Shown: positions 1 through 64,000 of the stretch, piece after piece
Layout: each line of letters begins with the position of its first letter
Position numbering within the stretch: position 1 is the first letter of the stretch
Origin: Candidatus Woesebacteria bacterium
GTDB lineage: Bacteria; Patescibacteriota; Microgenomatia; UBA8517
Direction: 5' to 3'
DNA: 64,000 nt
Assembly (NCBI GenBank): GCA_020060565.1
Contig: JAGVAE010000002.1
Coordinates: 371,270-435,269 of the forward strand
Translations under genes and position numbers: made by a program
Notes under the pieces: model-generated
Database searches by the model: none
The model's input: the letters and a program-made list of their open reading frames with translations, nothing else
Told to the model about the DNA's origin: nothing

Positions 1-27
1 TAAAATGGAAGCTGACATTAAAATAAA

Positions 28-360
28 ATGATCATTGGACTTCAAATAATTGCCCTTCTTTTTGCTTTTACTATGGTTTATTTTGCTGTATTGAATTACA
101 AAAGGGGAGAGTTAAGTAGTGCCGAGGTTGCGTCTTGGGTGATTATGTGGATAGCTACAATTATCATAGTAGTCTTTCCAGAGCTTCTTCAAGACTTTGC
201 AAAGACATTTTCAGTTGCCAGAGTATTTGATCTTATGGTTATTGGGGGATTTGTAGTAGTTATAACACTTGTTGGAAGTGCCTACATTCGAACTAAAAGG
301 CTTGAAAAGAAGTTAGAGGATTTGGTGAGGCGTGATGCACTTAAGAATAAACATAAATGA
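28..360 (+). CDS. small two-TM membrane protein, DUF2304-like; its TGA stop overlaps the next start (ATGA)
   Basis: 110 aa with two hydrophobic helices and a charged C-terminal tail; translationally coupled to the downstream GT2; TAAAAT hexamer 3 nt upstream of the ATG. Confidence 0.5.
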   Translation: MIIGLQIIALLFAFTMVYFAVLNYKRGELSSAEVASWVIMWIATIIIVVFPELLQDFAKTFSVARVFDLMVIGGFVVVITLVGSAYIRTKRLEKKLEDLVRRDALKNKHK

Positions 361-1124
361 AGCCCAAAATATCAATTGTTGTTCCTTCATACAACAAAGT
401 TAAATTTATTGAGCTAACTTTAAAATCTATCTTTTCTCAAAATTATAAAAATCTTGAGGTTATTATTCAGGATGGTGGTTCAACTGATGGATCCGTTCAA
501 ATAATTAAAAAATACGCAAAAAAATATCCAATCATTTGGGTATCAAAGAAAGATAAAGGACAGACAGATGCAGTGAATACTGGTTTAAAAAAAGCTACTG
601 GGCAAATACTGACTTTTATTAATGCTGATGATTGCTATAAACACAATACGCTTTCATTGGTGGCAAATACATATATTAAATATCCCAAAGCTCTTTGGTT
701 TGTTGGACAAAGTATGGTAATTGATGAGAATGGAAAAGAGAAAGCAAAACTAGTTACACGATACAAGAATTTACTCTTGTTTCTAAATTCTAAATTCTAT
801 CTTCTAATTACTAATTATCTAATGCAGCCATCAGTTTTCTTTACAAAAGAAGCATACAAAAAATATGGACCATTTATTGGAACCAGTGATTTTATTTGCG
901 AATATGACTTTTGGCTTAAACTTGCGCATGTTTCAATGCCTATGGTTTTAAATAAGTGTATTTCAAAATTTAGAATTGAACCCAATACAAAAACAAAAAG
1001 AATGTTCAAGAGTCTTTTATTTGAAGATGTAAAAATAGTTAAAAAATATACTAACAGTCCTTTGATTTTATTTCTTCACGAACTTCACAATTTAGGAAGA
1101 GTTCTGATTGCTAAATTTGTATGA
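357..1124 (+). CDS. glycosyltransferase family 2 (GT-A fold)
   Basis: N-terminal ISIVVPSYN...EVIIQDGGSTDGS and DxD-like INADD motifs. Confidence 0.8.
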   Translation: MKPKISIVVPSYNKVKFIELTLKSIFSQNYKNLEVIIQDGGSTDGSVQIIKKYAKKYPIIWVSKKDKGQTDAVNTGLKKATGQILTFINADDCYKHNTLSLVANTYIKYPKALWFVGQSMVIDENGKEKAKLVTRYKNLLLFLNSKFYLLITNYLMQPSVFFTKEAYKKYGPFIGTSDFICEYDFWLKLAHVSMPMVLNKCISKFRIEPNTKTKRMFKSLLFEDVKIVKKYTNSPLILFLHELHNLGRVLIAKFV

Positions 1125-2563
1125 TCAAATTTTTAGGTAAATATAAATACATACTTTTAACTTTTTTAATAGCATTTATTCTTTTTTATCCTTCACTTTT
1201 TACGTTTTTTACAAATGATGACTTTTTCTTTTTAAATATTGCAAAAGCAAATAGTCTTGGTGAATTTTTTAATTTTTTCTCTCTATCAAAAGGTCCTGAG
1301 GGATTTGGAATGTATAGACCATTAACAACTCAGGTATTTTATTTTTTATCGCGTAGTTTATTTAATCTATCTCCTCTCCCACTTCATATAATTTCTTTAA
1401 TATTTTTCTTTGGAGTAATTTACTTGGTATATAGATTAGTAGTTGAATTGGTAAAGAACGAGAAAGTAGCCATCCTTTCGGCATTTTTATATGCGGTTTC
1501 TGCTACCCATTTTGGTCAACTATATTACCTGGCGGCTTTTCAAGAATTGGGGATGACACTATTTGTCATCCTAAGTTGTTTAATGTTTATAAAAAGGAAG
1601 AATTTACTTAGTTTTATTTTCTTTGTCCTGGCTCTTATGTCAAAGGAAACTGCGGTGGTTACACCAATTCTTTTGGCTTTAATCTACTTTTTCCAGAAAT
1701 TTAATGGAGAAAAAATTATTAGTTTTAAAAGGTTTATTGTTCTTTTGTCTCCATACCTCATACTGCTTGCTACATATTTTGTTTTCCGTTTCGCGAGTTA
1801 CGGTTTTGCAACTGGAGATAGTTATATTTGGGACTTCTCCTTAAGAAAACTTATTAATACTTCATTTTGGTATCTTCTCTGGTCATTTAACATTCCGGAA
1901 TCCTTGGTTGATTTTATTGGATCAGGGTTAACAATTAACCCTAATCTGTTTGTCTTTTGGGGAGATCAGATCAAGCCAATACTTATATTATTTATTGTTC
2001 AAGCCTTAATACTTATATATGTTTTGTTTAGATCAATTGTAAAAAATGATGGGAAGAATAAAAATGCCAATAGTTTTGTTTCGGCACTTTGTATTGCTTG
2101 GTTTTTTGTTAGTTTACTGCCAGTAATATTTTTGCCACTCCATAAATTTACTTTTTATTTAACTCTTCCTTTGATTGCAGTAACATTTAGAATCGCATAT
2201 TTATTAATAACTACAAAAGTGAATAGGATTGTTATTGGAATATTTTTATTGGTTTGGACGATAACTTCAGTTTTAACGTTAAAATTTACATATGTAACTA
2301 ATTGGATAAGTCAAAGCCAAATAATTTCGCAAAGAGTGTTTGAATTTTTTAATTCTGAGGGATCAAAATTAGAAGGAAAAACCATAGCTTTTGTCGATAC
2401 AGAAGATGATTCTAATGTTTTTTGGTCTCCAACAAGTACCATAAGAACGGTTCTTTCCGACAAAAACTTTTTCGATGTTTTCTTTCCAAATTTAGCTGAT
2501 AAAATTGACTATAATGGACAGGGTGAAATCAAAATCAAATCGAGGCAGTTTTTGGGATATTAA
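1121..2563 (+). CDS. polytopic membrane protein, GT-C-like (ArnT/PMT-like) glycosyltransferase
   Basis: About 12 predicted TM helices; acidic FTNDDFFF in the first loop; LMSKETAVV motif shared with the other GT-C paralogs in this window. Confidence 0.5.
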   Translation: MIKFLGKYKYILLTFLIAFILFYPSLFTFFTNDDFFFLNIAKANSLGEFFNFFSLSKGPEGFGMYRPLTTQVFYFLSRSLFNLSPLPLHIISLIFFFGVIYLVYRLVVELVKNEKVAILSAFLYAVSATHFGQLYYLAAFQELGMTLFVILSCLMFIKRKNLLSFIFFVLALMSKETAVVTPILLALIYFFQKFNGEKIISFKRFIVLLSPYLILLATYFVFRFASYGFATGDSYIWDFSLRKLINTSFWYLLWSFNIPESLVDFIGSGLTINPNLFVFWGDQIKPILILFIVQALILIYVLFRSIVKNDGKNKNANSFVSALCIAWFFVSLLPVIFLPLHKFTFYLTLPLIAVTFRIAYLLITTKVNRIVIGIFLLVWTITSVLTLKFTYVTNWISQSQIISQRVFEFFNSEGSKLEGKTIAFVDTEDDSNVFWSPTSTIRTVLSDKNFFDVFFPNLADKIDYNGQGEIKIKSRQFLGY

Positions 2564-3131
2564 GAGTAATCTTGCAAGTACCATAGAGACTCCATGGAAA
2601 GCTGTTAGTGAACTTTTGATGTATGCAGTTAAACCCCTTGCATGGATATATTTAAAAATGTTCTGTGGAGTCAAAATTGGAAAAGGTTATAAATTTTATG
2701 GTCTACCTCGAGTTTTTAGATATAGAAAAAGTAGAATTGTAATTGGGGAGTGTTTTGAAAATATGAATAGATGGGACAGTAATCCAATAGGTATTAATCA
2801 CCCTACAATCATTTGTACATGGAGTAGTAATGCAATTATTAAAATTGGCAATGATGTTGGGATAAGTGGTGGATCAATGGTTGCGGCAAAAAATATTGAA
2901 ATAGGAGATGAAACTTTGATTGGAGCCAATACAATTATCATTGATACCGATTTCCACCCCTTAGAATCGCTTAAGAGGCGTTATGAAACCAATAATGTAA
3001 GGTCTAAGGGAATTGTAATTGGTAAAAATGTATTCATTGGAGCAAGTTGCATTATACTCAAAGGATCAAAAATTCCAGATAATGCTATAGTACCTGCAGG
3101 CAGTGTTGTTAGATCAAATACTAAATTTTAA
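2514..3131 (+). CDS. hexapeptide-repeat (LbH) sugar O-acetyltransferase; tool start TTG 2505
   Basis: Repeats IGNDVGISGGSMV...IGDETLIGANTIII...IGKNVFIGASCII typical of WbbJ/LacA-type acetyltransferases. Confidence 0.8.
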   Translation: MDRVKSKSNRGSFWDIKSNLASTIETPWKAVSELLMYAVKPLAWIYLKMFCGVKIGKGYKFYGLPRVFRYRKSRIVIGECFENMNRWDSNPIGINHPTIICTWSSNAIIKIGNDVGISGGSMVAAKNIEIGDETLIGANTIIIDTDFHPLESLKRRYETNNVRSKGIVIGKNVFIGASCIILKGSKIPDNAIVPAGSVVRSNTKF

Positions 3132-3134
3132 ACA

Positions 3135-3797
3135 ATGAAATCTTCATCCGTTCAGAAGCATTTTGATAGAGTTGCCAAGGACTACGATTCAGGGAAACAA
3201 AAATATTCTTTTTATTATGAAAATTTAAAAAAATTATTAGGTTCTCTTATACCAAAGAATTCAAAAGTCTGCGAAATTGGATGTGGAACAGGGGATTTAC
3301 TCTCAAGCCTTAAGCCAAAATTTGGGTATGGAATGGATGTAAGTAGTGAAATGATTAAAAGAGCCAAAAATAAACACAAATTAGAGAAAAATTTAAAGTT
3401 TTCTACCTCTTGGCCAATCAATAAGTTTGACTACATTTTCATGAGCGATGTTATTGAGCACTTAGATAATCCGCAAGAAACTTTTCAAAAAATTGCAAGA
3501 CTAATGGATAAAAATTCTGTTTTAGTAAATACAATGGCAAATCCTGCTTGGGAACCAATACTTATGTTTTGGGAAAAGATGGGGTGGAAAATGAAGGAGG
3601 GACCACATGACAGAATTAATATTAAAAAATTAAAGGTTATTATGAAGAAATCTGGACTTAAAATTATTAAACATGATTATAAATTACTAATTCCTTTGTA
3701 TATTCCATTTGTTACAGAATTTATAAATAAGTATTTTGAAAAGATGTTTAAAAAATTTGCGTTCGTAGAATATTTTGTTGCAAAATATGAAAAATAG
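3135..3797 (+). CDS. class I SAM-dependent methyltransferase
   Basis: Motif I VCEIGCGTGDL and post-I acidic DYIFMSDVIEHL. Confidence 0.8.
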   Translation: MKSSSVQKHFDRVAKDYDSGKQKYSFYYENLKKLLGSLIPKNSKVCEIGCGTGDLLSSLKPKFGYGMDVSSEMIKRAKNKHKLEKNLKFSTSWPINKFDYIFMSDVIEHLDNPQETFQKIARLMDKNSVLVNTMANPAWEPILMFWEKMGWKMKEGPHDRINIKKLKVIMKKSGLKIIKHDYKLLIPLYIPFVTEFINKYFEKMFKKFAFVEYFVAKYEK

Positions 3798-5055
3798 TAA
3801 ATTCATATTAATCCTTGCTCTAATAACTTTTGTTGTTTGCGGTTTTCCACTACTCATATATGGAATTAAAAACACTTTCTTTTTAAGTATTGATCCAGAT
3901 ATTGTTTATATAACCAACGCACTTCTTTATACAAAATATGCAATTATTTCTTATGTGGACCATCCAGGAACTCCATCTATTATGCTTTTGTATTATTTGT
4001 TCTTTCCATTAAGAATATATGCAAAATATTTTTTACATACAGGGTTTATTGAGTGGTCGTTTGATAATTTTGGACTTCTTACATATTTATGTCGTTTTTT
4101 TGAATTATTAGTTTTTTGCTCTTCACTATTTATTTTTTTAAAATCGATTTCAACATTTATTAAATCAAATCTACTAATTATTTTTGCCTGGGTTTCAATA
4201 TTTGTTCTTTTGGGATTTGATTGGGGAGTCAGGGTGGTACCTGAAAATTTTTCATTCTTCTTAACAGCTATTTGGCTATTAATTTTTACAAAATTTATCA
4301 AATCAAGAAGTTATATCCTGAATATTATTTTGGTTATTCTTTCTGGTTTTGCAGTTGCCAATAAACTTACTGGAATCTTTTTAGCAGTTTGTTCTGTAAC
4401 TTTACCTTTATTTGGGAAAAAACTTAAGCTAGATCAGAAGTTTTTTAAACTTGAAACTAATATTGTATTATTTCTTGGATCCTTTTACCTTGGAATTTTG
4501 CCCGCTGTTAGACATTTAACTTATATTAAAAGTTGGATAAGATCACTTTTTGAACATGCTGGGACACATGCAACTGGAGTAGCAGCTGTTTTTGATTGGC
4601 CAAGTTATTCTGGTTCTGTAATATCATTGTTAACCAGCCATCCCTTTGTATTTATTTATATAGGCTTAAGTATTGTTCTGGTTATTTGGCTCTTGGTGAA
4701 AAAGAAAATACGTTTTACTGATCCAATTTTGTATGTTTTTTTAATAACATTTTTGGGAATACTCATTTTCGCAAAGTATCCCATTATTCACTATTTTTTT
4801 GTTAACAGTATATTGATAGTTTTTTGTACAACATATTTTCTGACAAAAATAAATTTTAAATTTTTGAAGTACATTATTGGGATACTAATTATTATGGCTG
4901 TTATGAATTTGATAAGTTTTACAAATATTACCTCAAACCAATTAGGAAAATATTCAAATGTATCAATTTATCCAACAATTAAATCTTGGACTCCTTTTTG
5001 GGCGTCTGACATCTTTAAAGAACAGTTTGAGGCATCGGATTCTACTAACTTCTAA
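3775..5055 (+). CDS. polytopic integral membrane protein, function unknown (possibly GT-C-like)
   Basis: 426 aa, highly hydrophobic throughout, more than 10 TM segments; overlaps the convergent gene by 11 nt. Confidence 0.45.
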   Translation: MLQNMKNSKFILILALITFVVCGFPLLIYGIKNTFFLSIDPDIVYITNALLYTKYAIISYVDHPGTPSIMLLYYLFFPLRIYAKYFLHTGFIEWSFDNFGLLTYLCRFFELLVFCSSLFIFLKSISTFIKSNLLIIFAWVSIFVLLGFDWGVRVVPENFSFFLTAIWLLIFTKFIKSRSYILNIILVILSGFAVANKLTGIFLAVCSVTLPLFGKKLKLDQKFFKLETNIVLFLGSFYLGILPAVRHLTYIKSWIRSLFEHAGTHATGVAAVFDWPSYSGSVISLLTSHPFVFIYIGLSIVLVIWLLVKKKIRFTDPILYVFLITFLGILIFAKYPIIHYFFVNSILIVFCTTYFLTKINFKFLKYIIGILIIMAVMNLISFTNITSNQLGKYSNVSIYPTIKSWTPFWASDIFKEQFEASDSTNF

Positions 5056-6148
5056 ATTCTTTGTATGCCAAGAGGGTCATTTTAAGAAGCATTAGTCCAT
5101 GTCTAAATCTGTTAATATTTGTTGTTCCATAAACTCTTTCTCTGTATCTAATTGGAATCTCAACTACTTTAAGATTATTTTTTATTGCTCCAAATATTAA
5201 AGCAAAATCTCCAAATGGATCCATTTTAAAATATCTTTTATTATGTTTTCTGATGTATACATAATCTTTTCTAAAAAGTGCTTTTGTTCCACATAGTGTA
5301 TCTTTAAAATTTTGTCCTAAAATTTTGGTGAATATAAAACCAAACAATTTATTACCAATCTGGTTTAAAAATCTCATTGAATCATTCTCCATTGGATAAA
5401 CCATTCGGCTTCCGTTAGCAAATTCACCAAGGCTTGTTGCCAGGACTTTATAAAACTTTGGTAAATCGGTAGGGGACACAGTTCGGTCTGCATCGTAAAT
5501 CATGAGTATCTCACCCTTTGCTTTCTCAAATCCAAGCCATACTGCGTCAGCCTTTCCTTTACCGCTTTGTTTAAAAGCTTTAAGGGTTAAATAAGCTTTG
5601 TGTTTTTTGGAAAGTTCTATTTGAATTTTGTCCCAAGTTTTGTCTTTAGAATTTCCTTCAACAAATACAATTTCTTGCCATTTACCAAACTTGGGGATAC
5701 TTAAAGCAATTTTAGGAATGTTCCCTTCCTCGTTTCTAGCAGGAACAATTATCGATACACTATACTCTTTTTTTAGTTTCACACCTTCAGGCCTTTTTCT
5801 AGCAGTGGTAAGCATGATTAGACCCATAAGACGGGTTTGTGTAGATATTACTTCAAAACCACTGATATTTAAGATGTTTTCAATGTCGTTTTCATCTAAC
5901 CAATTTTGGATACCTACTTTTTTTCTTAGTCCTAATATAGAAGCTAAAGAAAGAATGGGTTCCCAGAGATGACTGTGGTAGGTAATGAGAATTCTAGTTT
6001 CTGGCGATATTTTCTTTGATATTTTTTCAAAATAACCAACCAAATCTGGAGTATCACTTACAACATTGCTCAGTACCACGCCCGAGAACTTTTTATAGAC
6101 CCTTTTGAGATCGCTGTAGTAAATCTTCTGAAATATGTTTAATGCCAT
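5045..6148 (-). CDS. GT2 polyprenyl-phosphate sugar synthase-like (DPM1/GtrB/CsbB type) with about 130 aa N-terminal extension
   Basis: SIIVPARNEEGNI, ADAVWLGF and DADRTVSP motifs characteristic of Dol-P-Man/undecaprenyl-P-sugar synthases. Confidence 0.7.
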   Translation of the reverse strand: MALNIFQKIYYSDLKRVYKKFSGVVLSNVVSDTPDLVGYFEKISKKISPETRILITYHSHLWEPILSLASILGLRKKVGIQNWLDENDIENILNISGFEVISTQTRLMGLIMLTTARKRPEGVKLKKEYSVSIIVPARNEEGNIPKIALSIPKFGKWQEIVFVEGNSKDKTWDKIQIELSKKHKAYLTLKAFKQSGKGKADAVWLGFEKAKGEILMIYDADRTVSPTDLPKFYKVLATSLGEFANGSRMVYPMENDSMRFLNQIGNKLFGFIFTKILGQNFKDTLCGTKALFRKDYVYIRKHNKRYFKMDPFGDFALIFGAIKNNLKVVEIPIRYRERVYGTTNINRFRHGLMLLKMTLLAYKEFRS

Positions 6149-6176
6149 GTTCTTTCACGGCTATTATAGCAGGCTT

Positions 6177-8429
6177 TTAAATTGGTTGGAGATGGTAGAA
6201 AATTACAGGGTATCCTTTATAATCTAAACTCTCAGTGCCCATAATATTATAGATTTTACCCTCATTGATATGAACTGTTTTTTCATTTGACATCCAAGGT
6301 ACGAAAACATATGTATATTTTGTGCAGTTACTGTTTTTTGTCTTGTTCAAGTTCTCTATATATCCAACGCTTTTAAGATGTGTAAAGTAATAACTAGTGG
6401 CCAGGTCATTAATAATACATGACCCATTAGGAACTTTGTCGTTAATCATATCTGTATAGCCGTCAAGGAAAGTAAACTGTGAATTGTAAATTTGCGCATC
6501 ATTAAAGGCAAAAATTGGAGAACTTTTATGTTTTCCAATATAGTTTGTTCCGAAAAGAATTTGTGCGGAAGGATCGATAGCATTAAATACTTGGATAGTT
6601 ATCAATATTAAAAGGGTCAGTAGAACCGTAAGTCTTGCAAAAAAGTGTCGGTTGAAAAGTATATGGGTTGATATATAAAACAATATAGTTAAAAAGAAAA
6701 CAGAGGGAACTACATAACGAGAAAAATTCATAACAACCATAACCAAATTCAATGCAATGAAAGCAAAGAAGACGATCACTAATGTAATGATCATGTCTAA
6801 TTTTACTTTGGTTATATGTTTTAAAGGTTTTAATAGAAAAACAAATATTTTTAGAATAGTTATTAAGATACCTAAAGACATTAACCATGAAAAGTTCATG
6901 ATGAACATTTGAAAGATTCTAGTTTTAATATTCAGAGGGTTGAGTCCAAAACAAAATGTGCAACTATCACTCCAGATAAAATTAAATTTTACATAGTCAT
7001 TATCATTCCATAAACGGCCGCGTGTATAGATGAGGTAAAGACCGAATATAATAACAGGTAGGAAAACAACAACTTTTTGTGAGATTGTTTTCCCCCAACC
7101 AAGTAAAGTTCTTTTGTTAATTATTCTAACAATAAAATATGCAGAGATTAACGCCAGGTATATATAAATACCTGTTTCCTTTGTAAAAACAAGCATTAAG
7201 GACCAAAAGAAAAAAAGAATACTTCGTTTATATATAAACGATTCAAATACAAGAACAGTAAATATAAGTATGGGGAAATCCAGATTAAAAAATATCGAAG
7301 AACCATAAAAAAGTGGGTTAAATGCAAAAATGAGTGTAATTATAATGTTTTCAATCTTTCTATCCGGGAAGAAAAATTTTGCAATATTGTAAAAACCCCA
7401 TATTGCACTTACAGCAAACAGCATATTTAAAATATTTAATGCAACAATATTCCCAAAGCCAAACCCCTGACTCAGAGACATAACGCCCATATAGCCCATA
7501 GATGGATGTCCCAAAAAGTTAAAGTTAGTCAGAAATGCTGCAATTTTACTACCAATATCCGAAGGTGCTTGTGAAGTTTTGCTGATTGCATCAAGTAATA
7601 GTTGTTTATACCAGTTGGCATCCCAGTATTGAGAATATTTTAAAAATTGAATCCTGGTGGCAATATAAATTGTTGAGATTGATAAAATTTCAGGGTTTGA
7701 TTTAATAAATTTTTTGGTTAGATCAAAAAAATCAATTTTCATATTTATTTTTTCAGGAAACCAAAAACTGGCCAGTATTAATGACGTCTTCAGAAGTAGG
7801 TATGTCAAAAAAGGGGAAGCAAAGGCGATTATAAGATTCACATAATCCGAAAGTTCAAAATATGACAGATAGTTTAATGCTTTTTTTGCTAAAAAGTGCG
7901 GTATAAGTGATTTGTTTTTAGATAAATAGCCTTTTGTATAAATATATTTTACTTGAAAGAAGTTTGACTTATTGCTTATAGATATAGAGTCATTAATATT
8001 TCCTTTTTGGGATTCTATTTCAATTTGATAAATATGACCCTTTGAGTCGGATATTGGGTCAAATCCAAATGGGTAAAACTGACCGATATCAAATTTTGAG
8101 GAATCGTGGCTACCTTCGTAGTACCAAGTATTATTACCCTTTTCTCTTATTCTAAACTTAATTACATCACTGTTGATTTTTTTATGGTTATTAAAAAGAA
8201 AGCTGATAGTGCCTAAATTATTATCCTCTGCCATAAATTCAAATTTTGCAGTTTCTTTTGAGAGAAGTCTTTCAAAATTGGAATCTTCTAAAAATCTGAC
8301 ATTTTGAGCCAGATTGTTTATTTGGGAATTATAAAAAAAATTTTCTTTATCAATAAAAATCCTTACCTTGCTAATAAAAATCAATATCGAAATGGTCAGA
8401 AGCATTAGAATTGTTAGCCACTTTTTCAT
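6177..8429 (-). CDS. large polytopic membrane protein, GT-C-like (YfhO/ArnT-like)
   Basis: 750 aa; N-terminal TM, soluble region of about 200 aa, then more than 12 TM; VFTKETGIYIY motif; directly upstream on the same strand of the DPM1-like GT2. Confidence 0.5.
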   Translation of the reverse strand: MKKWLTILMLLTISILIFISKVRIFIDKENFFYNSQINNLAQNVRFLEDSNFERLLSKETAKFEFMAEDNNLGTISFLFNNHKKINSDVIKFRIREKGNNTWYYEGSHDSSKFDIGQFYPFGFDPISDSKGHIYQIEIESQKGNINDSISISNKSNFFQVKYIYTKGYLSKNKSLIPHFLAKKALNYLSYFELSDYVNLIIAFASPFLTYLLLKTSLILASFWFPEKINMKIDFFDLTKKFIKSNPEILSISTIYIATRIQFLKYSQYWDANWYKQLLLDAISKTSQAPSDIGSKIAAFLTNFNFLGHPSMGYMGVMSLSQGFGFGNIVALNILNMLFAVSAIWGFYNIAKFFFPDRKIENIIITLIFAFNPLFYGSSIFFNLDFPILIFTVLVFESFIYKRSILFFFWSLMLVFTKETGIYIYLALISAYFIVRIINKRTLLGWGKTISQKVVVFLPVIIFGLYLIYTRGRLWNDNDYVKFNFIWSDSCTFCFGLNPLNIKTRIFQMFIMNFSWLMSLGILITILKIFVFLLKPLKHITKVKLDMIITLVIVFFAFIALNLVMVVMNFSRYVVPSVFFLTILFYISTHILFNRHFFARLTVLLTLLILITIQVFNAIDPSAQILFGTNYIGKHKSSPIFAFNDAQIYNSQFTFLDGYTDMINDKVPNGSCIINDLATSYYFTHLKSVGYIENLNKTKNSNCTKYTYVFVPWMSNEKTVHINEGKIYNIMGTESLDYKGYPVIFYHLQPI

Positions 8430-8467
8430 GTAGAAATTACAACAATAATAACAGAAATGATGGTAAA
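8430..8467. promoter_or_regulatory. 38-bp divergent control region between the minus-strand GT-C gene and the plus-strand methyltransferase operon
   Basis: Extended -10 TGGTAAAAT at 8461..8469, immediately before the ATGs at 8468/8477. Confidence 0.35.
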
Positions 8468-9232
8468 ATGACCATTATGATTAGAATGAGCAGTGAACTA
8501 CTGGATAAGTTTAACGATATTGAAAAAAAACATTGGTGGTGGGAAGGAAGGCGTGAGCTTCTTAGATATTTTTTTAAGAGAAGAAAACCAAAATATATAT
8601 TAGATATAGGTTGTGGGACAGGAGAAACCCTTTCTTTTTTAAGAGGGTATTATCCTAAAACTAAACTTTATGGAGTGGATACTTCATCACGAGCGATATC
8701 TTATTCAAAGGTAAGGGGGCATAAAAATATCAAGAATGCATCGGCAACTAATCTTCCATTTAAAAATAATTTTTTTGACACAGTTTTGTTTTTGGATGTT
8801 TTGGAACATATAAAGGATGATAATAAGGCGATAGGGGAAGCAAGACGAGTGTTAAAAAAAGGGGGAATTATTATTATTACAGCACCTGCCCTAAGTTTTA
8901 TTTGGTCGGAACACGACATAAAACAAGGACATAAAAAGAGATATACGAGACGCGAAATTAGGAAATTAGCTATTGATAACCAACTCGAAATGTCTTTTAT
9001 TAGTTATTTTAATTTCATCTTCAGTTTGCCGATAATCATTATCAGGCTTTTAAGCAGATTAATGGTTTTTAGATCCTTCGCTAACTATGATAAAGAAATT
9101 AATTACAATATTGCTAAAGTGACAGCTATTAATTCAATATTAAAATACCTCTTTGTTCTTGAGATAAAAGCGCTAAGATTTATAAAGTATCCTATTGGTA
9201 TATCGGTTTCTGCAGTCTTAAAGAAACAATGA
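8468..9232 (+). CDS. class I SAM-dependent methyltransferase; alternative start ATG 8477; the tool start 8411 overlaps the divergent gene
   Basis: ILDIGCGTGETLSFL and VLFLDVLEHI motifs. Confidence 0.8.
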   Translation: MTIMIRMSSELLDKFNDIEKKHWWWEGRRELLRYFFKRRKPKYILDIGCGTGETLSFLRGYYPKTKLYGVDTSSRAISYSKVRGHKNIKNASATNLPFKNNFFDTVLFLDVLEHIKDDNKAIGEARRVLKKGGIIIITAPALSFIWSEHDIKQGHKKRYTRREIRKLAIDNQLEMSFISYFNFIFSLPIIIIRLLSRLMVFRSFANYDKEINYNIAKVTAINSILKYLFVLEIKALRFIKYPIGISVSAVLKKQ

Positions 9233-9984
9233 ACAAATTAACAAAAGTAGAAATTAACGAAAAAGAGTATTTTAATAAAATTGCGAATAAATATGATAAA
9301 AATTATCATTATCTGGAGCCTTTTACCAAATATAAGATTAACAAAAAGGTATTAGAGTTTGCGAGGTTAATAAATGGTTATACTAAGTCGGATGGACTGC
9401 ATATGCTTGAGGTGGGTTGTGGAACTGGAGAATATACAAAACGGATCGCCAAATTCTTTCCAAAGTCAAAAATTACAGGACTTGATATATCTGAACATGT
9501 GGTTTCAGTTGCAAAAATAAAATGTAAAAGAAATAAAAATGTTTCCTTTGTTGTTAAAAGTGCGTATCACACAGGTTTTCCAAAGGAATCCTTTGATGTT
9601 ATTTTTGGCTATTATGTACTACACCACTTAAATATTCCGAAATTTAGAAAAGAAATGTTTAGAGTATTAAAATCCGGAGGATTTGCATTTTTTTATGAAC
9701 CAAATCTTATAAACCCTGCAGTTTATTTGATTAAATCCAATAAATATTTAAAAAAGAAAGCTGGAGACTCTATATATGAATGGGCAGTTAACCCCCTAAC
9801 TATAGAAAAGAATCTGACCAGTTTTAAAATGATAAAAGTGGCCACAAGTGAATACATTTTACCTTTAAAAATAATTCCTCTTAAAATTATGATTGTTGTA
9901 GACACAATAACGGATTATCTTAAACACATTCCGTTTATAAAGTATTTTGGCGGTTCGGTTTACATTTTTATGACCAAAAAATGA
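9229..9984 (+). CDS. class I SAM-dependent methyltransferase
   Basis: MLEVGCGTGEYT and FGYYVLHHL motifs; ATGA overlap with the upstream gene. Confidence 0.8.
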   Translation: MNKLTKVEINEKEYFNKIANKYDKNYHYLEPFTKYKINKKVLEFARLINGYTKSDGLHMLEVGCGTGEYTKRIAKFFPKSKITGLDISEHVVSVAKIKCKRNKNVSFVVKSAYHTGFPKESFDVIFGYYVLHHLNIPKFRKEMFRVLKSGGFAFFYEPNLINPAVYLIKSNKYLKKKAGDSIYEWAVNPLTIEKNLTSFKMIKVATSEYILPLKIIPLKIMIVVDTITDYLKHIPFIKYFGGSVYIFMTKK

Positions 9985-11558
9985 AAACAAATAAATTTTT
10001 CATTTTATTTATAATTTCAATCTTCTACTTTTTTTATATATCTTTCGTAACAAAGCCTTGGACATTTGATAACTTTTCATTGGTAGACGATGGACAAGTT
10101 CTTACCCAAAATGGTCAATACCTAAGTAGCTGTATCAAATATTTAGATTGCTCTCAATATTTTGATCAAACATTTGAACTTGGAACATATAGATTTAGAC
10201 CTGCATATTGGATTATTAATGGTGTTAATCAAATTGTTTTTGGAAATAGAGCGGATTTACATCATATTTACCGTGTATATGTAGTTGGTTATTTGTCTGT
10301 AATACTTTTGGCCTTGATTCTTTTAAGGCTCAAGGTTAACAATTTGGTTGTTGTATTTACAACCCTTATTTTTATGACGTCGTTTTCTTTTTCAGAAAAC
10401 ATTATACGCTTGGGTACCAATGAACCTTATCAAGTAATATTTTTAGCTCTTTTTTCAATTATGTATCTATACCAAACAAAAAATAGAGTTTTACTGATCG
10501 TACTGCTAGTTTGGTCACTTTTAATTAAGGAGAATAATATTGCAATTCTTCCTGCAATATTATTTACGGAGTTTCTGACAAATAAAAAATTTTATTTAAA
10601 TAAACCATTCTGGTTGGTGCTTGGAATTCCATTATTGGTTTTTGTTGCGGGCTCGGTTATTGGCAAATTTATAATGCCAAGCACTACCATTGATATGCCT
10701 GTATATACCAGCAATTATGTTGTCGGAGTTAAAGAGATTTTGAATAACTCACAAGCTATATCTGCTATTCTTTTTAGTGATACTTCACTGCTTTTGGTTC
10801 TTATTTTTCCGTTTTTATTATTATTTAAAGATATTAGGAGTGCTTTAAAGAATAAAGAATTTATTTATTGGGTATTATTTTCTGTATTTTCAATAGTAAT
10901 CCTTACTCCATGGAAATATGTACTTGATCGGTATTATCTTGTTGGTATTTTTGGATTAAATATTGTGATGGCCTACATTGTTAGTCAGTTAATCACGCTA
11001 GTGAGAAATAGATTAAATCCAAAATTTTGTGATACTACGACTAAAGTTGTAGTTTTTAATATTGTTGTCTTTTTGGTTATGTCAAACATATTTTTTAGAG
11101 GGCTTCCGATAAATATAATAAAAACATTAAATTACAGAAATTGGTTTGAGGTTTTTACTAATTTTGAAAAAGATCAAGTTATAGAGATTGCAAAATATAA
11201 TAAAAATGGAGTTTATCTCAACATGGTTAATAATCTAGACAGTTGGGAGTTTCTTTATGAGATTCCAATTCATCTCAAGCTTCTATATGGAATAGATCCC
11301 AATACTAAAATGTTGGGATCTGCACTTCCAAAGTCTGGAATTGTATTTTCCAGATCATCACTCGATATGGTTTTTGACATAGAAAAATTAGAAAAATTGG
11401 GATATAAAAAAGTTGAGGGCAAATCATATTATATTGATCAGATTGACCCTCAAAAATTTAGAAATGAATTTGGCATGAGACCTATACAAACTATTTTTAA
11501 TCCACCATTTAAAAAGGAAAGTCTAAGCTACTCTTGGGAAATAAGATATAAAAAATAA
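9981..11558 (+). CDS. polytopic membrane protein, GT-C-like glycosyltransferase
   Basis: 525 aa, more than 10 TM, SLLIKENNIAILP motif, C-terminal soluble domain. Confidence 0.5.
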   Translation: MKTNKFFILFIISIFYFFYISFVTKPWTFDNFSLVDDGQVLTQNGQYLSSCIKYLDCSQYFDQTFELGTYRFRPAYWIINGVNQIVFGNRADLHHIYRVYVVGYLSVILLALILLRLKVNNLVVVFTTLIFMTSFSFSENIIRLGTNEPYQVIFLALFSIMYLYQTKNRVLLIVLLVWSLLIKENNIAILPAILFTEFLTNKKFYLNKPFWLVLGIPLLVFVAGSVIGKFIMPSTTIDMPVYTSNYVVGVKEILNNSQAISAILFSDTSLLLVLIFPFLLLFKDIRSALKNKEFIYWVLFSVFSIVILTPWKYVLDRYYLVGIFGLNIVMAYIVSQLITLVRNRLNPKFCDTTTKVVVFNIVVFLVMSNIFFRGLPINIIKTLNYRNWFEVFTNFEKDQVIEIAKYNKNGVYLNMVNNLDSWEFLYEIPIHLKLLYGIDPNTKMLGSALPKSGIVFSRSSLDMVFDIEKLEKLGYKKVEGKSYYIDQIDPQKFRNEFGMRPIQTIFNPPFKKESLSYSWEIRYKK

Positions 11559-11639
11559 TGAAAAAAAAAGGCGATAAAAATAATAGGACACTCTCTTTTA
11601 TTACCTATTATATGGTTTTCATACCTTGCGACCTTACTT

Positions 11640-12530
11640 ATGAGTCTTGGAAGATTCAAGTATCTATCAGGCAATTTTGGAGATAACCACCTCCTAAGCA
11701 TTTTTTTCTCGATCGGATGGAAAACTTCAAGTTTGTTAGGAATAATATTTTTATTTGTGTTAGTTGCTTGGGTTTACATTTATATTCGTGGTGAATCTAC
11801 GATTAAAAACAAAATTTCATTTTTTATTGTTGGCCTTACTTCTGTATTTACTTTTTTTGTTTCTAATGGCTTTGTTAATCAAGAGAATGTAAATTTCGGT
11901 AATTATTTATATTCTCTATATGGTATAACAAAACAAAGTTTTGAGCTCCTATCTAATATCAGTTTAATCACAACATTTCTTTATGGTGCATTTTTATTTA
12001 ATGAATTCGACAGTTTAAAGAATAAAAAGAAGGTCAATAATAAGTTCGGTATTTCAAATAAAATGCTCATGACAATTCCATTCTTAGGAATATTGGCTTG
12101 GTATTCTCTCCAGACTTTAATCAAAGCTGACGATTATCTTTCATATGCAAAATTTACATATGAAGATGCATTTGAAAATTATAAAAGTATAGCTAGATTG
12201 TGTGAAATAGTTCCGGAAAACAGTGCAATAATTATACCTGTTCAAGGCATTGATTGGCCGGATATAAGTAATGCCCCAATTGTAAGATATTTTTTATTTC
12301 CAAGAATGATCGTAAGTTCCTCCGATCTTACCAGTCAAGAAAAAGCTGCAAAACTTAAAGAAGCTTATTTCATTTCACTAAACAAGGGTAATAAGTTATT
12401 TTGGCCAATAATTGACAGGGAAAAAGAAGTGGTCTATTTTGCACCCAACAACCCTTTAGGTTATTCAGATCTGATTGTGGTAAATAAAGAAAACGGTATG
12501 GTAATTTATAAAATAATTTTTCAAAAATGA
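11640..12530 (+). CDS. membrane-anchored protein, family A; copy 1 of a duplicated module
   Basis: N-terminal TM segments plus a C-terminal soluble domain; ENSAIIIPVQGIDWPD...RYFLFPR matches the C-terminal domain of the 13758..14693 product. Confidence 0.5.
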   Translation: MSLGRFKYLSGNFGDNHLLSIFFSIGWKTSSLLGIIFLFVLVAWVYIYIRGESTIKNKISFFIVGLTSVFTFFVSNGFVNQENVNFGNYLYSLYGITKQSFELLSNISLITTFLYGAFLFNEFDSLKNKKKVNNKFGISNKMLMTIPFLGILAWYSLQTLIKADDYLSYAKFTYEDAFENYKSIARLCEIVPENSAIIIPVQGIDWPDISNAPIVRYFLFPRMIVSSSDLTSQEKAAKLKEAYFISLNKGNKLFWPIIDREKEVVYFAPNNPLGYSDLIVVNKENGMVIYKIIFQK

Positions 12531-13774
12531 TATATCTTATTTCGACATTGTTATTGTCTTCGGTTTTGACAACCAAAATATTATTTGTAGCCATCGGAAG
12601 GGGTGGAAGCCCCGGTTTTTTTGAATACATGTCTATCCTTGTTCTTGCTGTATTAATAATAGTGGGAACATTCAACTACATTAATGGCAGGGGAAAACAG
12701 AAACCTGAAAAACTTGTAGTTGAGAAAGCTGGTCTTGCTAAGTTTCTCGTAATTCTTAGTATTCTATTTATTTCTACCTCATTATTTATCAATTTTAATA
12801 AAAAAGCTGTTCTTTGGGATGCGGTAGCACTCTATGACGCACGGGCAAGGTTTCTGGTAAAGGGGATTGATTTCAGTGAGATGGTCGAAATTTCGAAATA
12901 TGACTCCAATAACAGCTACTATTATGTTTTATATCCTCCATACACAAGTATGGTTCACTATTTGTGGTATGAGTTGGGAATATCAATTCCTGTTGGTGTC
13001 TTTTATTCCATATCTCTGCTTCTTTTGGCGGTTGTTATTTATTATGTAACGCGGAAACATCAAAGTTTGATTGTGGCTGCATTATTAACATTCATTGTTG
13101 TTTCAAATGGAGTAATTTTTTCTCTATCGCTATCTGAGTATACAAACTTACCCTTTACTTTGCAGATGTTTCTGGGAGTTTTCCTGATATATGAGTATTT
13201 AAAAGATGGATCGAAGTGGAAAATATTTTATGGGATCGGTTTAGTAATAACAACGATGTGGATTAGATTCCTTGAGCCTATATGGGTTGGAGCCGTGCTA
13301 GCACTATTTATTTCAACTTTTACTAAAAAGAAATTTTCAAAAGAACTGTTATACCCTGTATTAATGTTGGTGTGTGGGGTAATTGAATATATTGCATGGC
13401 AGTCTTTTGTTTCAGGATCGGTGGATACTACTAAGATGGTGAGCTTTTCAGCTATTAGATTTCTTGAACCTATTGTTGGAATATTCACAGGATCTCTGAC
13501 TTCAATTTTTGCTTTTTTTGTAAAATCATGGGGGTTAATATTACCTGTGCACATTTTTGCAATATATTTGGCTATATTAAATAAAAAGAAACTTAACTTT
13601 TTACAGATGTTTATGATTTTTACAATGCTGATATATTTTTCCGGATTATATTTTGTTTCCTTCCAATCTGTATGGTGGGATAAATTGGGGGACTCACTTG
13701 TAAGGGGGTCAACATTTATGATACCAATTAGTGGTTATCTTGTATTAGAATACCTGAATGGAAAGAAAAATTAA
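12527..13774 (+). CDS. polytopic membrane protein, family B; copy 1 of a duplicated module
   Basis: WDAVALYDARA, EYTNLPF and RFLEPIW motifs are shared with the 14694..16073 product. Confidence 0.5.
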   Translation: MIYLISTLLLSSVLTTKILFVAIGRGGSPGFFEYMSILVLAVLIIVGTFNYINGRGKQKPEKLVVEKAGLAKFLVILSILFISTSLFINFNKKAVLWDAVALYDARARFLVKGIDFSEMVEISKYDSNNSYYYVLYPPYTSMVHYLWYELGISIPVGVFYSISLLLLAVVIYYVTRKHQSLIVAALLTFIVVSNGVIFSLSLSEYTNLPFTLQMFLGVFLIYEYLKDGSKWKIFYGIGLVITTMWIRFLEPIWVGAVLALFISTFTKKKFSKELLYPVLMLVCGVIEYIAWQSFVSGSVDTTKMVSFSAIRFLEPIVGIFTGSLTSIFAFFVKSWGLILPVHIFAIYLAILNKKKLNFLQMFMIFTMLIYFSGLYFVSFQSVWWDKLGDSLVRGSTFMIPISGYLVLEYLNGKKN

Positions 13775-14693
13775 CTTATCCTTTTGGTTTTTTTGGGGAC
13801 TATCAATGCTGGTAAGTTTGGTGGAGGCTGTTACTTATTCAGGATTTATAATAAAACATACAGGTTTGAATCCGCTTTTAACCATTACTCCTGCCATATT
13901 TCTTAGTTTAACGCTTCTTGTTTTAAATTTTGTAAAGAAAAATAAGAAATCTCAAAAGAACGATAAAGCATTGGTGTTTTTTTCAGTTTTTCTGTTAATA
14001 CTATATATTGTACTTAAAATAGTGGATCGTTTAACTTATGCTAATTTTGTTTTTAGTAATCTGCATATCCAACCCAATAATCTTCTTTGGCCTGTATTAA
14101 TTTCATTTTTGTCTATAGTTTTTGTATGGTTCCCGAGGATAAATTTTAAAAAACTACTTACTTCTCGATCGGTTTTATTTTTGTTTGTAACTTCCATCAT
14201 TGTATTTAATATATATAGAATTTATAAAATGGAGTGGTGGGCATTCCAATTCATTATTACCCATCCACAAGCTTCATACGACGATAAAATGAGACGAGCG
14301 GTGGGACCAGTATTCTATAACTTTACTCAATTTATTAATACAAACACACCTGAGGATTCATCAATTTTGATTCCTCCACAGGCTTTTCCTTGGCCCCAAT
14401 CAGGGAACGAAGCTTTTATGAGGTATTTTATTCATCCTAGAAAAATGGGAAATGGCAAGGAATATAACCCTCAAACAAAATTAAGTGATTATGACTTTAT
14501 CGTCTTAAATTGGGGAGAGACAGATAGTACAGAGCCCCCATATACTCATAGCTGGCCGAAGTTTGATGTACCCGCAGAAGGAATTATATTTATGAATGCT
14601 GATGGAACATTTGGGGGAGAGATTAAGGGAAATTATTATTACAAAGACTATATTGATAAAAAAGTCTGGGGGCTTATTATAATCAAACATTAA
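13758..14693 (+). CDS. membrane-anchored protein, family A; copy 2
   Basis: EDSSILIPPQAFPWPQ...MRYFIHPR is homologous to the 11640..12530 product. Confidence 0.5.
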   Translation: MERKINLSFWFFWGLSMLVSLVEAVTYSGFIIKHTGLNPLLTITPAIFLSLTLLVLNFVKKNKKSQKNDKALVFFSVFLLILYIVLKIVDRLTYANFVFSNLHIQPNNLLWPVLISFLSIVFVWFPRINFKKLLTSRSVLFLFVTSIIVFNIYRIYKMEWWAFQFIITHPQASYDDKMRRAVGPVFYNFTQFINTNTPEDSSILIPPQAFPWPQSGNEAFMRYFIHPRKMGNGKEYNPQTKLSDYDFIVLNWGETDSTEPPYTHSWPKFDVPAEGIIFMNADGTFGGEIKGNYYYKDYIDKKVWGLIIIKH

Positions 14694-16073
14694 ATGTTAT
14701 TAATATTTGGAATGCTACTGGTTTTAATTTTTGGCTTTCTGTTAAGTGTAATTTTGGTTGAGGAAATGCACCCAATGGAGAGATTGGGAATATCATATCT
14801 TTTAGGTTTTGGAATTTTTACGCTTTTGATGTTTTGTTATTCAACATTAGGTATAAAAATTACATTAATAAGTACGCTGACGGCACTGGGAATTTGTATC
14901 ACAGCGACCTTGGCATTTTTCAAGGTATTTAAACGAAAAATTTCTATAAACCTGTCAGGATTTATTAAGTCATTGTTCTATTTGTCTCGTTTAGAAAAGA
15001 TTATTGTCTCAGTAATAGCGGGACTTGTGGTTGCAAGTTTTACCATCTCGATATATTTCCCTGTATATATTTGGGATGCTTTGGCTTTATACGATTTTCG
15101 CGCAAAAATAATTGCTCAGATTGGTTTTTATACACAAATTGCAAATAATTATGTTTGGTTTGGGGGTTATCCTCTTTTTACATCTTTAAGCCATACGTTG
15201 GTTTATATCTTTGGGGGGAATAATCCCCAATTTTTGTATTCTTCAATGTATGTTTCTTATATTTTTGTATTTTATGGAGCTCTTCGTCAGATTGTTAACA
15301 GAAAAGTCTCGTTAATTTCAACTTTACTTTTGGCTACAACTCCTGTTTTTTTTGATCATTCAACGTTTGCCTATACAAACCTTCCTTATTCAATATTTCT
15401 TTCAATGGGAAGCATTTATATATATGTATGGTTAGTGAAGAATAAACCATTTGGTTATTTAATTCTTGCAGCAGTAATGACAGGACTTTCGACGTGGACA
15501 AGGAGTACTGAACCATTTTGGATAATTAATTTAATAGTATTAGCAATTCTATTGCTTTATAAAATTAAAAAGTACCTTCTACCTTTAGTAGTATATCTAT
15601 CTACATTTTTGTTGATAAGGGAACCGTGGAATATTGTAAATAATTATATTCTTACAGATAGAAAAGCATTAATTGCTTCTAATATTGAACCTGTGACAAG
15701 TTCCTATATCTCTATAATTTCAAGAATACCAGAATGGAATAGGATAGTTGAAATTGGGGTATACATTTATAAATATATAGTAGTCTCGTGGTATCCGTTT
15801 TTGTTTTTGTTTTTGCTTTGTTTGTTACTTAGTGTCAAAAATTTTTTTCATAGATATGGTTCATTTTTTGTTTTAATAATCATTCTTTATTTTTGTCTTT
15901 TGGTATTTGGAACTTACTTATTTACTTTTAGCAACGTTTCCTGGAATGAGATACCCGATTCGGCGAGACGCATGTCAATGTTTTTTATGCCATTAATGAT
16001 TTTTTATGCTGGAATGGTTTTTGATACTTTTTCCTCTAGTACGAATTTTAAAAAAACTAGAAAGATAAAATGA
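14694..16073 (+). CDS. polytopic membrane protein, family B; copy 2, with an extra N-terminal TM region of about 100 aa
   Basis: WDALALYDFRA, AYTNLPY and RSTEPFW motifs are shared with the 12527..13774 product. Confidence 0.5.
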   Translation: MLLIFGMLLVLIFGFLLSVILVEEMHPMERLGISYLLGFGIFTLLMFCYSTLGIKITLISTLTALGICITATLAFFKVFKRKISINLSGFIKSLFYLSRLEKIIVSVIAGLVVASFTISIYFPVYIWDALALYDFRAKIIAQIGFYTQIANNYVWFGGYPLFTSLSHTLVYIFGGNNPQFLYSSMYVSYIFVFYGALRQIVNRKVSLISTLLLATTPVFFDHSTFAYTNLPYSIFLSMGSIYIYVWLVKNKPFGYLILAAVMTGLSTWTRSTEPFWIINLIVLAILLLYKIKKYLLPLVVYLSTFLLIREPWNIVNNYILTDRKALIASNIEPVTSSYISIISRIPEWNRIVEIGVYIYKYIVVSWYPFLFLFLLCLLLSVKNFFHRYGSFFVLIIILYFCLLVFGTYLFTFSNVSWNEIPDSARRMSMFFMPLMIFYAGMVFDTFSSSTNFKKTRKIK

Positions 16074-17014
16074 AAAAAAGCAGCAAAAACATAAGAAACA
16101 AATATCCTGTTGTTTTTTTTGTGTTTCGAAGACCGGATACAACTTTACGGGTTTTGAAAGAAATTATAAAGTCAAAACCGTACAAATTGTACATATTTGC
16201 TGATGGACCGAGAGATGAAAGTGATTTTTTTATGGTAAATAGAACAAGGAAATGTATTGACGATTTACTGTCAAAATCTAAAATAAATATAATTAAAATA
16301 TATAGAAAAAAGAATTATGGACTAAAGAAAAGTATTCTAGGTGGACTAAATGAAGTTTTTATTCATGAAAATGCAGCGATTATTTTGGAAGATGACTGTT
16401 TCCCATCTCTTAATTTTTTTGATTTTTGTAATTTTGCTTTAAATAAGTATTACAACAGCACTGAAATAAACACGGTTTGCGGCACCAACGTAGGAGTTGG
16501 AAATAAAAAGAATAAAAATTTGATTGTCTCTAAATATTTTCTACCCTGGGGATGGGCACTATGGAAACGCAGTTGGCTCGAATATAAGAATGTAAGAGAA
16601 GAAGATTTAAAAGCTATACTTAGCAAAAAAAACAATAAGATTCTTGCTTGGTATCTTATGCAGGTATACAATCTCAGCAAAGAAGAAAAGGTAAAGGCTT
16701 GGAGCTATAGAATGGTGATTATGCAAATAGTGAATGAAAAGCTAAGTCTTTACCCATCGTATAATACAGTAAGCAATATTGGATTCGGCGGACGTTCATC
16801 TAACACTCTTGTTAAGACAGTTGGTTCAAATTTTGAAATTGACAAGAAAGTAAAAAAAATAATTAACAAAAACGCGACTTATCGAAAAATGAAAAAATAT
16901 GACAATTTTATTGCTTACAATTTATATCTTACTCCAATTTCCTTTTGTGGGTTAATTTTGAGAAAATATTTTCCCTATCTTGTTAAATATATTTATCGTA
17001 AATGGAATAAATAA
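16070..17014 (+). CDS. GT-A fold glycosyltransferase-like protein
   Basis: [10 protein letters not shown]...[10 protein letters not shown] followed by a DxD-like ILEDDCF; family not assigned. Confidence 0.45.
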
Positions 17015-17015
17015 T

Positions 17016-17675
17016 ATGTACTATATAATTCCAGAAAATTTTGTAGCGATTATCTCGACAATATTTACTCTCGTTAAGAATTGGAAAAAAATAAGAATTA
17101 GAGGATATGGAACAATAATATCTCCAGACTCCACTTTTGAAAAATCGGTTACTATCTATGGTGGATGCAGAATTTTAACATCATCGTTTGGTAATATGAC
17201 ATATGTTGGACAAGGAAGTAGAATTGCCCATTCAACAATAGGTAAATTTTGCTCGATATCGCAAGAAGTTGTGATTGGACCAGGAAAACATCCAATAAAC
17301 AGTTTCTTTTCGACTCACCCAGCTTTTTTCTCGATCAGAAAACAGTCAGGTAAAACTTACGTAAAACAAAAACTGTTCGATGAGTTTGGAAAGACAACGA
17401 TTGGCAATGATGTAATGATCGGAGCAAAGGCTATTATACTTGATGGTGTTAAGGTCTCAGATGGAGCTATAGTTGGCGCAGGAGCAGTTGTTACTCACGA
17501 CATTCCTCCTTATGCAATTGTTGGCGGGGTACCAGCAAAAATAATTAAATACAGATATAACAAAAAAATTATTAAATATTTGTTGGAAAGCAAGTGGTGG
17601 AACATGAATGAATCATCAATTCGGTTAAATATCAATAAACTAAACCTAATTATTAAAAGGAAACCTAAACAATAA
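17016..17675 (+). CDS. hexapeptide-repeat acetyltransferase; tool start TTG 16980
   Basis: [49 protein letters not shown]. Confidence 0.8.
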
Positions 17676-17729
17676 TTGGATTTTAGAATATCGTACTACT
17701 TCATCACGATTTGAGGTAAAATACACTTT

Positions 17730-18566
17730 ATGAAAGTAGATAGTCATAAAGTTACCGTGATTAGACCTAAACCAAGATGGTTGTTATTAGATTTTACTGA
17801 GATTTGGGAATTCCGTGAGCTTTTTATTGTTTTTGCCTGGAGAGATATAAAGGTCAGGTACAAACAAACAATATTAGGTGCAACCTGGGCAGTCTTCCAA
17901 CCATTAACCTCAATGTTTATATTTACAATTTTTTTTGGAAATTTTGCAAAAATTCCATCTGGCGATTTGCCATATCCTTTATTTGTATTAACTGGGTTAA
18001 TTTTCTGGAATTACTTTTCAGGAATTCTTTCCCGTGCTAGTAATTCTCTTATTGAAAATGAAGGAATTGTCAAAAAAGTGTATTTTCCTCGAGAGATTCT
18101 ACCCCTTTCTACTGTAGGCGCAAACTTAATTGATTTTGGAATTTCCCTGGTACTTTTATTTCTAGTTTCTTTTTATTTTAATTTTGTTCCCAATCCACGT
18201 GTTCTGTTTGTTGTTCCTTTGGGTTTACTAATTGGAACATTTGGGGCGGGAGGACTTGGCCTTTTGTTATCTTCTTTCAATGTAAAATATCGTGATGTTC
18301 GTTACGCGTTACCATTTTTTATTCAGATGATGATTTTTCTAACTCCTGTGATTTATCCGACTAGCATAATGAGATCATCGTTTCGTTATCTCATCGCTTT
18401 AAATCCAATGACGGGAGTAATTGATGCTGCAAGGATAGTGTTTTCCGGAGGATCAAATATAAATTGGCCAATATTGGCAATTTCTGGAGGATCATCATTA
18501 TTATTGTTTATTGTTGGATTATATTATTTTAAATCGACTGAAAGGTTTTTTGCGGATCTTGTTTAA
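17730..18566 (+). CDS. wzm: ABC-2 type polysaccharide exporter permease (Wzm/TagG-like)
   Basis: RDIKVRYKQTILGATWAVFQPL signature and 6 TM; GAGGT SD-like element and TAAAAT hexamer 7 nt upstream of the ATG. Confidence 0.85.
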   Translation: MKVDSHKVTVIRPKPRWLLLDFTEIWEFRELFIVFAWRDIKVRYKQTILGATWAVFQPLTSMFIFTIFFGNFAKIPSGDLPYPLFVLTGLIFWNYFSGILSRASNSLIENEGIVKKVYFPREILPLSTVGANLIDFGISLVLLFLVSFYFNFVPNPRVLFVVPLGLLIGTFGAGGLGLLLSSFNVKYRDVRYALPFFIQMMIFLTPVIYPTSIMRSSFRYLIALNPMTGVIDAARIVFSGGSNINWPILAISGGSSLLLFIVGLYYFKSTERFFADLV

Positions 18567-18569
18567 AGA

Positions 18570-19814
18570 ATGAAACCAATAATCGAAGTAACTAACTTAT
18601 CAAAGAAATACAAATATGGTGAATCTCAACCATATTACACTTTACGAGATACCCTTACAGGTCTTGTTAGAGCTCCATTTCATTTGCTAAATAAAAAACA
18701 AAAACAAATTAATCTGAATAAAAATGAATTTTGGGCATTAAATAATATTTCATTTAAGGTTAATCGTGGCGAGGCAATGGGGATTGTTGGACATAATGGA
18801 GCAGGAAAAAGTACTATTCTTAAAATATTAAGTAGAATTACCCCACCTACCAAAGGAAAAATTACTCTTCGGGGAAGAGTAGGAAGTTTGTTGGAAGTGG
18901 GAACGGGTTTTCATTTCGAACTAACTGGGCGAGAAAACATTTACCTTAACGGGGCCATTTTGGGGATGAAAAGGCGTGAGATAGATAAGAAATTTGACGA
19001 AATAGTAAATTTTTCTGGGGTAGAAAAATTTTTAGACACGCCTGTAAAACATTATTCATCTGGTATGTATATGAGATTGGCTTTTGCTGTTGCGGCCAAT
19101 CTAGATTCCGAAATACTTATAGTTGATGAAGTTTTGGCAGTGGGAGATACTGAGTTTCAAAAAAAGTGTCTTGGGAAAATGGATGAAATTACAAAGAAAG
19201 AGGGAAGAACAATTTTATTTGTTAGCCACAATATGGGGGCTATAAAAAGATTGTGTGGTAAGGGCCTTTTGTTAGATTCCGGTAAAAAGATATATGAAGG
19301 AAAAATAGACAATGTGGTAGATCAATACATGACTTCATTCGATGTAAAAAAAGTTTTTGAACCAATAAAAGTACCTGAAATCGATCTAGTAATTAATAAA
19401 ATTTCGATTAATCAAAAAAACAACGGGAAAATAGTTCCTGGAAAACCCGTACAGGTGGATATAGATATTTTTGCTGAGCATGAAGTTAAAGATATTGGAA
19501 TCGAAATTATATTCTCTCATGACGATATGGATGGTCGCCTATTTTCAACCAATACAAAATCTTCTGACGGCTTAGAAATTGTTATTAAAAAGGGTAATAA
19601 TCATTTTACATGTTTTATCGACAGTTTTAATTTGTGTTCAGGTAAATACAGATTTGGTTTTAGTATACAAATTCCCTTTATTAAATCTTATTATCTTAAT
19701 ACGGATCTATTTTATTTTGATGTTCTAGAAACCACCTTTAGTAATTCCCAACTACCAACACTTCCAATGTATGGTCATGTATACCTTGATCATAAATGGC
19801 TTATTAAAACTTGA
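18570..19814 (+). CDS. wzt: ABC exporter ATPase (Wzt/TagH-like) with a C-terminal extension of about 170 aa (putative glycan-binding domain)
   Basis: Walker A GHNGAGKST, signature YSSGMYMRLAFAVA and Walker B ILIVDEVL; residues from about 245 to 414 lie beyond the NBD. Confidence 0.85.
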   Translation: MKPIIEVTNLSKKYKYGESQPYYTLRDTLTGLVRAPFHLLNKKQKQINLNKNEFWALNNISFKVNRGEAMGIVGHNGAGKSTILKILSRITPPTKGKITLRGRVGSLLEVGTGFHFELTGRENIYLNGAILGMKRREIDKKFDEIVNFSGVEKFLDTPVKHYSSGMYMRLAFAVAANLDSEILIVDEVLAVGDTEFQKKCLGKMDEITKKEGRTILFVSHNMGAIKRLCGKGLLLDSGKKIYEGKIDNVVDQYMTSFDVKKVFEPIKVPEIDLVINKISINQKNNGKIVPGKPVQVDIDIFAEHEVKDIGIEIIFSHDDMDGRLFSTNTKSSDGLEIVIKKGNNHFTCFIDSFNLCSGKYRFGFSIQIPFIKSYYLNTDLFYFDVLETTFSNSQLPTLPMYGHVYLDHKWLIKT

Positions 19815-19823
19815 TCTAAAAGT

Positions 19824-20768
19824 ATGCAAAAAATTGTTATTTTACTTAAAACATATAAAGGAGATATTGATTATATAAAAAGATTGATTGAAAGCTTTAA
19901 AAAATATAATCATGACAAAATACCTCTTTATATTGTAGTTCCATCAATTGATTTATCACTATTTAAAAAATTTGTAGATAAGAATATTAAACTATTAAGT
20001 GATGAGTCTATAACGACCGATTTAGTTTATGATAATAGTATTTGGGGTATACGCCCAGGGTATATTAATCAAGAAATAATCAAACTATCTTTTTGGAAAA
20101 AAGGATTATGTAAAAATTATTTCTGCATGGACTCAGACGGTGTGTTTATTCGTAATTTTTATGTATCTGATTTTATGTATGATGAAAATACACCTTATAC
20201 AATACTATCTGAGGATCACGAGTTGATAGTAGACCCTCAATACTATAAAGACTATTGGTGTGAAAGAGAAAGGTTAATTAAACGAATACAGAAAAAAATT
20301 GGATTAACCGATAGGCGAATGTTAACTTCTCATGGATTTGCAATACTTTCATGTAAAGTGCTTGAATCTTTTTATAAAAAATATCTCTTGCCAAACAAAC
20401 TTAGATATACTGACATTTTGAAAATTGCACCGTATGAATTTTCGTGGTATAACATGTGGCTACAGAAAGATAAAACAATTCCTATTGAGTTTAAAGATCC
20501 ATTGATAAAGCTGTTTTACCAAAAATCTCAACATCTTGAATATTTGAATAGAGGAATCACAGTGAAAGATATTTCAAGAGGGTACATTGGATATGTTATA
20601 AACTCTAACTATTCTAGAGGGTATGGTGTTTTGGACTACAGTGAAGGAAATCGATACACACCTTCGCTAGAAGATATAAAATCTGCAACCTTTAGTATAG
20701 TCAGGTATTTTTACATAAAATTCAGCAAATCATTAAAAAGAGTTTTTAACTTATTTAAACAGTTATGA
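19824..20768 (+). CDS. hypothetical protein, possible GT-A-like sugar transferase (CMDSDGVF motif)
   Basis: No confident family; located between Wzt and the FkbM methyltransferases. Confidence 0.35.
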   Translation: MQKIVILLKTYKGDIDYIKRLIESFKKYNHDKIPLYIVVPSIDLSLFKKFVDKNIKLLSDESITTDLVYDNSIWGIRPGYINQEIIKLSFWKKGLCKNYFCMDSDGVFIRNFYVSDFMYDENTPYTILSEDHELIVDPQYYKDYWCERERLIKRIQKKIGLTDRRMLTSHGFAILSCKVLESFYKKYLLPNKLRYTDILKIAPYEFSWYNMWLQKDKTIPIEFKDPLIKLFYQKSQHLEYLNRGITVKDISRGYIGYVINSNYSRGYGVLDYSEGNRYTPSLEDIKSATFSIVRYFYIKFSKSLKRVFNLFKQL

Positions 20769-21571
20769 GATTTGTTATGACAACAACACATATGAGCAAA
20801 TTTGTTAATATGGCGATTCGAACAATAGAAAAACTTACCGGATACGAGATATTGGTTCATAAGAGAAATGCAAATAAATCAAAATCAAGTACGAGGTATT
20901 TAGCTGAAACCACTCGCTATATTAATCAGATTTCTTGCTTTATCCCAAAAAATGTATTTGAAATTGGAGCAAATTATGGTCAAGACGCCGATTTTTTAAA
21001 AAGAGAATTTAATTTGAGCAATAAAAATGTATACGTTTTTGAACCCCACCCAGAATTATTTAAAATGATAAAAGAACGATACGGTTTTAATTGTAATAAC
21101 TATGCGGTGTCTAACAGAAATGGGAAATGTATATTTCATACAATGAATCTAAATAAAAATAATGGAGCATCTTCTTTAATGGTACACAAATATAATGACA
21201 AGAAAATGTATAGTGATATAACAGTTCAAACAAGAAGAATGGACTACTTTATTTCTAAAAATAATATAAAATCAATTGATTTTCTGAAAATCGATGTCGA
21301 GGGCCTAACATATGAAGTTTTGTCCGGTTTCGGTAAAAGTATACAAATGGTTAAAGCTGTTCAGGTAGAGACCGAATTCCTACCCATCTGGAAAGGTCAA
21401 AAGACTTGGAGTGATGTTTACAAATTATTGTCAATTAAAGGATTTCAATTGATTGATTATAGATTACACGAAGGAGGAACTCAGGCAGACTCTTTTTGGA
21501 TTCAAAAGAGATATGTTGATAACAAGATTTTTAACTTAAAAAATAACAGATGGGAAGATATGCACAAATAA
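20765..21571 (+). CDS. FkbM-family methyltransferase
   Basis: VFEIGANYGQDA...VFEPHPELF...DFLKIDVEGLTYEVL. Confidence 0.75.
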   Translation: MRFVMTTTHMSKFVNMAIRTIEKLTGYEILVHKRNANKSKSSTRYLAETTRYINQISCFIPKNVFEIGANYGQDADFLKREFNLSNKNVYVFEPHPELFKMIKERYGFNCNNYAVSNRNGKCIFHTMNLNKNNGASSLMVHKYNDKKMYSDITVQTRRMDYFISKNNIKSIDFLKIDVEGLTYEVLSGFGKSIQMVKAVQVETEFLPIWKGQKTWSDVYKLLSIKGFQLIDYRLHEGGTQADSFWIQKRYVDNKIFNLKNNRWEDMHK

Positions 21572-21572
21572 A

Positions 21573-22355
21573 ATGAAGAAATTTCTAATATCAATTATAC
21601 GAAAATTCGGGTTCGATATTGTCAGATATGGAAATTTCGTAAAATCAGTGAGGACAAAAAAGTTATCGCTTTATAAAACTAAAACAGGAGATTATTTTTT
21701 ACCAACTGATGCAGTCAATGATGAAATTGCATACGCAATTAAAAATGATACAGTTTTTGATAAGGAGGTTGTTGATTGTGCAGCAAAGTATATCAAGCCC
21801 GGAACCGTAGTACTTGATTTGGGTTGTAATTTTGGGCAGATGAGTATTCTATTTTCAGGTCTAGTCAAAAATACTGGAAAAGTACATGCGTTTGAGGCTG
21901 ATAGTTGGGTATACAAAATATTATTAAAAAACATTAAAGCGAATAAAAAAGAAGAAGTTGTTATTCCCCACTTTGGCGCTGTGCACAATACCGTTAACAA
22001 AATACTTCGGTTTCCTATCCAAAATTTTAAGAAGTATCAGTCATATGGATCTTATGGAATTGACTATACCGCAAAACATGGCAGAAGGGTAAAATCGCTT
22101 ACAATTGATAGTTTGAAAATCAAAGAAGAAATTAGTTTTATGAAAATAGATATCGAAGGGGGAGACCTCAAAGCCATGCAAGGTGCTCGAAAGACAATCC
22201 TTAAAAACAAAATGCCGATCATTTTTGAATATCAGTATACTTATGAAGATAAGTATAAAATGTGTTTTCAAGATTATGTAGATTTTGTTGGAAGTATAAA
22301 TTACAGATTTGTAAAAGTAATTAATGGATGTAATTATCTAATCTTGCCAAAATGA
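21573..22355 (+). CDS. FkbM-family methyltransferase
   Basis: VVLDLGCNFGQMS...VHAFEADSWVY...FMKIDIEGGDLKAM. Confidence 0.75.
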   Translation: MKKFLISIIRKFGFDIVRYGNFVKSVRTKKLSLYKTKTGDYFLPTDAVNDEIAYAIKNDTVFDKEVVDCAAKYIKPGTVVLDLGCNFGQMSILFSGLVKNTGKVHAFEADSWVYKILLKNIKANKKEEVVIPHFGAVHNTVNKILRFPIQNFKKYQSYGSYGIDYTAKHGRRVKSLTIDSLKIKEEISFMKIDIEGGDLKAMQGARKTILKNKMPIIFEYQYTYEDKYKMCFQDYVDFVGSINYRFVKVINGCNYLILPK

Positions 22356-22358
22356 AGT

Positions 22359-23588
22359 ATGTATACGGAAATAAATAAATGTCGAATCTGTGGAAGCTCA
22401 CACCTGATTGTTGTATTGTCACTTGGAAAACAATATCTTACTGGTGTTTTTCCTAAGTCTTCTGGAGAGAAAATTACAAAGGGTCCTCTTGATATGGTTT
22501 GGTGTACAAAATGTGGCCTTCTTCAAATGAAACAATCATATAGCTCTGAAGAAATGTATGGTGATAATTATGGATATCGCTCTGGACTAAATGTTTCAAT
22601 GGTTAAACATTTACAACAAAAAATGAGAATGTTGGAAATATTGGCTAAACCGAAAGCATCTGAACTATTAATAGATATAGGTAGTAATGATGCTACTTTA
22701 TTAAAAGCCTGTACAGGTAAATATAAAAAAGTGGGAATAGACCCTACAGGGAAAAAATTTAAAAAATACTATTCAAAAGATATGACTCTGATTTCAGATT
22801 TTTTTTCAACGGCTTCTTTTAAAAAAATATTCCCCAATAAAAAGGCAAAGATTATTACATCAATTGCGATGTTTTATGATTTGGAAAGCCCCAGGGATTT
22901 TGTATTAGATGTAAGGAAATGTCTTGCTGACGATGGTATTTGGCATTTTGAACAAAGTTATATGCCAAGTATGCTTCGCACCAATTCTTATGACACGATA
23001 TGTCATGAGCATCTTGAATTTTATTCTTTTAAAGTAGTTAAAAACTTGCTTGAAAAATGTGGAATGAAAGTAGTGGACGTTGAAGTGAATGCAATTAATG
23101 GTGGAAGTTTTGCTGTCACTGCTTGTAAGAAGTCGGCCAAATATAAGTCGAATATGCCAATAATAAATTGGATGTTAAAACAAGAAAAAGATATGGGTCT
23201 TAACACCCCAAAACCATATAGAGATTTTGAGGAGAAAGTTTATAAACATAGAGAGAATCTAAGAGAATTGATAAAAAGTCTTGTTGCAGATGGAAAGAAA
23301 ATAATTGGTTATGGAGCTAGCACAAAAGGTAATGTTCTTCTACAGTTTTGTGGTTTTGATACAAAACATATTTCTTGCATAGCCGAAGTGAATGAAGAAA
23401 AATTTGGATCATTCACCCCAGGAACTAAAATTCCTATAATTTCTGAAAAAGAAGCTAAATCCAAAAAACCAGATTATTTCTTCGTATTGCCATGGCATTT
23501 TAAATACAACATATTGGAACGAGAAAAAGAATTCTTGGAAAACGGGGGAAAGTTCATTTTCCCTCTTCCTTATATAGAAATTATTTGA
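22359..23588 (+). CDS. SAM-dependent sugar C-methyltransferase-like (N-terminal zinc ribbon plus methyltransferase plus C-methyltransferase C-terminal domain)
   Basis: CRICGS...CTKCG zinc-ribbon pairs; LIDIGSNDATLL motif I; domain order as in TylCIII-type enzymes. Confidence 0.65.
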   Translation: MYTEINKCRICGSSHLIVVLSLGKQYLTGVFPKSSGEKITKGPLDMVWCTKCGLLQMKQSYSSEEMYGDNYGYRSGLNVSMVKHLQQKMRMLEILAKPKASELLIDIGSNDATLLKACTGKYKKVGIDPTGKKFKKYYSKDMTLISDFFSTASFKKIFPNKKAKIITSIAMFYDLESPRDFVLDVRKCLADDGIWHFEQSYMPSMLRTNSYDTICHEHLEFYSFKVVKNLLEKCGMKVVDVEVNAINGGSFAVTACKKSAKYKSNMPIINWMLKQEKDMGLNTPKPYRDFEEKVYKHRENLRELIKSLVADGKKIIGYGASTKGNVLLQFCGFDTKHISCIAEVNEEKFGSFTPGTKIPIISEKEAKSKKPDYFFVLPWHFKYNILEREKEFLENGGKFIFPLPYIEII

Positions 23589-24460
23589 TAATGAAAGCAT
23601 TAATATTTGGAGCTGGTGGTCAAGATGGGTATTATTTGACTCAGCTTTTGAAAAAGAAAAAAATTAAAGTTGTTGGGGTAGATAAATTATCTGATGAATG
23701 GCTGATGGGTGACGTTGGCAATTTTTCCTTTGTCGAATCATTAATTAAGAAGAATAGGCCAGATTATATATTTCATTTTGCCGCCATTTCATCAACAGAT
23801 CATGGTGTAGTACTTGAAAATCATGACACAATAAGCACCGGTACATTAAATATGTTAGAAAGCGTGAGATTACATTGCCCAAAATGTAAGGTCTTTTTGT
23901 CGGGTAGTGCCTTGCAGTTTAGAAATACGGGAAAGCCAATAAATGAAAAAACACCATTTGAGGCAAAAAGTGCATATGCGGTTGAGAGAATTCAATCGGT
24001 ATATATGGGTCGTTATTACCGAGAAACCTTTGGTATAGGAGTGTATATAGGATATTTCTTTAATCATGATAGTCCAATTAGACCCAAACAACATGTAAGC
24101 CAGTATATTGTGGAATCAATCAAAAAAATTTCTAAAGATGGGGGGGAAATGAAAATTGGGGATATAAATGTAAAAAAGGAGTTTGGATATGCAGAAGATG
24201 TTGTTGAGGCAATTTGGATTTTGGTAAATCAAAATAAAATATACGAAGCTGTGATTGGTACGGGGAAAGCATATAGTCTAAGAGAATGGGTAGATTATTG
24301 CTTTAAGAAAGTAGGTAAAAATTGGAAAGATCATGTTGTACCTAAAAAGAACTATAAAGCAGAATACAAAGTTTTGGTAAGTAATCCGAAAATAATAAAA
24401 AGCTTAGGCTGGAAACCGAAAGTTGGCTTTTTTGAATTGGCGGACATGATGATGAACTAA
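23585..24460 (+). CDS. GDP-mannose 4,6-dehydratase/reductase (Gmd/Rmd)-like SDR with an atypical catalytic motif
   Basis: ALIFGAGGQDGYYLTQLL N-terminus (GQDG signature); YAVER...FFNHDSP aligns with Gmd YAVAK...LFNHESP; contains a G7 tract at 24140..24146. Confidence 0.65.
   Translation: MIMKALIFGAGGQDGYYLTQLLKKKKIKVVGVDKLSDEWLMGDVGNFSFVESLIKKNRPDYIFHFAAISSTDHGVVLENHDTISTGTLNMLESVRLHCPKCKVFLSGSALQFRNTGKPINEKTPFEAKSAYAVERIQSVYMGRYYRETFGIGVYIGYFFNHDSPIRPKQHVSQYIVESIKKISKDGGEMKIGDINVKKEFGYAEDVVEAIWILVNQNKIYEAVIGTGKAYSLREWVDYCFKKVGKNWKDHVVPKKNYKAEYKVLVSNPKIIKSLGWKPKVGFFELADMMMN
24140..24146 (+). repeat. homopolymeric G7 tract in the coding sequence of the Gmd-like gene
   Basis: agatGGGGGGGaaatg encodes DGGE. 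Confidence 0.9.
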
Positions 24461-24462
24461 CT

Positions 24463-25761
24463 ATGATAGTAGTATGCGAACCTCAATGTAGGGGAGTCAG
24501 TCACGAAAAAGTTAATGGTGGATTTATCTACGGTCTTCATTCGGCTTATCCGAAAGATAAGTTATTATTTTTTTCTGATAAATCTCATTTTAAGGAAATA
24601 AAGGAATTATTTAGAAGTAATAAAGTGAAAATCCCTAGTTTATCGTGTCAGCCGATTAGTTTTGATGCAAATAATGCATTTAGTCTATTTGGGATACTAA
24701 GATATTATTTTTTGTTTAAAAGAATATTTGATAAAACACTATCGTTGGGGCAAACTAAAGTATTTTTTTTGTCGACCAGTCCAATTATTCTATATACAAT
24801 TAAAAAACTAAAGCTTGAAAGTAGGTATAGAGATATGTGTTGCACCTTTGTTCTTCATGGTGAATTAGAGGATATAGCAAACAAAAAATATAAGGATCCA
24901 TATACGCCAACAATATCGAGTGTAAAAATCAGTATAAAAAGAATTGTTTTCAATTTATTAAATCACCCGGATAGAGTTTTTATATTTGTAATTAAAAAAC
25001 TCTTTTTTCCATTTGTATTTGCATATTTGCATTATTCATTAACTTATAAAAAGAAATTTCGTACTAAAAAAATGCTTCTGTGGCATCATTCTGATCAATA
25101 TAAATACATTGTTTTATCACCACACATAGTTATAAACGCAAAGAAATATTTGGATACAGATTACTTAAATTTTCATACAATTATCATGCCGATTATTTAT
25201 GACAAACCATTACCAGAACCTGTTAATAAATATATAAAATTTGCCATTTTTGGTTATGGGGATTCTGGCCAGATGAATAAGATGCTAACCATTCTTTCTA
25301 AAAGGAACATCACTAAACCTTATGAGATAAGAATTATTAGTATGGACGATAGAGGAACTGAAGGTTTTCAAAATGTTACTCATGTAGGTAATGGTAGCAT
25401 TTTATCAAGGAAAGAAATGAAAGATTCTGCTCGTGATATAGACATATTTATGAATTTATATGGAAAATCACGGCACCGTTTTGGTTGTAGCTTGTCAATA
25501 TTTGAGGCTCTGTCATATTTAAAACCAGTATTACATTTGAGTAATCCTGGATATAATTATTTTAATAAATCAGCTATGCCAATAGGTTATCGGTGTGATG
25601 ATCTAGAAAAATTTGTCGATAAGATGCAGGATATTGTCGAAAGACATTCACAATATAAAGGCGAATTAAAGACCTTAAGAAACAATATGAAGGAATACAG
25701 AAAAGAATATAACATTCAATATAACCTGGATGAATTAAGGAGTAGTTTCACTTTTACTTAA
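24463..25761 (+). CDS. hypothetical protein, possible GT-B-like C-terminal domain
   Basis: C-terminal FGYGDSGQ...SIFEALSYLKPVL loosely resembles a GT-B nucleotide-binding half; weak. Confidence 0.3.
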   Translation: MIVVCEPQCRGVSHEKVNGGFIYGLHSAYPKDKLLFFSDKSHFKEIKELFRSNKVKIPSLSCQPISFDANNAFSLFGILRYYFLFKRIFDKTLSLGQTKVFFLSTSPIILYTIKKLKLESRYRDMCCTFVLHGELEDIANKKYKDPYTPTISSVKISIKRIVFNLLNHPDRVFIFVIKKLFFPFVFAYLHYSLTYKKKFRTKKMLLWHHSDQYKYIVLSPHIVINAKKYLDTDYLNFHTIIMPIIYDKPLPEPVNKYIKFAIFGYGDSGQMNKMLTILSKRNITKPYEIRIISMDDRGTEGFQNVTHVGNGSILSRKEMKDSARDIDIFMNLYGKSRHRFGCSLSIFEALSYLKPVLHLSNPGYNYFNKSAMPIGYRCDDLEKFVDKMQDIVERHSQYKGELKTLRNNMKEYRKEYNIQYNLDELRSSFTFT

Positions 25762-25762
25762 T

Positions 25763-26467
25763 ATGAATTTAAGACTAGGATTTTCTACTCAAATATTTTC
25801 TAATTGCTGCAGCACGAAGGAAGCGGTTAAAAACATTGAAAATGTTGGTTGTCGGACAATTGAAATTATTTTTGAAAAAAACAAAGGGGTAGATAATTTT
25901 GATTTAGATGAGATAGAAGCGGAAGATCTTAAAAAATTTGATTGGGTTAGTCTTCACGCTCCCACTATAAATTATGGAAAAAATAGAGAAACAGAGACAA
26001 TATTTGGACAGATACATAGATTTAATAATAAACGCACACTGGATCTGGTTGTTTTTCACCCTGATTGTATATCAGATTTCAAAGTATTTGATAAGATTGA
26101 TTTTAATGTTGGGTTTGAAAATATGGATTGTCATAAGTATTCTTACAAACAACCATACGAACTAGAAAAACTTGTCAATCTAAATAATAGATGGAAAATA
26201 GTTCTTGATGTTAATCATGTTTATACTAATGATAAATCAATGGAGCTAGGGTCTTCATTTCACAGAATATTAAGCGAAAGAATAGCGGAATACCACCTTA
26301 GTGGTTTTTCTACAATTCATGATCCACTGTACAAAACAAAACAAATAAAGATAATAAAGGCCATAAAAAATTTTCGGTTACCTGTGATTGTTGAATCATT
26401 ATTAACACCAGAAACAATTAAAAAGGAGAAAGACTATATTATTAAAATGATGAAAAAGGTAAACTAA
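25763..26467 (+). CDS. TIM-barrel sugar-phosphate isomerase/epimerase-like (xylose-isomerase-like fold)
   Basis: 234 aa; LGFSTQIF...IEII...HAP...FHPD pattern; low certainty. Confidence 0.4.
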   Translation: MNLRLGFSTQIFSNCCSTKEAVKNIENVGCRTIEIIFEKNKGVDNFDLDEIEAEDLKKFDWVSLHAPTINYGKNRETETIFGQIHRFNNKRTLDLVVFHPDCISDFKVFDKIDFNVGFENMDCHKYSYKQPYELEKLVNLNNRWKIVLDVNHVYTNDKSMELGSSFHRILSERIAEYHLSGFSTIHDPLYKTKQIKIIKAIKNFRLPVIVESLLTPETIKKEKDYIIKMMKKVN

Positions 26468-26473
26468 AACAAT

Positions 26474-27682
26474 ATGCCAATCGATAAAGAATTGAAATCA
26501 GAAATATTACTTAATAATATTGAAAAGACATTCACTAAAGAAGATTCGGAATCGACGGGTCTTTATCAGACGGGAAATCCTGAAGCATCTATAAAGATTG
26601 TTGCATCCATGAGAGACTATGGTGAGGTTAATGTGCTGCTTCCTGTTATTGAGGAGTTGCTGAAGGATAAGAATTATGGTGTCTCAATTTTTGCGGATGG
26701 CCCTGGAGAAAAAATTTTAAAAAATAAATCGAGGTTTAAAAAAATAAAAGTTGAGAAAAACATTCTCGTAAATATTGCAAATGAAGTTGAGAGTGCAAAT
26801 ATGGTTTTGGTTTCCCAGTCAGTCAATTCAGGTATAGATAACTCTTTAGTGTCGACAGCAGCAACAGAGGCAGGGATTAAAGCGGTTACAGTAGCTATAG
26901 AAGATTTCCCTGGTGGTGGAAGCGCTCTTAATAATGTTCTTTCAAGTAAGAACAATTTGCTTATTCCAGATTGGCAATGTGTGATGAATGAAGAATCAAA
27001 AAAAGCAGTCATAAAAGCAAGGCCCAATCTTGATCCCAAAAGAATTGTTATTACTGGGTTGCCAAATTTTGATAAAATCAATGTTTATGAGAAAGAAAAT
27101 ACAAGAAATGAATTTAGAGAAAAATATGAAGTTAAAGAAAATGAAAATATTATTGTCTGGGTAGGTGGTTATGGTGAAGTAGATAGTGAATCATTAAAAA
27201 TATTTCTAGAGGGTTTAAAAAATAGTGCGCTAGAAAATTACCGTCTGGTTATAAGGCGGCATCCAAGTGACGAAAGGAGTAAAGAATTTTTTGATAACAT
27301 AACTACCGATTTTTATGATCACTTACTTGATACATCTAGCGAAAGCATTGATGTAGTAAGACAATCAGCCGATTTAATTGTGACTATAAATTCAACAGAG
27401 AGTGTAAAAGCAGTTTGTGAAGGGACTCTTACTTTATTGGTGATAATACCAGAAATTTTAAAACAGACAGGTGAGCCAAATTTTACCTTTTTAATCGCTG
27501 AAGATGGTTCAACGGCAGTGGTTCGAGAAAAATCTGAAATGGTAAAGACTTTAAAAAAAGTTTTTAATGATGAAAAATTCAAAAATGGTTTGAATGAAAA
27601 AATGAAAAAATGGAAAGTTGATGGTAAAGCAACTGAAAGAGTGGTGGCATTGATTAAAAATAAAGCTCAAAACAACCAGTAA
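26474..27682 (+). CDS. hypothetical protein, Rossmann-like/GT-B-like, unknown function
   Basis: 402 aa, no TM, no confident motif. Confidence 0.3.
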   Translation: MPIDKELKSEILLNNIEKTFTKEDSESTGLYQTGNPEASIKIVASMRDYGEVNVLLPVIEELLKDKNYGVSIFADGPGEKILKNKSRFKKIKVEKNILVNIANEVESANMVLVSQSVNSGIDNSLVSTAATEAGIKAVTVAIEDFPGGGSALNNVLSSKNNLLIPDWQCVMNEESKKAVIKARPNLDPKRIVITGLPNFDKINVYEKENTRNEFREKYEVKENENIIVWVGGYGEVDSESLKIFLEGLKNSALENYRLVIRRHPSDERSKEFFDNITTDFYDHLLDTSSESIDVVRQSADLIVTINSTESVKAVCEGTLTLLVIIPEILKQTGEPNFTFLIAEDGSTAVVREKSEMVKTLKKVFNDEKFKNGLNEKMKKWKVDGKATERVVALIKNKAQNNQ

Positions 27683-27738
27683 AAAAACAAACTTCAAAGA
27701 TCGTATTTTTTTTAAAATATCGTGATAGAATACAGCAT

Positions 27739-28746
27739 ATGTTATTAACCAATAAAACAGTATTAATAACTGGGGGAACTGGTTATCTGGGCCAAGCCTT
27801 GACAAAAGAAATTTTAAAACAAAAACCCAAAAGTATAAGAATTTTTGGTAGAGATGAGGTAAAGCATTATAAATTTCAGGAAAAGTTTTCCCACAATATT
27901 AAAATCAGAAATTTTTTGGGAGATGTACGGGATTACCAAAGACTTCTTAAAGCCACAAGGCAGGTAGATATTGTTATTCACGCAGCCGCACTTAAGAGGT
28001 TGGACCTTTTAGAGTACAACGTGGATGAATCCATTAAAACTAATATTTTAGGAACTTTAAATGTTGTTAATGCATGTTTGGAAAATAAAGTTGAAAAAGC
28101 GGTAATGATTTCTACAGATAAAGCATGTTCACCTGTTAACACTTATGGCGCATGTAAATTTGTCAGCGAAAGAATATTTAGCGAAAGTAACTACAGCAAA
28201 GGAGATTTAAAAACTGTTTTTACTACCGTTAGATATGGAAATGTTTTGGAAAGTACAGGCTCCGTTATCCCGTTTTTCAGCGAAAAAATAAATAATGGTG
28301 ACGTCATTCCCTTAACCGATCCTCGTATGACAAGATTTATCATTAGTCCTAAAGAGGCAGTTTATCTTGTTTTTAGTGCAATCAAATATGGAGTGGGCGG
28401 AGAGATCTTTGTACCCAAACTTCCTTCTTTCAGGATTACGGATTTGATTGAAATCCTAAAAAATAAATATCAATCTAAAAATAAAGTAAAAATTATTGGT
28501 CTTAGACCTGGGGAGAAAATTCATGAATTAATGATAAATGACTCAGAAATTCCTAGAACATATAATTTTAAAAATCTCTATGTGATAGGTTCATCGATTC
28601 AAGAGTTTCAGAGTCACATTAGACCTTTGTATATTAAAAGAGGTAAATTGTTAAATGAAAAGATTATGACGGAATATAGTTCTAAGGATTCGACAATCTC
28701 TCAAAAAGAAATCTCCAAGATTTTTAAAAAATTAGGTCTTTTATAA
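27739..28746 (+). CDS. UDP-sugar 4,6-dehydratase, PseB/FlaA1/CapD family (Polysacc_synt_2)
   Basis: VLITGGTGYLGQALTKEIL...IRIFGRDEVKHY; length 335 aa; TGaTAGAAT extended -10 element 7 nt upstream of the ATG. Confidence 0.75.
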   Translation: MLLTNKTVLITGGTGYLGQALTKEILKQKPKSIRIFGRDEVKHYKFQEKFSHNIKIRNFLGDVRDYQRLLKATRQVDIVIHAAALKRLDLLEYNVDESIKTNILGTLNVVNACLENKVEKAVMISTDKACSPVNTYGACKFVSERIFSESNYSKGDLKTVFTTVRYGNVLESTGSVIPFFSEKINNGDVIPLTDPRMTRFIISPKEAVYLVFSAIKYGVGGEIFVPKLPSFRITDLIEILKNKYQSKNKVKIIGLRPGEKIHELMINDSEIPRTYNFKNLYVIGSSIQEFQSHIRPLYIKRGKLLNEKIMTEYSSKDSTISQKEISKIFKKLGLL

Positions 28747-28759
28747 TGATTCAAAATCA

Positions 28760-29524
28760 ATGAAAGTATTTATAACCGGATACAAAGGATTCATTGGAAG
28801 AAATCTTACATCTGAACTTAAGAATTGGGTAGGGTACAACAGTGATGTTTTGGATAAAAAAAAGCTTACAAAGCAAATGAGAGGGTGTGATGCAGTAATT
28901 CATCTAGCTGGTATATTTAATGGTCCCGATTCCAATCTTATTTATAAGGTAAATCTTGTAGGAACAGCCAATGTTGTCCAAGCGATGCATGAAAATGGAA
29001 TCAAGAAAATAATATTCGCTTCGTCGGTTGGGGCAGGGGAAAGATTCTATAATGCTTATGACGATTCAAAATTTATAGCTGAGAAGATTGTTCGGGATAA
29101 AAGTCTCGAGACAACCGTTTTAAGATTGTCTAATCTCTATGGAAAAGATCAAAAAGATAAACTTATAGCCTTTCTATTGGATGGTTTTAAAAAAGGGGAA
29201 GTACAAGTGACTGGGGATGGTCTTCAAACAAGAGATCTTGTTTATATTGATGACGTTGTTGATGCGATTATAAAATCTTTGAAAGTACCAGGGAGCAAAA
29301 AACCAATAGACATTGGTTGTGGGAAAAGCTACAGCATTTTAAAGGTTGTGGATATAATTTCTCGAATCCTGAATAAGAAAGTAAAAATAGAATTTGTGAA
29401 GTTTCCCAATTATGTAAAGGATATGAGAATATCAGAGGTAAATTTGTATCTGGCAAAAAAGCTATTAGGTTACAAACCTAAATATAGTCTGGAAGAAGGA
29501 CTTAAAAAGATTATATCAGAATAA
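28760..29524 (+). CDS. short NAD(P)-dependent epimerase/reductase (SDR, RmlD-like size)
   Basis: VFITGYKGFIGRNL and YxxxK (YDDSK). Confidence 0.7.
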   Translation: MKVFITGYKGFIGRNLTSELKNWVGYNSDVLDKKKLTKQMRGCDAVIHLAGIFNGPDSNLIYKVNLVGTANVVQAMHENGIKKIIFASSVGAGERFYNAYDDSKFIAEKIVRDKSLETTVLRLSNLYGKDQKDKLIAFLLDGFKKGEVQVTGDGLQTRDLVYIDDVVDAIIKSLKVPGSKKPIDIGCGKSYSILKVVDIISRILNKKVKIEFVKFPNYVKDMRISEVNLYLAKKLLGYKPKYSLEEGLKKIISE

Positions 29525-29540
29525 TGGCAATTATATTTGT

Positions 29541-30407
29541 ATGAATAAGATAATTTTGGGTACGGCTCAGATTGGAATGTCGTATGGCATCAATAATCAA
29601 ACAGGTAAGCCCTCTGAAAATGATTCTATTGCAGTTTTAAATGAGGCCTATAGAAGAGGTATTAGAAAGCTTGATACGGCAGACACATATGGCGACGCAA
29701 TTGATATTGTAGGAAGGTATCACGCAGGTCACAATAAATTCAACATTCTTAATAAGTTTAGTTTGTCTGATGGCAATACAGACATCATCAGAAAAGTTGA
29801 ACGTGCTTTAAGAATACTAAGAATAAATGAATTTGAAGTCTATTCGTATCATTCCTTCAATGATTTTATTGCCAATAATAAAATTTCAAAAATACTAATG
29901 AAATTAAAGAAAGAAAAATTGATAAAAAAAATAGGTATTTCCATTTATACAAATCAGGAGTTTGAAACGGGAATAAACTCTGAAATGATTGACGTAATTC
30001 AAATACCATTTAACATTTTAGATAACAATAACAAAAAAGGGTCACTTATCACTAAAGCAAAGCAAAATGGGAAAGAAATCCATACACGATCCGTTTTTTT
30101 ACAGGGTTTGTTTTTTATGGATGAAGGAAACATTATTTCAAAATTAAGACCATTGGTGCCGTATATAAACAAAGTTAAAAGCTTTTGTGAGATTCAGGGA
30201 ATGTCAATTAATAAACTTTCCTTAATGTATGCAATTTCAAATCCCAATATTGATGGAGTATTGGTGGGTGTAGATAGCGTAGAACAATTGAAGGAGAATA
30301 TAAGTTATTTAAAGCCAGACCATATTGGATCTATAATAAAATTTGTAGAAACTCTTGACGTTAAGGAAGTTGAGTTGTTAAATCCTGTAAGTTGGAAACA
30401 AATATGA
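29541..30407 (+). CDS. aldo/keto reductase, copy 1
   Basis: ILGTAQIGMSYG...LDTADTYGDA; paralog of the 30495..31367 product. Confidence 0.75.
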   Translation: MNKIILGTAQIGMSYGINNQTGKPSENDSIAVLNEAYRRGIRKLDTADTYGDAIDIVGRYHAGHNKFNILNKFSLSDGNTDIIRKVERALRILRINEFEVYSYHSFNDFIANNKISKILMKLKKEKLIKKIGISIYTNQEFETGINSEMIDVIQIPFNILDNNNKKGSLITKAKQNGKEIHTRSVFLQGLFFMDEGNIISKLRPLVPYINKVKSFCEIQGMSINKLSLMYAISNPNIDGVLVGVDSVEQLKENISYLKPDHIGSIIKFVETLDVKEVELLNPVSWKQI

Positions 30408-30481
30408 AAATACTAGCCATCACTCAAGCCAGGATCGGATCAACCCGTGTACTAGGAAATGAATTGAGTATGAATATATAA
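30404..30481 (+). pseudogene. 26-codon fossil of the 5' end of an SpsF-type cytidylyltransferase gene (MKILAITQARIGSTRVLGNELSMNI*)
   Basis: First 15 codons match the start of the 31369 gene (MKILAITQARVGSTR), then the sequence diverges and terminates; ATGA overlap with the AKR copy 1 stop. Confidence 0.6.
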
Positions 30482-30494
30482 TTATAATAAACGA

Positions 30495-31367
30495 ATGGAT
30501 AACCAGGCTGAGAAATATAAAATGATCTTGGGAACAGTCCAATTAGGCCAGAATTACGGTATCAATGATAAATTAAAGCCTTCTGAGGAGCAATCCCATA
30601 CAATCTTAGATGAAGCACACAAAGCTGGGATTAGGTGGCTTGACACTGCCGATAACTACGGTAGTGCGATTACAACTATTGGTAACTATCTCAGAAGAAA
30701 CCATAATTTTCAAATTTTTAATAAATTTATTTTAACTGATGGTGGGGATATTGATCGAAAAGTAGAGCACACATTAAGGATATTAGATATTGACCATTTT
30801 GAAGTATATTCGTATCATCGCTTTAAAGATTTTATTAATAGTCCTGAGACTCGAAAAAAAATGTTGCAGTTAAAGGATCAAAGATTAATTAAAAAAATAG
30901 GTATATCAATTTACTCAAATCTAGAATTTAGACAGGCTATCGATACAGATGTTATTGACGTTATTCAAATACCGTTGAATATTCTTGATAATACTAATAT
31001 ACGAGGCGCTTTAATGGATAGAGCTGTAAGAAAGGGAAAAGAAATCCATGCAAGATCTATATTTTTACAAGGCCTCTTTTTTACAGATGAGAATAGGATA
31101 CCCAACAAAATAAAACCACTGATACCATATTTGAAAAAAATTAAAGATTTTAGTAAGGAGAATAATATACCTATAAATGAAATTGCTTTAACTTATGTGG
31201 TTTCTAATCCGAATGTGAGCGGTGTATTAATCGGAGTGCGCAATGTAGAACAGTTAACTGGAGATTTAAACTGTCTGAAATCTGAACATGTCAAAATTAT
31301 TACTAATTTTGTAAATACATTAGATGTTAAAGAGACTCAGCTATTGAATCCAAATAACTGGAAATAA
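30495..31367 (+). CDS. aldo/keto reductase, copy 2
   Basis: ILGTVQLGQNYG...LDTADNYGSA; TATAAT hexamer 6 nt upstream of the ATG. Confidence 0.75.
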   Translation: MDNQAEKYKMILGTVQLGQNYGINDKLKPSEEQSHTILDEAHKAGIRWLDTADNYGSAITTIGNYLRRNHNFQIFNKFILTDGGDIDRKVEHTLRILDIDHFEVYSYHRFKDFINSPETRKKMLQLKDQRLIKKIGISIYSNLEFRQAIDTDVIDVIQIPLNILDNTNIRGALMDRAVRKGKEIHARSIFLQGLFFTDENRIPNKIKPLIPYLKKIKDFSKENNIPINEIALTYVVSNPNVSGVLIGVRNVEQLTGDLNCLKSEHVKIITNFVNTLDVKETQLLNPNNWK

Positions 31368-31368
31368 T

Positions 31369-33450
31369 ATGAAGATATTAGCAATTACACAAGCAAGAGT
31401 TGGGTCAACTCGTCTGCCAGGGAAAGTCCTAAAAACTATAAAAAACAAAACTTTATTAGAGATACACTTAACAAGGATTTTGCAGTCAAAAAAAATATCC
31501 AAATTAATAGTGGCCACAACTATAGAGCCTGGGGCTGAAAAAATTGTAGCTATCGCTAAAAAACTTGGAGTGGAATCATATAGGGGTTCAGTAAATGATG
31601 TCTTGGAACGCTTTTACCTTGCTGCGTTGCCAGAGAACCCTGATTATATTGTACGTTTGACCTCTGATTGTCCACTTATCGATGCCGTCGAGATAGATAA
31701 AGTTATAAACAAATGTATTCAGGGTAAATATGATTATACTTCGAATAATATTGAACCTACTTTTCCAGATGGGCTAGACACTGAAGTGTTTAAATTTTCT
31801 GCGCTCAAAAAAGCTTACAATAAGGCCACTCTTAAATCTGATCGTGAGCATGTTACACCTTATATTTGGAGAAATTCATTGGTAAGAGGAGGAAAGATAT
31901 TTAATTCATTTAATGTAAAATACCATAATGATTTTTCAATTTATCGTCTTACAGTTGATACGCAGGAGGATTTTGATTTGATTAGAAATCTCATTTCTCG
32001 CTTGGGAATAGATAAAGGATGGTTGGATTATGTAAATTATCTAGACAAAAACCCAAAGTTGATGAATATAAACTCTAAATATGAGAGGAATGAGGGCTAC
32101 AAAAAATCACTAGAAGAAGATAAAATGTTCGTGAAAAAAATGAATACAGGACAAAATTTATACAGAAAAGCAAAAACACTTATTCCAGGGGGTACACAGT
32201 TGTTGTCGAAGCGTCCGGAAATGTTTCTACCTAACCATTGGCCAGCCTACTATAGCAAAGCAAAAGGATGTTATGTTTGGGATATGGATGGCAAAAAATT
32301 TATAGACATGAGTTATATGGGAATTGGTGCGTGTGTTTTGGGGTATGCGAATTCTGAAATAGATGAAGCAGCTATTAAAGCAGTTAGGCTTGGAAGTATG
32401 TGTACATTAAACGCGCCAGAAGAAGTTGAGCTGGCTGAATTGATGTGTAAACTTCATCCGTGGGCTCAAATGGTTCGTTATACCAGGGGTGGTGGTGAGG
32501 CGATGTCCGTTGCGATTAGAATTGCTAGAGCAAAATCAGGTAAAGATAAAATATTATTTTGTGGGTATCATGGTTGGCATGATTGGTATTTGGCAGCCAA
32601 CTTAGCAAAGTCTAAAAATTTGGATGGGCATTTATTACCAGGACTTGATCCTTTGGGGGTTCCAAGAGGTTTGAGAGGTAGCTCTGTTCCTTTTAATTAC
32701 AACAATACCGAAGAGTTTTTAAAATTGATAAAAAAATATGAAGGCCAAGTTGGGGTGGTTGTTTTGGAGTCTATAAGAAATCTTAAACCAGAAAAAAAAT
32801 TTATTAATACCATAGCTAAAGTAACAAAAGAGCAGGGTATAGTATTTGTGGTTGATGAAATTACTGCTGCATGGAGAATTAATAATGGAGGAGCACATTT
32901 GGTTTTAGGTATTGAGCCTGACATTGCTGTCTTTGGGAAAGCTATAAGCAATGGTTTCCCAATGGGTGTGGTGATTGGTAAAAGAAGTGTTATGCAAAAA
33001 GCACAAGATACATTTATAAGCAGCACGTATTGGACAGATAGAATTGGACCAACTACTGCTATAGCTACTATAAAATATTTCAAACAAAATAATGTTCACA
33101 AGCATTTAATTTCTGCTGGAGAAAGCATACGTAGGGGCTGGAAAGAATTGGCAGAAAAACACAATCTTAAAATAGAAGTTGGAGGTTTAATTCCTTTAAG
33201 CCATTTTACTTTCGAATACAAAAACCCATTAGTGCTAAAAACATTATTTACTCAAGAGATGTTGGAACTTGGTTTTCTAGCAACAACTGCTTATTATGCT
33301 TCATATGCACACAAACCTCAGCATATTAAAAAATATCTGGAAGCTTGTGATAAAGTTTTTGGATTGATCTCCGATGCCATTAAAAATGGTAATCCAGATA
33401 GGCTGTTAAATGGCCCTGTTTGTCACTCAGGGTTTAAAAGATTAAATTAA
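31369..33450 (+). CDS. bifunctional fusion: SpsF/NeuA-type cytidylyltransferase (N-terminal) plus class-III (GSA-aminomutase-like) aminotransferase (C-terminal)
   Basis: LAITQARVGSTRLPGKVLK at the N-terminus; residues from about 260 to 693 carry the class-III aminotransferase pattern (GG..L..RP...W). Confidence 0.7.
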   Translation: MKILAITQARVGSTRLPGKVLKTIKNKTLLEIHLTRILQSKKISKLIVATTIEPGAEKIVAIAKKLGVESYRGSVNDVLERFYLAALPENPDYIVRLTSDCPLIDAVEIDKVINKCIQGKYDYTSNNIEPTFPDGLDTEVFKFSALKKAYNKATLKSDREHVTPYIWRNSLVRGGKIFNSFNVKYHNDFSIYRLTVDTQEDFDLIRNLISRLGIDKGWLDYVNYLDKNPKLMNINSKYERNEGYKKSLEEDKMFVKKMNTGQNLYRKAKTLIPGGTQLLSKRPEMFLPNHWPAYYSKAKGCYVWDMDGKKFIDMSYMGIGACVLGYANSEIDEAAIKAVRLGSMCTLNAPEEVELAELMCKLHPWAQMVRYTRGGGEAMSVAIRIARAKSGKDKILFCGYHGWHDWYLAANLAKSKNLDGHLLPGLDPLGVPRGLRGSSVPFNYNNTEEFLKLIKKYEGQVGVVVLESIRNLKPEKKFINTIAKVTKEQGIVFVVDEITAAWRINNGGAHLVLGIEPDIAVFGKAISNGFPMGVVIGKRSVMQKAQDTFISSTYWTDRIGPTTAIATIKYFKQNNVHKHLISAGESIRRGWKELAEKHNLKIEVGGLIPLSHFTFEYKNPLVLKTLFTQEMLELGFLATTAYYASYAHKPQHIKKYLEACDKVFGLISDAIKNGNPDRLLNGPVCHSGFKRLN

Positions 33451-33474
33451 AAGTGGCCATGTTGATTCTAAACT

Positions 33475-34389
33475 ATGAGTAAAAATGGACAGAAAAAATT
33501 TGGATTGGAGGATGTGTCTGTGGTGGTTTGTACAAGGAATGAGGAAAAAAGGATTAAAGAATGTCTTGAAGCGATTAAAAATAATCATCCTGGAGAAATA
33601 ATCATCGTAGATGGTGGATCGAAAGATAATACTGTCAAAATCGCAAGAAAATACGCAGATAAAATTATTAAATCAACTCACTCCCATCTTAGTAGAGATA
33701 GGCAGTTGGGTATCGATAGTTCTAAAAAGTCTGTAATAGCAATGATAGATGCCGATCATCGTTTAGAATCTGGAGACATCTCTTCATTACTCAATGATTT
33801 GGAAAAATATCGTCTTGATTTGGTTCAATCTCAATTGATTTCATACAAAAACGAAAGTTTCTGGAATGCTGCCGAAGAGCAAATGTGGGAAATCAACCTT
33901 AATATTCCAGGTGGAAAGAAGATGATTGGAACTGCACCTGCTGTTTATAAAAAATTTATCTTTGATTATGTAAGATTTGACGATCATATTACAAATTTGA
34001 TTGATGACACAGATTTTATTTATCGTTTATCGAAGTATAAAAAAATAAAATTTGGAACTGGAGATACTAGAATTAAGCAACTCCATTCCACTTCCTTTAA
34101 ATCATATATTAAAAAATTTATTTGGTATGGAAGAGGCGACGGCCAATTTTGTATTAAAAATAAAAATCGGGCAGGTTCGATGCTTTTTCATTTATGTATC
34201 CGTTACCCTGTCATATATCCCGTTAGGGCGGCATTACAAGGGAAACTCAAAGTGGTGCCATATTTTATTATTCAGGGATGGATGCGTTTCTACGGTTTGC
34301 TAATTGAGATTGTAAAAATATATATTGGTAAAATTGCATATGGAAAGAACAATAGCCATATTTCCCATAAAATTAATGAAAAAAAATAA
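33475..34389 (+). CDS. glycosyltransferase family 2
   Basis: VSVVVCTRNEEKRI...IIIVDGGSKDNT and DAD motifs. Confidence 0.75.
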   Translation: MSKNGQKKFGLEDVSVVVCTRNEEKRIKECLEAIKNNHPGEIIIVDGGSKDNTVKIARKYADKIIKSTHSHLSRDRQLGIDSSKKSVIAMIDADHRLESGDISSLLNDLEKYRLDLVQSQLISYKNESFWNAAEEQMWEINLNIPGGKKMIGTAPAVYKKFIFDYVRFDDHITNLIDDTDFIYRLSKYKKIKFGTGDTRIKQLHSTSFKSYIKKFIWYGRGDGQFCIKNKNRAGSMLFHLCIRYPVIYPVRAALQGKLKVVPYFIIQGWMRFYGLLIEIVKIYIGKIAYGKNNSHISHKINEKK

Positions 34390-35437
34390 TTTCAGCACAC
34401 ATAAGTCAATTTATTTATTTCTCCTCAGAATACTTGCAATTTTTTTAGTAGTGTTACTACATGCTTCAGCAATTGTTGTGGTTAAATATGGTCAAATTGG
34501 GACAGATTCTTGGTTGGTTGCCAATCTATTCGATAGTATCACAAGACCTTCGGTTGCAATATTGTTTATGGTCAGTGGAGCATTGCTTTTACCGAAAAAT
34601 GAACCTTTAGGTGTGTTTTACAAGAAAAGGTTTGTAAAAATATTAATTCCATTCTATTTTTGGCAACTGTTTTATCTTTTTTACTCACTATCTTTTCAAA
34701 TCGAACCATTTATTAGCGCACTAAAAACAAGAAATACGTATTACGACTTACTTTTTGGTTATAATTATACCCATCTATGGTTTATTCCAATTATCATACA
34801 AATATATTTAATTACACCGATATTAAGACGGTGGATATTATCGGTAAAAAAATCTCAAGTTTTTCAGGGACTGTTTATTTGGGGAACAATAATTATTTTG
34901 AATGACGCATCTTCTTATATATTGGGAAAATCAATGGTTACTTCCAATTTTGTATTTGGATTGGGATATTTTCTTTTAGGTTATTATTTGTCATCTCTAA
35001 AATTTACCCTTAAACCTAGGATAGCAGTCTTGTTTTTGGTGTTGTCATTGGGTATTACTGCATCTTTCACAGCAATTATTACTATTGTTAATAAATCACT
35101 ATCTCTTTATCCGTATAGTTATTCAAGTATCCAAAATTGTGTTGCGGCAATACTATTTTTTATTCTGATAAGACAAATTAATTGGCCAAAAATATCCTCA
35201 ATTTTGTTTGTTAAAATTGTTTCATTCATCAGTTCTAGCTGTTTCGGGATTTATCTGGTGCATTTAATATTACTTGAATTAATAGTAAAAAAATTTCCGT
35301 TTTTCTTTTTTCCGCCAATGTCAAATTGGTACGATTATCTTTTTAAGATACCCATACTTGCCATCATTACCTTTTTGGCAAGTCTAGTAATTATTTCAAT
35401 ACTAAAAACAAACAAATTTACCGAAAAAATAGTTTAA
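34376..35437 (+). CDS. membrane acyltransferase family 3 (OafA-like O-acetyltransferase); tool start 34325
   Basis: LLRILAIFLVVLLHAS N-terminal signature; about 10 TM. Confidence 0.7.
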   Translation: MKKNNFSTHKSIYLFLLRILAIFLVVLLHASAIVVVKYGQIGTDSWLVANLFDSITRPSVAILFMVSGALLLPKNEPLGVFYKKRFVKILIPFYFWQLFYLFYSLSFQIEPFISALKTRNTYYDLLFGYNYTHLWFIPIIIQIYLITPILRRWILSVKKSQVFQGLFIWGTIIILNDASSYILGKSMVTSNFVFGLGYFLLGYYLSSLKFTLKPRIAVLFLVLSLGITASFTAIITIVNKSLSLYPYSYSSIQNCVAAILFFILIRQINWPKISSILFVKIVSFISSSCFGIYLVHLILLELIVKKFPFFFFPPMSNWYDYLFKIPILAIITFLASLVIISILKTNKFTEKIV

Positions 35438-35487
35438 TCTTTAGAGTCTTCCCACAAAGGTAGATAAGTATTCTATTAAGACAATAA

Positions 35488-37266
35488 TTGCCGTACAATT
35501 CTAGGAACATAATGAAAATCATTTGTTTTTCGTCCCACACTGCAACATGGTATTTCGCTTTTGCTGAGGCAGTTATTGCCTGTGCTCTGCAGAAGAAAGG
35601 TCACGAAGTTCTTTTTATAACTCCAGGTAACCAGTTTTCTGGAATAACTAGTTTAAGGCAAGAAAAAATATTAAGAGAAGAGTTTAGTCTACATGGATAT
35701 GAAATTGGAACCGTATTATCCAAAAAAGACCTTAAAGAAATTGCCTTAATAATTAAAAAATTAAATAGAAAAAATTTCGGTAAATTAGTAATTGGAAATA
35801 TTCAAATAGGTAAAATTGCGTTATATGAATTTCTTTTGCGTAACAAAAAAATAAAAATTGAATTTTCCATAGATGAATGGAAAGAATGTATTTCAGAAAT
35901 AGAAAATACACTAGTTTCATTTTATGCCTGCAGAAATATATTGAAAAAAGAAAATCCGGACAGAATATTAATGTACAGTACGCTTTATTCAGTAAACCAT
36001 GTTTGGGAGTTAAATGCCAAACAAAAAAGTATACCGGTATATTTTATGCATCATGGGTCAAACCTTTCAGACATAGACAATACTTTAATAATTGCTAAAA
36101 ATAATGCCTTTTTTTATTTAGATAAACTTAAAAATTACTGGTCAAAATTGAAGGACATTCCAGTAAATCAAGAATTACTAAGTGAGGTGACCGATCATTT
36201 TTTAGAACTACTGAAAGGGAAACATTATCTGGTTTATTCATCACCAAAAAGTAAAGAAACAATTAATATTAGAAAAATTTTCAATATTAATGAAAATCAA
36301 AAAATTCTGACAGCAACAATGAGTAGTTATGATGAAATGGTTGCCGCTAAATATGTTGGAGTTTGGAAAATGTCCAATAAACCTATTTTTCAGACTCAAA
36401 TCGATTGGATTAAAACTCTAGTTAAATATATGAGGCAAAGACAAGACTTATTTCTTTTGATTCGGGTTCACCCGAGGGAATTTCCAAACAAAAGAGATAG
36501 TCTAAAATCGGAACACGCCAAAGTATTGGGAAAGGTTTTAAGAAATTTACCGGACAATGTTAAAGTGAACTGGCCTACGGATAAGATATCAATATATGAT
36601 TTAGCGGAAGAAACTAGTGTTTTTTTAAATGCGTGGTCGTCGGTAGGTTTAGAGATGAGCTTGTTGGGTGTTCCTGTGGTAATTTATTCTAAAGAATTTG
36701 TCCTATATCCTTCAGACATCAATTATTTAGCCAGAAATCGAAAAGATTATTTCGCAAAAATTGAACTAGCTCTAAAAGATGGTTGGAGTTATAAAAAAAT
36801 TAAGAAAGTATATCGCTGGCTAGCATTGCATAATGGCCGAGCGGTTGTTAGGTTTAGAAAAAAACAGACTGAAATCGGTCAATTAACAATCAACGGAACA
36901 ACCCCCCCATTTTTGAGCAATTTTTATAATAGCCTTTCACCTAAAGTAAGATCATATGTTGTAAAGTTGGCAATGGCAATGCCTGGAATATGGATTAACA
37001 GAAGACAGAGGGATGAATGTAGGAGACAACTTATGGAAAAAGTTGATATTTCAAATGTAGAAAAAATGCTTCTCAATTCAGATGACACTTTGGTTGAAGT
37101 AAAAAAGACATTGACTAAACAGACAATGGTGAAAGAAGAGGATTGCAATATTCGCAAAGAAGTAAAAAGAATATTTGAATCAATGTATGGTATGTATTCT
37201 AGAAAAATGCCTATTAAAAAAGGTGGTTTACAGGATAATTTAAGAAATGTTTTTACAAAAAAATGA
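35488..37266 (+). CDS. hypothetical protein, capsule-polysaccharide-biosynthesis/TagF-like GT-B candidate
   Basis: LLIRVHPREFP...VFLNAWSSVGLEMSLLGVPVVIY resembles KpsS/TagF C-terminal motifs; contains a C7 tract at 36902..36908. Confidence 0.35.
   Translation: MPYNSRNIMKIICFSSHTATWYFAFAEAVIACALQKKGHEVLFITPGNQFSGITSLRQEKILREEFSLHGYEIGTVLSKKDLKEIALIIKKLNRKNFGKLVIGNIQIGKIALYEFLLRNKKIKIEFSIDEWKECISEIENTLVSFYACRNILKKENPDRILMYSTLYSVNHVWELNAKQKSIPVYFMHHGSNLSDIDNTLIIAKNNAFFYLDKLKNYWSKLKDIPVNQELLSEVTDHFLELLKGKHYLVYSSPKSKETINIRKIFNINENQKILTATMSSYDEMVAAKYVGVWKMSNKPIFQTQIDWIKTLVKYMRQRQDLFLLIRVHPREFPNKRDSLKSEHAKVLGKVLRNLPDNVKVNWPTDKISIYDLAEETSVFLNAWSSVGLEMSLLGVPVVIYSKEFVLYPSDINYLARNRKDYFAKIELALKDGWSYKKIKKVYRWLALHNGRAVVRFRKKQTEIGQLTINGTTPPFLSNFYNSLSPKVRSYVVKLAMAMPGIWINRRQRDECRRQLMEKVDISNVEKMLLNSDDTLVEVKKTLTKQTMVKEEDCNIRKEVKRIFESMYGMYSRKMPIKKGGLQDNLRNVFTKK
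36902..36908 (+). repeat. homopolymeric C7 tract in the coding sequence of the 35488..37266 gene
   Basis: aCCCCCCCat encodes TPP. Confidence 0.9.
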
Positions 37267-37925
37267 AAGATTTTTTATACATTATACTTGGTTACTTTAA
37301 GAAATCCTTTTCTCAAGAAGGTGAAGATCTAATTTTATTAGAATACTTCAAAAAGAAAAAAAGAGGATTTTATATCGATATTGGAGCCCACCATCCATTT
37401 AGATTTTCTAATACATATCTTTTTTATAAAAAGGGATGGAGGGGTATTAATATAGATGCCACTCCTGGAAGTATGAATATGTTTTATAAATATCGATATA
37501 GAGATATAAATATTGAGGTTCCCATATCAAACAACAATAAAAGAATTGATTATTTTATATTCGATGAACCTGCCCTAAATAGTTTTTCCTCAAAGCTTTC
37601 AAAGGAAAGGAATGCTAATACTAAATATAAGATCAAAGAAATAGTTAAACTAAAACCGCGGAAACTGTCAGAAATTTTAGATGATTATATAACGAAGAAT
37701 ACGAAGATTGATTTTATGTCGGTAGATGTAGAAGGTTACGAATATGAAGTTCTTATCTCGAATAATTGGGAAAAATATAAACCAACCTATCTTTTAGTGG
37801 AGATATTAAACACTAAGTTGTGCCAAATGGAGAATGATAAATCCTATTCATTTTTGATTAAAAAGGGTTATTCAATGATTAATAAGACAGGAAGAACGGT
37901 TATATTTAAGAGAAGGTTGAAATAG
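37263..37925 (+). CDS. FkbM-family methyltransferase
   Basis: FYIDIGAHHPFRFSNT...DFMSVDVEGYEYEVL. Confidence 0.75.
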   Translation: MKDFLYIILGYFKKSFSQEGEDLILLEYFKKKKRGFYIDIGAHHPFRFSNTYLFYKKGWRGINIDATPGSMNMFYKYRYRDINIEVPISNNNKRIDYFIFDEPALNSFSSKLSKERNANTKYKIKEIVKLKPRKLSEILDDYITKNTKIDFMSVDVEGYEYEVLISNNWEKYKPTYLLVEILNTKLCQMENDKSYSFLIKKGYSMINKTGRTVIFKRRLK

Positions 37926-37979
37926 TATAGACTGTTTATGGAGTGTTTTTGGTAAAGTCTAAAATATTAAGGCACTAAT

Positions 37980-39521
37980 ATGAATATATTTTTAACATTT
38001 TCAGATGCAGCCAAATTTGCAGATATTGCAAGAAATGTTATTTCTGGATTAGGTTATAATGGCAATTTTTCTTTTTGGAGAGATGGTGCTTTTGCCCTTT
38101 TGCAAGGGGTAGCTTTTCCTTCTCCATGGTTACCACCACTCATGCCTTTATCAATAGCTCTGGCATTTAAGATATTTGGAGTATCAGATTTGGCAGTAGT
38201 AGGGGTATCTTCTTTTTATTTTATTTTATTGGTTGTTTCTACATTTCTTTTAGGTAAAAAAATATTTGGGAATCTTGTTGGAATACTTTCAGCAATAGTC
38301 ATGGCGATGAGTGTAGATTTCTTGAATTATGCGAGAAACGGTTCGGCTGAGGCTCTTTTCACTTTTGAGATTATTACCACATCTTATTTGTTAACTATAA
38401 AGAAAAAATGGGCAAACGGATTAGCAATTATTTTCGCTATACTAATGTATTTTACTCGCCCTCAGGCCTTTATTTATATTGCAGGATTAATACTTTATTG
38501 GCTTTTAATAAATTTTAAAATCAAAAAAGCACTTATTTTATTTGGTTTGGTATTGGTTGGGGGTTTTTTGATTGATTATTTTATTCTCCCAAATTTTGCT
38601 GGAAAATACTTTTTATATTCTGTATCTGGTAGAGGAATACTAACGGCGACTCAAGTTACAGCTGGAGGGTCAGCTTCAGATTCTTTGAGGGGATATTCTG
38701 TTCCTGAAGCATCTATAGGCTTGTTGCAAATTGCTAAGAAAATATTTTATAACTTATATAATTTTTACAAATTAATTCCCCAAATATCCAATCCATATTT
38801 ATTTGCATTTTTCGTGTTTGGTTTGTTTCGTTGGAGTAAAAGTAATCTTATTAATTCATTTAAAACATCTTCAATATTTATGATCGCGACTACACTATTG
38901 GTATGTGCAGTATCTATTCCTTTCTTTCGCTATATTCATCCCGTAATTCCGTTTATATATATTATTAGTGTTGCAACCATAGTAGAAATTTTAAATCTTA
39001 AATTTATAAATCGTAAATTTATTATTTTTGTCTCCACATCTCTAATTTTAATTTTTTCTGTGGGACAAACTCTAGGCGTCATATTTTTGGACTCAAGATT
39101 TGTAAGGAATACTCACAATATAGATAAACCTCCTGTTTATGTTGTACTTTCAAAAATCCTAAAGGAAACAACTCAACCTTCTGACTTTGTGGTTACAAAT
39201 CTTGATACCTGGGGAAGTTGGTATGGTGAGAGAAGAACTATGTGGTTTCCTGTTGAGCCAAAACAGCTTATTGATACCAAAACAGGAGAAATTCCCTTTA
39301 ATGCAATTTATTTAACAAGTTATAGGATCGATGATGAAAACTATTACATGGGTAAGGATTGGAGAATGATTTTTGACAATCCTAATGACCCTAAAAAATG
39401 GACGTGTGACGGCTGTACTGAGATTGCCAAGGAATTTAAATTAAAAGATGTCTACAAAGTTCCTGCTAGTGATAATTATGAAAGACGGGATGCAAAGGCA
39501 ATACTTCTTGTGAGAAAATAA
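37980..39521 (+). CDS. GT-C glycosyltransferase, ArnT/PMT (GT39/83)-like
   Basis: First loop FSDAAKFADIARNVISG, MYFTRPQAF motif, about 11 TM plus a C-terminal soluble domain. Confidence 0.6.
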   Translation: MNIFLTFSDAAKFADIARNVISGLGYNGNFSFWRDGAFALLQGVAFPSPWLPPLMPLSIALAFKIFGVSDLAVVGVSSFYFILLVVSTFLLGKKIFGNLVGILSAIVMAMSVDFLNYARNGSAEALFTFEIITTSYLLTIKKKWANGLAIIFAILMYFTRPQAFIYIAGLILYWLLINFKIKKALILFGLVLVGGFLIDYFILPNFAGKYFLYSVSGRGILTATQVTAGGSASDSLRGYSVPEASIGLLQIAKKIFYNLYNFYKLIPQISNPYLFAFFVFGLFRWSKSNLINSFKTSSIFMIATTLLVCAVSIPFFRYIHPVIPFIYIISVATIVEILNLKFINRKFIIFVSTSLILIFSVGQTLGVIFLDSRFVRNTHNIDKPPVYVVLSKILKETTQPSDFVVTNLDTWGSWYGERRTMWFPVEPKQLIDTKTGEIPFNAIYLTSYRIDDENYYMGKDWRMIFDNPNDPKKWTCDGCTEIAKEFKLKDVYKVPASDNYERRDAKAILLVRK

Positions 39522-39524
39522 AAC

Positions 39525-49016: not shown

Positions 49017-50081
49017 ATGAAAATTGCATTCTTAAGTTTTTATAGCGGTGTCGTTTATAGAGGTGTTGAGACATATGTCCACGAACTAGCTGACAAACTA
49101 TCAAAGATGGGTAATGACGTAACTGTCTATCAAAACGGCTCAGCTGTATATGGAGGTTCATACAATACAGTTGTTATTGGAGAGAAAACCCATATGTTTA
49201 AAAAAGGCACCGTAGCAATAGTATTAAATCAACTAATCGACGCATTTGTTGTTGGAAAGTTTACTCAAAAAGCACTAAATCAAATTTCTAAAGATACAGA
49301 TATTTTAGTTGCTACAAATAATCGACTTCAAGCTTTATTGTCAAGGTTGTGGTGTTTATCCAAAAAACCAAAGCTTGTTATTCCTGGACAAAGTGGTCCG
49401 GGACTCGACGAGAGATTTGCACTTTATTGTTTTCCAGACGCTTTTGTCCCCCTTTCTGAGTATCAAAAAGAATGGGCAAAAAAAATAAATCCATTAATTA
49501 AAGTTTCAAGTGTTATACATAATGGCGTATCGCTCGAAAAATTCTCAGGAAAGTTTAAAAGAATTGATTTTGGTTTGAAGGGTAAAGTTATCCTTTGTGC
49601 GGCTGCACTTTGGCACATAATGAAACGTCAACATTTATTAATACGAGCGGTTTCAAAATTAAAGGATGTTTCTTTAATTTTGGCTGGAAGTGGTGAGGAA
49701 AAAGAATATCTTGAAAAGTTGGGGCATGATATGTTGGGTAATCGTTTCCTTGTTAAATCTTTTGACTATGCTGAAATGCCCAGAGTATATGCAAGTTGTG
49801 ATTTGTTTTCTTTTCCAACGTGGAGAATTGAATCGTTTGGGATTGTTATGGTTGAAGCCATGGCATCTGGTTTACCAGTGGTTGCCAGCGATGACCCCAT
49901 CAGAAAAGAAATCGTTGGGAACGCGGGTATATTAGTCGATCCTACTGATACTGACGAATATGCTAAGGCTCTGCAAAAAGCATTAGATATAAATTGGGGA
50001 GACAAGCCCAGAAGACAAGCAGAAAAGTTTTCTTGGGATATAATAGCTAAACAATATGAAAATCTTTTCAAAACACTTTAA
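49017..50081 (+). CDS. glycosyltransferase family 4 (GT-B)
   Basis: ESFGIVMVEAMASGLPVVASDD. Confidence 0.8.
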   Translation: MKIAFLSFYSGVVYRGVETYVHELADKLSKMGNDVTVYQNGSAVYGGSYNTVVIGEKTHMFKKGTVAIVLNQLIDAFVVGKFTQKALNQISKDTDILVATNNRLQALLSRLWCLSKKPKLVIPGQSGPGLDERFALYCFPDAFVPLSEYQKEWAKKINPLIKVSSVIHNGVSLEKFSGKFKRIDFGLKGKVILCAAALWHIMKRQHLLIRAVSKLKDVSLILAGSGEEKEYLEKLGHDMLGNRFLVKSFDYAEMPRVYASCDLFSFPTWRIESFGIVMVEAMASGLPVVASDDPIRKEIVGNAGILVDPTDTDEYAKALQKALDINWGDKPRRQAEKFSWDIIAKQYENLFKTL

Positions 50082-51831
50082 AAACAAAGACAATTTATTC
50101 TTAATTGCAGTCTTAGTTTTTGCATTTTTGCTGCGTGTAATTCTTTTAGATCGTTTTCCAATTGGAATGACTCATGATGAACTGAATCATATTGTTACTG
50201 CCAAATCACTTTTTTTTGAGCACACATTCGTTCCAGGTACGGGACCAGCGGTACTTCCAACAAACATGTCCTATTCTACGGTTACAATACCTGAGGTTTC
50301 ATCAATAATTTTAGCTACATTAATTGGAGGGTTACCATTGTCATTATTCACAAGTAGAATCGTTGGTGCTCTATTCAGTGTACTTTCTATTTGGGCAATC
50401 TATTACATTGCTTTACATATAACCAAAAAGCGTTTGTTTGCACAAATAACCATTCTTCTAATGGCAATAAACCCATGGAGTTTTCTTCTTGGGAGAACAA
50501 TGGCTGAGCTTAACTTCTTTGTTGCCTTTTTTCTTTTAGGATTTTTGGTATTACTTAAATCGAAAGGGTGGGGAATAATGCGTGCTCTACCATTTTATTT
50601 ATTAGGCTTCTTTAGTTATACGGGAGGTCAAATTTCATTTTTAGCTTTTATGATAACCACTCCCATTTATCATTATTTTATTTCAACTAAAAACAAAAAA
50701 AATCTTAAGATATACGCTATTTTTATAGGTATTGTTTCCTTGATTTTTGCGGGATATGTTTTTGTAACTTTACAGAATCAAACATTTAAATCCCGTGGTG
50801 CAGAACTTTATTTACCAAACCAACCTGAAATTGCAGATACTGTGAATGAGAGTAGAAAGCTATCTATTCAAACCCCTTTCAATAACTTATTTATAAATAA
50901 GGCAACGGTATATGCCAATGGTTTTATTAGTAAATACATTAATACATTTTCTGTAGATTTTCTTTTCTTAAAAGGGGAAGCTCGTGCTATTTTTTCATAC
51001 CAAACTCACGGTACATTTTATTTAATTGATTTGATATTTATTGTAATAGGATTATCCTCACTATTTGTCATAAACAGAAAAGGTTGGATTTTATTCTTGG
51101 CAATAATTGCTGGTTGTTCTGTTACGTCGGGTTTAAGTGTAGTAGAAAGTTCATATAGTCAAAGAGTGGGACTTATTTATCCTTTCTTAATAATGCTTTC
51201 AGGAATTGGGATAGCGACAATAATTACAGAGGTAAAACAAAAAAAGTTAAGAATAATATTATCAATTGCAATTACTCTTTTATATTTAATCTCCTTAGCT
51301 AATTTGATGCATATCTATTTTATTCGTTTCCCAATTTATGCATCTGATGGCTGGTTTTTCCAAGACAGAGTACTCACAAGCTATATAAAAAAAGTTAGTA
51401 TGGCTAATACTGAAACTAAAGTAGTGGTCTATTCCGTAGAACCCAAGATAATTTTTGAGGAATATCTTTTTTATACCAACACATACGATAAAAATAATAT
51501 TAAACTAATTAATAAACAACTAGATATAAAGGATTATTCTATTGGTAACATAACCTTTACCGATAAATGTCCTGAGGCAAATCCTAATAAAGACACAATA
51601 ACAATTTTTGAAGGATCTATGGGTTGTTACACCCTATCTAGTCTTACAGATATGGTTCGAATCTCGCGATTAAAAGATGTTCATGCAAACTATCATATTT
51701 ATAATGACCAACTTTGCAATAATTTTAAATTAAATAGTTATATTCCTCTATCTGCATATAATGATTTTTCTGTAGAGAAACAATCTCTGAACCAATTCTG
51801 TTTAAATTGGGTTACTAAGATTGAAGAATGA
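50056..51831 (+). CDS. GT-C glycosyltransferase, ArnT/PMT-like
   Basis: LLDRFPIGMTHDELNH acidic motif after TM1; 591 aa; polytopic with a C-terminal soluble domain. Confidence 0.6.
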   Translation: MKIFSKHFKNKDNLFLIAVLVFAFLLRVILLDRFPIGMTHDELNHIVTAKSLFFEHTFVPGTGPAVLPTNMSYSTVTIPEVSSIILATLIGGLPLSLFTSRIVGALFSVLSIWAIYYIALHITKKRLFAQITILLMAINPWSFLLGRTMAELNFFVAFFLLGFLVLLKSKGWGIMRALPFYLLGFFSYTGGQISFLAFMITTPIYHYFISTKNKKNLKIYAIFIGIVSLIFAGYVFVTLQNQTFKSRGAELYLPNQPEIADTVNESRKLSIQTPFNNLFINKATVYANGFISKYINTFSVDFLFLKGEARAIFSYQTHGTFYLIDLIFIVIGLSSLFVINRKGWILFLAIIAGCSVTSGLSVVESSYSQRVGLIYPFLIMLSGIGIATIITEVKQKKLRIILSIAITLLYLISLANLMHIYFIRFPIYASDGWFFQDRVLTSYIKKVSMANTETKVVVYSVEPKIIFEEYLFYTNTYDKNNIKLINKQLDIKDYSIGNITFTDKCPEANPNKDTITIFEGSMGCYTLSSLTDMVRISRLKDVHANYHIYNDQLCNNFKLNSYIPLSAYNDFSVEKQSLNQFCLNWVTKIEE

Positions 51832-53078
51832 AATTATTAAAGGGAAAAAATCTGCTTCTTTTGGCTATTTTTTTGATTGCTGCAGCAGTCAGGTTTTACA
51901 ATTTCCCCAACCGTGTTACTTTTTGGAGTGAACAAGCGAGAAGTCTTGTAGTTTCGGCTGACTATATTCACCATAAACCATCGCTTCTTGGACAACCGTA
52001 TTTTATTAGGGAAGATTCAAACTCACACATCTTGTATAGTGGAGCGCTTTTTAATTATTCACTTGTTCCACTTCTTTTGGTAACTAATTATGACCCCGTT
52101 ATTATTACTGTATTTTTTACACTTCTTAATATCTTAACTGGGTTTGTAATATATTTAGTTGCAAAGAAATCTTTTAATTCATCAACAGCAATAATATCTA
52201 CATCACTTTTTCTTTTTAACGATTTGATGATCTATCACTCTCTTTTTATATGGGCTTATAATGTTCTTCCTCTGGTTGGAATTCTAACTTTATATTTTTC
52301 TTGGAAGTATACACATAAAAATTCAGAAAAAGATATTTTTACCATAGGTTTACTATCTGGAATTGGAATTAGTTTACAATTCCTTTTTGCACCAATTGCT
52401 CTTTTGGTTTTTATTGTTAACTTTATAAAAAGTAAAAATAAAATACTTGCAACTCTTTTATTTGGTTTTGGAATGATACTAGCTAATCTTCCAATGTTGA
52501 TTTTTGACATACGCCACAACTTTTATAATCTATCTACTTTATTCCAATACTTTCTTGATACCTTGGGGGGGGAAAGTAATGCTAGTTTTTCCTATTACTA
52601 TCTTCTTCCTTTTTGGCCATTGTTTGCAATAATTTTAGGTTACTTTGTTGTAAAAATTATCAAATGGGACAGATTAGTAGCTGCTTTTGTAATTACAATT
52701 TATATATATTTAAATCTGACTTCGCAAAGAGTGTCTTTTATAAAACCTACAGGAATGCCAGAAGGAATTAATACTAGTGATATTGATAAAGCTTCAAATA
52801 TTATCTCTAGAAACGTAAAAGGTGAATTTAATGTTGCAGAAGTCTTAGATTTTGATAAAAGGGCATATGTTTTGAGATATTTTACTGAGTATAAATATGG
52901 CAAAAAACCACTAGGGGAGACCCAATATCAAAATATCAAAGAACTATATGTACTCAGCCAAAAAGGTTATAATTTTGACAAATCAGATGTCTGGGAGGTT
53001 TATGCAGGTGGAAAGTATAATGTAAGCTTATTATCAGACGTAGGAAAAGGATACGCAGTTTACAAACTAACAAAATAA
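51828..53078 (+). CDS. polytopic membrane protein, family C copy 2; contains a G8 tract
   Basis: NLPMLIFDIRHNFYNLST, YYYLLPF and VWEVYAGG are shared with the 47746..48996 product. Confidence 0.5.
   Translation: MKLLKGKNLLLLAIFLIAAAVRFYNFPNRVTFWSEQARSLVVSADYIHHKPSLLGQPYFIREDSNSHILYSGALFNYSLVPLLLVTNYDPVIITVFFTLLNILTGFVIYLVAKKSFNSSTAIISTSLFLFNDLMIYHSLFIWAYNVLPLVGILTLYFSWKYTHKNSEKDIFTIGLLSGIGISLQFLFAPIALLVFIVNFIKSKNKILATLLFGFGMILANLPMLIFDIRHNFYNLSTLFQYFLDTLGGESNASFSYYYLLPFWPLFAIILGYFVVKIIKWDRLVAAFVITIYIYLNLTSQRVSFIKPTGMPEGINTSDIDKASNIISRNVKGEFNVAEVLDFDKRAYVLRYFTEYKYGKKPLGETQYQNIKELYVLSQKGYNFDKSDVWEVYAGGKYNVSLLSDVGKGYAVYKLTK
52565..52572 (+). repeat. homopolymeric G8 tract inside a coding sequence (encodes LGGE)
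   Basis: ccttGGGGGGGGaaag read directly from the sequence. Confidence 0.9.
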
Positions 53079-53098
53079 GCAATGCTTATTAGAATACC
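53079..53098 (+). promoter_or_regulatory. conserved spacer AAGCAATGCTTATTAGAATACC with a TAGAAT hexamer abutting the ATG
   Basis: Paralogous to the 48997..49016 spacer. Confidence 0.4.
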
Positions 53099-53938
53099 AT
53101 GAAAATATCAGTAATAATTCCAACTTATAATGAAGCAAAAGTAATTGATAATTGCTTGATGTCTTTGGCTAAGCAATCAATGGATGATATGGAGATAATA
53201 GTAGTTGATGATGGTTCAACCGACTCCACAATTAAGAAAATATCCAAATTAAAAACAGGAGATCTCAATCTAAAAATAGAAAGCGGATCTCACCAGGGGG
53301 CGGGTGCAGCAAGAAATTTAGGAGTCCAACAAGCATTAGGTCAAATCCTTGTATTTGTTGATGCTGACATGACTTTTGACAAGAATTTTATTGGAAATCT
53401 TGTTAAGCCGATATTATTAGGGGAAGCCAGGGGAACTTTTAGTAAAGACGAAAATGTAAGCAATTGGGATAACATTTGGGCAAGATGCTGGAATATAAAT
53501 GAAGGTTGGGAAGAAAAAAAACGCCACCCTAAAAACTATCCCGACCACCAGCCCGTATTTCGTGCAATTCTTAAAAGTGAATTTGATAGAGTTTGGGGTT
53601 TTACTCCAGGAGGATATGATGACGATTGGAGCTTGAGTAAAAAACTTGGATACCAGGCGAAAGCATCACCAAATGCAATCTTCTATCACAGAAATCCCGA
53701 ATCTTTGGGTGAAGTTTATAAACATGCAAAGTGGGTGGGAAAAAGAAAGTACAAATATGGTTTTCTTGGCTACATAGTAGGAATTATTAGAGCCTCAGTC
53801 CTAATCTCTTTAGTTGTAGGGATATATAAATCCATTAAACATTTATCACCAACCTTTTTAATATTTAAAATTATCTATGATTTTGGAATTTTGGTCGGTA
53901 TTATAGAACTTTTGATAAGTGGAAAATCTTCAAAATGA
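53099..53938 (+). CDS. glycosyltransferase family 2
   Basis: ISVIIPTYNEAKVI...IIVVDDGSTDST...VFVDADM. Confidence 0.8.
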   Translation: MKISVIIPTYNEAKVIDNCLMSLAKQSMDDMEIIVVDDGSTDSTIKKISKLKTGDLNLKIESGSHQGAGAARNLGVQQALGQILVFVDADMTFDKNFIGNLVKPILLGEARGTFSKDENVSNWDNIWARCWNINEGWEEKKRHPKNYPDHQPVFRAILKSEFDRVWGFTPGGYDDDWSLSKKLGYQAKASPNAIFYHRNPESLGEVYKHAKWVGKRKYKYGFLGYIVGIIRASVLISLVVGIYKSIKHLSPTFLIFKIIYDFGILVGIIELLISGKSSK

Positions 53939-55230
53939 TTTACTTAATTATCTTTGTGGGACTTATATTAAGACTGATTTCATCAAATCAATCACTGTGG
54001 CTTGATGAGGCTACAACTGCACTAGTTGCTAAGATGTCCCTGGGAGATATTTTTACTAAGTTTTTGCCTGGAGATTTTCACCCACCTTTGTTTTATTTAA
54101 TAGAGAAATATTGGTCTACGATATTTGGTTATTCAGAAATTGCACTAAGGGTTCCGTCAATTTTATTTGGTTTGGGGACAATCTATATCACTTACTTAAT
54201 TGCAAAAAAGATTTTTAATAGTCGCATAGCTCTTTTGTCTGGAGTACTAATGGCCACTTCAGGGCTTTCAATTTATTATTCTCAAGAAGCTAGAATGTAT
54301 AGTTTGGCTGCTTTTTTGGTTACTGCACTTTTTTATTTATTTCTAGAAAAAAAGTGGATATTGTTTTCAACTGTATTAGTTCTTCTTGGGGCTTCCGATT
54401 ACGTTTCTCTTTTTGTTCTTCCCGTGTTTTGGATCTTAGGTTTTAAAAATTGGAAGAAACTTTTGTTTTCCCATGTTCCAATTCTTTCATTCTTTGTAAT
54501 CTGGTTTCCTATATTTCAAAAGCAATTATTAAGTGGGCTATCACTTGAAGGATCTAATTGGTGGAATTTGTTAGGTCCTGCAACTTTCAAAAATGCAGCT
54601 CTGATTCCTGTTAAATTTATCTTTGGGAGAATAAGTTTTGATGACAAAACACTTTACGGCATTATTGCTGGGATTGCTATATGTTTATTTAGTTTTGTTC
54701 TTTTCAAAGTCAGAAAAAGTTCAAAGCTTCTTTGGGGTTGGCTGGTTATACCAATAGTACTGGGAATCTTGATTAGTTTTAAGATTCCCACTCTTTCCTA
54801 TTTCAGATTTATCTTTTGTTTACCAGCTCTTTATATTTTAGTGGCGGCGGGATTAGATAAGTTTACAAAATACAGATACTTACTTATAACAATCTTTCTT
54901 TTAATAAATATATCAAGCTCAATGTATTATCTTCTAACCCCAAGATTTCAAAGAGAGGACTGGAGGAAGGCAGTGGGTGAGATAGGGGAAGATGTAATAA
55001 TTTTACCAGCTTACTCACAAACTGAGGCTTTGGAGTATTATGGTAAGGGCGACCAAATAATAAACATTAACAATTTTGAGGGAGGTCAAAAGGTGGTTTG
55101 GCTCTCACGCTATGTTTGGTGGGTGTTTGATTCAACTGATTTGGCCAGGAAGAAAGTAGAGAGTTTAGGCTATAATAAGGTACTTGAAAACAACTTTAAT
55201 GGAGTGGTTTTTTGGAAATATAACAAATGA
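53935..55230 (+). CDS. GT-C glycosyltransferase, ArnT/PMT-like
   Basis: SLWLDEATTAL motif after TM1; polytopic; ATGA coupling with the upstream GT2 (a GT2 plus GT-C pair). Confidence 0.6.
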   Translation: MIYLIIFVGLILRLISSNQSLWLDEATTALVAKMSLGDIFTKFLPGDFHPPLFYLIEKYWSTIFGYSEIALRVPSILFGLGTIYITYLIAKKIFNSRIALLSGVLMATSGLSIYYSQEARMYSLAAFLVTALFYLFLEKKWILFSTVLVLLGASDYVSLFVLPVFWILGFKNWKKLLFSHVPILSFFVIWFPIFQKQLLSGLSLEGSNWWNLLGPATFKNAALIPVKFIFGRISFDDKTLYGIIAGIAICLFSFVLFKVRKSSKLLWGWLVIPIVLGILISFKIPTLSYFRFIFCLPALYILVAAGLDKFTKYRYLLITIFLLINISSSMYYLLTPRFQREDWRKAVGEIGEDVIILPAYSQTEALEYYGKGDQIININNFEGGQKVVWLSRYVWWVFDSTDLARKKVESLGYNKVLENNFNGVVFWKYNK

Positions 55231-56303
55231 AAATAGCAATCGATATAAGCCAAATAGTTTATGGAACTGGGGTATCTGTTTATACAAAGAATCTTGTAGA
55301 TAATCTACTCAAGATTGATCGTGAGAATGAATATATTCTTTTTGCGGGAAGTTTAAGAAGAAAAGGTGAAATTCTTTCAATATATCCTTCATCTAAAGTT
55401 TTTCCTATCCCTCCAACCCTAGCAGATTTGGTTTGGAATAGACTGCATGTATTTCCAATTGAGAAGCTAATAGGGAATGTAGATGTATTTCATACCTCCG
55501 ACTGGTCAGAACCACCCTCAAGTGCCTTTAAGGTGACCACAGTGCATGATTTAGCACCGTTTCTGTATCCCAACCTTTTTCCAAGAGACATAATTCGTAA
55601 TATTGTTGATGTTCATAAACATAAGTTGTCTTGGGTTAGGGAAGAGAGTAAAAGGATAATTGTTCCAACTAACGCTACAAAGAAAGATTTGATAAGTCTT
55701 GGGTATAAAGAACAATTAATTCGTGTTATTCCTGAATCAATCCCCGAAGGATTCAAAAAAGCATCCAAGGAAGAAATTGAAAGAATTCTTCGTAAATATA
55801 AAATCTTTGGAAACTATGTATTGTCAGTTGGAATTGATCCAAGAAAAAATACTGAAAGAATAATAAAAGCGTTTGAACATAGTTCTGCAGGACGGGATCT
55901 TAAAATGGTTTTGGTTGGGTCACCCAAATACACAAAGATAAAAGAAGCAAGGAATATTAGAATCCTGGGTAGAGTAGAGACAAATGACTTAGTAGCCCTC
56001 TACTCAGGTGCAAGTGCACTAATCTACCCATCCCTTTATGAAGGATTTGGTTTACCTATTCTTGAAGCCTTTGCTTGTGAATGTCCAGTGGTTACATCAG
56101 ACATTTCTTCAATGGCTGAAGTTGCAGGTGACGCAGCAGCTTTGGTTGATCCCTACAAAACAGAATCAATTGTGGAAGGTATTGATAGGGTATTGCGAGG
56201 TCCAAAGAGTTATATAGAAAAAGGATTAAGAAGAGTCCAGGATTTCTCTTGGGACAAAACAGCCAGGATGACACTGGATGTCTACAAGGAGGTCATTCTA
56301 TGA
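55227..56303 (+). CDS. glycosyltransferase family 4
   Basis: EGFGLPILEAFACECPVVTSD. Confidence 0.8.
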   Translation: MKIAIDISQIVYGTGVSVYTKNLVDNLLKIDRENEYILFAGSLRRKGEILSIYPSSKVFPIPPTLADLVWNRLHVFPIEKLIGNVDVFHTSDWSEPPSSAFKVTTVHDLAPFLYPNLFPRDIIRNIVDVHKHKLSWVREESKRIIVPTNATKKDLISLGYKEQLIRVIPESIPEGFKKASKEEIERILRKYKIFGNYVLSVGIDPRKNTERIIKAFEHSSAGRDLKMVLVGSPKYTKIKEARNIRILGRVETNDLVALYSGASALIYPSLYEGFGLPILEAFACECPVVTSDISSMAEVAGDAAALVDPYKTESIVEGIDRVLRGPKSYIEKGLRRVQDFSWDKTARMTLDVYKEVIL

Positions 56304-57196
56304 GTTGGGTCTGGGTGGCCTTGCTTTCACCAGCAGTTTACTCAATAGTTAATTTTGTTGATAAATATATTCTTTCGAGGCATATAAAAGACTATAGAGG
56401 GATTTCTATGTATTCAGCTGTAATGGCTGTTATTTTTGGATCATTTTTTTGGTATTTTGGAGGGCAGCCAATACTTTCATCTCGAGATTCAATACTTATT
56501 ATTACCTCAGGTGTTTTTACATTTTGGGCAATGGTTTTGTATTTCAAAGCTCTTTCACTTGAGGATACAAGTAAAATAATAATTTTATTTCAAATGGGGC
56601 CCGTGTTGATTTTAATACTATCCTATTTCTTTTTAAATGAAAGGATAAATTTAGGTCAATTTATTGGCTTTTTATTGGTCTTATCTGCATCTGTTGGAGT
56701 GTCGGTTGAAAAGAAAGAAATGAGATTGAAGCTCTCGAAGTCGTTCTATTTAATTTTGTTGAATCAAATATTGTGGTCGGTTGGGGCGGTGATTTTTAAA
56801 TTTGTAGTAGATCAAAACAGCTTTATAAAAGTTGTATCGTATGAGAGTTGGGGAATAGCTTTGGGAGGAATAATACTGTTTGCTGCATTTCCAAATATCC
56901 GTAATCCGTTTTTAAATACTTTCAAAACACTAGAAAAACGGGCTGTATTTTTTGTTTTCTTAAATGAAGGTATTTTTGTAATAGCAAGATTATTAAATTT
57001 TGCGGCCATATCAATGGGTCCTTTGGCATTGGTGAGTATCTTAGGAAGCACATCGGTATTTTTTGGTTTAATTTATGGTGTTATTCTTTCACTTGTTTTT
57101 CCAAGTATATTCAAAGAAGGGTTGTCAAAACAATCTATAATTAAAAATGTTGGGTTTGGGATCTTGGCATTTATAGGAATTTGTTTTATTTATTAA
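56300..57196 (+). CDS. DMT/EamA-like 10-TM transporter; tool start 56249
   Basis: Two repeats of five TM helices; AAGGAGG SD at 56287..56293, 7 nt upstream of the ATG. Confidence 0.45.
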   Translation: MSWVWVALLSPAVYSIVNFVDKYILSRHIKDYRGISMYSAVMAVIFGSFFWYFGGQPILSSRDSILIITSGVFTFWAMVLYFKALSLEDTSKIIILFQMGPVLILILSYFFLNERINLGQFIGFLLVLSASVGVSVEKKEMRLKLSKSFYLILLNQILWSVGAVIFKFVVDQNSFIKVVSYESWGIALGGIILFAAFPNIRNPFLNTFKTLEKRAVFFVFLNEGIFVIARLLNFAAISMGPLALVSILGSTSVFFGLIYGVILSLVFPSIFKEGLSKQSIIKNVGFGILAFIGICFIY

Positions 57197-57217
57197 TATA
57201 TTGAATATAATTGACTT

Positions 57218-58357
57218 ATGATAATAGGAATTGATGGAAATGAGGCTAATATTAAAAACCGAGTAGGTGTGAACACCTATGCTTACGAACTTCTTAAAAA
57301 TATGGCTAAACTACAGGATAGTGGAAAAAATGATCACAAACTCATAGTTTATCTTAAAAACGACCCCCTTAACGACATGCCCGAACAAACTGCGAACTTT
57401 AAATATAAAATAATTCCTGGTGGGGGAATGTGGATTTTAACAAAGCTTATGCCACGTTTAATTTTTAACTCAGATAAACTAGATGTCTTCTTCTCTCCAA
57501 GCCATTATTTACCACCTCTAGCGTCAATGCCACGCATATGCTCAATTATGGACCTTGGATACCTCGAGTTTTCGGAACAATTTACAAAAAAAGTGTTTTG
57601 GCAGTTGCGTTACTGGAGTGCTATCAGTATATATGTATCAAAAGCGGTCATTGCAATATCAAACAGTACAAAACGGGATATTGTACGACACTATCCATTT
57701 GCTGAACATAAAACCTACGTTACCCACCTTGCATATGATGTTAATCAATTTAACAAAGAAATATCAGAAAAAGATGTGCGACGTGTGTTAAATAAGTACT
57801 CCATAGTTGATGACTATGTTCTATACCTTGGAACACTCAAGCCAAGTAAAAATATAGAGGGTTTGATTGCAGCCTTTCAATCAGTAATTACCAATTACCA
57901 GTTACCAGTTAACAATTTAAAACTGGTGATAGCAGGAAAGAAAGGTTGGATGTTTGATACTATATACAAAAAGGCCAAGGATTTGGGATTAAGTGATAAG
58001 ATTGTATACACAGATTTTATTCCTGAAGAAGATAAGGCAGGGCTAATCGCAGGAGCTAAAGTGTTTGTCCTTCCTTCTTTTTGGGAGGGGTTTGGACTGG
58101 ACGCACTAAATACCATGGCAAGTGGAGTGCCAGTTGTAGCCAGTAATGTTGGATCTCTTCCTGAGGTGGTGGGGGAAGCTGGAATAATGGTTGACCCCAA
58201 TAGTATAGATAGTATAGCTGAAGGTATAGCTAGCGTACTTTCTGCTACTAAGTTAGAATATAATAGTATAGTGGAAAAAGGATTTTCCCAGGTATCAAAG
58301 TTTACCTGGGAAGAAACAGCCAAAAAGACTTTAGAAATTATTGAAAATGTTCACTGA
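57218..58357 (+). CDS. glycosyltransferase family 4
   Basis: EGFGLDALNTMASGVPVVASNVGSLPEVVGEAG; TATAAT hexamer 6 nt upstream of the ATG. Confidence 0.8.
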   Translation: MIIGIDGNEANIKNRVGVNTYAYELLKNMAKLQDSGKNDHKLIVYLKNDPLNDMPEQTANFKYKIIPGGGMWILTKLMPRLIFNSDKLDVFFSPSHYLPPLASMPRICSIMDLGYLEFSEQFTKKVFWQLRYWSAISIYVSKAVIAISNSTKRDIVRHYPFAEHKTYVTHLAYDVNQFNKEISEKDVRRVLNKYSIVDDYVLYLGTLKPSKNIEGLIAAFQSVITNYQLPVNNLKLVIAGKKGWMFDTIYKKAKDLGLSDKIVYTDFIPEEDKAGLIAGAKVFVLPSFWEGFGLDALNTMASGVPVVASNVGSLPEVVGEAGIMVDPNSIDSIAEGIASVLSATKLEYNSIVEKGFSQVSKFTWEETAKKTLEIIENVH

Positions 58358-58943
58358 CAAGACGGGGAAAAAACTAACAACATCACAGGCATTTCCAAAG
58401 ATAATGAATCGCATATATAACTATTTCTTAGATTTTGAATTGATGATACTAAGATGGGTGAGTCATGTGCCATCGCACTCTTTCAGAAAATTATTCTACT
58501 GCCTTTCTGGTATGAAGATCGGTAAAGGATCAGTGGTTCATATGTGGGCTAACTTTTTTGACCCAAGTGAGATAGTAATTGGGAATGACACAATTGTGGG
58601 GGATCATGCTTTCTTAGATGGTAGGGCACACTTAACAATAGGGAACCATGTAGATATAGCATCAAGTGTCATGATCTATAACTCAGAACATGATTTAGAG
58701 AGTAATGATTTTGTAGCAAGAACGGAACCAGTTGAAGTAGGAGACTATGTGTTTATAGGTCCCAGAGCAATAATTTTACCAGGAGTAAAAATAGGGAAGG
58801 GTGCAGTGATTGCAGCAGGAGCAGTTGTTACAAAAAACGTAGATGACTTCACCATTGTTGGAGGAGTACCCGCAAAAGTAATTGGGGAGAGGAAAAATAA
58901 AAATCCAGATTACAAATTAGGGAGGGCACGCCTTTTCCAATAA
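58341..58943 (+). CDS. hexapeptide-repeat acetyltransferase
   Basis: IGNDTIVGDHAFL...IGNHVDIASSV...IGKGAVIAAGAVV...VGGVPAKVI. Confidence 0.8.
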   Translation: MKMFTDKTGKKLTTSQAFPKIMNRIYNYFLDFELMILRWVSHVPSHSFRKLFYCLSGMKIGKGSVVHMWANFFDPSEIVIGNDTIVGDHAFLDGRAHLTIGNHVDIASSVMIYNSEHDLESNDFVARTEPVEVGDYVFIGPRAIILPGVKIGKGAVIAAGAVVTKNVDDFTIVGGVPAKVIGERKNKNPDYKLGRARLFQ

Positions 58944-59512
58944 TGTTTAAAAAAACCTTAATTGTTTTTTATGTTTTGTTTTCTCTAATTATTCTTTCTT
59001 ACGTATCACTCCCCAATTATAATTTTCCAACTCCCCCACCCGATTCTGTTCAATCAAAAGAACCTGCTGATATGGAAGAACCTTTAAGGAAAGCTTATTT
59101 TACCAATTACACAAGAAACGAAGTTCTTAGTTGGTATAAAGCACAATTTGATTATTCATCCGTAGGAAAAATAAAACTTCCAACATATTTACTAAATTAT
59201 CCACCTGAGGAATCACAAAGTATTATTCGTGATCAAACAAGAAGTACTTTTTTACAAGAGGTTGTTCATCCCTTTCGTGAGACGGTATTTATTAATGGTT
59301 ATGAACCAGCTACTGGAGATGATAAAAATAGGATTGTAATAGACGGAACACACTGGAGACAAAAGATTATTATCAAATACATTCCTAGTACATTTATTTT
59401 GAGATTTATTATTACCCTTGCAAGCTTAGCTGCAATTCCCGTTCTTTACTCTGCTTTTGTTTCTGAGTTTAGCTTCTTAAAAAAAATGACAAAAAGTCGT
59501 AGAATCAAATAA
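58943..59512 (+). CDS. hypothetical N-terminally anchored protein
   Basis: Single N-terminal TM, proline-rich linker; no family recognised. Confidence 0.35.
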   Translation: MFKKTLIVFYVLFSLIILSYVSLPNYNFPTPPPDSVQSKEPADMEEPLRKAYFTNYTRNEVLSWYKAQFDYSSVGKIKLPTYLLNYPPEESQSIIRDQTRSTFLQEVVHPFRETVFINGYEPATGDDKNRIVIDGTHWRQKIIIKYIPSTFILRFIITLASLAAIPVLYSAFVSEFSFLKKMTKSRRIK

Positions 59513-59513
59513 T

Positions 59514-64000: not shown

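Follow-up and report, generated by a model that had tools for sequence, protein, structure and literature searches.

Organization of the Locus

Four ORFs form a tandem array in the window, which is the whole 64-kb stretch of DNA that was analyzed. The array belongs to an extensive island of surface-glycan genes in a bacterium of the Patescibacteria (CPR; genome GC content, ~31%), and consists of the following co-directional genes, which overlap or abut one another:

11640–12530, + strand: A, partner protein, copy 1; ORF of 296 aa when read from its first in-frame ATG, against 323 aa in homologs
12527–13774, + strand: B, GT-C-type glycosyltransferase, copy 1; ORF of 415 aa
13758–14693, + strand: A′, partner protein, copy 2; ORF of 311 aa
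14694–16073, + strand: B′, GT-C-type glycosyltransferase, copy 2; ORF of 459 aa

The coordinates, the strand and the order A–B, A′–B′ agree exactly with a preliminary description, in which the arrangement was reported as a tandem duplication of a two-gene membrane module. The A/B junction is an ATGA overlap, B and A′ overlap by 17 nt, the TAA stop codon of A′ is directly followed by the ATG of B′, and a further ATGA overlap joins B′ to the next gene; these junctions fit the translational coupling that had been proposed for the array.

A–B and A′–B′ are two paralogous gene pairs. A and A′ match over their C-terminal ~130 aa (BLASTP, E = 1e-10, 26% identity), which bears out the shared C-terminal soluble domain noted earlier, and B and B′ match across 328 aa (BLASTP, E = 1e-14, 26% identity). 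The Smith–Waterman scores of A/A′ (z = 11.4) and B/B′ (z = 18.2) lie far above those of shuffled controls, each being reached by 0 of 300 shuffles, and similarity between A and B is at background level (z < 1 in all comparisons, 300 shuffles). All four genes are under purifying selection, with dN/dS values of 0.12–0.16 (0.16 for A, measured against the homologous locus L034, and 0.14 for B).

The ATG at 11640 corresponds to an internal Met of A homologs, and the following feature lies upstream of it:

11558–11569, + strand: ancestral ATG of A (11558–11560) and a run of nine A residues (A9; 11561–11569)

The A9 run is 1 nt longer than in the homolog (a 1-nt indel in the DNA alignment with L034), which places the ATG at 11558–11560 out of frame, and no other A or T run reaches 9 nt in the 64-kb window. 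The in-frame upstream codons of A read KKKAIKIIGHSLLLPIIWFSYLATLL, agreeing with the N-termini of homologs. Sequence comparison places the ancestral start of A at 11558–11560, and not at the ATG of 11640.

In addition to GT2 genes, many methyltransferases and sugar-nucleotide enzymes, the surrounding island holds the following genes:

28–360, + strand: small DUF2304 membrane protein (Pfam DUF2304, E = 1.3e-20); ATGA overlap with the GT2 gene at 357–1124
357–1124, + strand: family-2 glycosyltransferase (GT2; Pfam Glycos_transf_2, E = 4e-29)
9981–11558, + strand: U, ORF for a 525-aa polytopic membrane protein
17730–18566, + strand: ABC-2 permease (ABC2_membrane, E = 7.5e-22)
18570–19814, + strand: ATPase with a C-terminal extension (ABC_tran, E = 2.4e-23; Wzt_C, 20.3 bits, sub-threshold)
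37980–39521: PMT_2 protein, a single-chain GT-C with a C-terminal soluble tail

The DUF2304 protein may serve a lipid-linked sugar synthase as a helper or flippase, and the GT2 protein encoded at 357–1124 is a candidate polyprenol-phosphate-sugar synthase or chain-building glycosyltransferase; the order GT2–DUF2304–GT2 is also found in locus L001. No match to the GtrA family (PF04138) was found among the window proteins scanned (every large ORF, 28 to 39.5 kb). A topology sketch of U comprises one TM helix, a 68-aa acidic loop, further TM helices and a 145-aa C-terminal soluble tail, and its segments FDNFSLVDD and GTNEPY were aligned to B motifs in a weak profile match (E = 0.041); U is probably a single-chain GT-C. 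In homologs, the stop codon of U overlaps the ancestral start of A (TAATG), and loci L001, L004 and L034 each have a U ortholog linked to the array. The permease and ATPase (17730–19814) resemble a Wzm/Wzt-type glycan exporter, and the same transporter is also located downstream of the array in L001 and L004.

B and B′ as GT-C-Fold Glycosyltransferases

B′ matches Pfam PMT_2 with 30.4 bits, above the cutoff of 26.1; PMT_2 matches 38 of 51 B-family members, and B itself has no Pfam match. The AF2 model of B′ (pLDDT 90.7, pTM 0.91) is an all-helical membrane protein with the full complement of GT-C helices, and its best PDB fold matches are all GT-C enzymes, headed by STT3 (8age_A), AglB (7e9s_A) and STT3 (6c26_A and 6s7t_A) at probabilities of 0.99–1.0 and followed by AftA, ALG9 and EmbB, with a fold similarity to solved GT-Cs that is modest (TM-score 0.40–0.44, E 0.016–0.06). 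No PDB relative of B or B′ was detectable by sequence or profile. The motifs quoted in the preliminary description (WDAVALYDARA, EYTNLPF and RFLEPIW in B) are present and coincide with (near-)invariant columns of the wider family, where W127, D128, D134, Y227-T228-N229, W268, R270, P274 and W276 of B′ are conserved; the first outward-facing loop of the GT-C core carries the invariant Asp residues, and the segment TRSxEPFW an invariant Arg. From the above-threshold PMT_2 match, the fold matches of the model and these invariant acidic and Arg motifs, B and B′ are therefore assigned as GT-C-fold glycosyltransferases, in agreement with the membrane glycosyltransferase suggested previously.

A gain of about 100 aa of N-terminal TM helices by B′, also suggested previously, is contradicted by the alignments, since B′ is just 44 aa longer than B. 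B matches the B-family HMM (E = 2.4e-85) over profile positions 33–439, and B and its orthologs begin at approximately position 33–43, one N-terminal TM helix short, whereas the other clades are full length; one N-terminal helix (~30–44 aa) was probably lost in the clade of B. Neither B nor B′ has a soluble domain.

The A Family

A and A′ share an architecture of ~5 TM helices and a ~140-aa extracytoplasmic α/β domain. In the AF2 model of A′ (pLDDT 90.8), the N-terminus is inside and the α/β domain (~residues 170–311) is outside. The A/A′ family comprises 837 representative clusters, and the relatives come from Patescibacteria/CPR. No Pfam or NCBIfam model was found for the family, consistent with the lack of a family assignment noted initially, and a Pfam domain was present in 0 of 66 close homologs of A′. 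The sole recurrent Pfam signal is DUF6798 (PF20604), a domain of unknown function for which no literature was found; it covers a segment of ~20 residues (ILIPPQxFPWP) and was matched by 9 of 45 sequences in one set and by 20 of 104 in a second, more diverse one, with every match falling short of the gathering threshold (best family E-value, 6e-4; A′, 13.5 bits against a cutoff of 26.9). The A′ soluble domain has no significant PDB fold match, and no similarity was detected between the A soluble domain and those of single-chain GT-Cs in the same loci, so that the notion of A supplying a domain missing from B is an analogy only.

The motif residues P206, W212, Y223, F224, R228 and W266 of A′ are (near-)invariant across the wider family. 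In an alignment of 104 sequences (24% mean identity), most near-invariant positions are occupied by aromatic residues, Pro, Asn, Arg or Gly, and one by His, and no acidic or nucleophilic residue is conserved throughout, D270 being near-invariant only in a closer set of 45 sequences. This pattern fits a binding or structural role better than that of an independent enzyme. Asn96 and His103, which are near-invariant and lie in an outward-facing loop of the TM domain, could point to a catalytic or transport role instead; together with Y27, they form a set of near-invariant polar residues at the outer membrane interface.

Conservation and Co-divergence of the Pairs

In every examined locus with sufficient downstream DNA, A is located directly upstream of a same-strand B, and the two genes mostly overlap or are separated by a few nucleotides. 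The sample is not an unbiased one, since members of the A′ or B′ families served as seeds for most loci; in those seeded from distant B′ homologs, A is directly upstream in 6 of 6. Both outcomes that the preliminary description named as refuting it are thereby contradicted, as the copies score far above shuffled controls and A and B are neighbors in all other loci examined. Tandem arrays (L001, L003, L004, L008, L009, L012, L016, L021, L026, L033 and L034) and single pairs (L005, L006, L007 and L013) both occur, and the array arrangement is kept between loci at 36–44% identity. The trees of A and B contain the same four clades, with a Mantel correlation (r = 0.89) reached by 0 of 2000 permutations, indicating that the pair duplicated and diverged as a unit. 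The duplication is evidently ancient and has been kept across divergent lineages; the reported duplication therefore holds for the two-gene unit, but not as a local event in this genome.

B and A′ are fused into one protein in P0194 and P0197, both located within normal arrays; the two share just 38% identity but align colinearly across the linker, and such fusions account for 2 of 150 among the A-family representatives listed. In these fusions, B is joined to the A′ encoded after it, whereas in the universal pair A comes before B; the contacts within an array are accordingly ambiguous. Gene linkage, co-divergence and the fusions suggest that A and B associate physically, with A as the possible periplasmic partner proposed in the preliminary description.

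Proposed Function and Alternatives

We favor, as slightly more likely than not, a model in which each pair is a two-subunit extracytoplasmic glycosyltransferase that decorates an exported glycan, with B or B′ as the catalytic subunit and A or A′ as its partner. B and B′, as distant relatives of the ArnT/PMT_2 group, would use a polyprenol-phosphate-linked donor as the source of the sugar, on the outer side of the membrane. A and A′, encoded on the same transcript just upstream of B, would most likely dock onto the cognate B and most likely contribute acceptor or lipid-linked-substrate binding or stabilize B. The two pairs would probably differ in the sugar they add or in the position at which they modify the glycan, which would be built in the cytoplasm and exported via the adjacent Wzm/Wzt-like ABC transporter, and both pairs may assemble as one larger complex. 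What we infer, besides the physical association of A with B, is the part played by A, the identity of donor and acceptor, and the higher-order complex. GT-Cs with lipid-linked donors are known to decorate glycans made by ABC-transporter systems, sometimes with an extra acceptor-binding domain in cis (PMC11127046). Conservation of the pairing across many relatives points to an enzyme that is usually single-chain in bacteria but here takes a two-subunit form.

A may instead be a dedicated flippase or handler of the lipid-linked donor, a functional analogue of GtrA rather than a structural subunit, that supplies its cognate GT-C with the polyprenol-phosphate-sugar by bringing it to the outer leaflet. 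Gtr-type systems require a synthase, a flippase and a GT-C (PMC11127046), yet a GtrA-family match is absent among the scanned window proteins; the small 5-TM domain with its interfacial Y27, N96 and H103 would be compatible with such a role, and one A per B would suit donor-specific flipping. This role is nonetheless unlikely: a large, highly conserved extracytoplasmic domain is unexpected for a flippase, the GT2-coupled DUF2304 protein already provides a candidate for the flippase or helper, A resembled no transporter family in the searches, and the fusions and tight co-divergence indicate physical association.

It is likewise improbable that A is an independent enzyme acting before or after B on the same substrate (e.g., by trimming, transfer or ligation at the outer face) and co-transcribed for pathway reasons only. 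Family libraries gave no enzymatic matches for A, the 104-sequence alignment lacks a conserved acidic or nucleophilic residue, and mirrored trees with maintained fusions are more typical of interacting subunits, although co-transcription by itself would account for the strict operonic linkage, the pocket-like N96, H103, W212, N217, R228 and W266 (with D270 in the closer set) could be an active site, and a fold with no solved counterpart leaves room for a new enzyme.

A and B might also be halves of a fissioned single-chain GT-C, with A derived from the C-terminal TM helices and soluble domain, and with the array as a series of split genes in which a shifted register makes B plus A′ the real unit. 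The fusions are laid out like single-chain GT-Cs (a TM core with a soluble domain C-terminal to it), B and A′ overlap by 17 nt in the window, and the same island encodes GT-Cs of the single-chain kind that end in a soluble tail, namely the PMT_2 protein at 37980–39521 and probably U. This origin is quite improbable, however, because A precedes B with no A-like gene after B in the single-pair loci L005, L007 and L013, the B′ model already has its full GT-C helix complement, no homology of A domains to single-chain GT-C tails was detected, and the fusions are rare among the listed A-family representatives. Finally, hydrophobic low-complexity proteins from a genome of ~31% GC can inflate alignment scores, but a compositional artefact without a functional module is refuted by composition-preserving shuffles that still yield z = 11–18, by an A/A′ match that falls in the soluble domain, by invariant family motifs that coincide with the matched positions, and by the cross-locus conservation, A-then-B linkage, tree co-divergence and dN/dS values.

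Comparison with Known Systems

B and B′ resemble the ArnT/PMT_2-type GT-Cs (CAZy GT83/GT39-like; PF13231) in the PMT_2 matches of their family, including that of B′ above the gathering threshold, in the polytopic, all-helical nature of B′, and in the conserved acidic residues of the first outward core loop, and some sources annotate homologs as “ArnT-like”. B and B′ lack a soluble domain such as those of ArnT, PglB and the PMTs; they also differ from ArnT/PMT_2 in carrying 3–4 extra TM helices ahead of the catalytic loop and in always being encoded with an upstream partner gene.

Gtr-type three-component glycosylation systems (GT2 synthase, flippase and GT-C), including the GT136 pentofuranose systems, share with the present locus a GT-C encoded in a glycan cluster with GT2 genes and ABC-transporter export, and some of their GT-Cs carry an extra acceptor-binding domain (PMC11127046). 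The expected logic, post-export decoration from a polyprenol-phosphate-sugar donor, would also be similar. Here, however, the extra extracytoplasmic domain belongs to a polytopic protein of its own, A, whose divergence parallels that of the GT-C; no GtrA-family flippase was found among the scanned window proteins, and the GT2 genes are only candidates for the GtrB type.

Multi-subunit or heterodimeric GT-Cs occur in eukaryotes and mycobacteria, as in OST (STT3 with membrane subunits), PIG-M/PIG-X, Pmt1–Pmt2 and EmbA–EmbB. In such complexes, a catalytic GT-C is joined by a membrane-anchored partner with a lumenal or periplasmic domain, or paralogous GT-Cs are paired. In contrast to these complexes, A–B is encoded by a bacterial (CPR) operon, and neither PIG-X nor any OST subunit is homologous to A; STT3 is the best structural match of B′, and the proposed pairing of A with B would be similar in concept to that in these systems.

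Organization and paralogy of the array

The array consists of four co-directional ORFs:

11640-12530, + strand, A, ORF of 296 aa
12527-13774, + strand, B, ORF of 415 aa
13758-14693, + strand, A′, ORF of 311 aa
14694-16073, + strand, B′, ORF of 459 aa

A and B are joined by an ATGA overlap, B and A′ overlap by 17 nt, the stop codon of A′ (TAA) is immediately followed by the ATG of B′, and a second ATGA overlap connects B′ to the next gene. The two pairs thus occur in the same order, and the four junctions would fit translational coupling, both as proposed in the preliminary description. BLASTP aligned A with A′ at E=1e-10 (26% identity, mostly in the C-terminal ~130 residues) and B with B′ at E=1e-14 (26% identity across 328 residues). 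Smith-Waterman z-scores were 11.4 for A/A′ and 18.2 for B/B′, and in both cases none of 300 composition-preserving shuffles reached the real score, so that the explanation of the similarity as a compositional artefact, with a negligible probability, was dismissed; every cross-comparison of A with B gave z<1 (300 shuffles). The C-terminal concentration of the A/A′ similarity agrees with the soluble domain that these proteins had been said to share, and the motifs originally quoted for A/A′ and B/B′ are genuine and fall on columns that are invariant throughout the broader families. Since the motifs are real and invariant family-wide and the similarity exceeds that of the shuffles, the original observation of paralogy is confirmed.

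B′ exceeds B by 44 aa, rather than by the approximately 100 aa that it was thought to have gained. B and its orthologs begin at around position 33-43 of the family profile, one N-terminal TM helix short, and the other clades begin at positions 1-3; from these profile positions, the loss of one helix in the clade of B appears the likelier event. The proteins most similar to A in other genomes measure 323 aa. Ahead of the ATG at 11640, the preceding 26 in-frame codons still read KKKAIKIIGHSLLLPIIWFSYLATLL, the same as in the homologs, whose start corresponds to the ATG at 11558-11560 that overlaps the stop codon (TAATG) of U, a 525-aa membrane-protein gene just upstream. An A9 run at 11561-11569 carries one additional nucleotide relative to a homolog with 85% protein identity, and this ATG is therefore one base out of frame. 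The run is the sole A or T homopolymer of at least 9 nt within the 64-kb window, and the additional nucleotide could reflect misassembly or a very recent frameshift, or else mark the tract of a surface-glycan gene as prone to slippage or phase variation.

Linkage, co-divergence and fusion of A and B

HMMs of the A and B families were run on the ORFs of homologous loci fetched from other genomes. Each A gene for which downstream DNA is available has a B gene next downstream on the same strand, the two usually overlapping or lying a few nucleotides apart, and A–B neighbourhood therefore recurs elsewhere. Full A-B-A′-B′ arrays were identified in L001, L003, L004, L008, L009, L012, L016, L021, L026, L033 and L034, and single A-B pairs in L005, L006, L007 and L013. 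Six loci seeded from distant B′ homologs (34-42% identity) were added to lessen seeding bias, and an A gene lies directly upstream in all six; a reference-genome scan with strict search patterns returned 3 loci. All named sources are Patescibacteria or Woesebacteria, besides that of one A-B pair (L010, CAYSAY010000006.1) on a 55-kb contig from a MAG labelled “uncultured Gammaproteobacteria bacterium”; either this contig was mis-binned or it indicates a broader host range.

The same four clades appear in trees built from 27 A proteins and from the 27 B proteins paired with them, and none of 2000 permutations reached the Mantel correlation of 0.89. Clade II contains all second-position pairs together with some single pairs, and the first-position pairs fall into the three other clades. 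The common clades and this correlation indicate that duplication affected the pair as a whole, in accordance with the tandem duplication of a two-gene module first proposed, and that the duplication is old. Relative to the closest homologous locus (L034), dN/dS is 0.16 in A, 0.14 in B and 0.12 in both A′ and B′.

In two A-family representatives, P0194 (759 aa) and P0197 (781 aa), B is fused to A′ (B~A′), and each is located inside an otherwise normal array in which A is followed by B~A′ and then by B′. The two are only 38% identical yet colinear through the linker; the fusion has therefore been long maintained or has arisen twice, and an assembly error is excluded. Such a fusion is topologically consistent, because the C-terminus of B and the N-terminus of A are both cytoplasmic. 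This evidence of the Rosetta-stone type suggests that B-type and A-type proteins act together, and linkage, mirrored trees and fusions are indirect evidence for a possible physical A–B complex. The fusions join B to the downstream A′, while in the universal pair A is upstream of B, which hints at a larger A-B-A′-B′ assembly in which the contacting subunits are ambiguous from the fusion order.

Assignment of B and B′ to the GT-C glycosyltransferases

B′ matches the Pfam family PMT_2 (PF13231) with a score of 30.4 bits (gathering cutoff, 26.1), a family that is matched by 38 of 51 B-family members (E<0.01). B itself has no Pfam match and, in NCBIfam, just a far-sub-threshold match to LA_3751/3752; it matches the B-family HMM at 2.4e-85, and homologs are labelled “ArnT-like glycosyltransferase” by some sources. 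The AF2 model of B′ (pLDDT 90.7, pTM 0.91) is all helical, with a C-terminal TM helix at residues 431-458 and without any beta or globular region, and the alignment and a topology sketch show that B resembles B′ in having no soluble domain. The best PDB fold matches of B′ are exclusively GT-C enzymes: the top four are yeast and human STT3 and archaeal AglB (probability 0.99-1.0), followed by AftA, ALG9 and EmbB, with modest TM-scores (0.40-0.44) and E-values of 0.016-0.06. Sequence and profile searches of the B family against PDB chains found no relative.

D128 and D134 of B′, together with W127, are invariant among the 51 sequences and lie in short helices directly after the TM helix at residues 99-121; Y227-T228-N229, R270, P274 and W276 are also invariant. 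The distribution of loop charges, read from the sequence, places the D128/D134 loop outside the cell; the hydropathy script gave overlapping segments and was used only for loop charges and overall layout. An acidic first outward loop is a hallmark of GT-C active sites (PMC11127046). From the PMT_2 match, the modest but GT-C-only fold matches and the invariant acidic loop, B and B′ are concluded to be divergent GT-C enzymes, an assignment in which we have high confidence and which identifies the membrane glycosyltransferase suspected in the module from the outset. The GT2 and DUF2304 genes of the cluster make a polyprenol-phosphate-linked sugar a candidate donor for B and B′.

The A family

An exhaustive profile search, with clusters formed at 50% identity, yielded 837 representative clusters of the A family at E<=1e-3 and 546 at E<=1e-10, the proteins usually being 300-350 aa in length; across the window, the A-family HMM detected no member besides A and A′. 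No Pfam domain was found in any of 66 close homologs of A′, and NCBIfam holds no model for A or A′. The sole recurrent Pfam signal in the family is DUF6798, on an “ILIPPQxFPWP” segment, in 9 of 45 members (best E 0.0015) and 20 of 104 members (best E 6e-4), with 13.5 bits for A′ (cutoff, 26.9), all of these being sub-threshold; a search for literature on DUF6798 (PF20604) found none. The AF2 model of A′ (pLDDT 90.8) comprises approximately five TM helices and, C-terminal to them, an alpha/beta domain at about residues 170-311, and the positively charged loops in the sequence place the N-terminus inside and the domain outside. No solved analogue of this fold was detected by Foldseek (best E 0.38, not significant), and a sequence-profile search of the family against the PDB gave nothing significant (best E 4.5).

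A subset of the family (P0046, P0218, P0227, P0230, P0236, P0269 and P0278) measures approximately 460-495 aa and aligns to the A profile over two separate stretches; P0046 (L004 4384-5760) repeats the N-terminal TM region in residues 14-129, ahead of the full module at 149-456. Polytopic membrane proteins of 420-545 aa with DUF8201 (L006 2901-5298, L007 4731-5993, L032 2374-4011) were also observed, adjoining the A gene on its upstream side in L007 and L032. In L006, the gene after that of the DUF8201-like protein encodes 341 aa, with an A-type TM module (profile positions 9-179) and an unrelated C-terminal domain. This arrangement suggests that A-type TM modules may serve as reusable anchors for various membrane enzymes.

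Genomic context of the array

The glycan island that surrounds the module extends over 40 kb or more and contains many SAM and FkbM methyltransferases, hexapeptide acyltransferases, dehydratases and several more GT2 genes in addition to the following features:

Start of window, DUF2304 small membrane protein and GT2
357-1124, GT2
5045-6148, - strand, GT2, with the GT2 domain at residues 132-296
9981-11558, + strand, U, no Pfam match; one TM, a 68-aa acidic loop, many TMs and a 145-aa soluble tail
16070-17014, 314-aa protein directly after B′, no Pfam match
17730-19814, ABC-2 permease and ATPase with C-terminal extension, downstream of the array
20765-23588, two FkbM methyltransferases and a sugar C-methyltransferase, after the ABC transporter
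26474-33450, TagF-like/Epimerase_2, Polysacc_synt_2 dehydratase, epimerase and two aldo-keto reductases
Within 26474-33450, 693-aa cytidylyltransferase and class-III aminotransferase fusion
33475-34389, GT2
37980-39521, further single-chain PMT_2 GT-C, 513 aa

The GT2 at 5045-6148 has an N-terminal extension of ~130 aa ahead of its catalytic domain, and its position is conserved in L001. U aligns weakly to the catalytic motifs of B and is probably a divergent single-chain GT-C; it travels with the array (L004 600-2168, L001 9293-10909, L034 1424-3001), and its stop codon overlaps the start of A in L034. A homolog of the 314-aa protein (L005 9567-10520, 28% identity, E=3e-23) is near, not adjoining, the local A-B pair. 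Two large ORFs (506 and 456 aa) come after the PMT_2 GT-C, as far as 42412, and GT-C-like membrane proteins are unusually numerous in the island.

The C-terminal extension of the ATPase matches Wzt_C at a sub-threshold 20.3 bits (cutoff, 30.4), and the same transporter follows the array in other genomes as well. The genes at 17730-19814 and 20765-23588 resemble those O-antigen and S-layer glycan systems whose transporter recognises a methyl cap, and those at 26474-33450 are typical of the synthesis of nonulosonic acid or other CMP-activated sugars. GT-C enzymes with lipid-linked donors decorate ABC-transporter-made glycans extracytoplasmically, some of them having a further domain in cis for acceptor binding (PMC11127046). 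The island fits ABC-transporter-dependent glycan assembly with subsequent extracytoplasmic GT-C decoration.

Proposed function and alternatives

We propose that each pair is a two-subunit extracytoplasmic glycosyltransferase, in which B would be the catalytic subunit and A a membrane-anchored partner supplying the outward-facing domain absent from B, with a role in binding of the acceptor or lipid substrate or in stabilisation; duplication would then have given rise to two specificities, possibly joined in one complex. This mechanism as a whole, including the role of A, is held with moderate confidence. A further-reaching version, in which A/A′ would define a new, widespread family of obligate co-subunits of bacterial GT-Cs and the array an OST-like hetero-oligomeric machine for extracytoplasmic glycosylation in CPR bacteria, with the partner making up part of the substrate-binding site, is advanced tentatively.

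Gtr-type three-component systems include a GtrA-family (PF04138) flippase, whereas the island of the array carries a DUF2304 protein instead; no match to the GtrA family was found among the scanned window proteins. They also include a GtrB-type GT2 that synthesises the polyprenol-phosphate sugar, for which the GT2 genes at 357-1124, 5045-6148 (- strand) and 33475-34389 would be possible candidates. We regard A as unlikely to be the donor flippase. To a similar degree, it is improbable that A is an independent enzyme. Among 104 diverse family members (24% mean identity), the near-invariant positions in A′ are Y27, N96, H103, I203, P206, P207, W212, G216, N217, F224, Y226, P227, R228, G253, W266, P267, G305 and I307; they are largely aromatic, Pro, Gly, Asn and Arg, with one His, and these members have no conserved acidic or nucleophilic residue in common, a pattern that would suit a binding or structural role of A better than that of a stand-alone enzyme. 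Less probable still is the fission of a single-chain GT-C into A and B, with the array seen in a shifted register. Profile-versus-sequence comparison by hhalign of the A and B families with a full-length PMT_2 protein (L005 12940-14487) and with U gave nothing significant, and the profile of the A C-terminal domain alone detected not even a weak relative in the soluble tails that single-chain GT-Cs carry (best E 0.15). There is therefore no support for homology between A and the C-terminal domain usual in GT-Cs, and the resemblance is one of analogy only.

Should B require this co-evolving polytopic partner, a two-subunit design would be added to bacterial extracytoplasmic glycosylation, and a function would be provided for a large family uncovered by Pfam and NCBIfam. 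Such a requirement could also help to explain the diversification of surface glycans in CPR/Patescibacteria, which depend on host surface contact. The label “GT-C partner” for A-family genes would better annotate many CPR glycan islands, and the A-B pair would lend itself to study by cryo-EM and multimer prediction.

Comparison with known systems

Bacterial GT-Cs (ArnT, PglB, Gtr and the Emb/Aft enzymes) are generally regarded as self-contained, and hetero-oligomeric GT-C enzymes are known chiefly in eukaryotes and mycobacteria. A soluble domain in cis is typical of PMT_2/ArnT-like GT-Cs without strictly defining them; ArnT, PglB/STT3 and the PMTs possess a soluble extracytoplasmic domain in the same polypeptide, whereas B and B′ are divergent members of this known superfamily without an extracytoplasmic domain of their own. 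Pfam and NCBIfam cover neither the A family nor the obligate A-B architecture, and no paper describing them was found; searches for literature on GT-C and Patescibacteria returned none, and a broader CPR/ArnT search nothing relevant. A has no significant Pfam or NCBIfam match to a known accessory subunit, and an OST3_OST6 match in one A-family member (E=0.23) is noise. Eukaryotic GT-Cs with accessory subunits, such as OST and PIG-M/PIG-X, and paralogous GT-C heterodimers such as Pmt1/Pmt2 offer conceptual analogies, no homology of A to any such subunit having been found, and the closest functional analogies are the Gtr-type systems and GT-Cs with a CBM in cis.

Follow-up and report, generated by a model that had tools for sequence, protein, structure and literature searches.

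The window analyzed here is a 64-kb stretch of DNA that consists almost wholly of a single glycan-biosynthesis island on the plus strand. At least nine GT-C paralogs of the PMT_2 type are encoded alongside GT2 and GT4 transferases, methyltransferases, nucleotide-sugar enzymes, an ABC-2/Wzt pair and Wzx- and Wzy-like proteins (Table 1), and the density of GT-C paralogs is unusually high. One of these GT-C genes carries an internal run of eight consecutive G (hereafter the tract gene). Its start codon and the stop codon of the gene before it overlap in ATGA, and the local order GT2, GT-C, GT-C, GT1, 591-aa gene, tract gene, GT2, GT-C, GT4 is kept in the closest relatives. The tract gene thus belongs stably to the operon and is no accessory gene of particular strains.

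Other features of the island were recorded in the course of the annotation. The plus-strand organization is broken by a Fic/DOC-domain gene and a 141-aa ORF, both on the minus strand, the latter overlapping a plus-strand methyltransferase ORF, so that one of these two calls may be spurious. The EamA transporter gene is absent at that position in L081, L083 and L084, three of the related loci (L001-L087) gathered for comparison, in which the cluster is otherwise syntenic. The neighbours of a 693-aa fusion of a cytidylyltransferase (CTP_transf_3) and a class-III aminotransferase are two aldo/keto reductases together with sugar dehydratase/epimerase genes, an arrangement suggestive of a route to an unusual activated amino sugar. 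Two genes of ~591 aa without a family match, one of them holding the C7 run, were considered as possible paralogs, and this relationship was rejected after comparison. The window's longest A run, A9, is located between two ORFs, in an 81-bp gap.

Table 1 Coordinates of the tract gene, the homopolymer runs and other features of the 64-kb window
Feature	Position	Strand	Remarks
Tract gene, predicted GT-C-fold membrane glycosyltransferase (PMT_2/ArnT-like)	51828..53078	+	416 aa; intact ("ON") reading frame
G8 homopolymer	52565..52572	+	Third base of Leu246 (TTG), Gly247 (GGG), Gly248 (GGG), first base of Glu249 (GAA)
Comparator G7 run	24140..24146	+	GAT GGG GGG GAA (D-G-G-E), in NAD-dependent epimerase/dehydratase gene 23585..24460
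Comparator C7 run	36902..36908	+	ACC CCC CCA (T-P-P), in 592-aa gene without family match, 35488..37266
Paralogous GT-C gene	47746..48996	+	25% amino acid identity to the tract gene; no tract at the equivalent position
Upstream 591-aa gene without family match	50056..51831	+	Present in L079, L080 and L081; absent in L083 and L084
Downstream GT2 glycosyltransferase	53099..53938	+	Adjoins the tract gene in all syntenic relatives
Genes with PMT_2 matches (at least eight)	14694-16073, 37980-39521, 39525-41045, 46398-47744, 47746-48996, 51828-53078, 53935-55230, 61787-63280		
DUF6056 gene	41042-42412		
Large ORFs without family match (examples)	1121-2563, 3775-5055, 6177-8429(-), 9981-11558, 12527-13774		
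Fic/DOC-domain gene	42413-43495	-	
141-aa ORF	43480-43905	-	Overlaps the methyltransferase ORF
Methyltransferase ORF	43544-44290	+	
Cytidylyltransferase/class-III aminotransferase fusion	31369-33450		693 aa
EamA transporter gene	56249-57196		
A9 run	11561-11569		Starts 3 bases past the stop of ORF 9981-11558; upstream of ORF 11640-12530

The tract gene and its product

The preliminary description of this locus had called the tract gene a surface-glycosylation membrane protein gene, and this assignment was borne out by AlphaFold2 and Foldseek analysis together with its position in the island. The Pfam PMT_2 (PF13231) match of the product is weak (E=2.5e-5; at 25.0 bits it falls slightly short of the 26.1 cut-off) and no NCBIfam profile matched it; a precomputed PF13231 match is present in many of its orthologs. 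More than 200 homologs were found in uncultured Patescibacteria, Microgenomates and Woesebacteria, some of them named "glycosyltransferase family 39" (GT39). The AlphaFold2 model, built on an alignment of 57 homologs, presented high confidence (pLDDT 92.6, pTM 0.89), and its best Foldseek match was ArnT (5ezm, E 4.9e-6, TMq 0.61), followed by STT3, AglB, PglB, ALG and PMT enzymes, with the top matches at probability 1.00. Both a multi-pass transmembrane (TM) core and an extracytoplasmic C-terminal domain were present in the model and supported by the Foldseek matches, and the modeled product has the GT-C fold of lipid-linked-sugar transferases. Residues E35 and Q36, nearly invariant after the first TM helix in the homolog alignment, fit the catalytic acidic residue expected in the first extracytoplasmic loop of such enzymes. 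The predicted fold thus matches ArnT within the GT-C lipid-linked-sugar transferases (Pfam PMT_2, CAZy GT39/GT83-like), although the product is shorter (416 aa versus about 540 aa) and shares only ~11% sequence identity with ArnT; this likeness belongs to the gene and not to the G8 tract within it.

Direct reading of the window confirmed that the tract lies in frame as LGGE, with the codons TTG GGG GGG GAA specifying L246-G247-G248-E249. This places it at 59% of the gene length and within a conserved motif, and in the model L246 closes helix 233-246 while G247-E249 open loop 247-255, which leads into TM helix 256-280. The lack of a tract in the paralogous GT-C gene upstream was likewise confirmed, as alignment puts "RYGNFSVGYTFN" (including YGNFSVGY) at the equivalent region.

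Frequency of long G/C runs relative to chance

The G8 tract is the only G or C run of at least eight in the window, the next longest being the G7 and C7 runs listed in Table 1. At 32% G+C, independent draws of single bases (i.i.d.) predict 0.058 G runs and 0.009 C runs of this length per window (~0.07 together), and the tract had accordingly been described as highly improbable in so AT-rich a genome. This null takes no account of codon and dinucleotide structure, and the improbability did not survive when these were included. When the 59 ORF proteins of the window were kept and each codon was redrawn from the window's own codon usage, 0.23 G/C runs of at least eight were expected per window, with P(>=1)=0.20. 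Dinucleotide-preserving shuffles produced a mean of 0.95 such runs, and 54 of 100 shuffles had at least one. The i.i.d. expectation hence overstates the rarity of short G runs ~3- to 14-fold in the AT-rich coding sequence of this window. For runs of at least seven, three were observed against 1.0 expected by codon resampling (P=0.076), while overlapping G7 pattern matches numbered four against 2.9 on the dinucleotide null.

The origin of these runs can be read from their codons, as every G run of at least six in the window is a GGG-GGG Gly-Gly dipeptide lengthened by adjoining codons. TTG accounts for 19% of Leu codons and GGG for 16% of Gly codons in the window, and its proteins contain 65 Gly-Gly dipeptides; ~1.6 GGG-GGG pairs are therefore expected, and three were seen. 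G/C runs of length 5, 6, 7 and 8 number 34, 1, 2 and 1, respectively, a decaying tail with no second mode. Overall, the G8 tract is real yet statistically unremarkable, because both the codon-aware and the dinucleotide null give a chance-level frequency.

The site in orthologs and long runs in related loci

To compare the site between relatives, the 57 homologs were aligned and DNA was retrieved for every homolog that keeps [L/F]-G-G. The homologs share the motif D-T-L-x-G-K-S at this site, in which the position of G248 is Gly in 53 of 57 and that of L246 is Leu in 42 of 57. The position of G247 varies across the set, yet is occupied by Gly in the closest relatives. Position 249 is K or R in 38 of 57 homologs, and Glu occurs in the window sequence only. 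Nine distinct orthologs (63-81% amino acid identity) have [L/F]-G-G at the site, and all of them encode it with interrupted codons: TTA GGA GGG AAA in the closest (L079; 81% amino acid and 82% nucleotide identity), CTG GGA GGA AGA in L080, TTG GGC GGT AAG in L081/L082, TTA GGT GGT AAA in L083, TTA GGA GGT in L084/L085 and L022, CTC GGT GGA in L086 and TTC GGT GGG in L087. No more than four consecutive G occur at the site in these orthologs, and no G/C run longer than five occurs anywhere in their genes. More broadly, G8 is absent from the orthologous site in ~75 homologous loci, where the longest G run is five. To arrive at the run in the window from these sequences, G is needed at two synonymous third codon positions, together with an AAA->GAA (K->E) change specific to the lineage. 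The preliminary description had named in advance two observations that would together refute a switch, one of which was an interrupted tract encoding the same amino acids in orthologs; this is the arrangement found in all nine.

These comparisons cover relatives that are at most 82% identical at the nucleotide level. An exact-protein look-up returned no identical protein on record, and the protein search returned no near-identical truncated fragments of the product (best match, 81% amino acid identity). Scans of genome and metagenome contigs returned no locus from the same species and nothing above 73% amino acid identity.

Long G/C runs were also counted across the related loci (L001-L087; 468 kb), most of which represent the same glycan clusters. 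Because some of them are near-duplicates, the effective sample falls short of 468 kb. No G/C run of at least eight was present (3.2 expected under i.i.d.), and the six runs of at least seven (13.7 expected under i.i.d.) were scattered. Among the close relatives, G7 runs were located in GT1/GT4 genes of L083 (10889-10895) and L084 (5496-5502), both as GGG GGG GAA (Gly-Gly-Glu). These two runs were checked further and were conserved neither in orthologs of 87-92% identity nor in the window; runs of this kind come and go sporadically. The related loci are depleted in long G/C runs compared to the i.i.d. expectation, the opposite of phasome-bearing genomes, and this depletion may reflect selection against slippage-prone runs. 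Several of the records in this sample (L002, L007, L009, L010, L013, L015 and L018-L021) are metagenome-assembled genomes titled "uncultured Gammaproteobacteria/Pseudomonadales bacterium" that carry clear Microgenomates-type cluster homologs; their taxonomy is probably mislabelled.

Interpretation of the tract and comparison with known systems

Loss of one G (G7) introduces a stop after 267 aa, the last 19 residues being out of frame, and gain of one G (G9) introduces a stop after 250 aa, so that a one-unit change in either direction abolishes the full-length product. Both slipped products lack TM helices 256-297 and the C-terminal domain (300-416) with its invariant residues (F334, N335, D341, F342, D343, R350, Y351, W389 and E390), and are most likely inactive. 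Because slips of one unit would truncate the protein, the site is plausibly a hot spot of mutation, though a mild one, where the rate of frameshifting may be elevated. No repair genes were found among the gene annotations of the 64-kb window; elsewhere in the Candidate Phyla Radiation (CPR), MutS/MutL are absent in Saccharibacteria and present in some other lineages (PMC8406219).

Taken together, the G8 tract is most probably a chance by-product of the codons used for a conserved L-G-G motif and not an evolved contingency switch, because its frequency is at chance level and related genomes lack it. In this reading the gene would encode a GT-C-fold, lipid-linked-sugar-dependent transferase in an envelope-glycan island of a Microgenomates/Woesebacteria-like CPR bacterium. 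The loop motif D-T-L-G-G-(K/E)-S would require the nearly invariant Gly248, with Gly247 also kept in close relatives, and the three codons of the window lineage happen to be TTG GGG GGG, the eighth G being supplied by the K->E change. Like any G8, the run would probably be a mild hot spot of replication slippage, and a slip would yield a truncated enzyme, most likely inactive, without its last two TM helices and C-terminal soluble domain. Selection for switching appears to be absent at this site.

The main alternative, proposed in the preliminary description, is a contingency locus in which slipped-strand mispairing turns the GT-C transferase ON (G8) and OFF (G7 or G9), and which would have to be lineage-specific and recently arisen. 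Such a switch could vary one cell-surface glycan decoration, e.g., for phage evasion or for attachment of an episymbiont to its host. Part of the proposal stands. The tract lies inside an ORF and is long enough by experimentally validated thresholds, which were established in an equally AT-rich organism, Campylobacter jejuni, where poly-G tracts of at least seven are counted and those of at least eight were shown to mediate switching (PMC6321876), and where the G8 of cj1139 switches at a high rate (PMC3401435). Changes of one unit truncate the product as described above, and the product, a predicted GT-C enzyme acting on surface glycans, is of a class typical of contingency genes. With at least nine GT-C paralogs in the island, loss of the tract gene may therefore be tolerated. 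Runs of at least seven are marginally above the codon-aware expectation, G8 is somewhat unusual for a clade whose loci seem to avoid long G/C runs, and the K->E replacement behind the eighth G is unusual, since the position is basic in most homologs.

The classification as a contingency locus is nevertheless not upheld by the comparative evidence. Tracts are not commoner than chance in the window (one versus 0.23 or 0.95 expected), the tract is missing from all nine orthologs that encode the same peptide, and the relatives are depleted in long G/C runs. Moreover, the gene is conserved and syntenic, and the tract occupies a conserved motif in its middle part. Organisms relying on such switches carry tracts in clusters, whereas the 64 kb of glycan genes contain a single one of this length. 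Non-conserved tracts are common in true phase-variable gene families, as in 56% of the phase-variable homology groups of Campylobacter some homologs have an interrupted tract (PMC6321876); the lack of conservation at 72-82% nucleotide identity therefore only weakens the case for a lineage-specific switch. The literature searched contained no report of simple sequence repeat (SSR) phase variation in Patescibacteria/CPR. Considering both sides, a recent contingency locus appears unlikely, and the more specific claim of a first case in which an SSR turns a surface-glycan GT-C transferase ON and OFF in an episymbiont of the CPR/Patescibacteria is more doubtful still. If a true switch were present, SSR-based phase variation would extend to the CPR, and stochastic surface-glycan heterogeneity, directed against phage or serving host attachment, would have to be considered in episymbiotic ultra-small bacteria.

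A sequencing or assembly artefact that altered the length or identity of the homopolymer is very improbable. Homopolymers are error-prone on some platforms, but a run of precisely eight keeps the ORF in frame and aligns to the orthologs without gaps (LGGE versus LGGK), which makes an artefact unlikely. A length error would break the ORF, while the full 416-aa product is found with a C-terminal domain conserved to its last residues, and poly-G arising from two-colour chemistry is expected at read or contig ends and not inside a conserved motif. Programmed recoding at the run, by transcriptional slippage or ribosomal frameshifting to give an alternative product, is the least credible reading: homopolymers can promote RNA polymerase slippage, but most of the sites known for it are long runs of A/T, the orthologs lack the run, the in-frame product is the conserved one, and both alternative frames stop at once (within 1-19 codons) without a conserved ORF.

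Chance codon choice therefore remains the preferred account of the G8 tract, and it bears on how such runs are read in general. A single intragenic G8 in an AT-rich genome does not stand out statistically when codon and dinucleotide structure are considered. Gly-Gly dipeptides by themselves yield such G runs at roughly 0.2-1 per 64 kb, so a lone tract without population or comparative support should not be called a switch.

The closest known counterparts are the poly-G/C tracts in phase-variable glycan genes of C. jejuni, e.g., the G8 of cj1139/wlaN and tracts in the LOS, capsule and flagellin-glycosylation loci. The phase-variable enzymes of C. jejuni are mostly GT-A or GT-B transferases and not GT-C. 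Shared with the window are AT-richness (~31-32% GC), an intragenic G8, a gene of surface-glycan biosynthesis and a frameshift that truncates the enzyme. At 31% GC, C. jejuni carries 11-29 tracts of at least seven per genome, above the chance prediction (PMC3401435, PMC6321876), and its run lengths are bimodal, with G5, G6, G7 and G8 numbering 303, 18, 0 and 4, hence few of length G6-G8, and a mode at 9-10 (PMC3401435). Unlike this pattern, the window has a single tract at chance frequency, decaying run lengths and no conservation in orthologs, and its relatives are depleted in such runs.

The contingency loci of Neisseria and Haemophilus, which affect LOS and pilin glycosylation (lgt and pgl genes) through homopolymer or tetranucleotide repeats, share with the proposed switch the concept of SSR slippage within a glycosyltransferase ORF that turns expression ON or OFF. 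Their tracts are kept across strains at variable length and are statistically over-represented, whereas the tract described here is neither conserved in orthologs nor over-represented. A further parallel is the 7C run of glpK in Mycobacterium tuberculosis, an incidental hypermutable homopolymer. Like the G8 tract, it is a short G/C run that can shift the frame reversibly, lies in a gene that is conserved and not accessory, and forms no part of a large phasome. For glpK, reversible frameshift variants were observed directly in isolates, which sets it apart from the G8 tract of the window.
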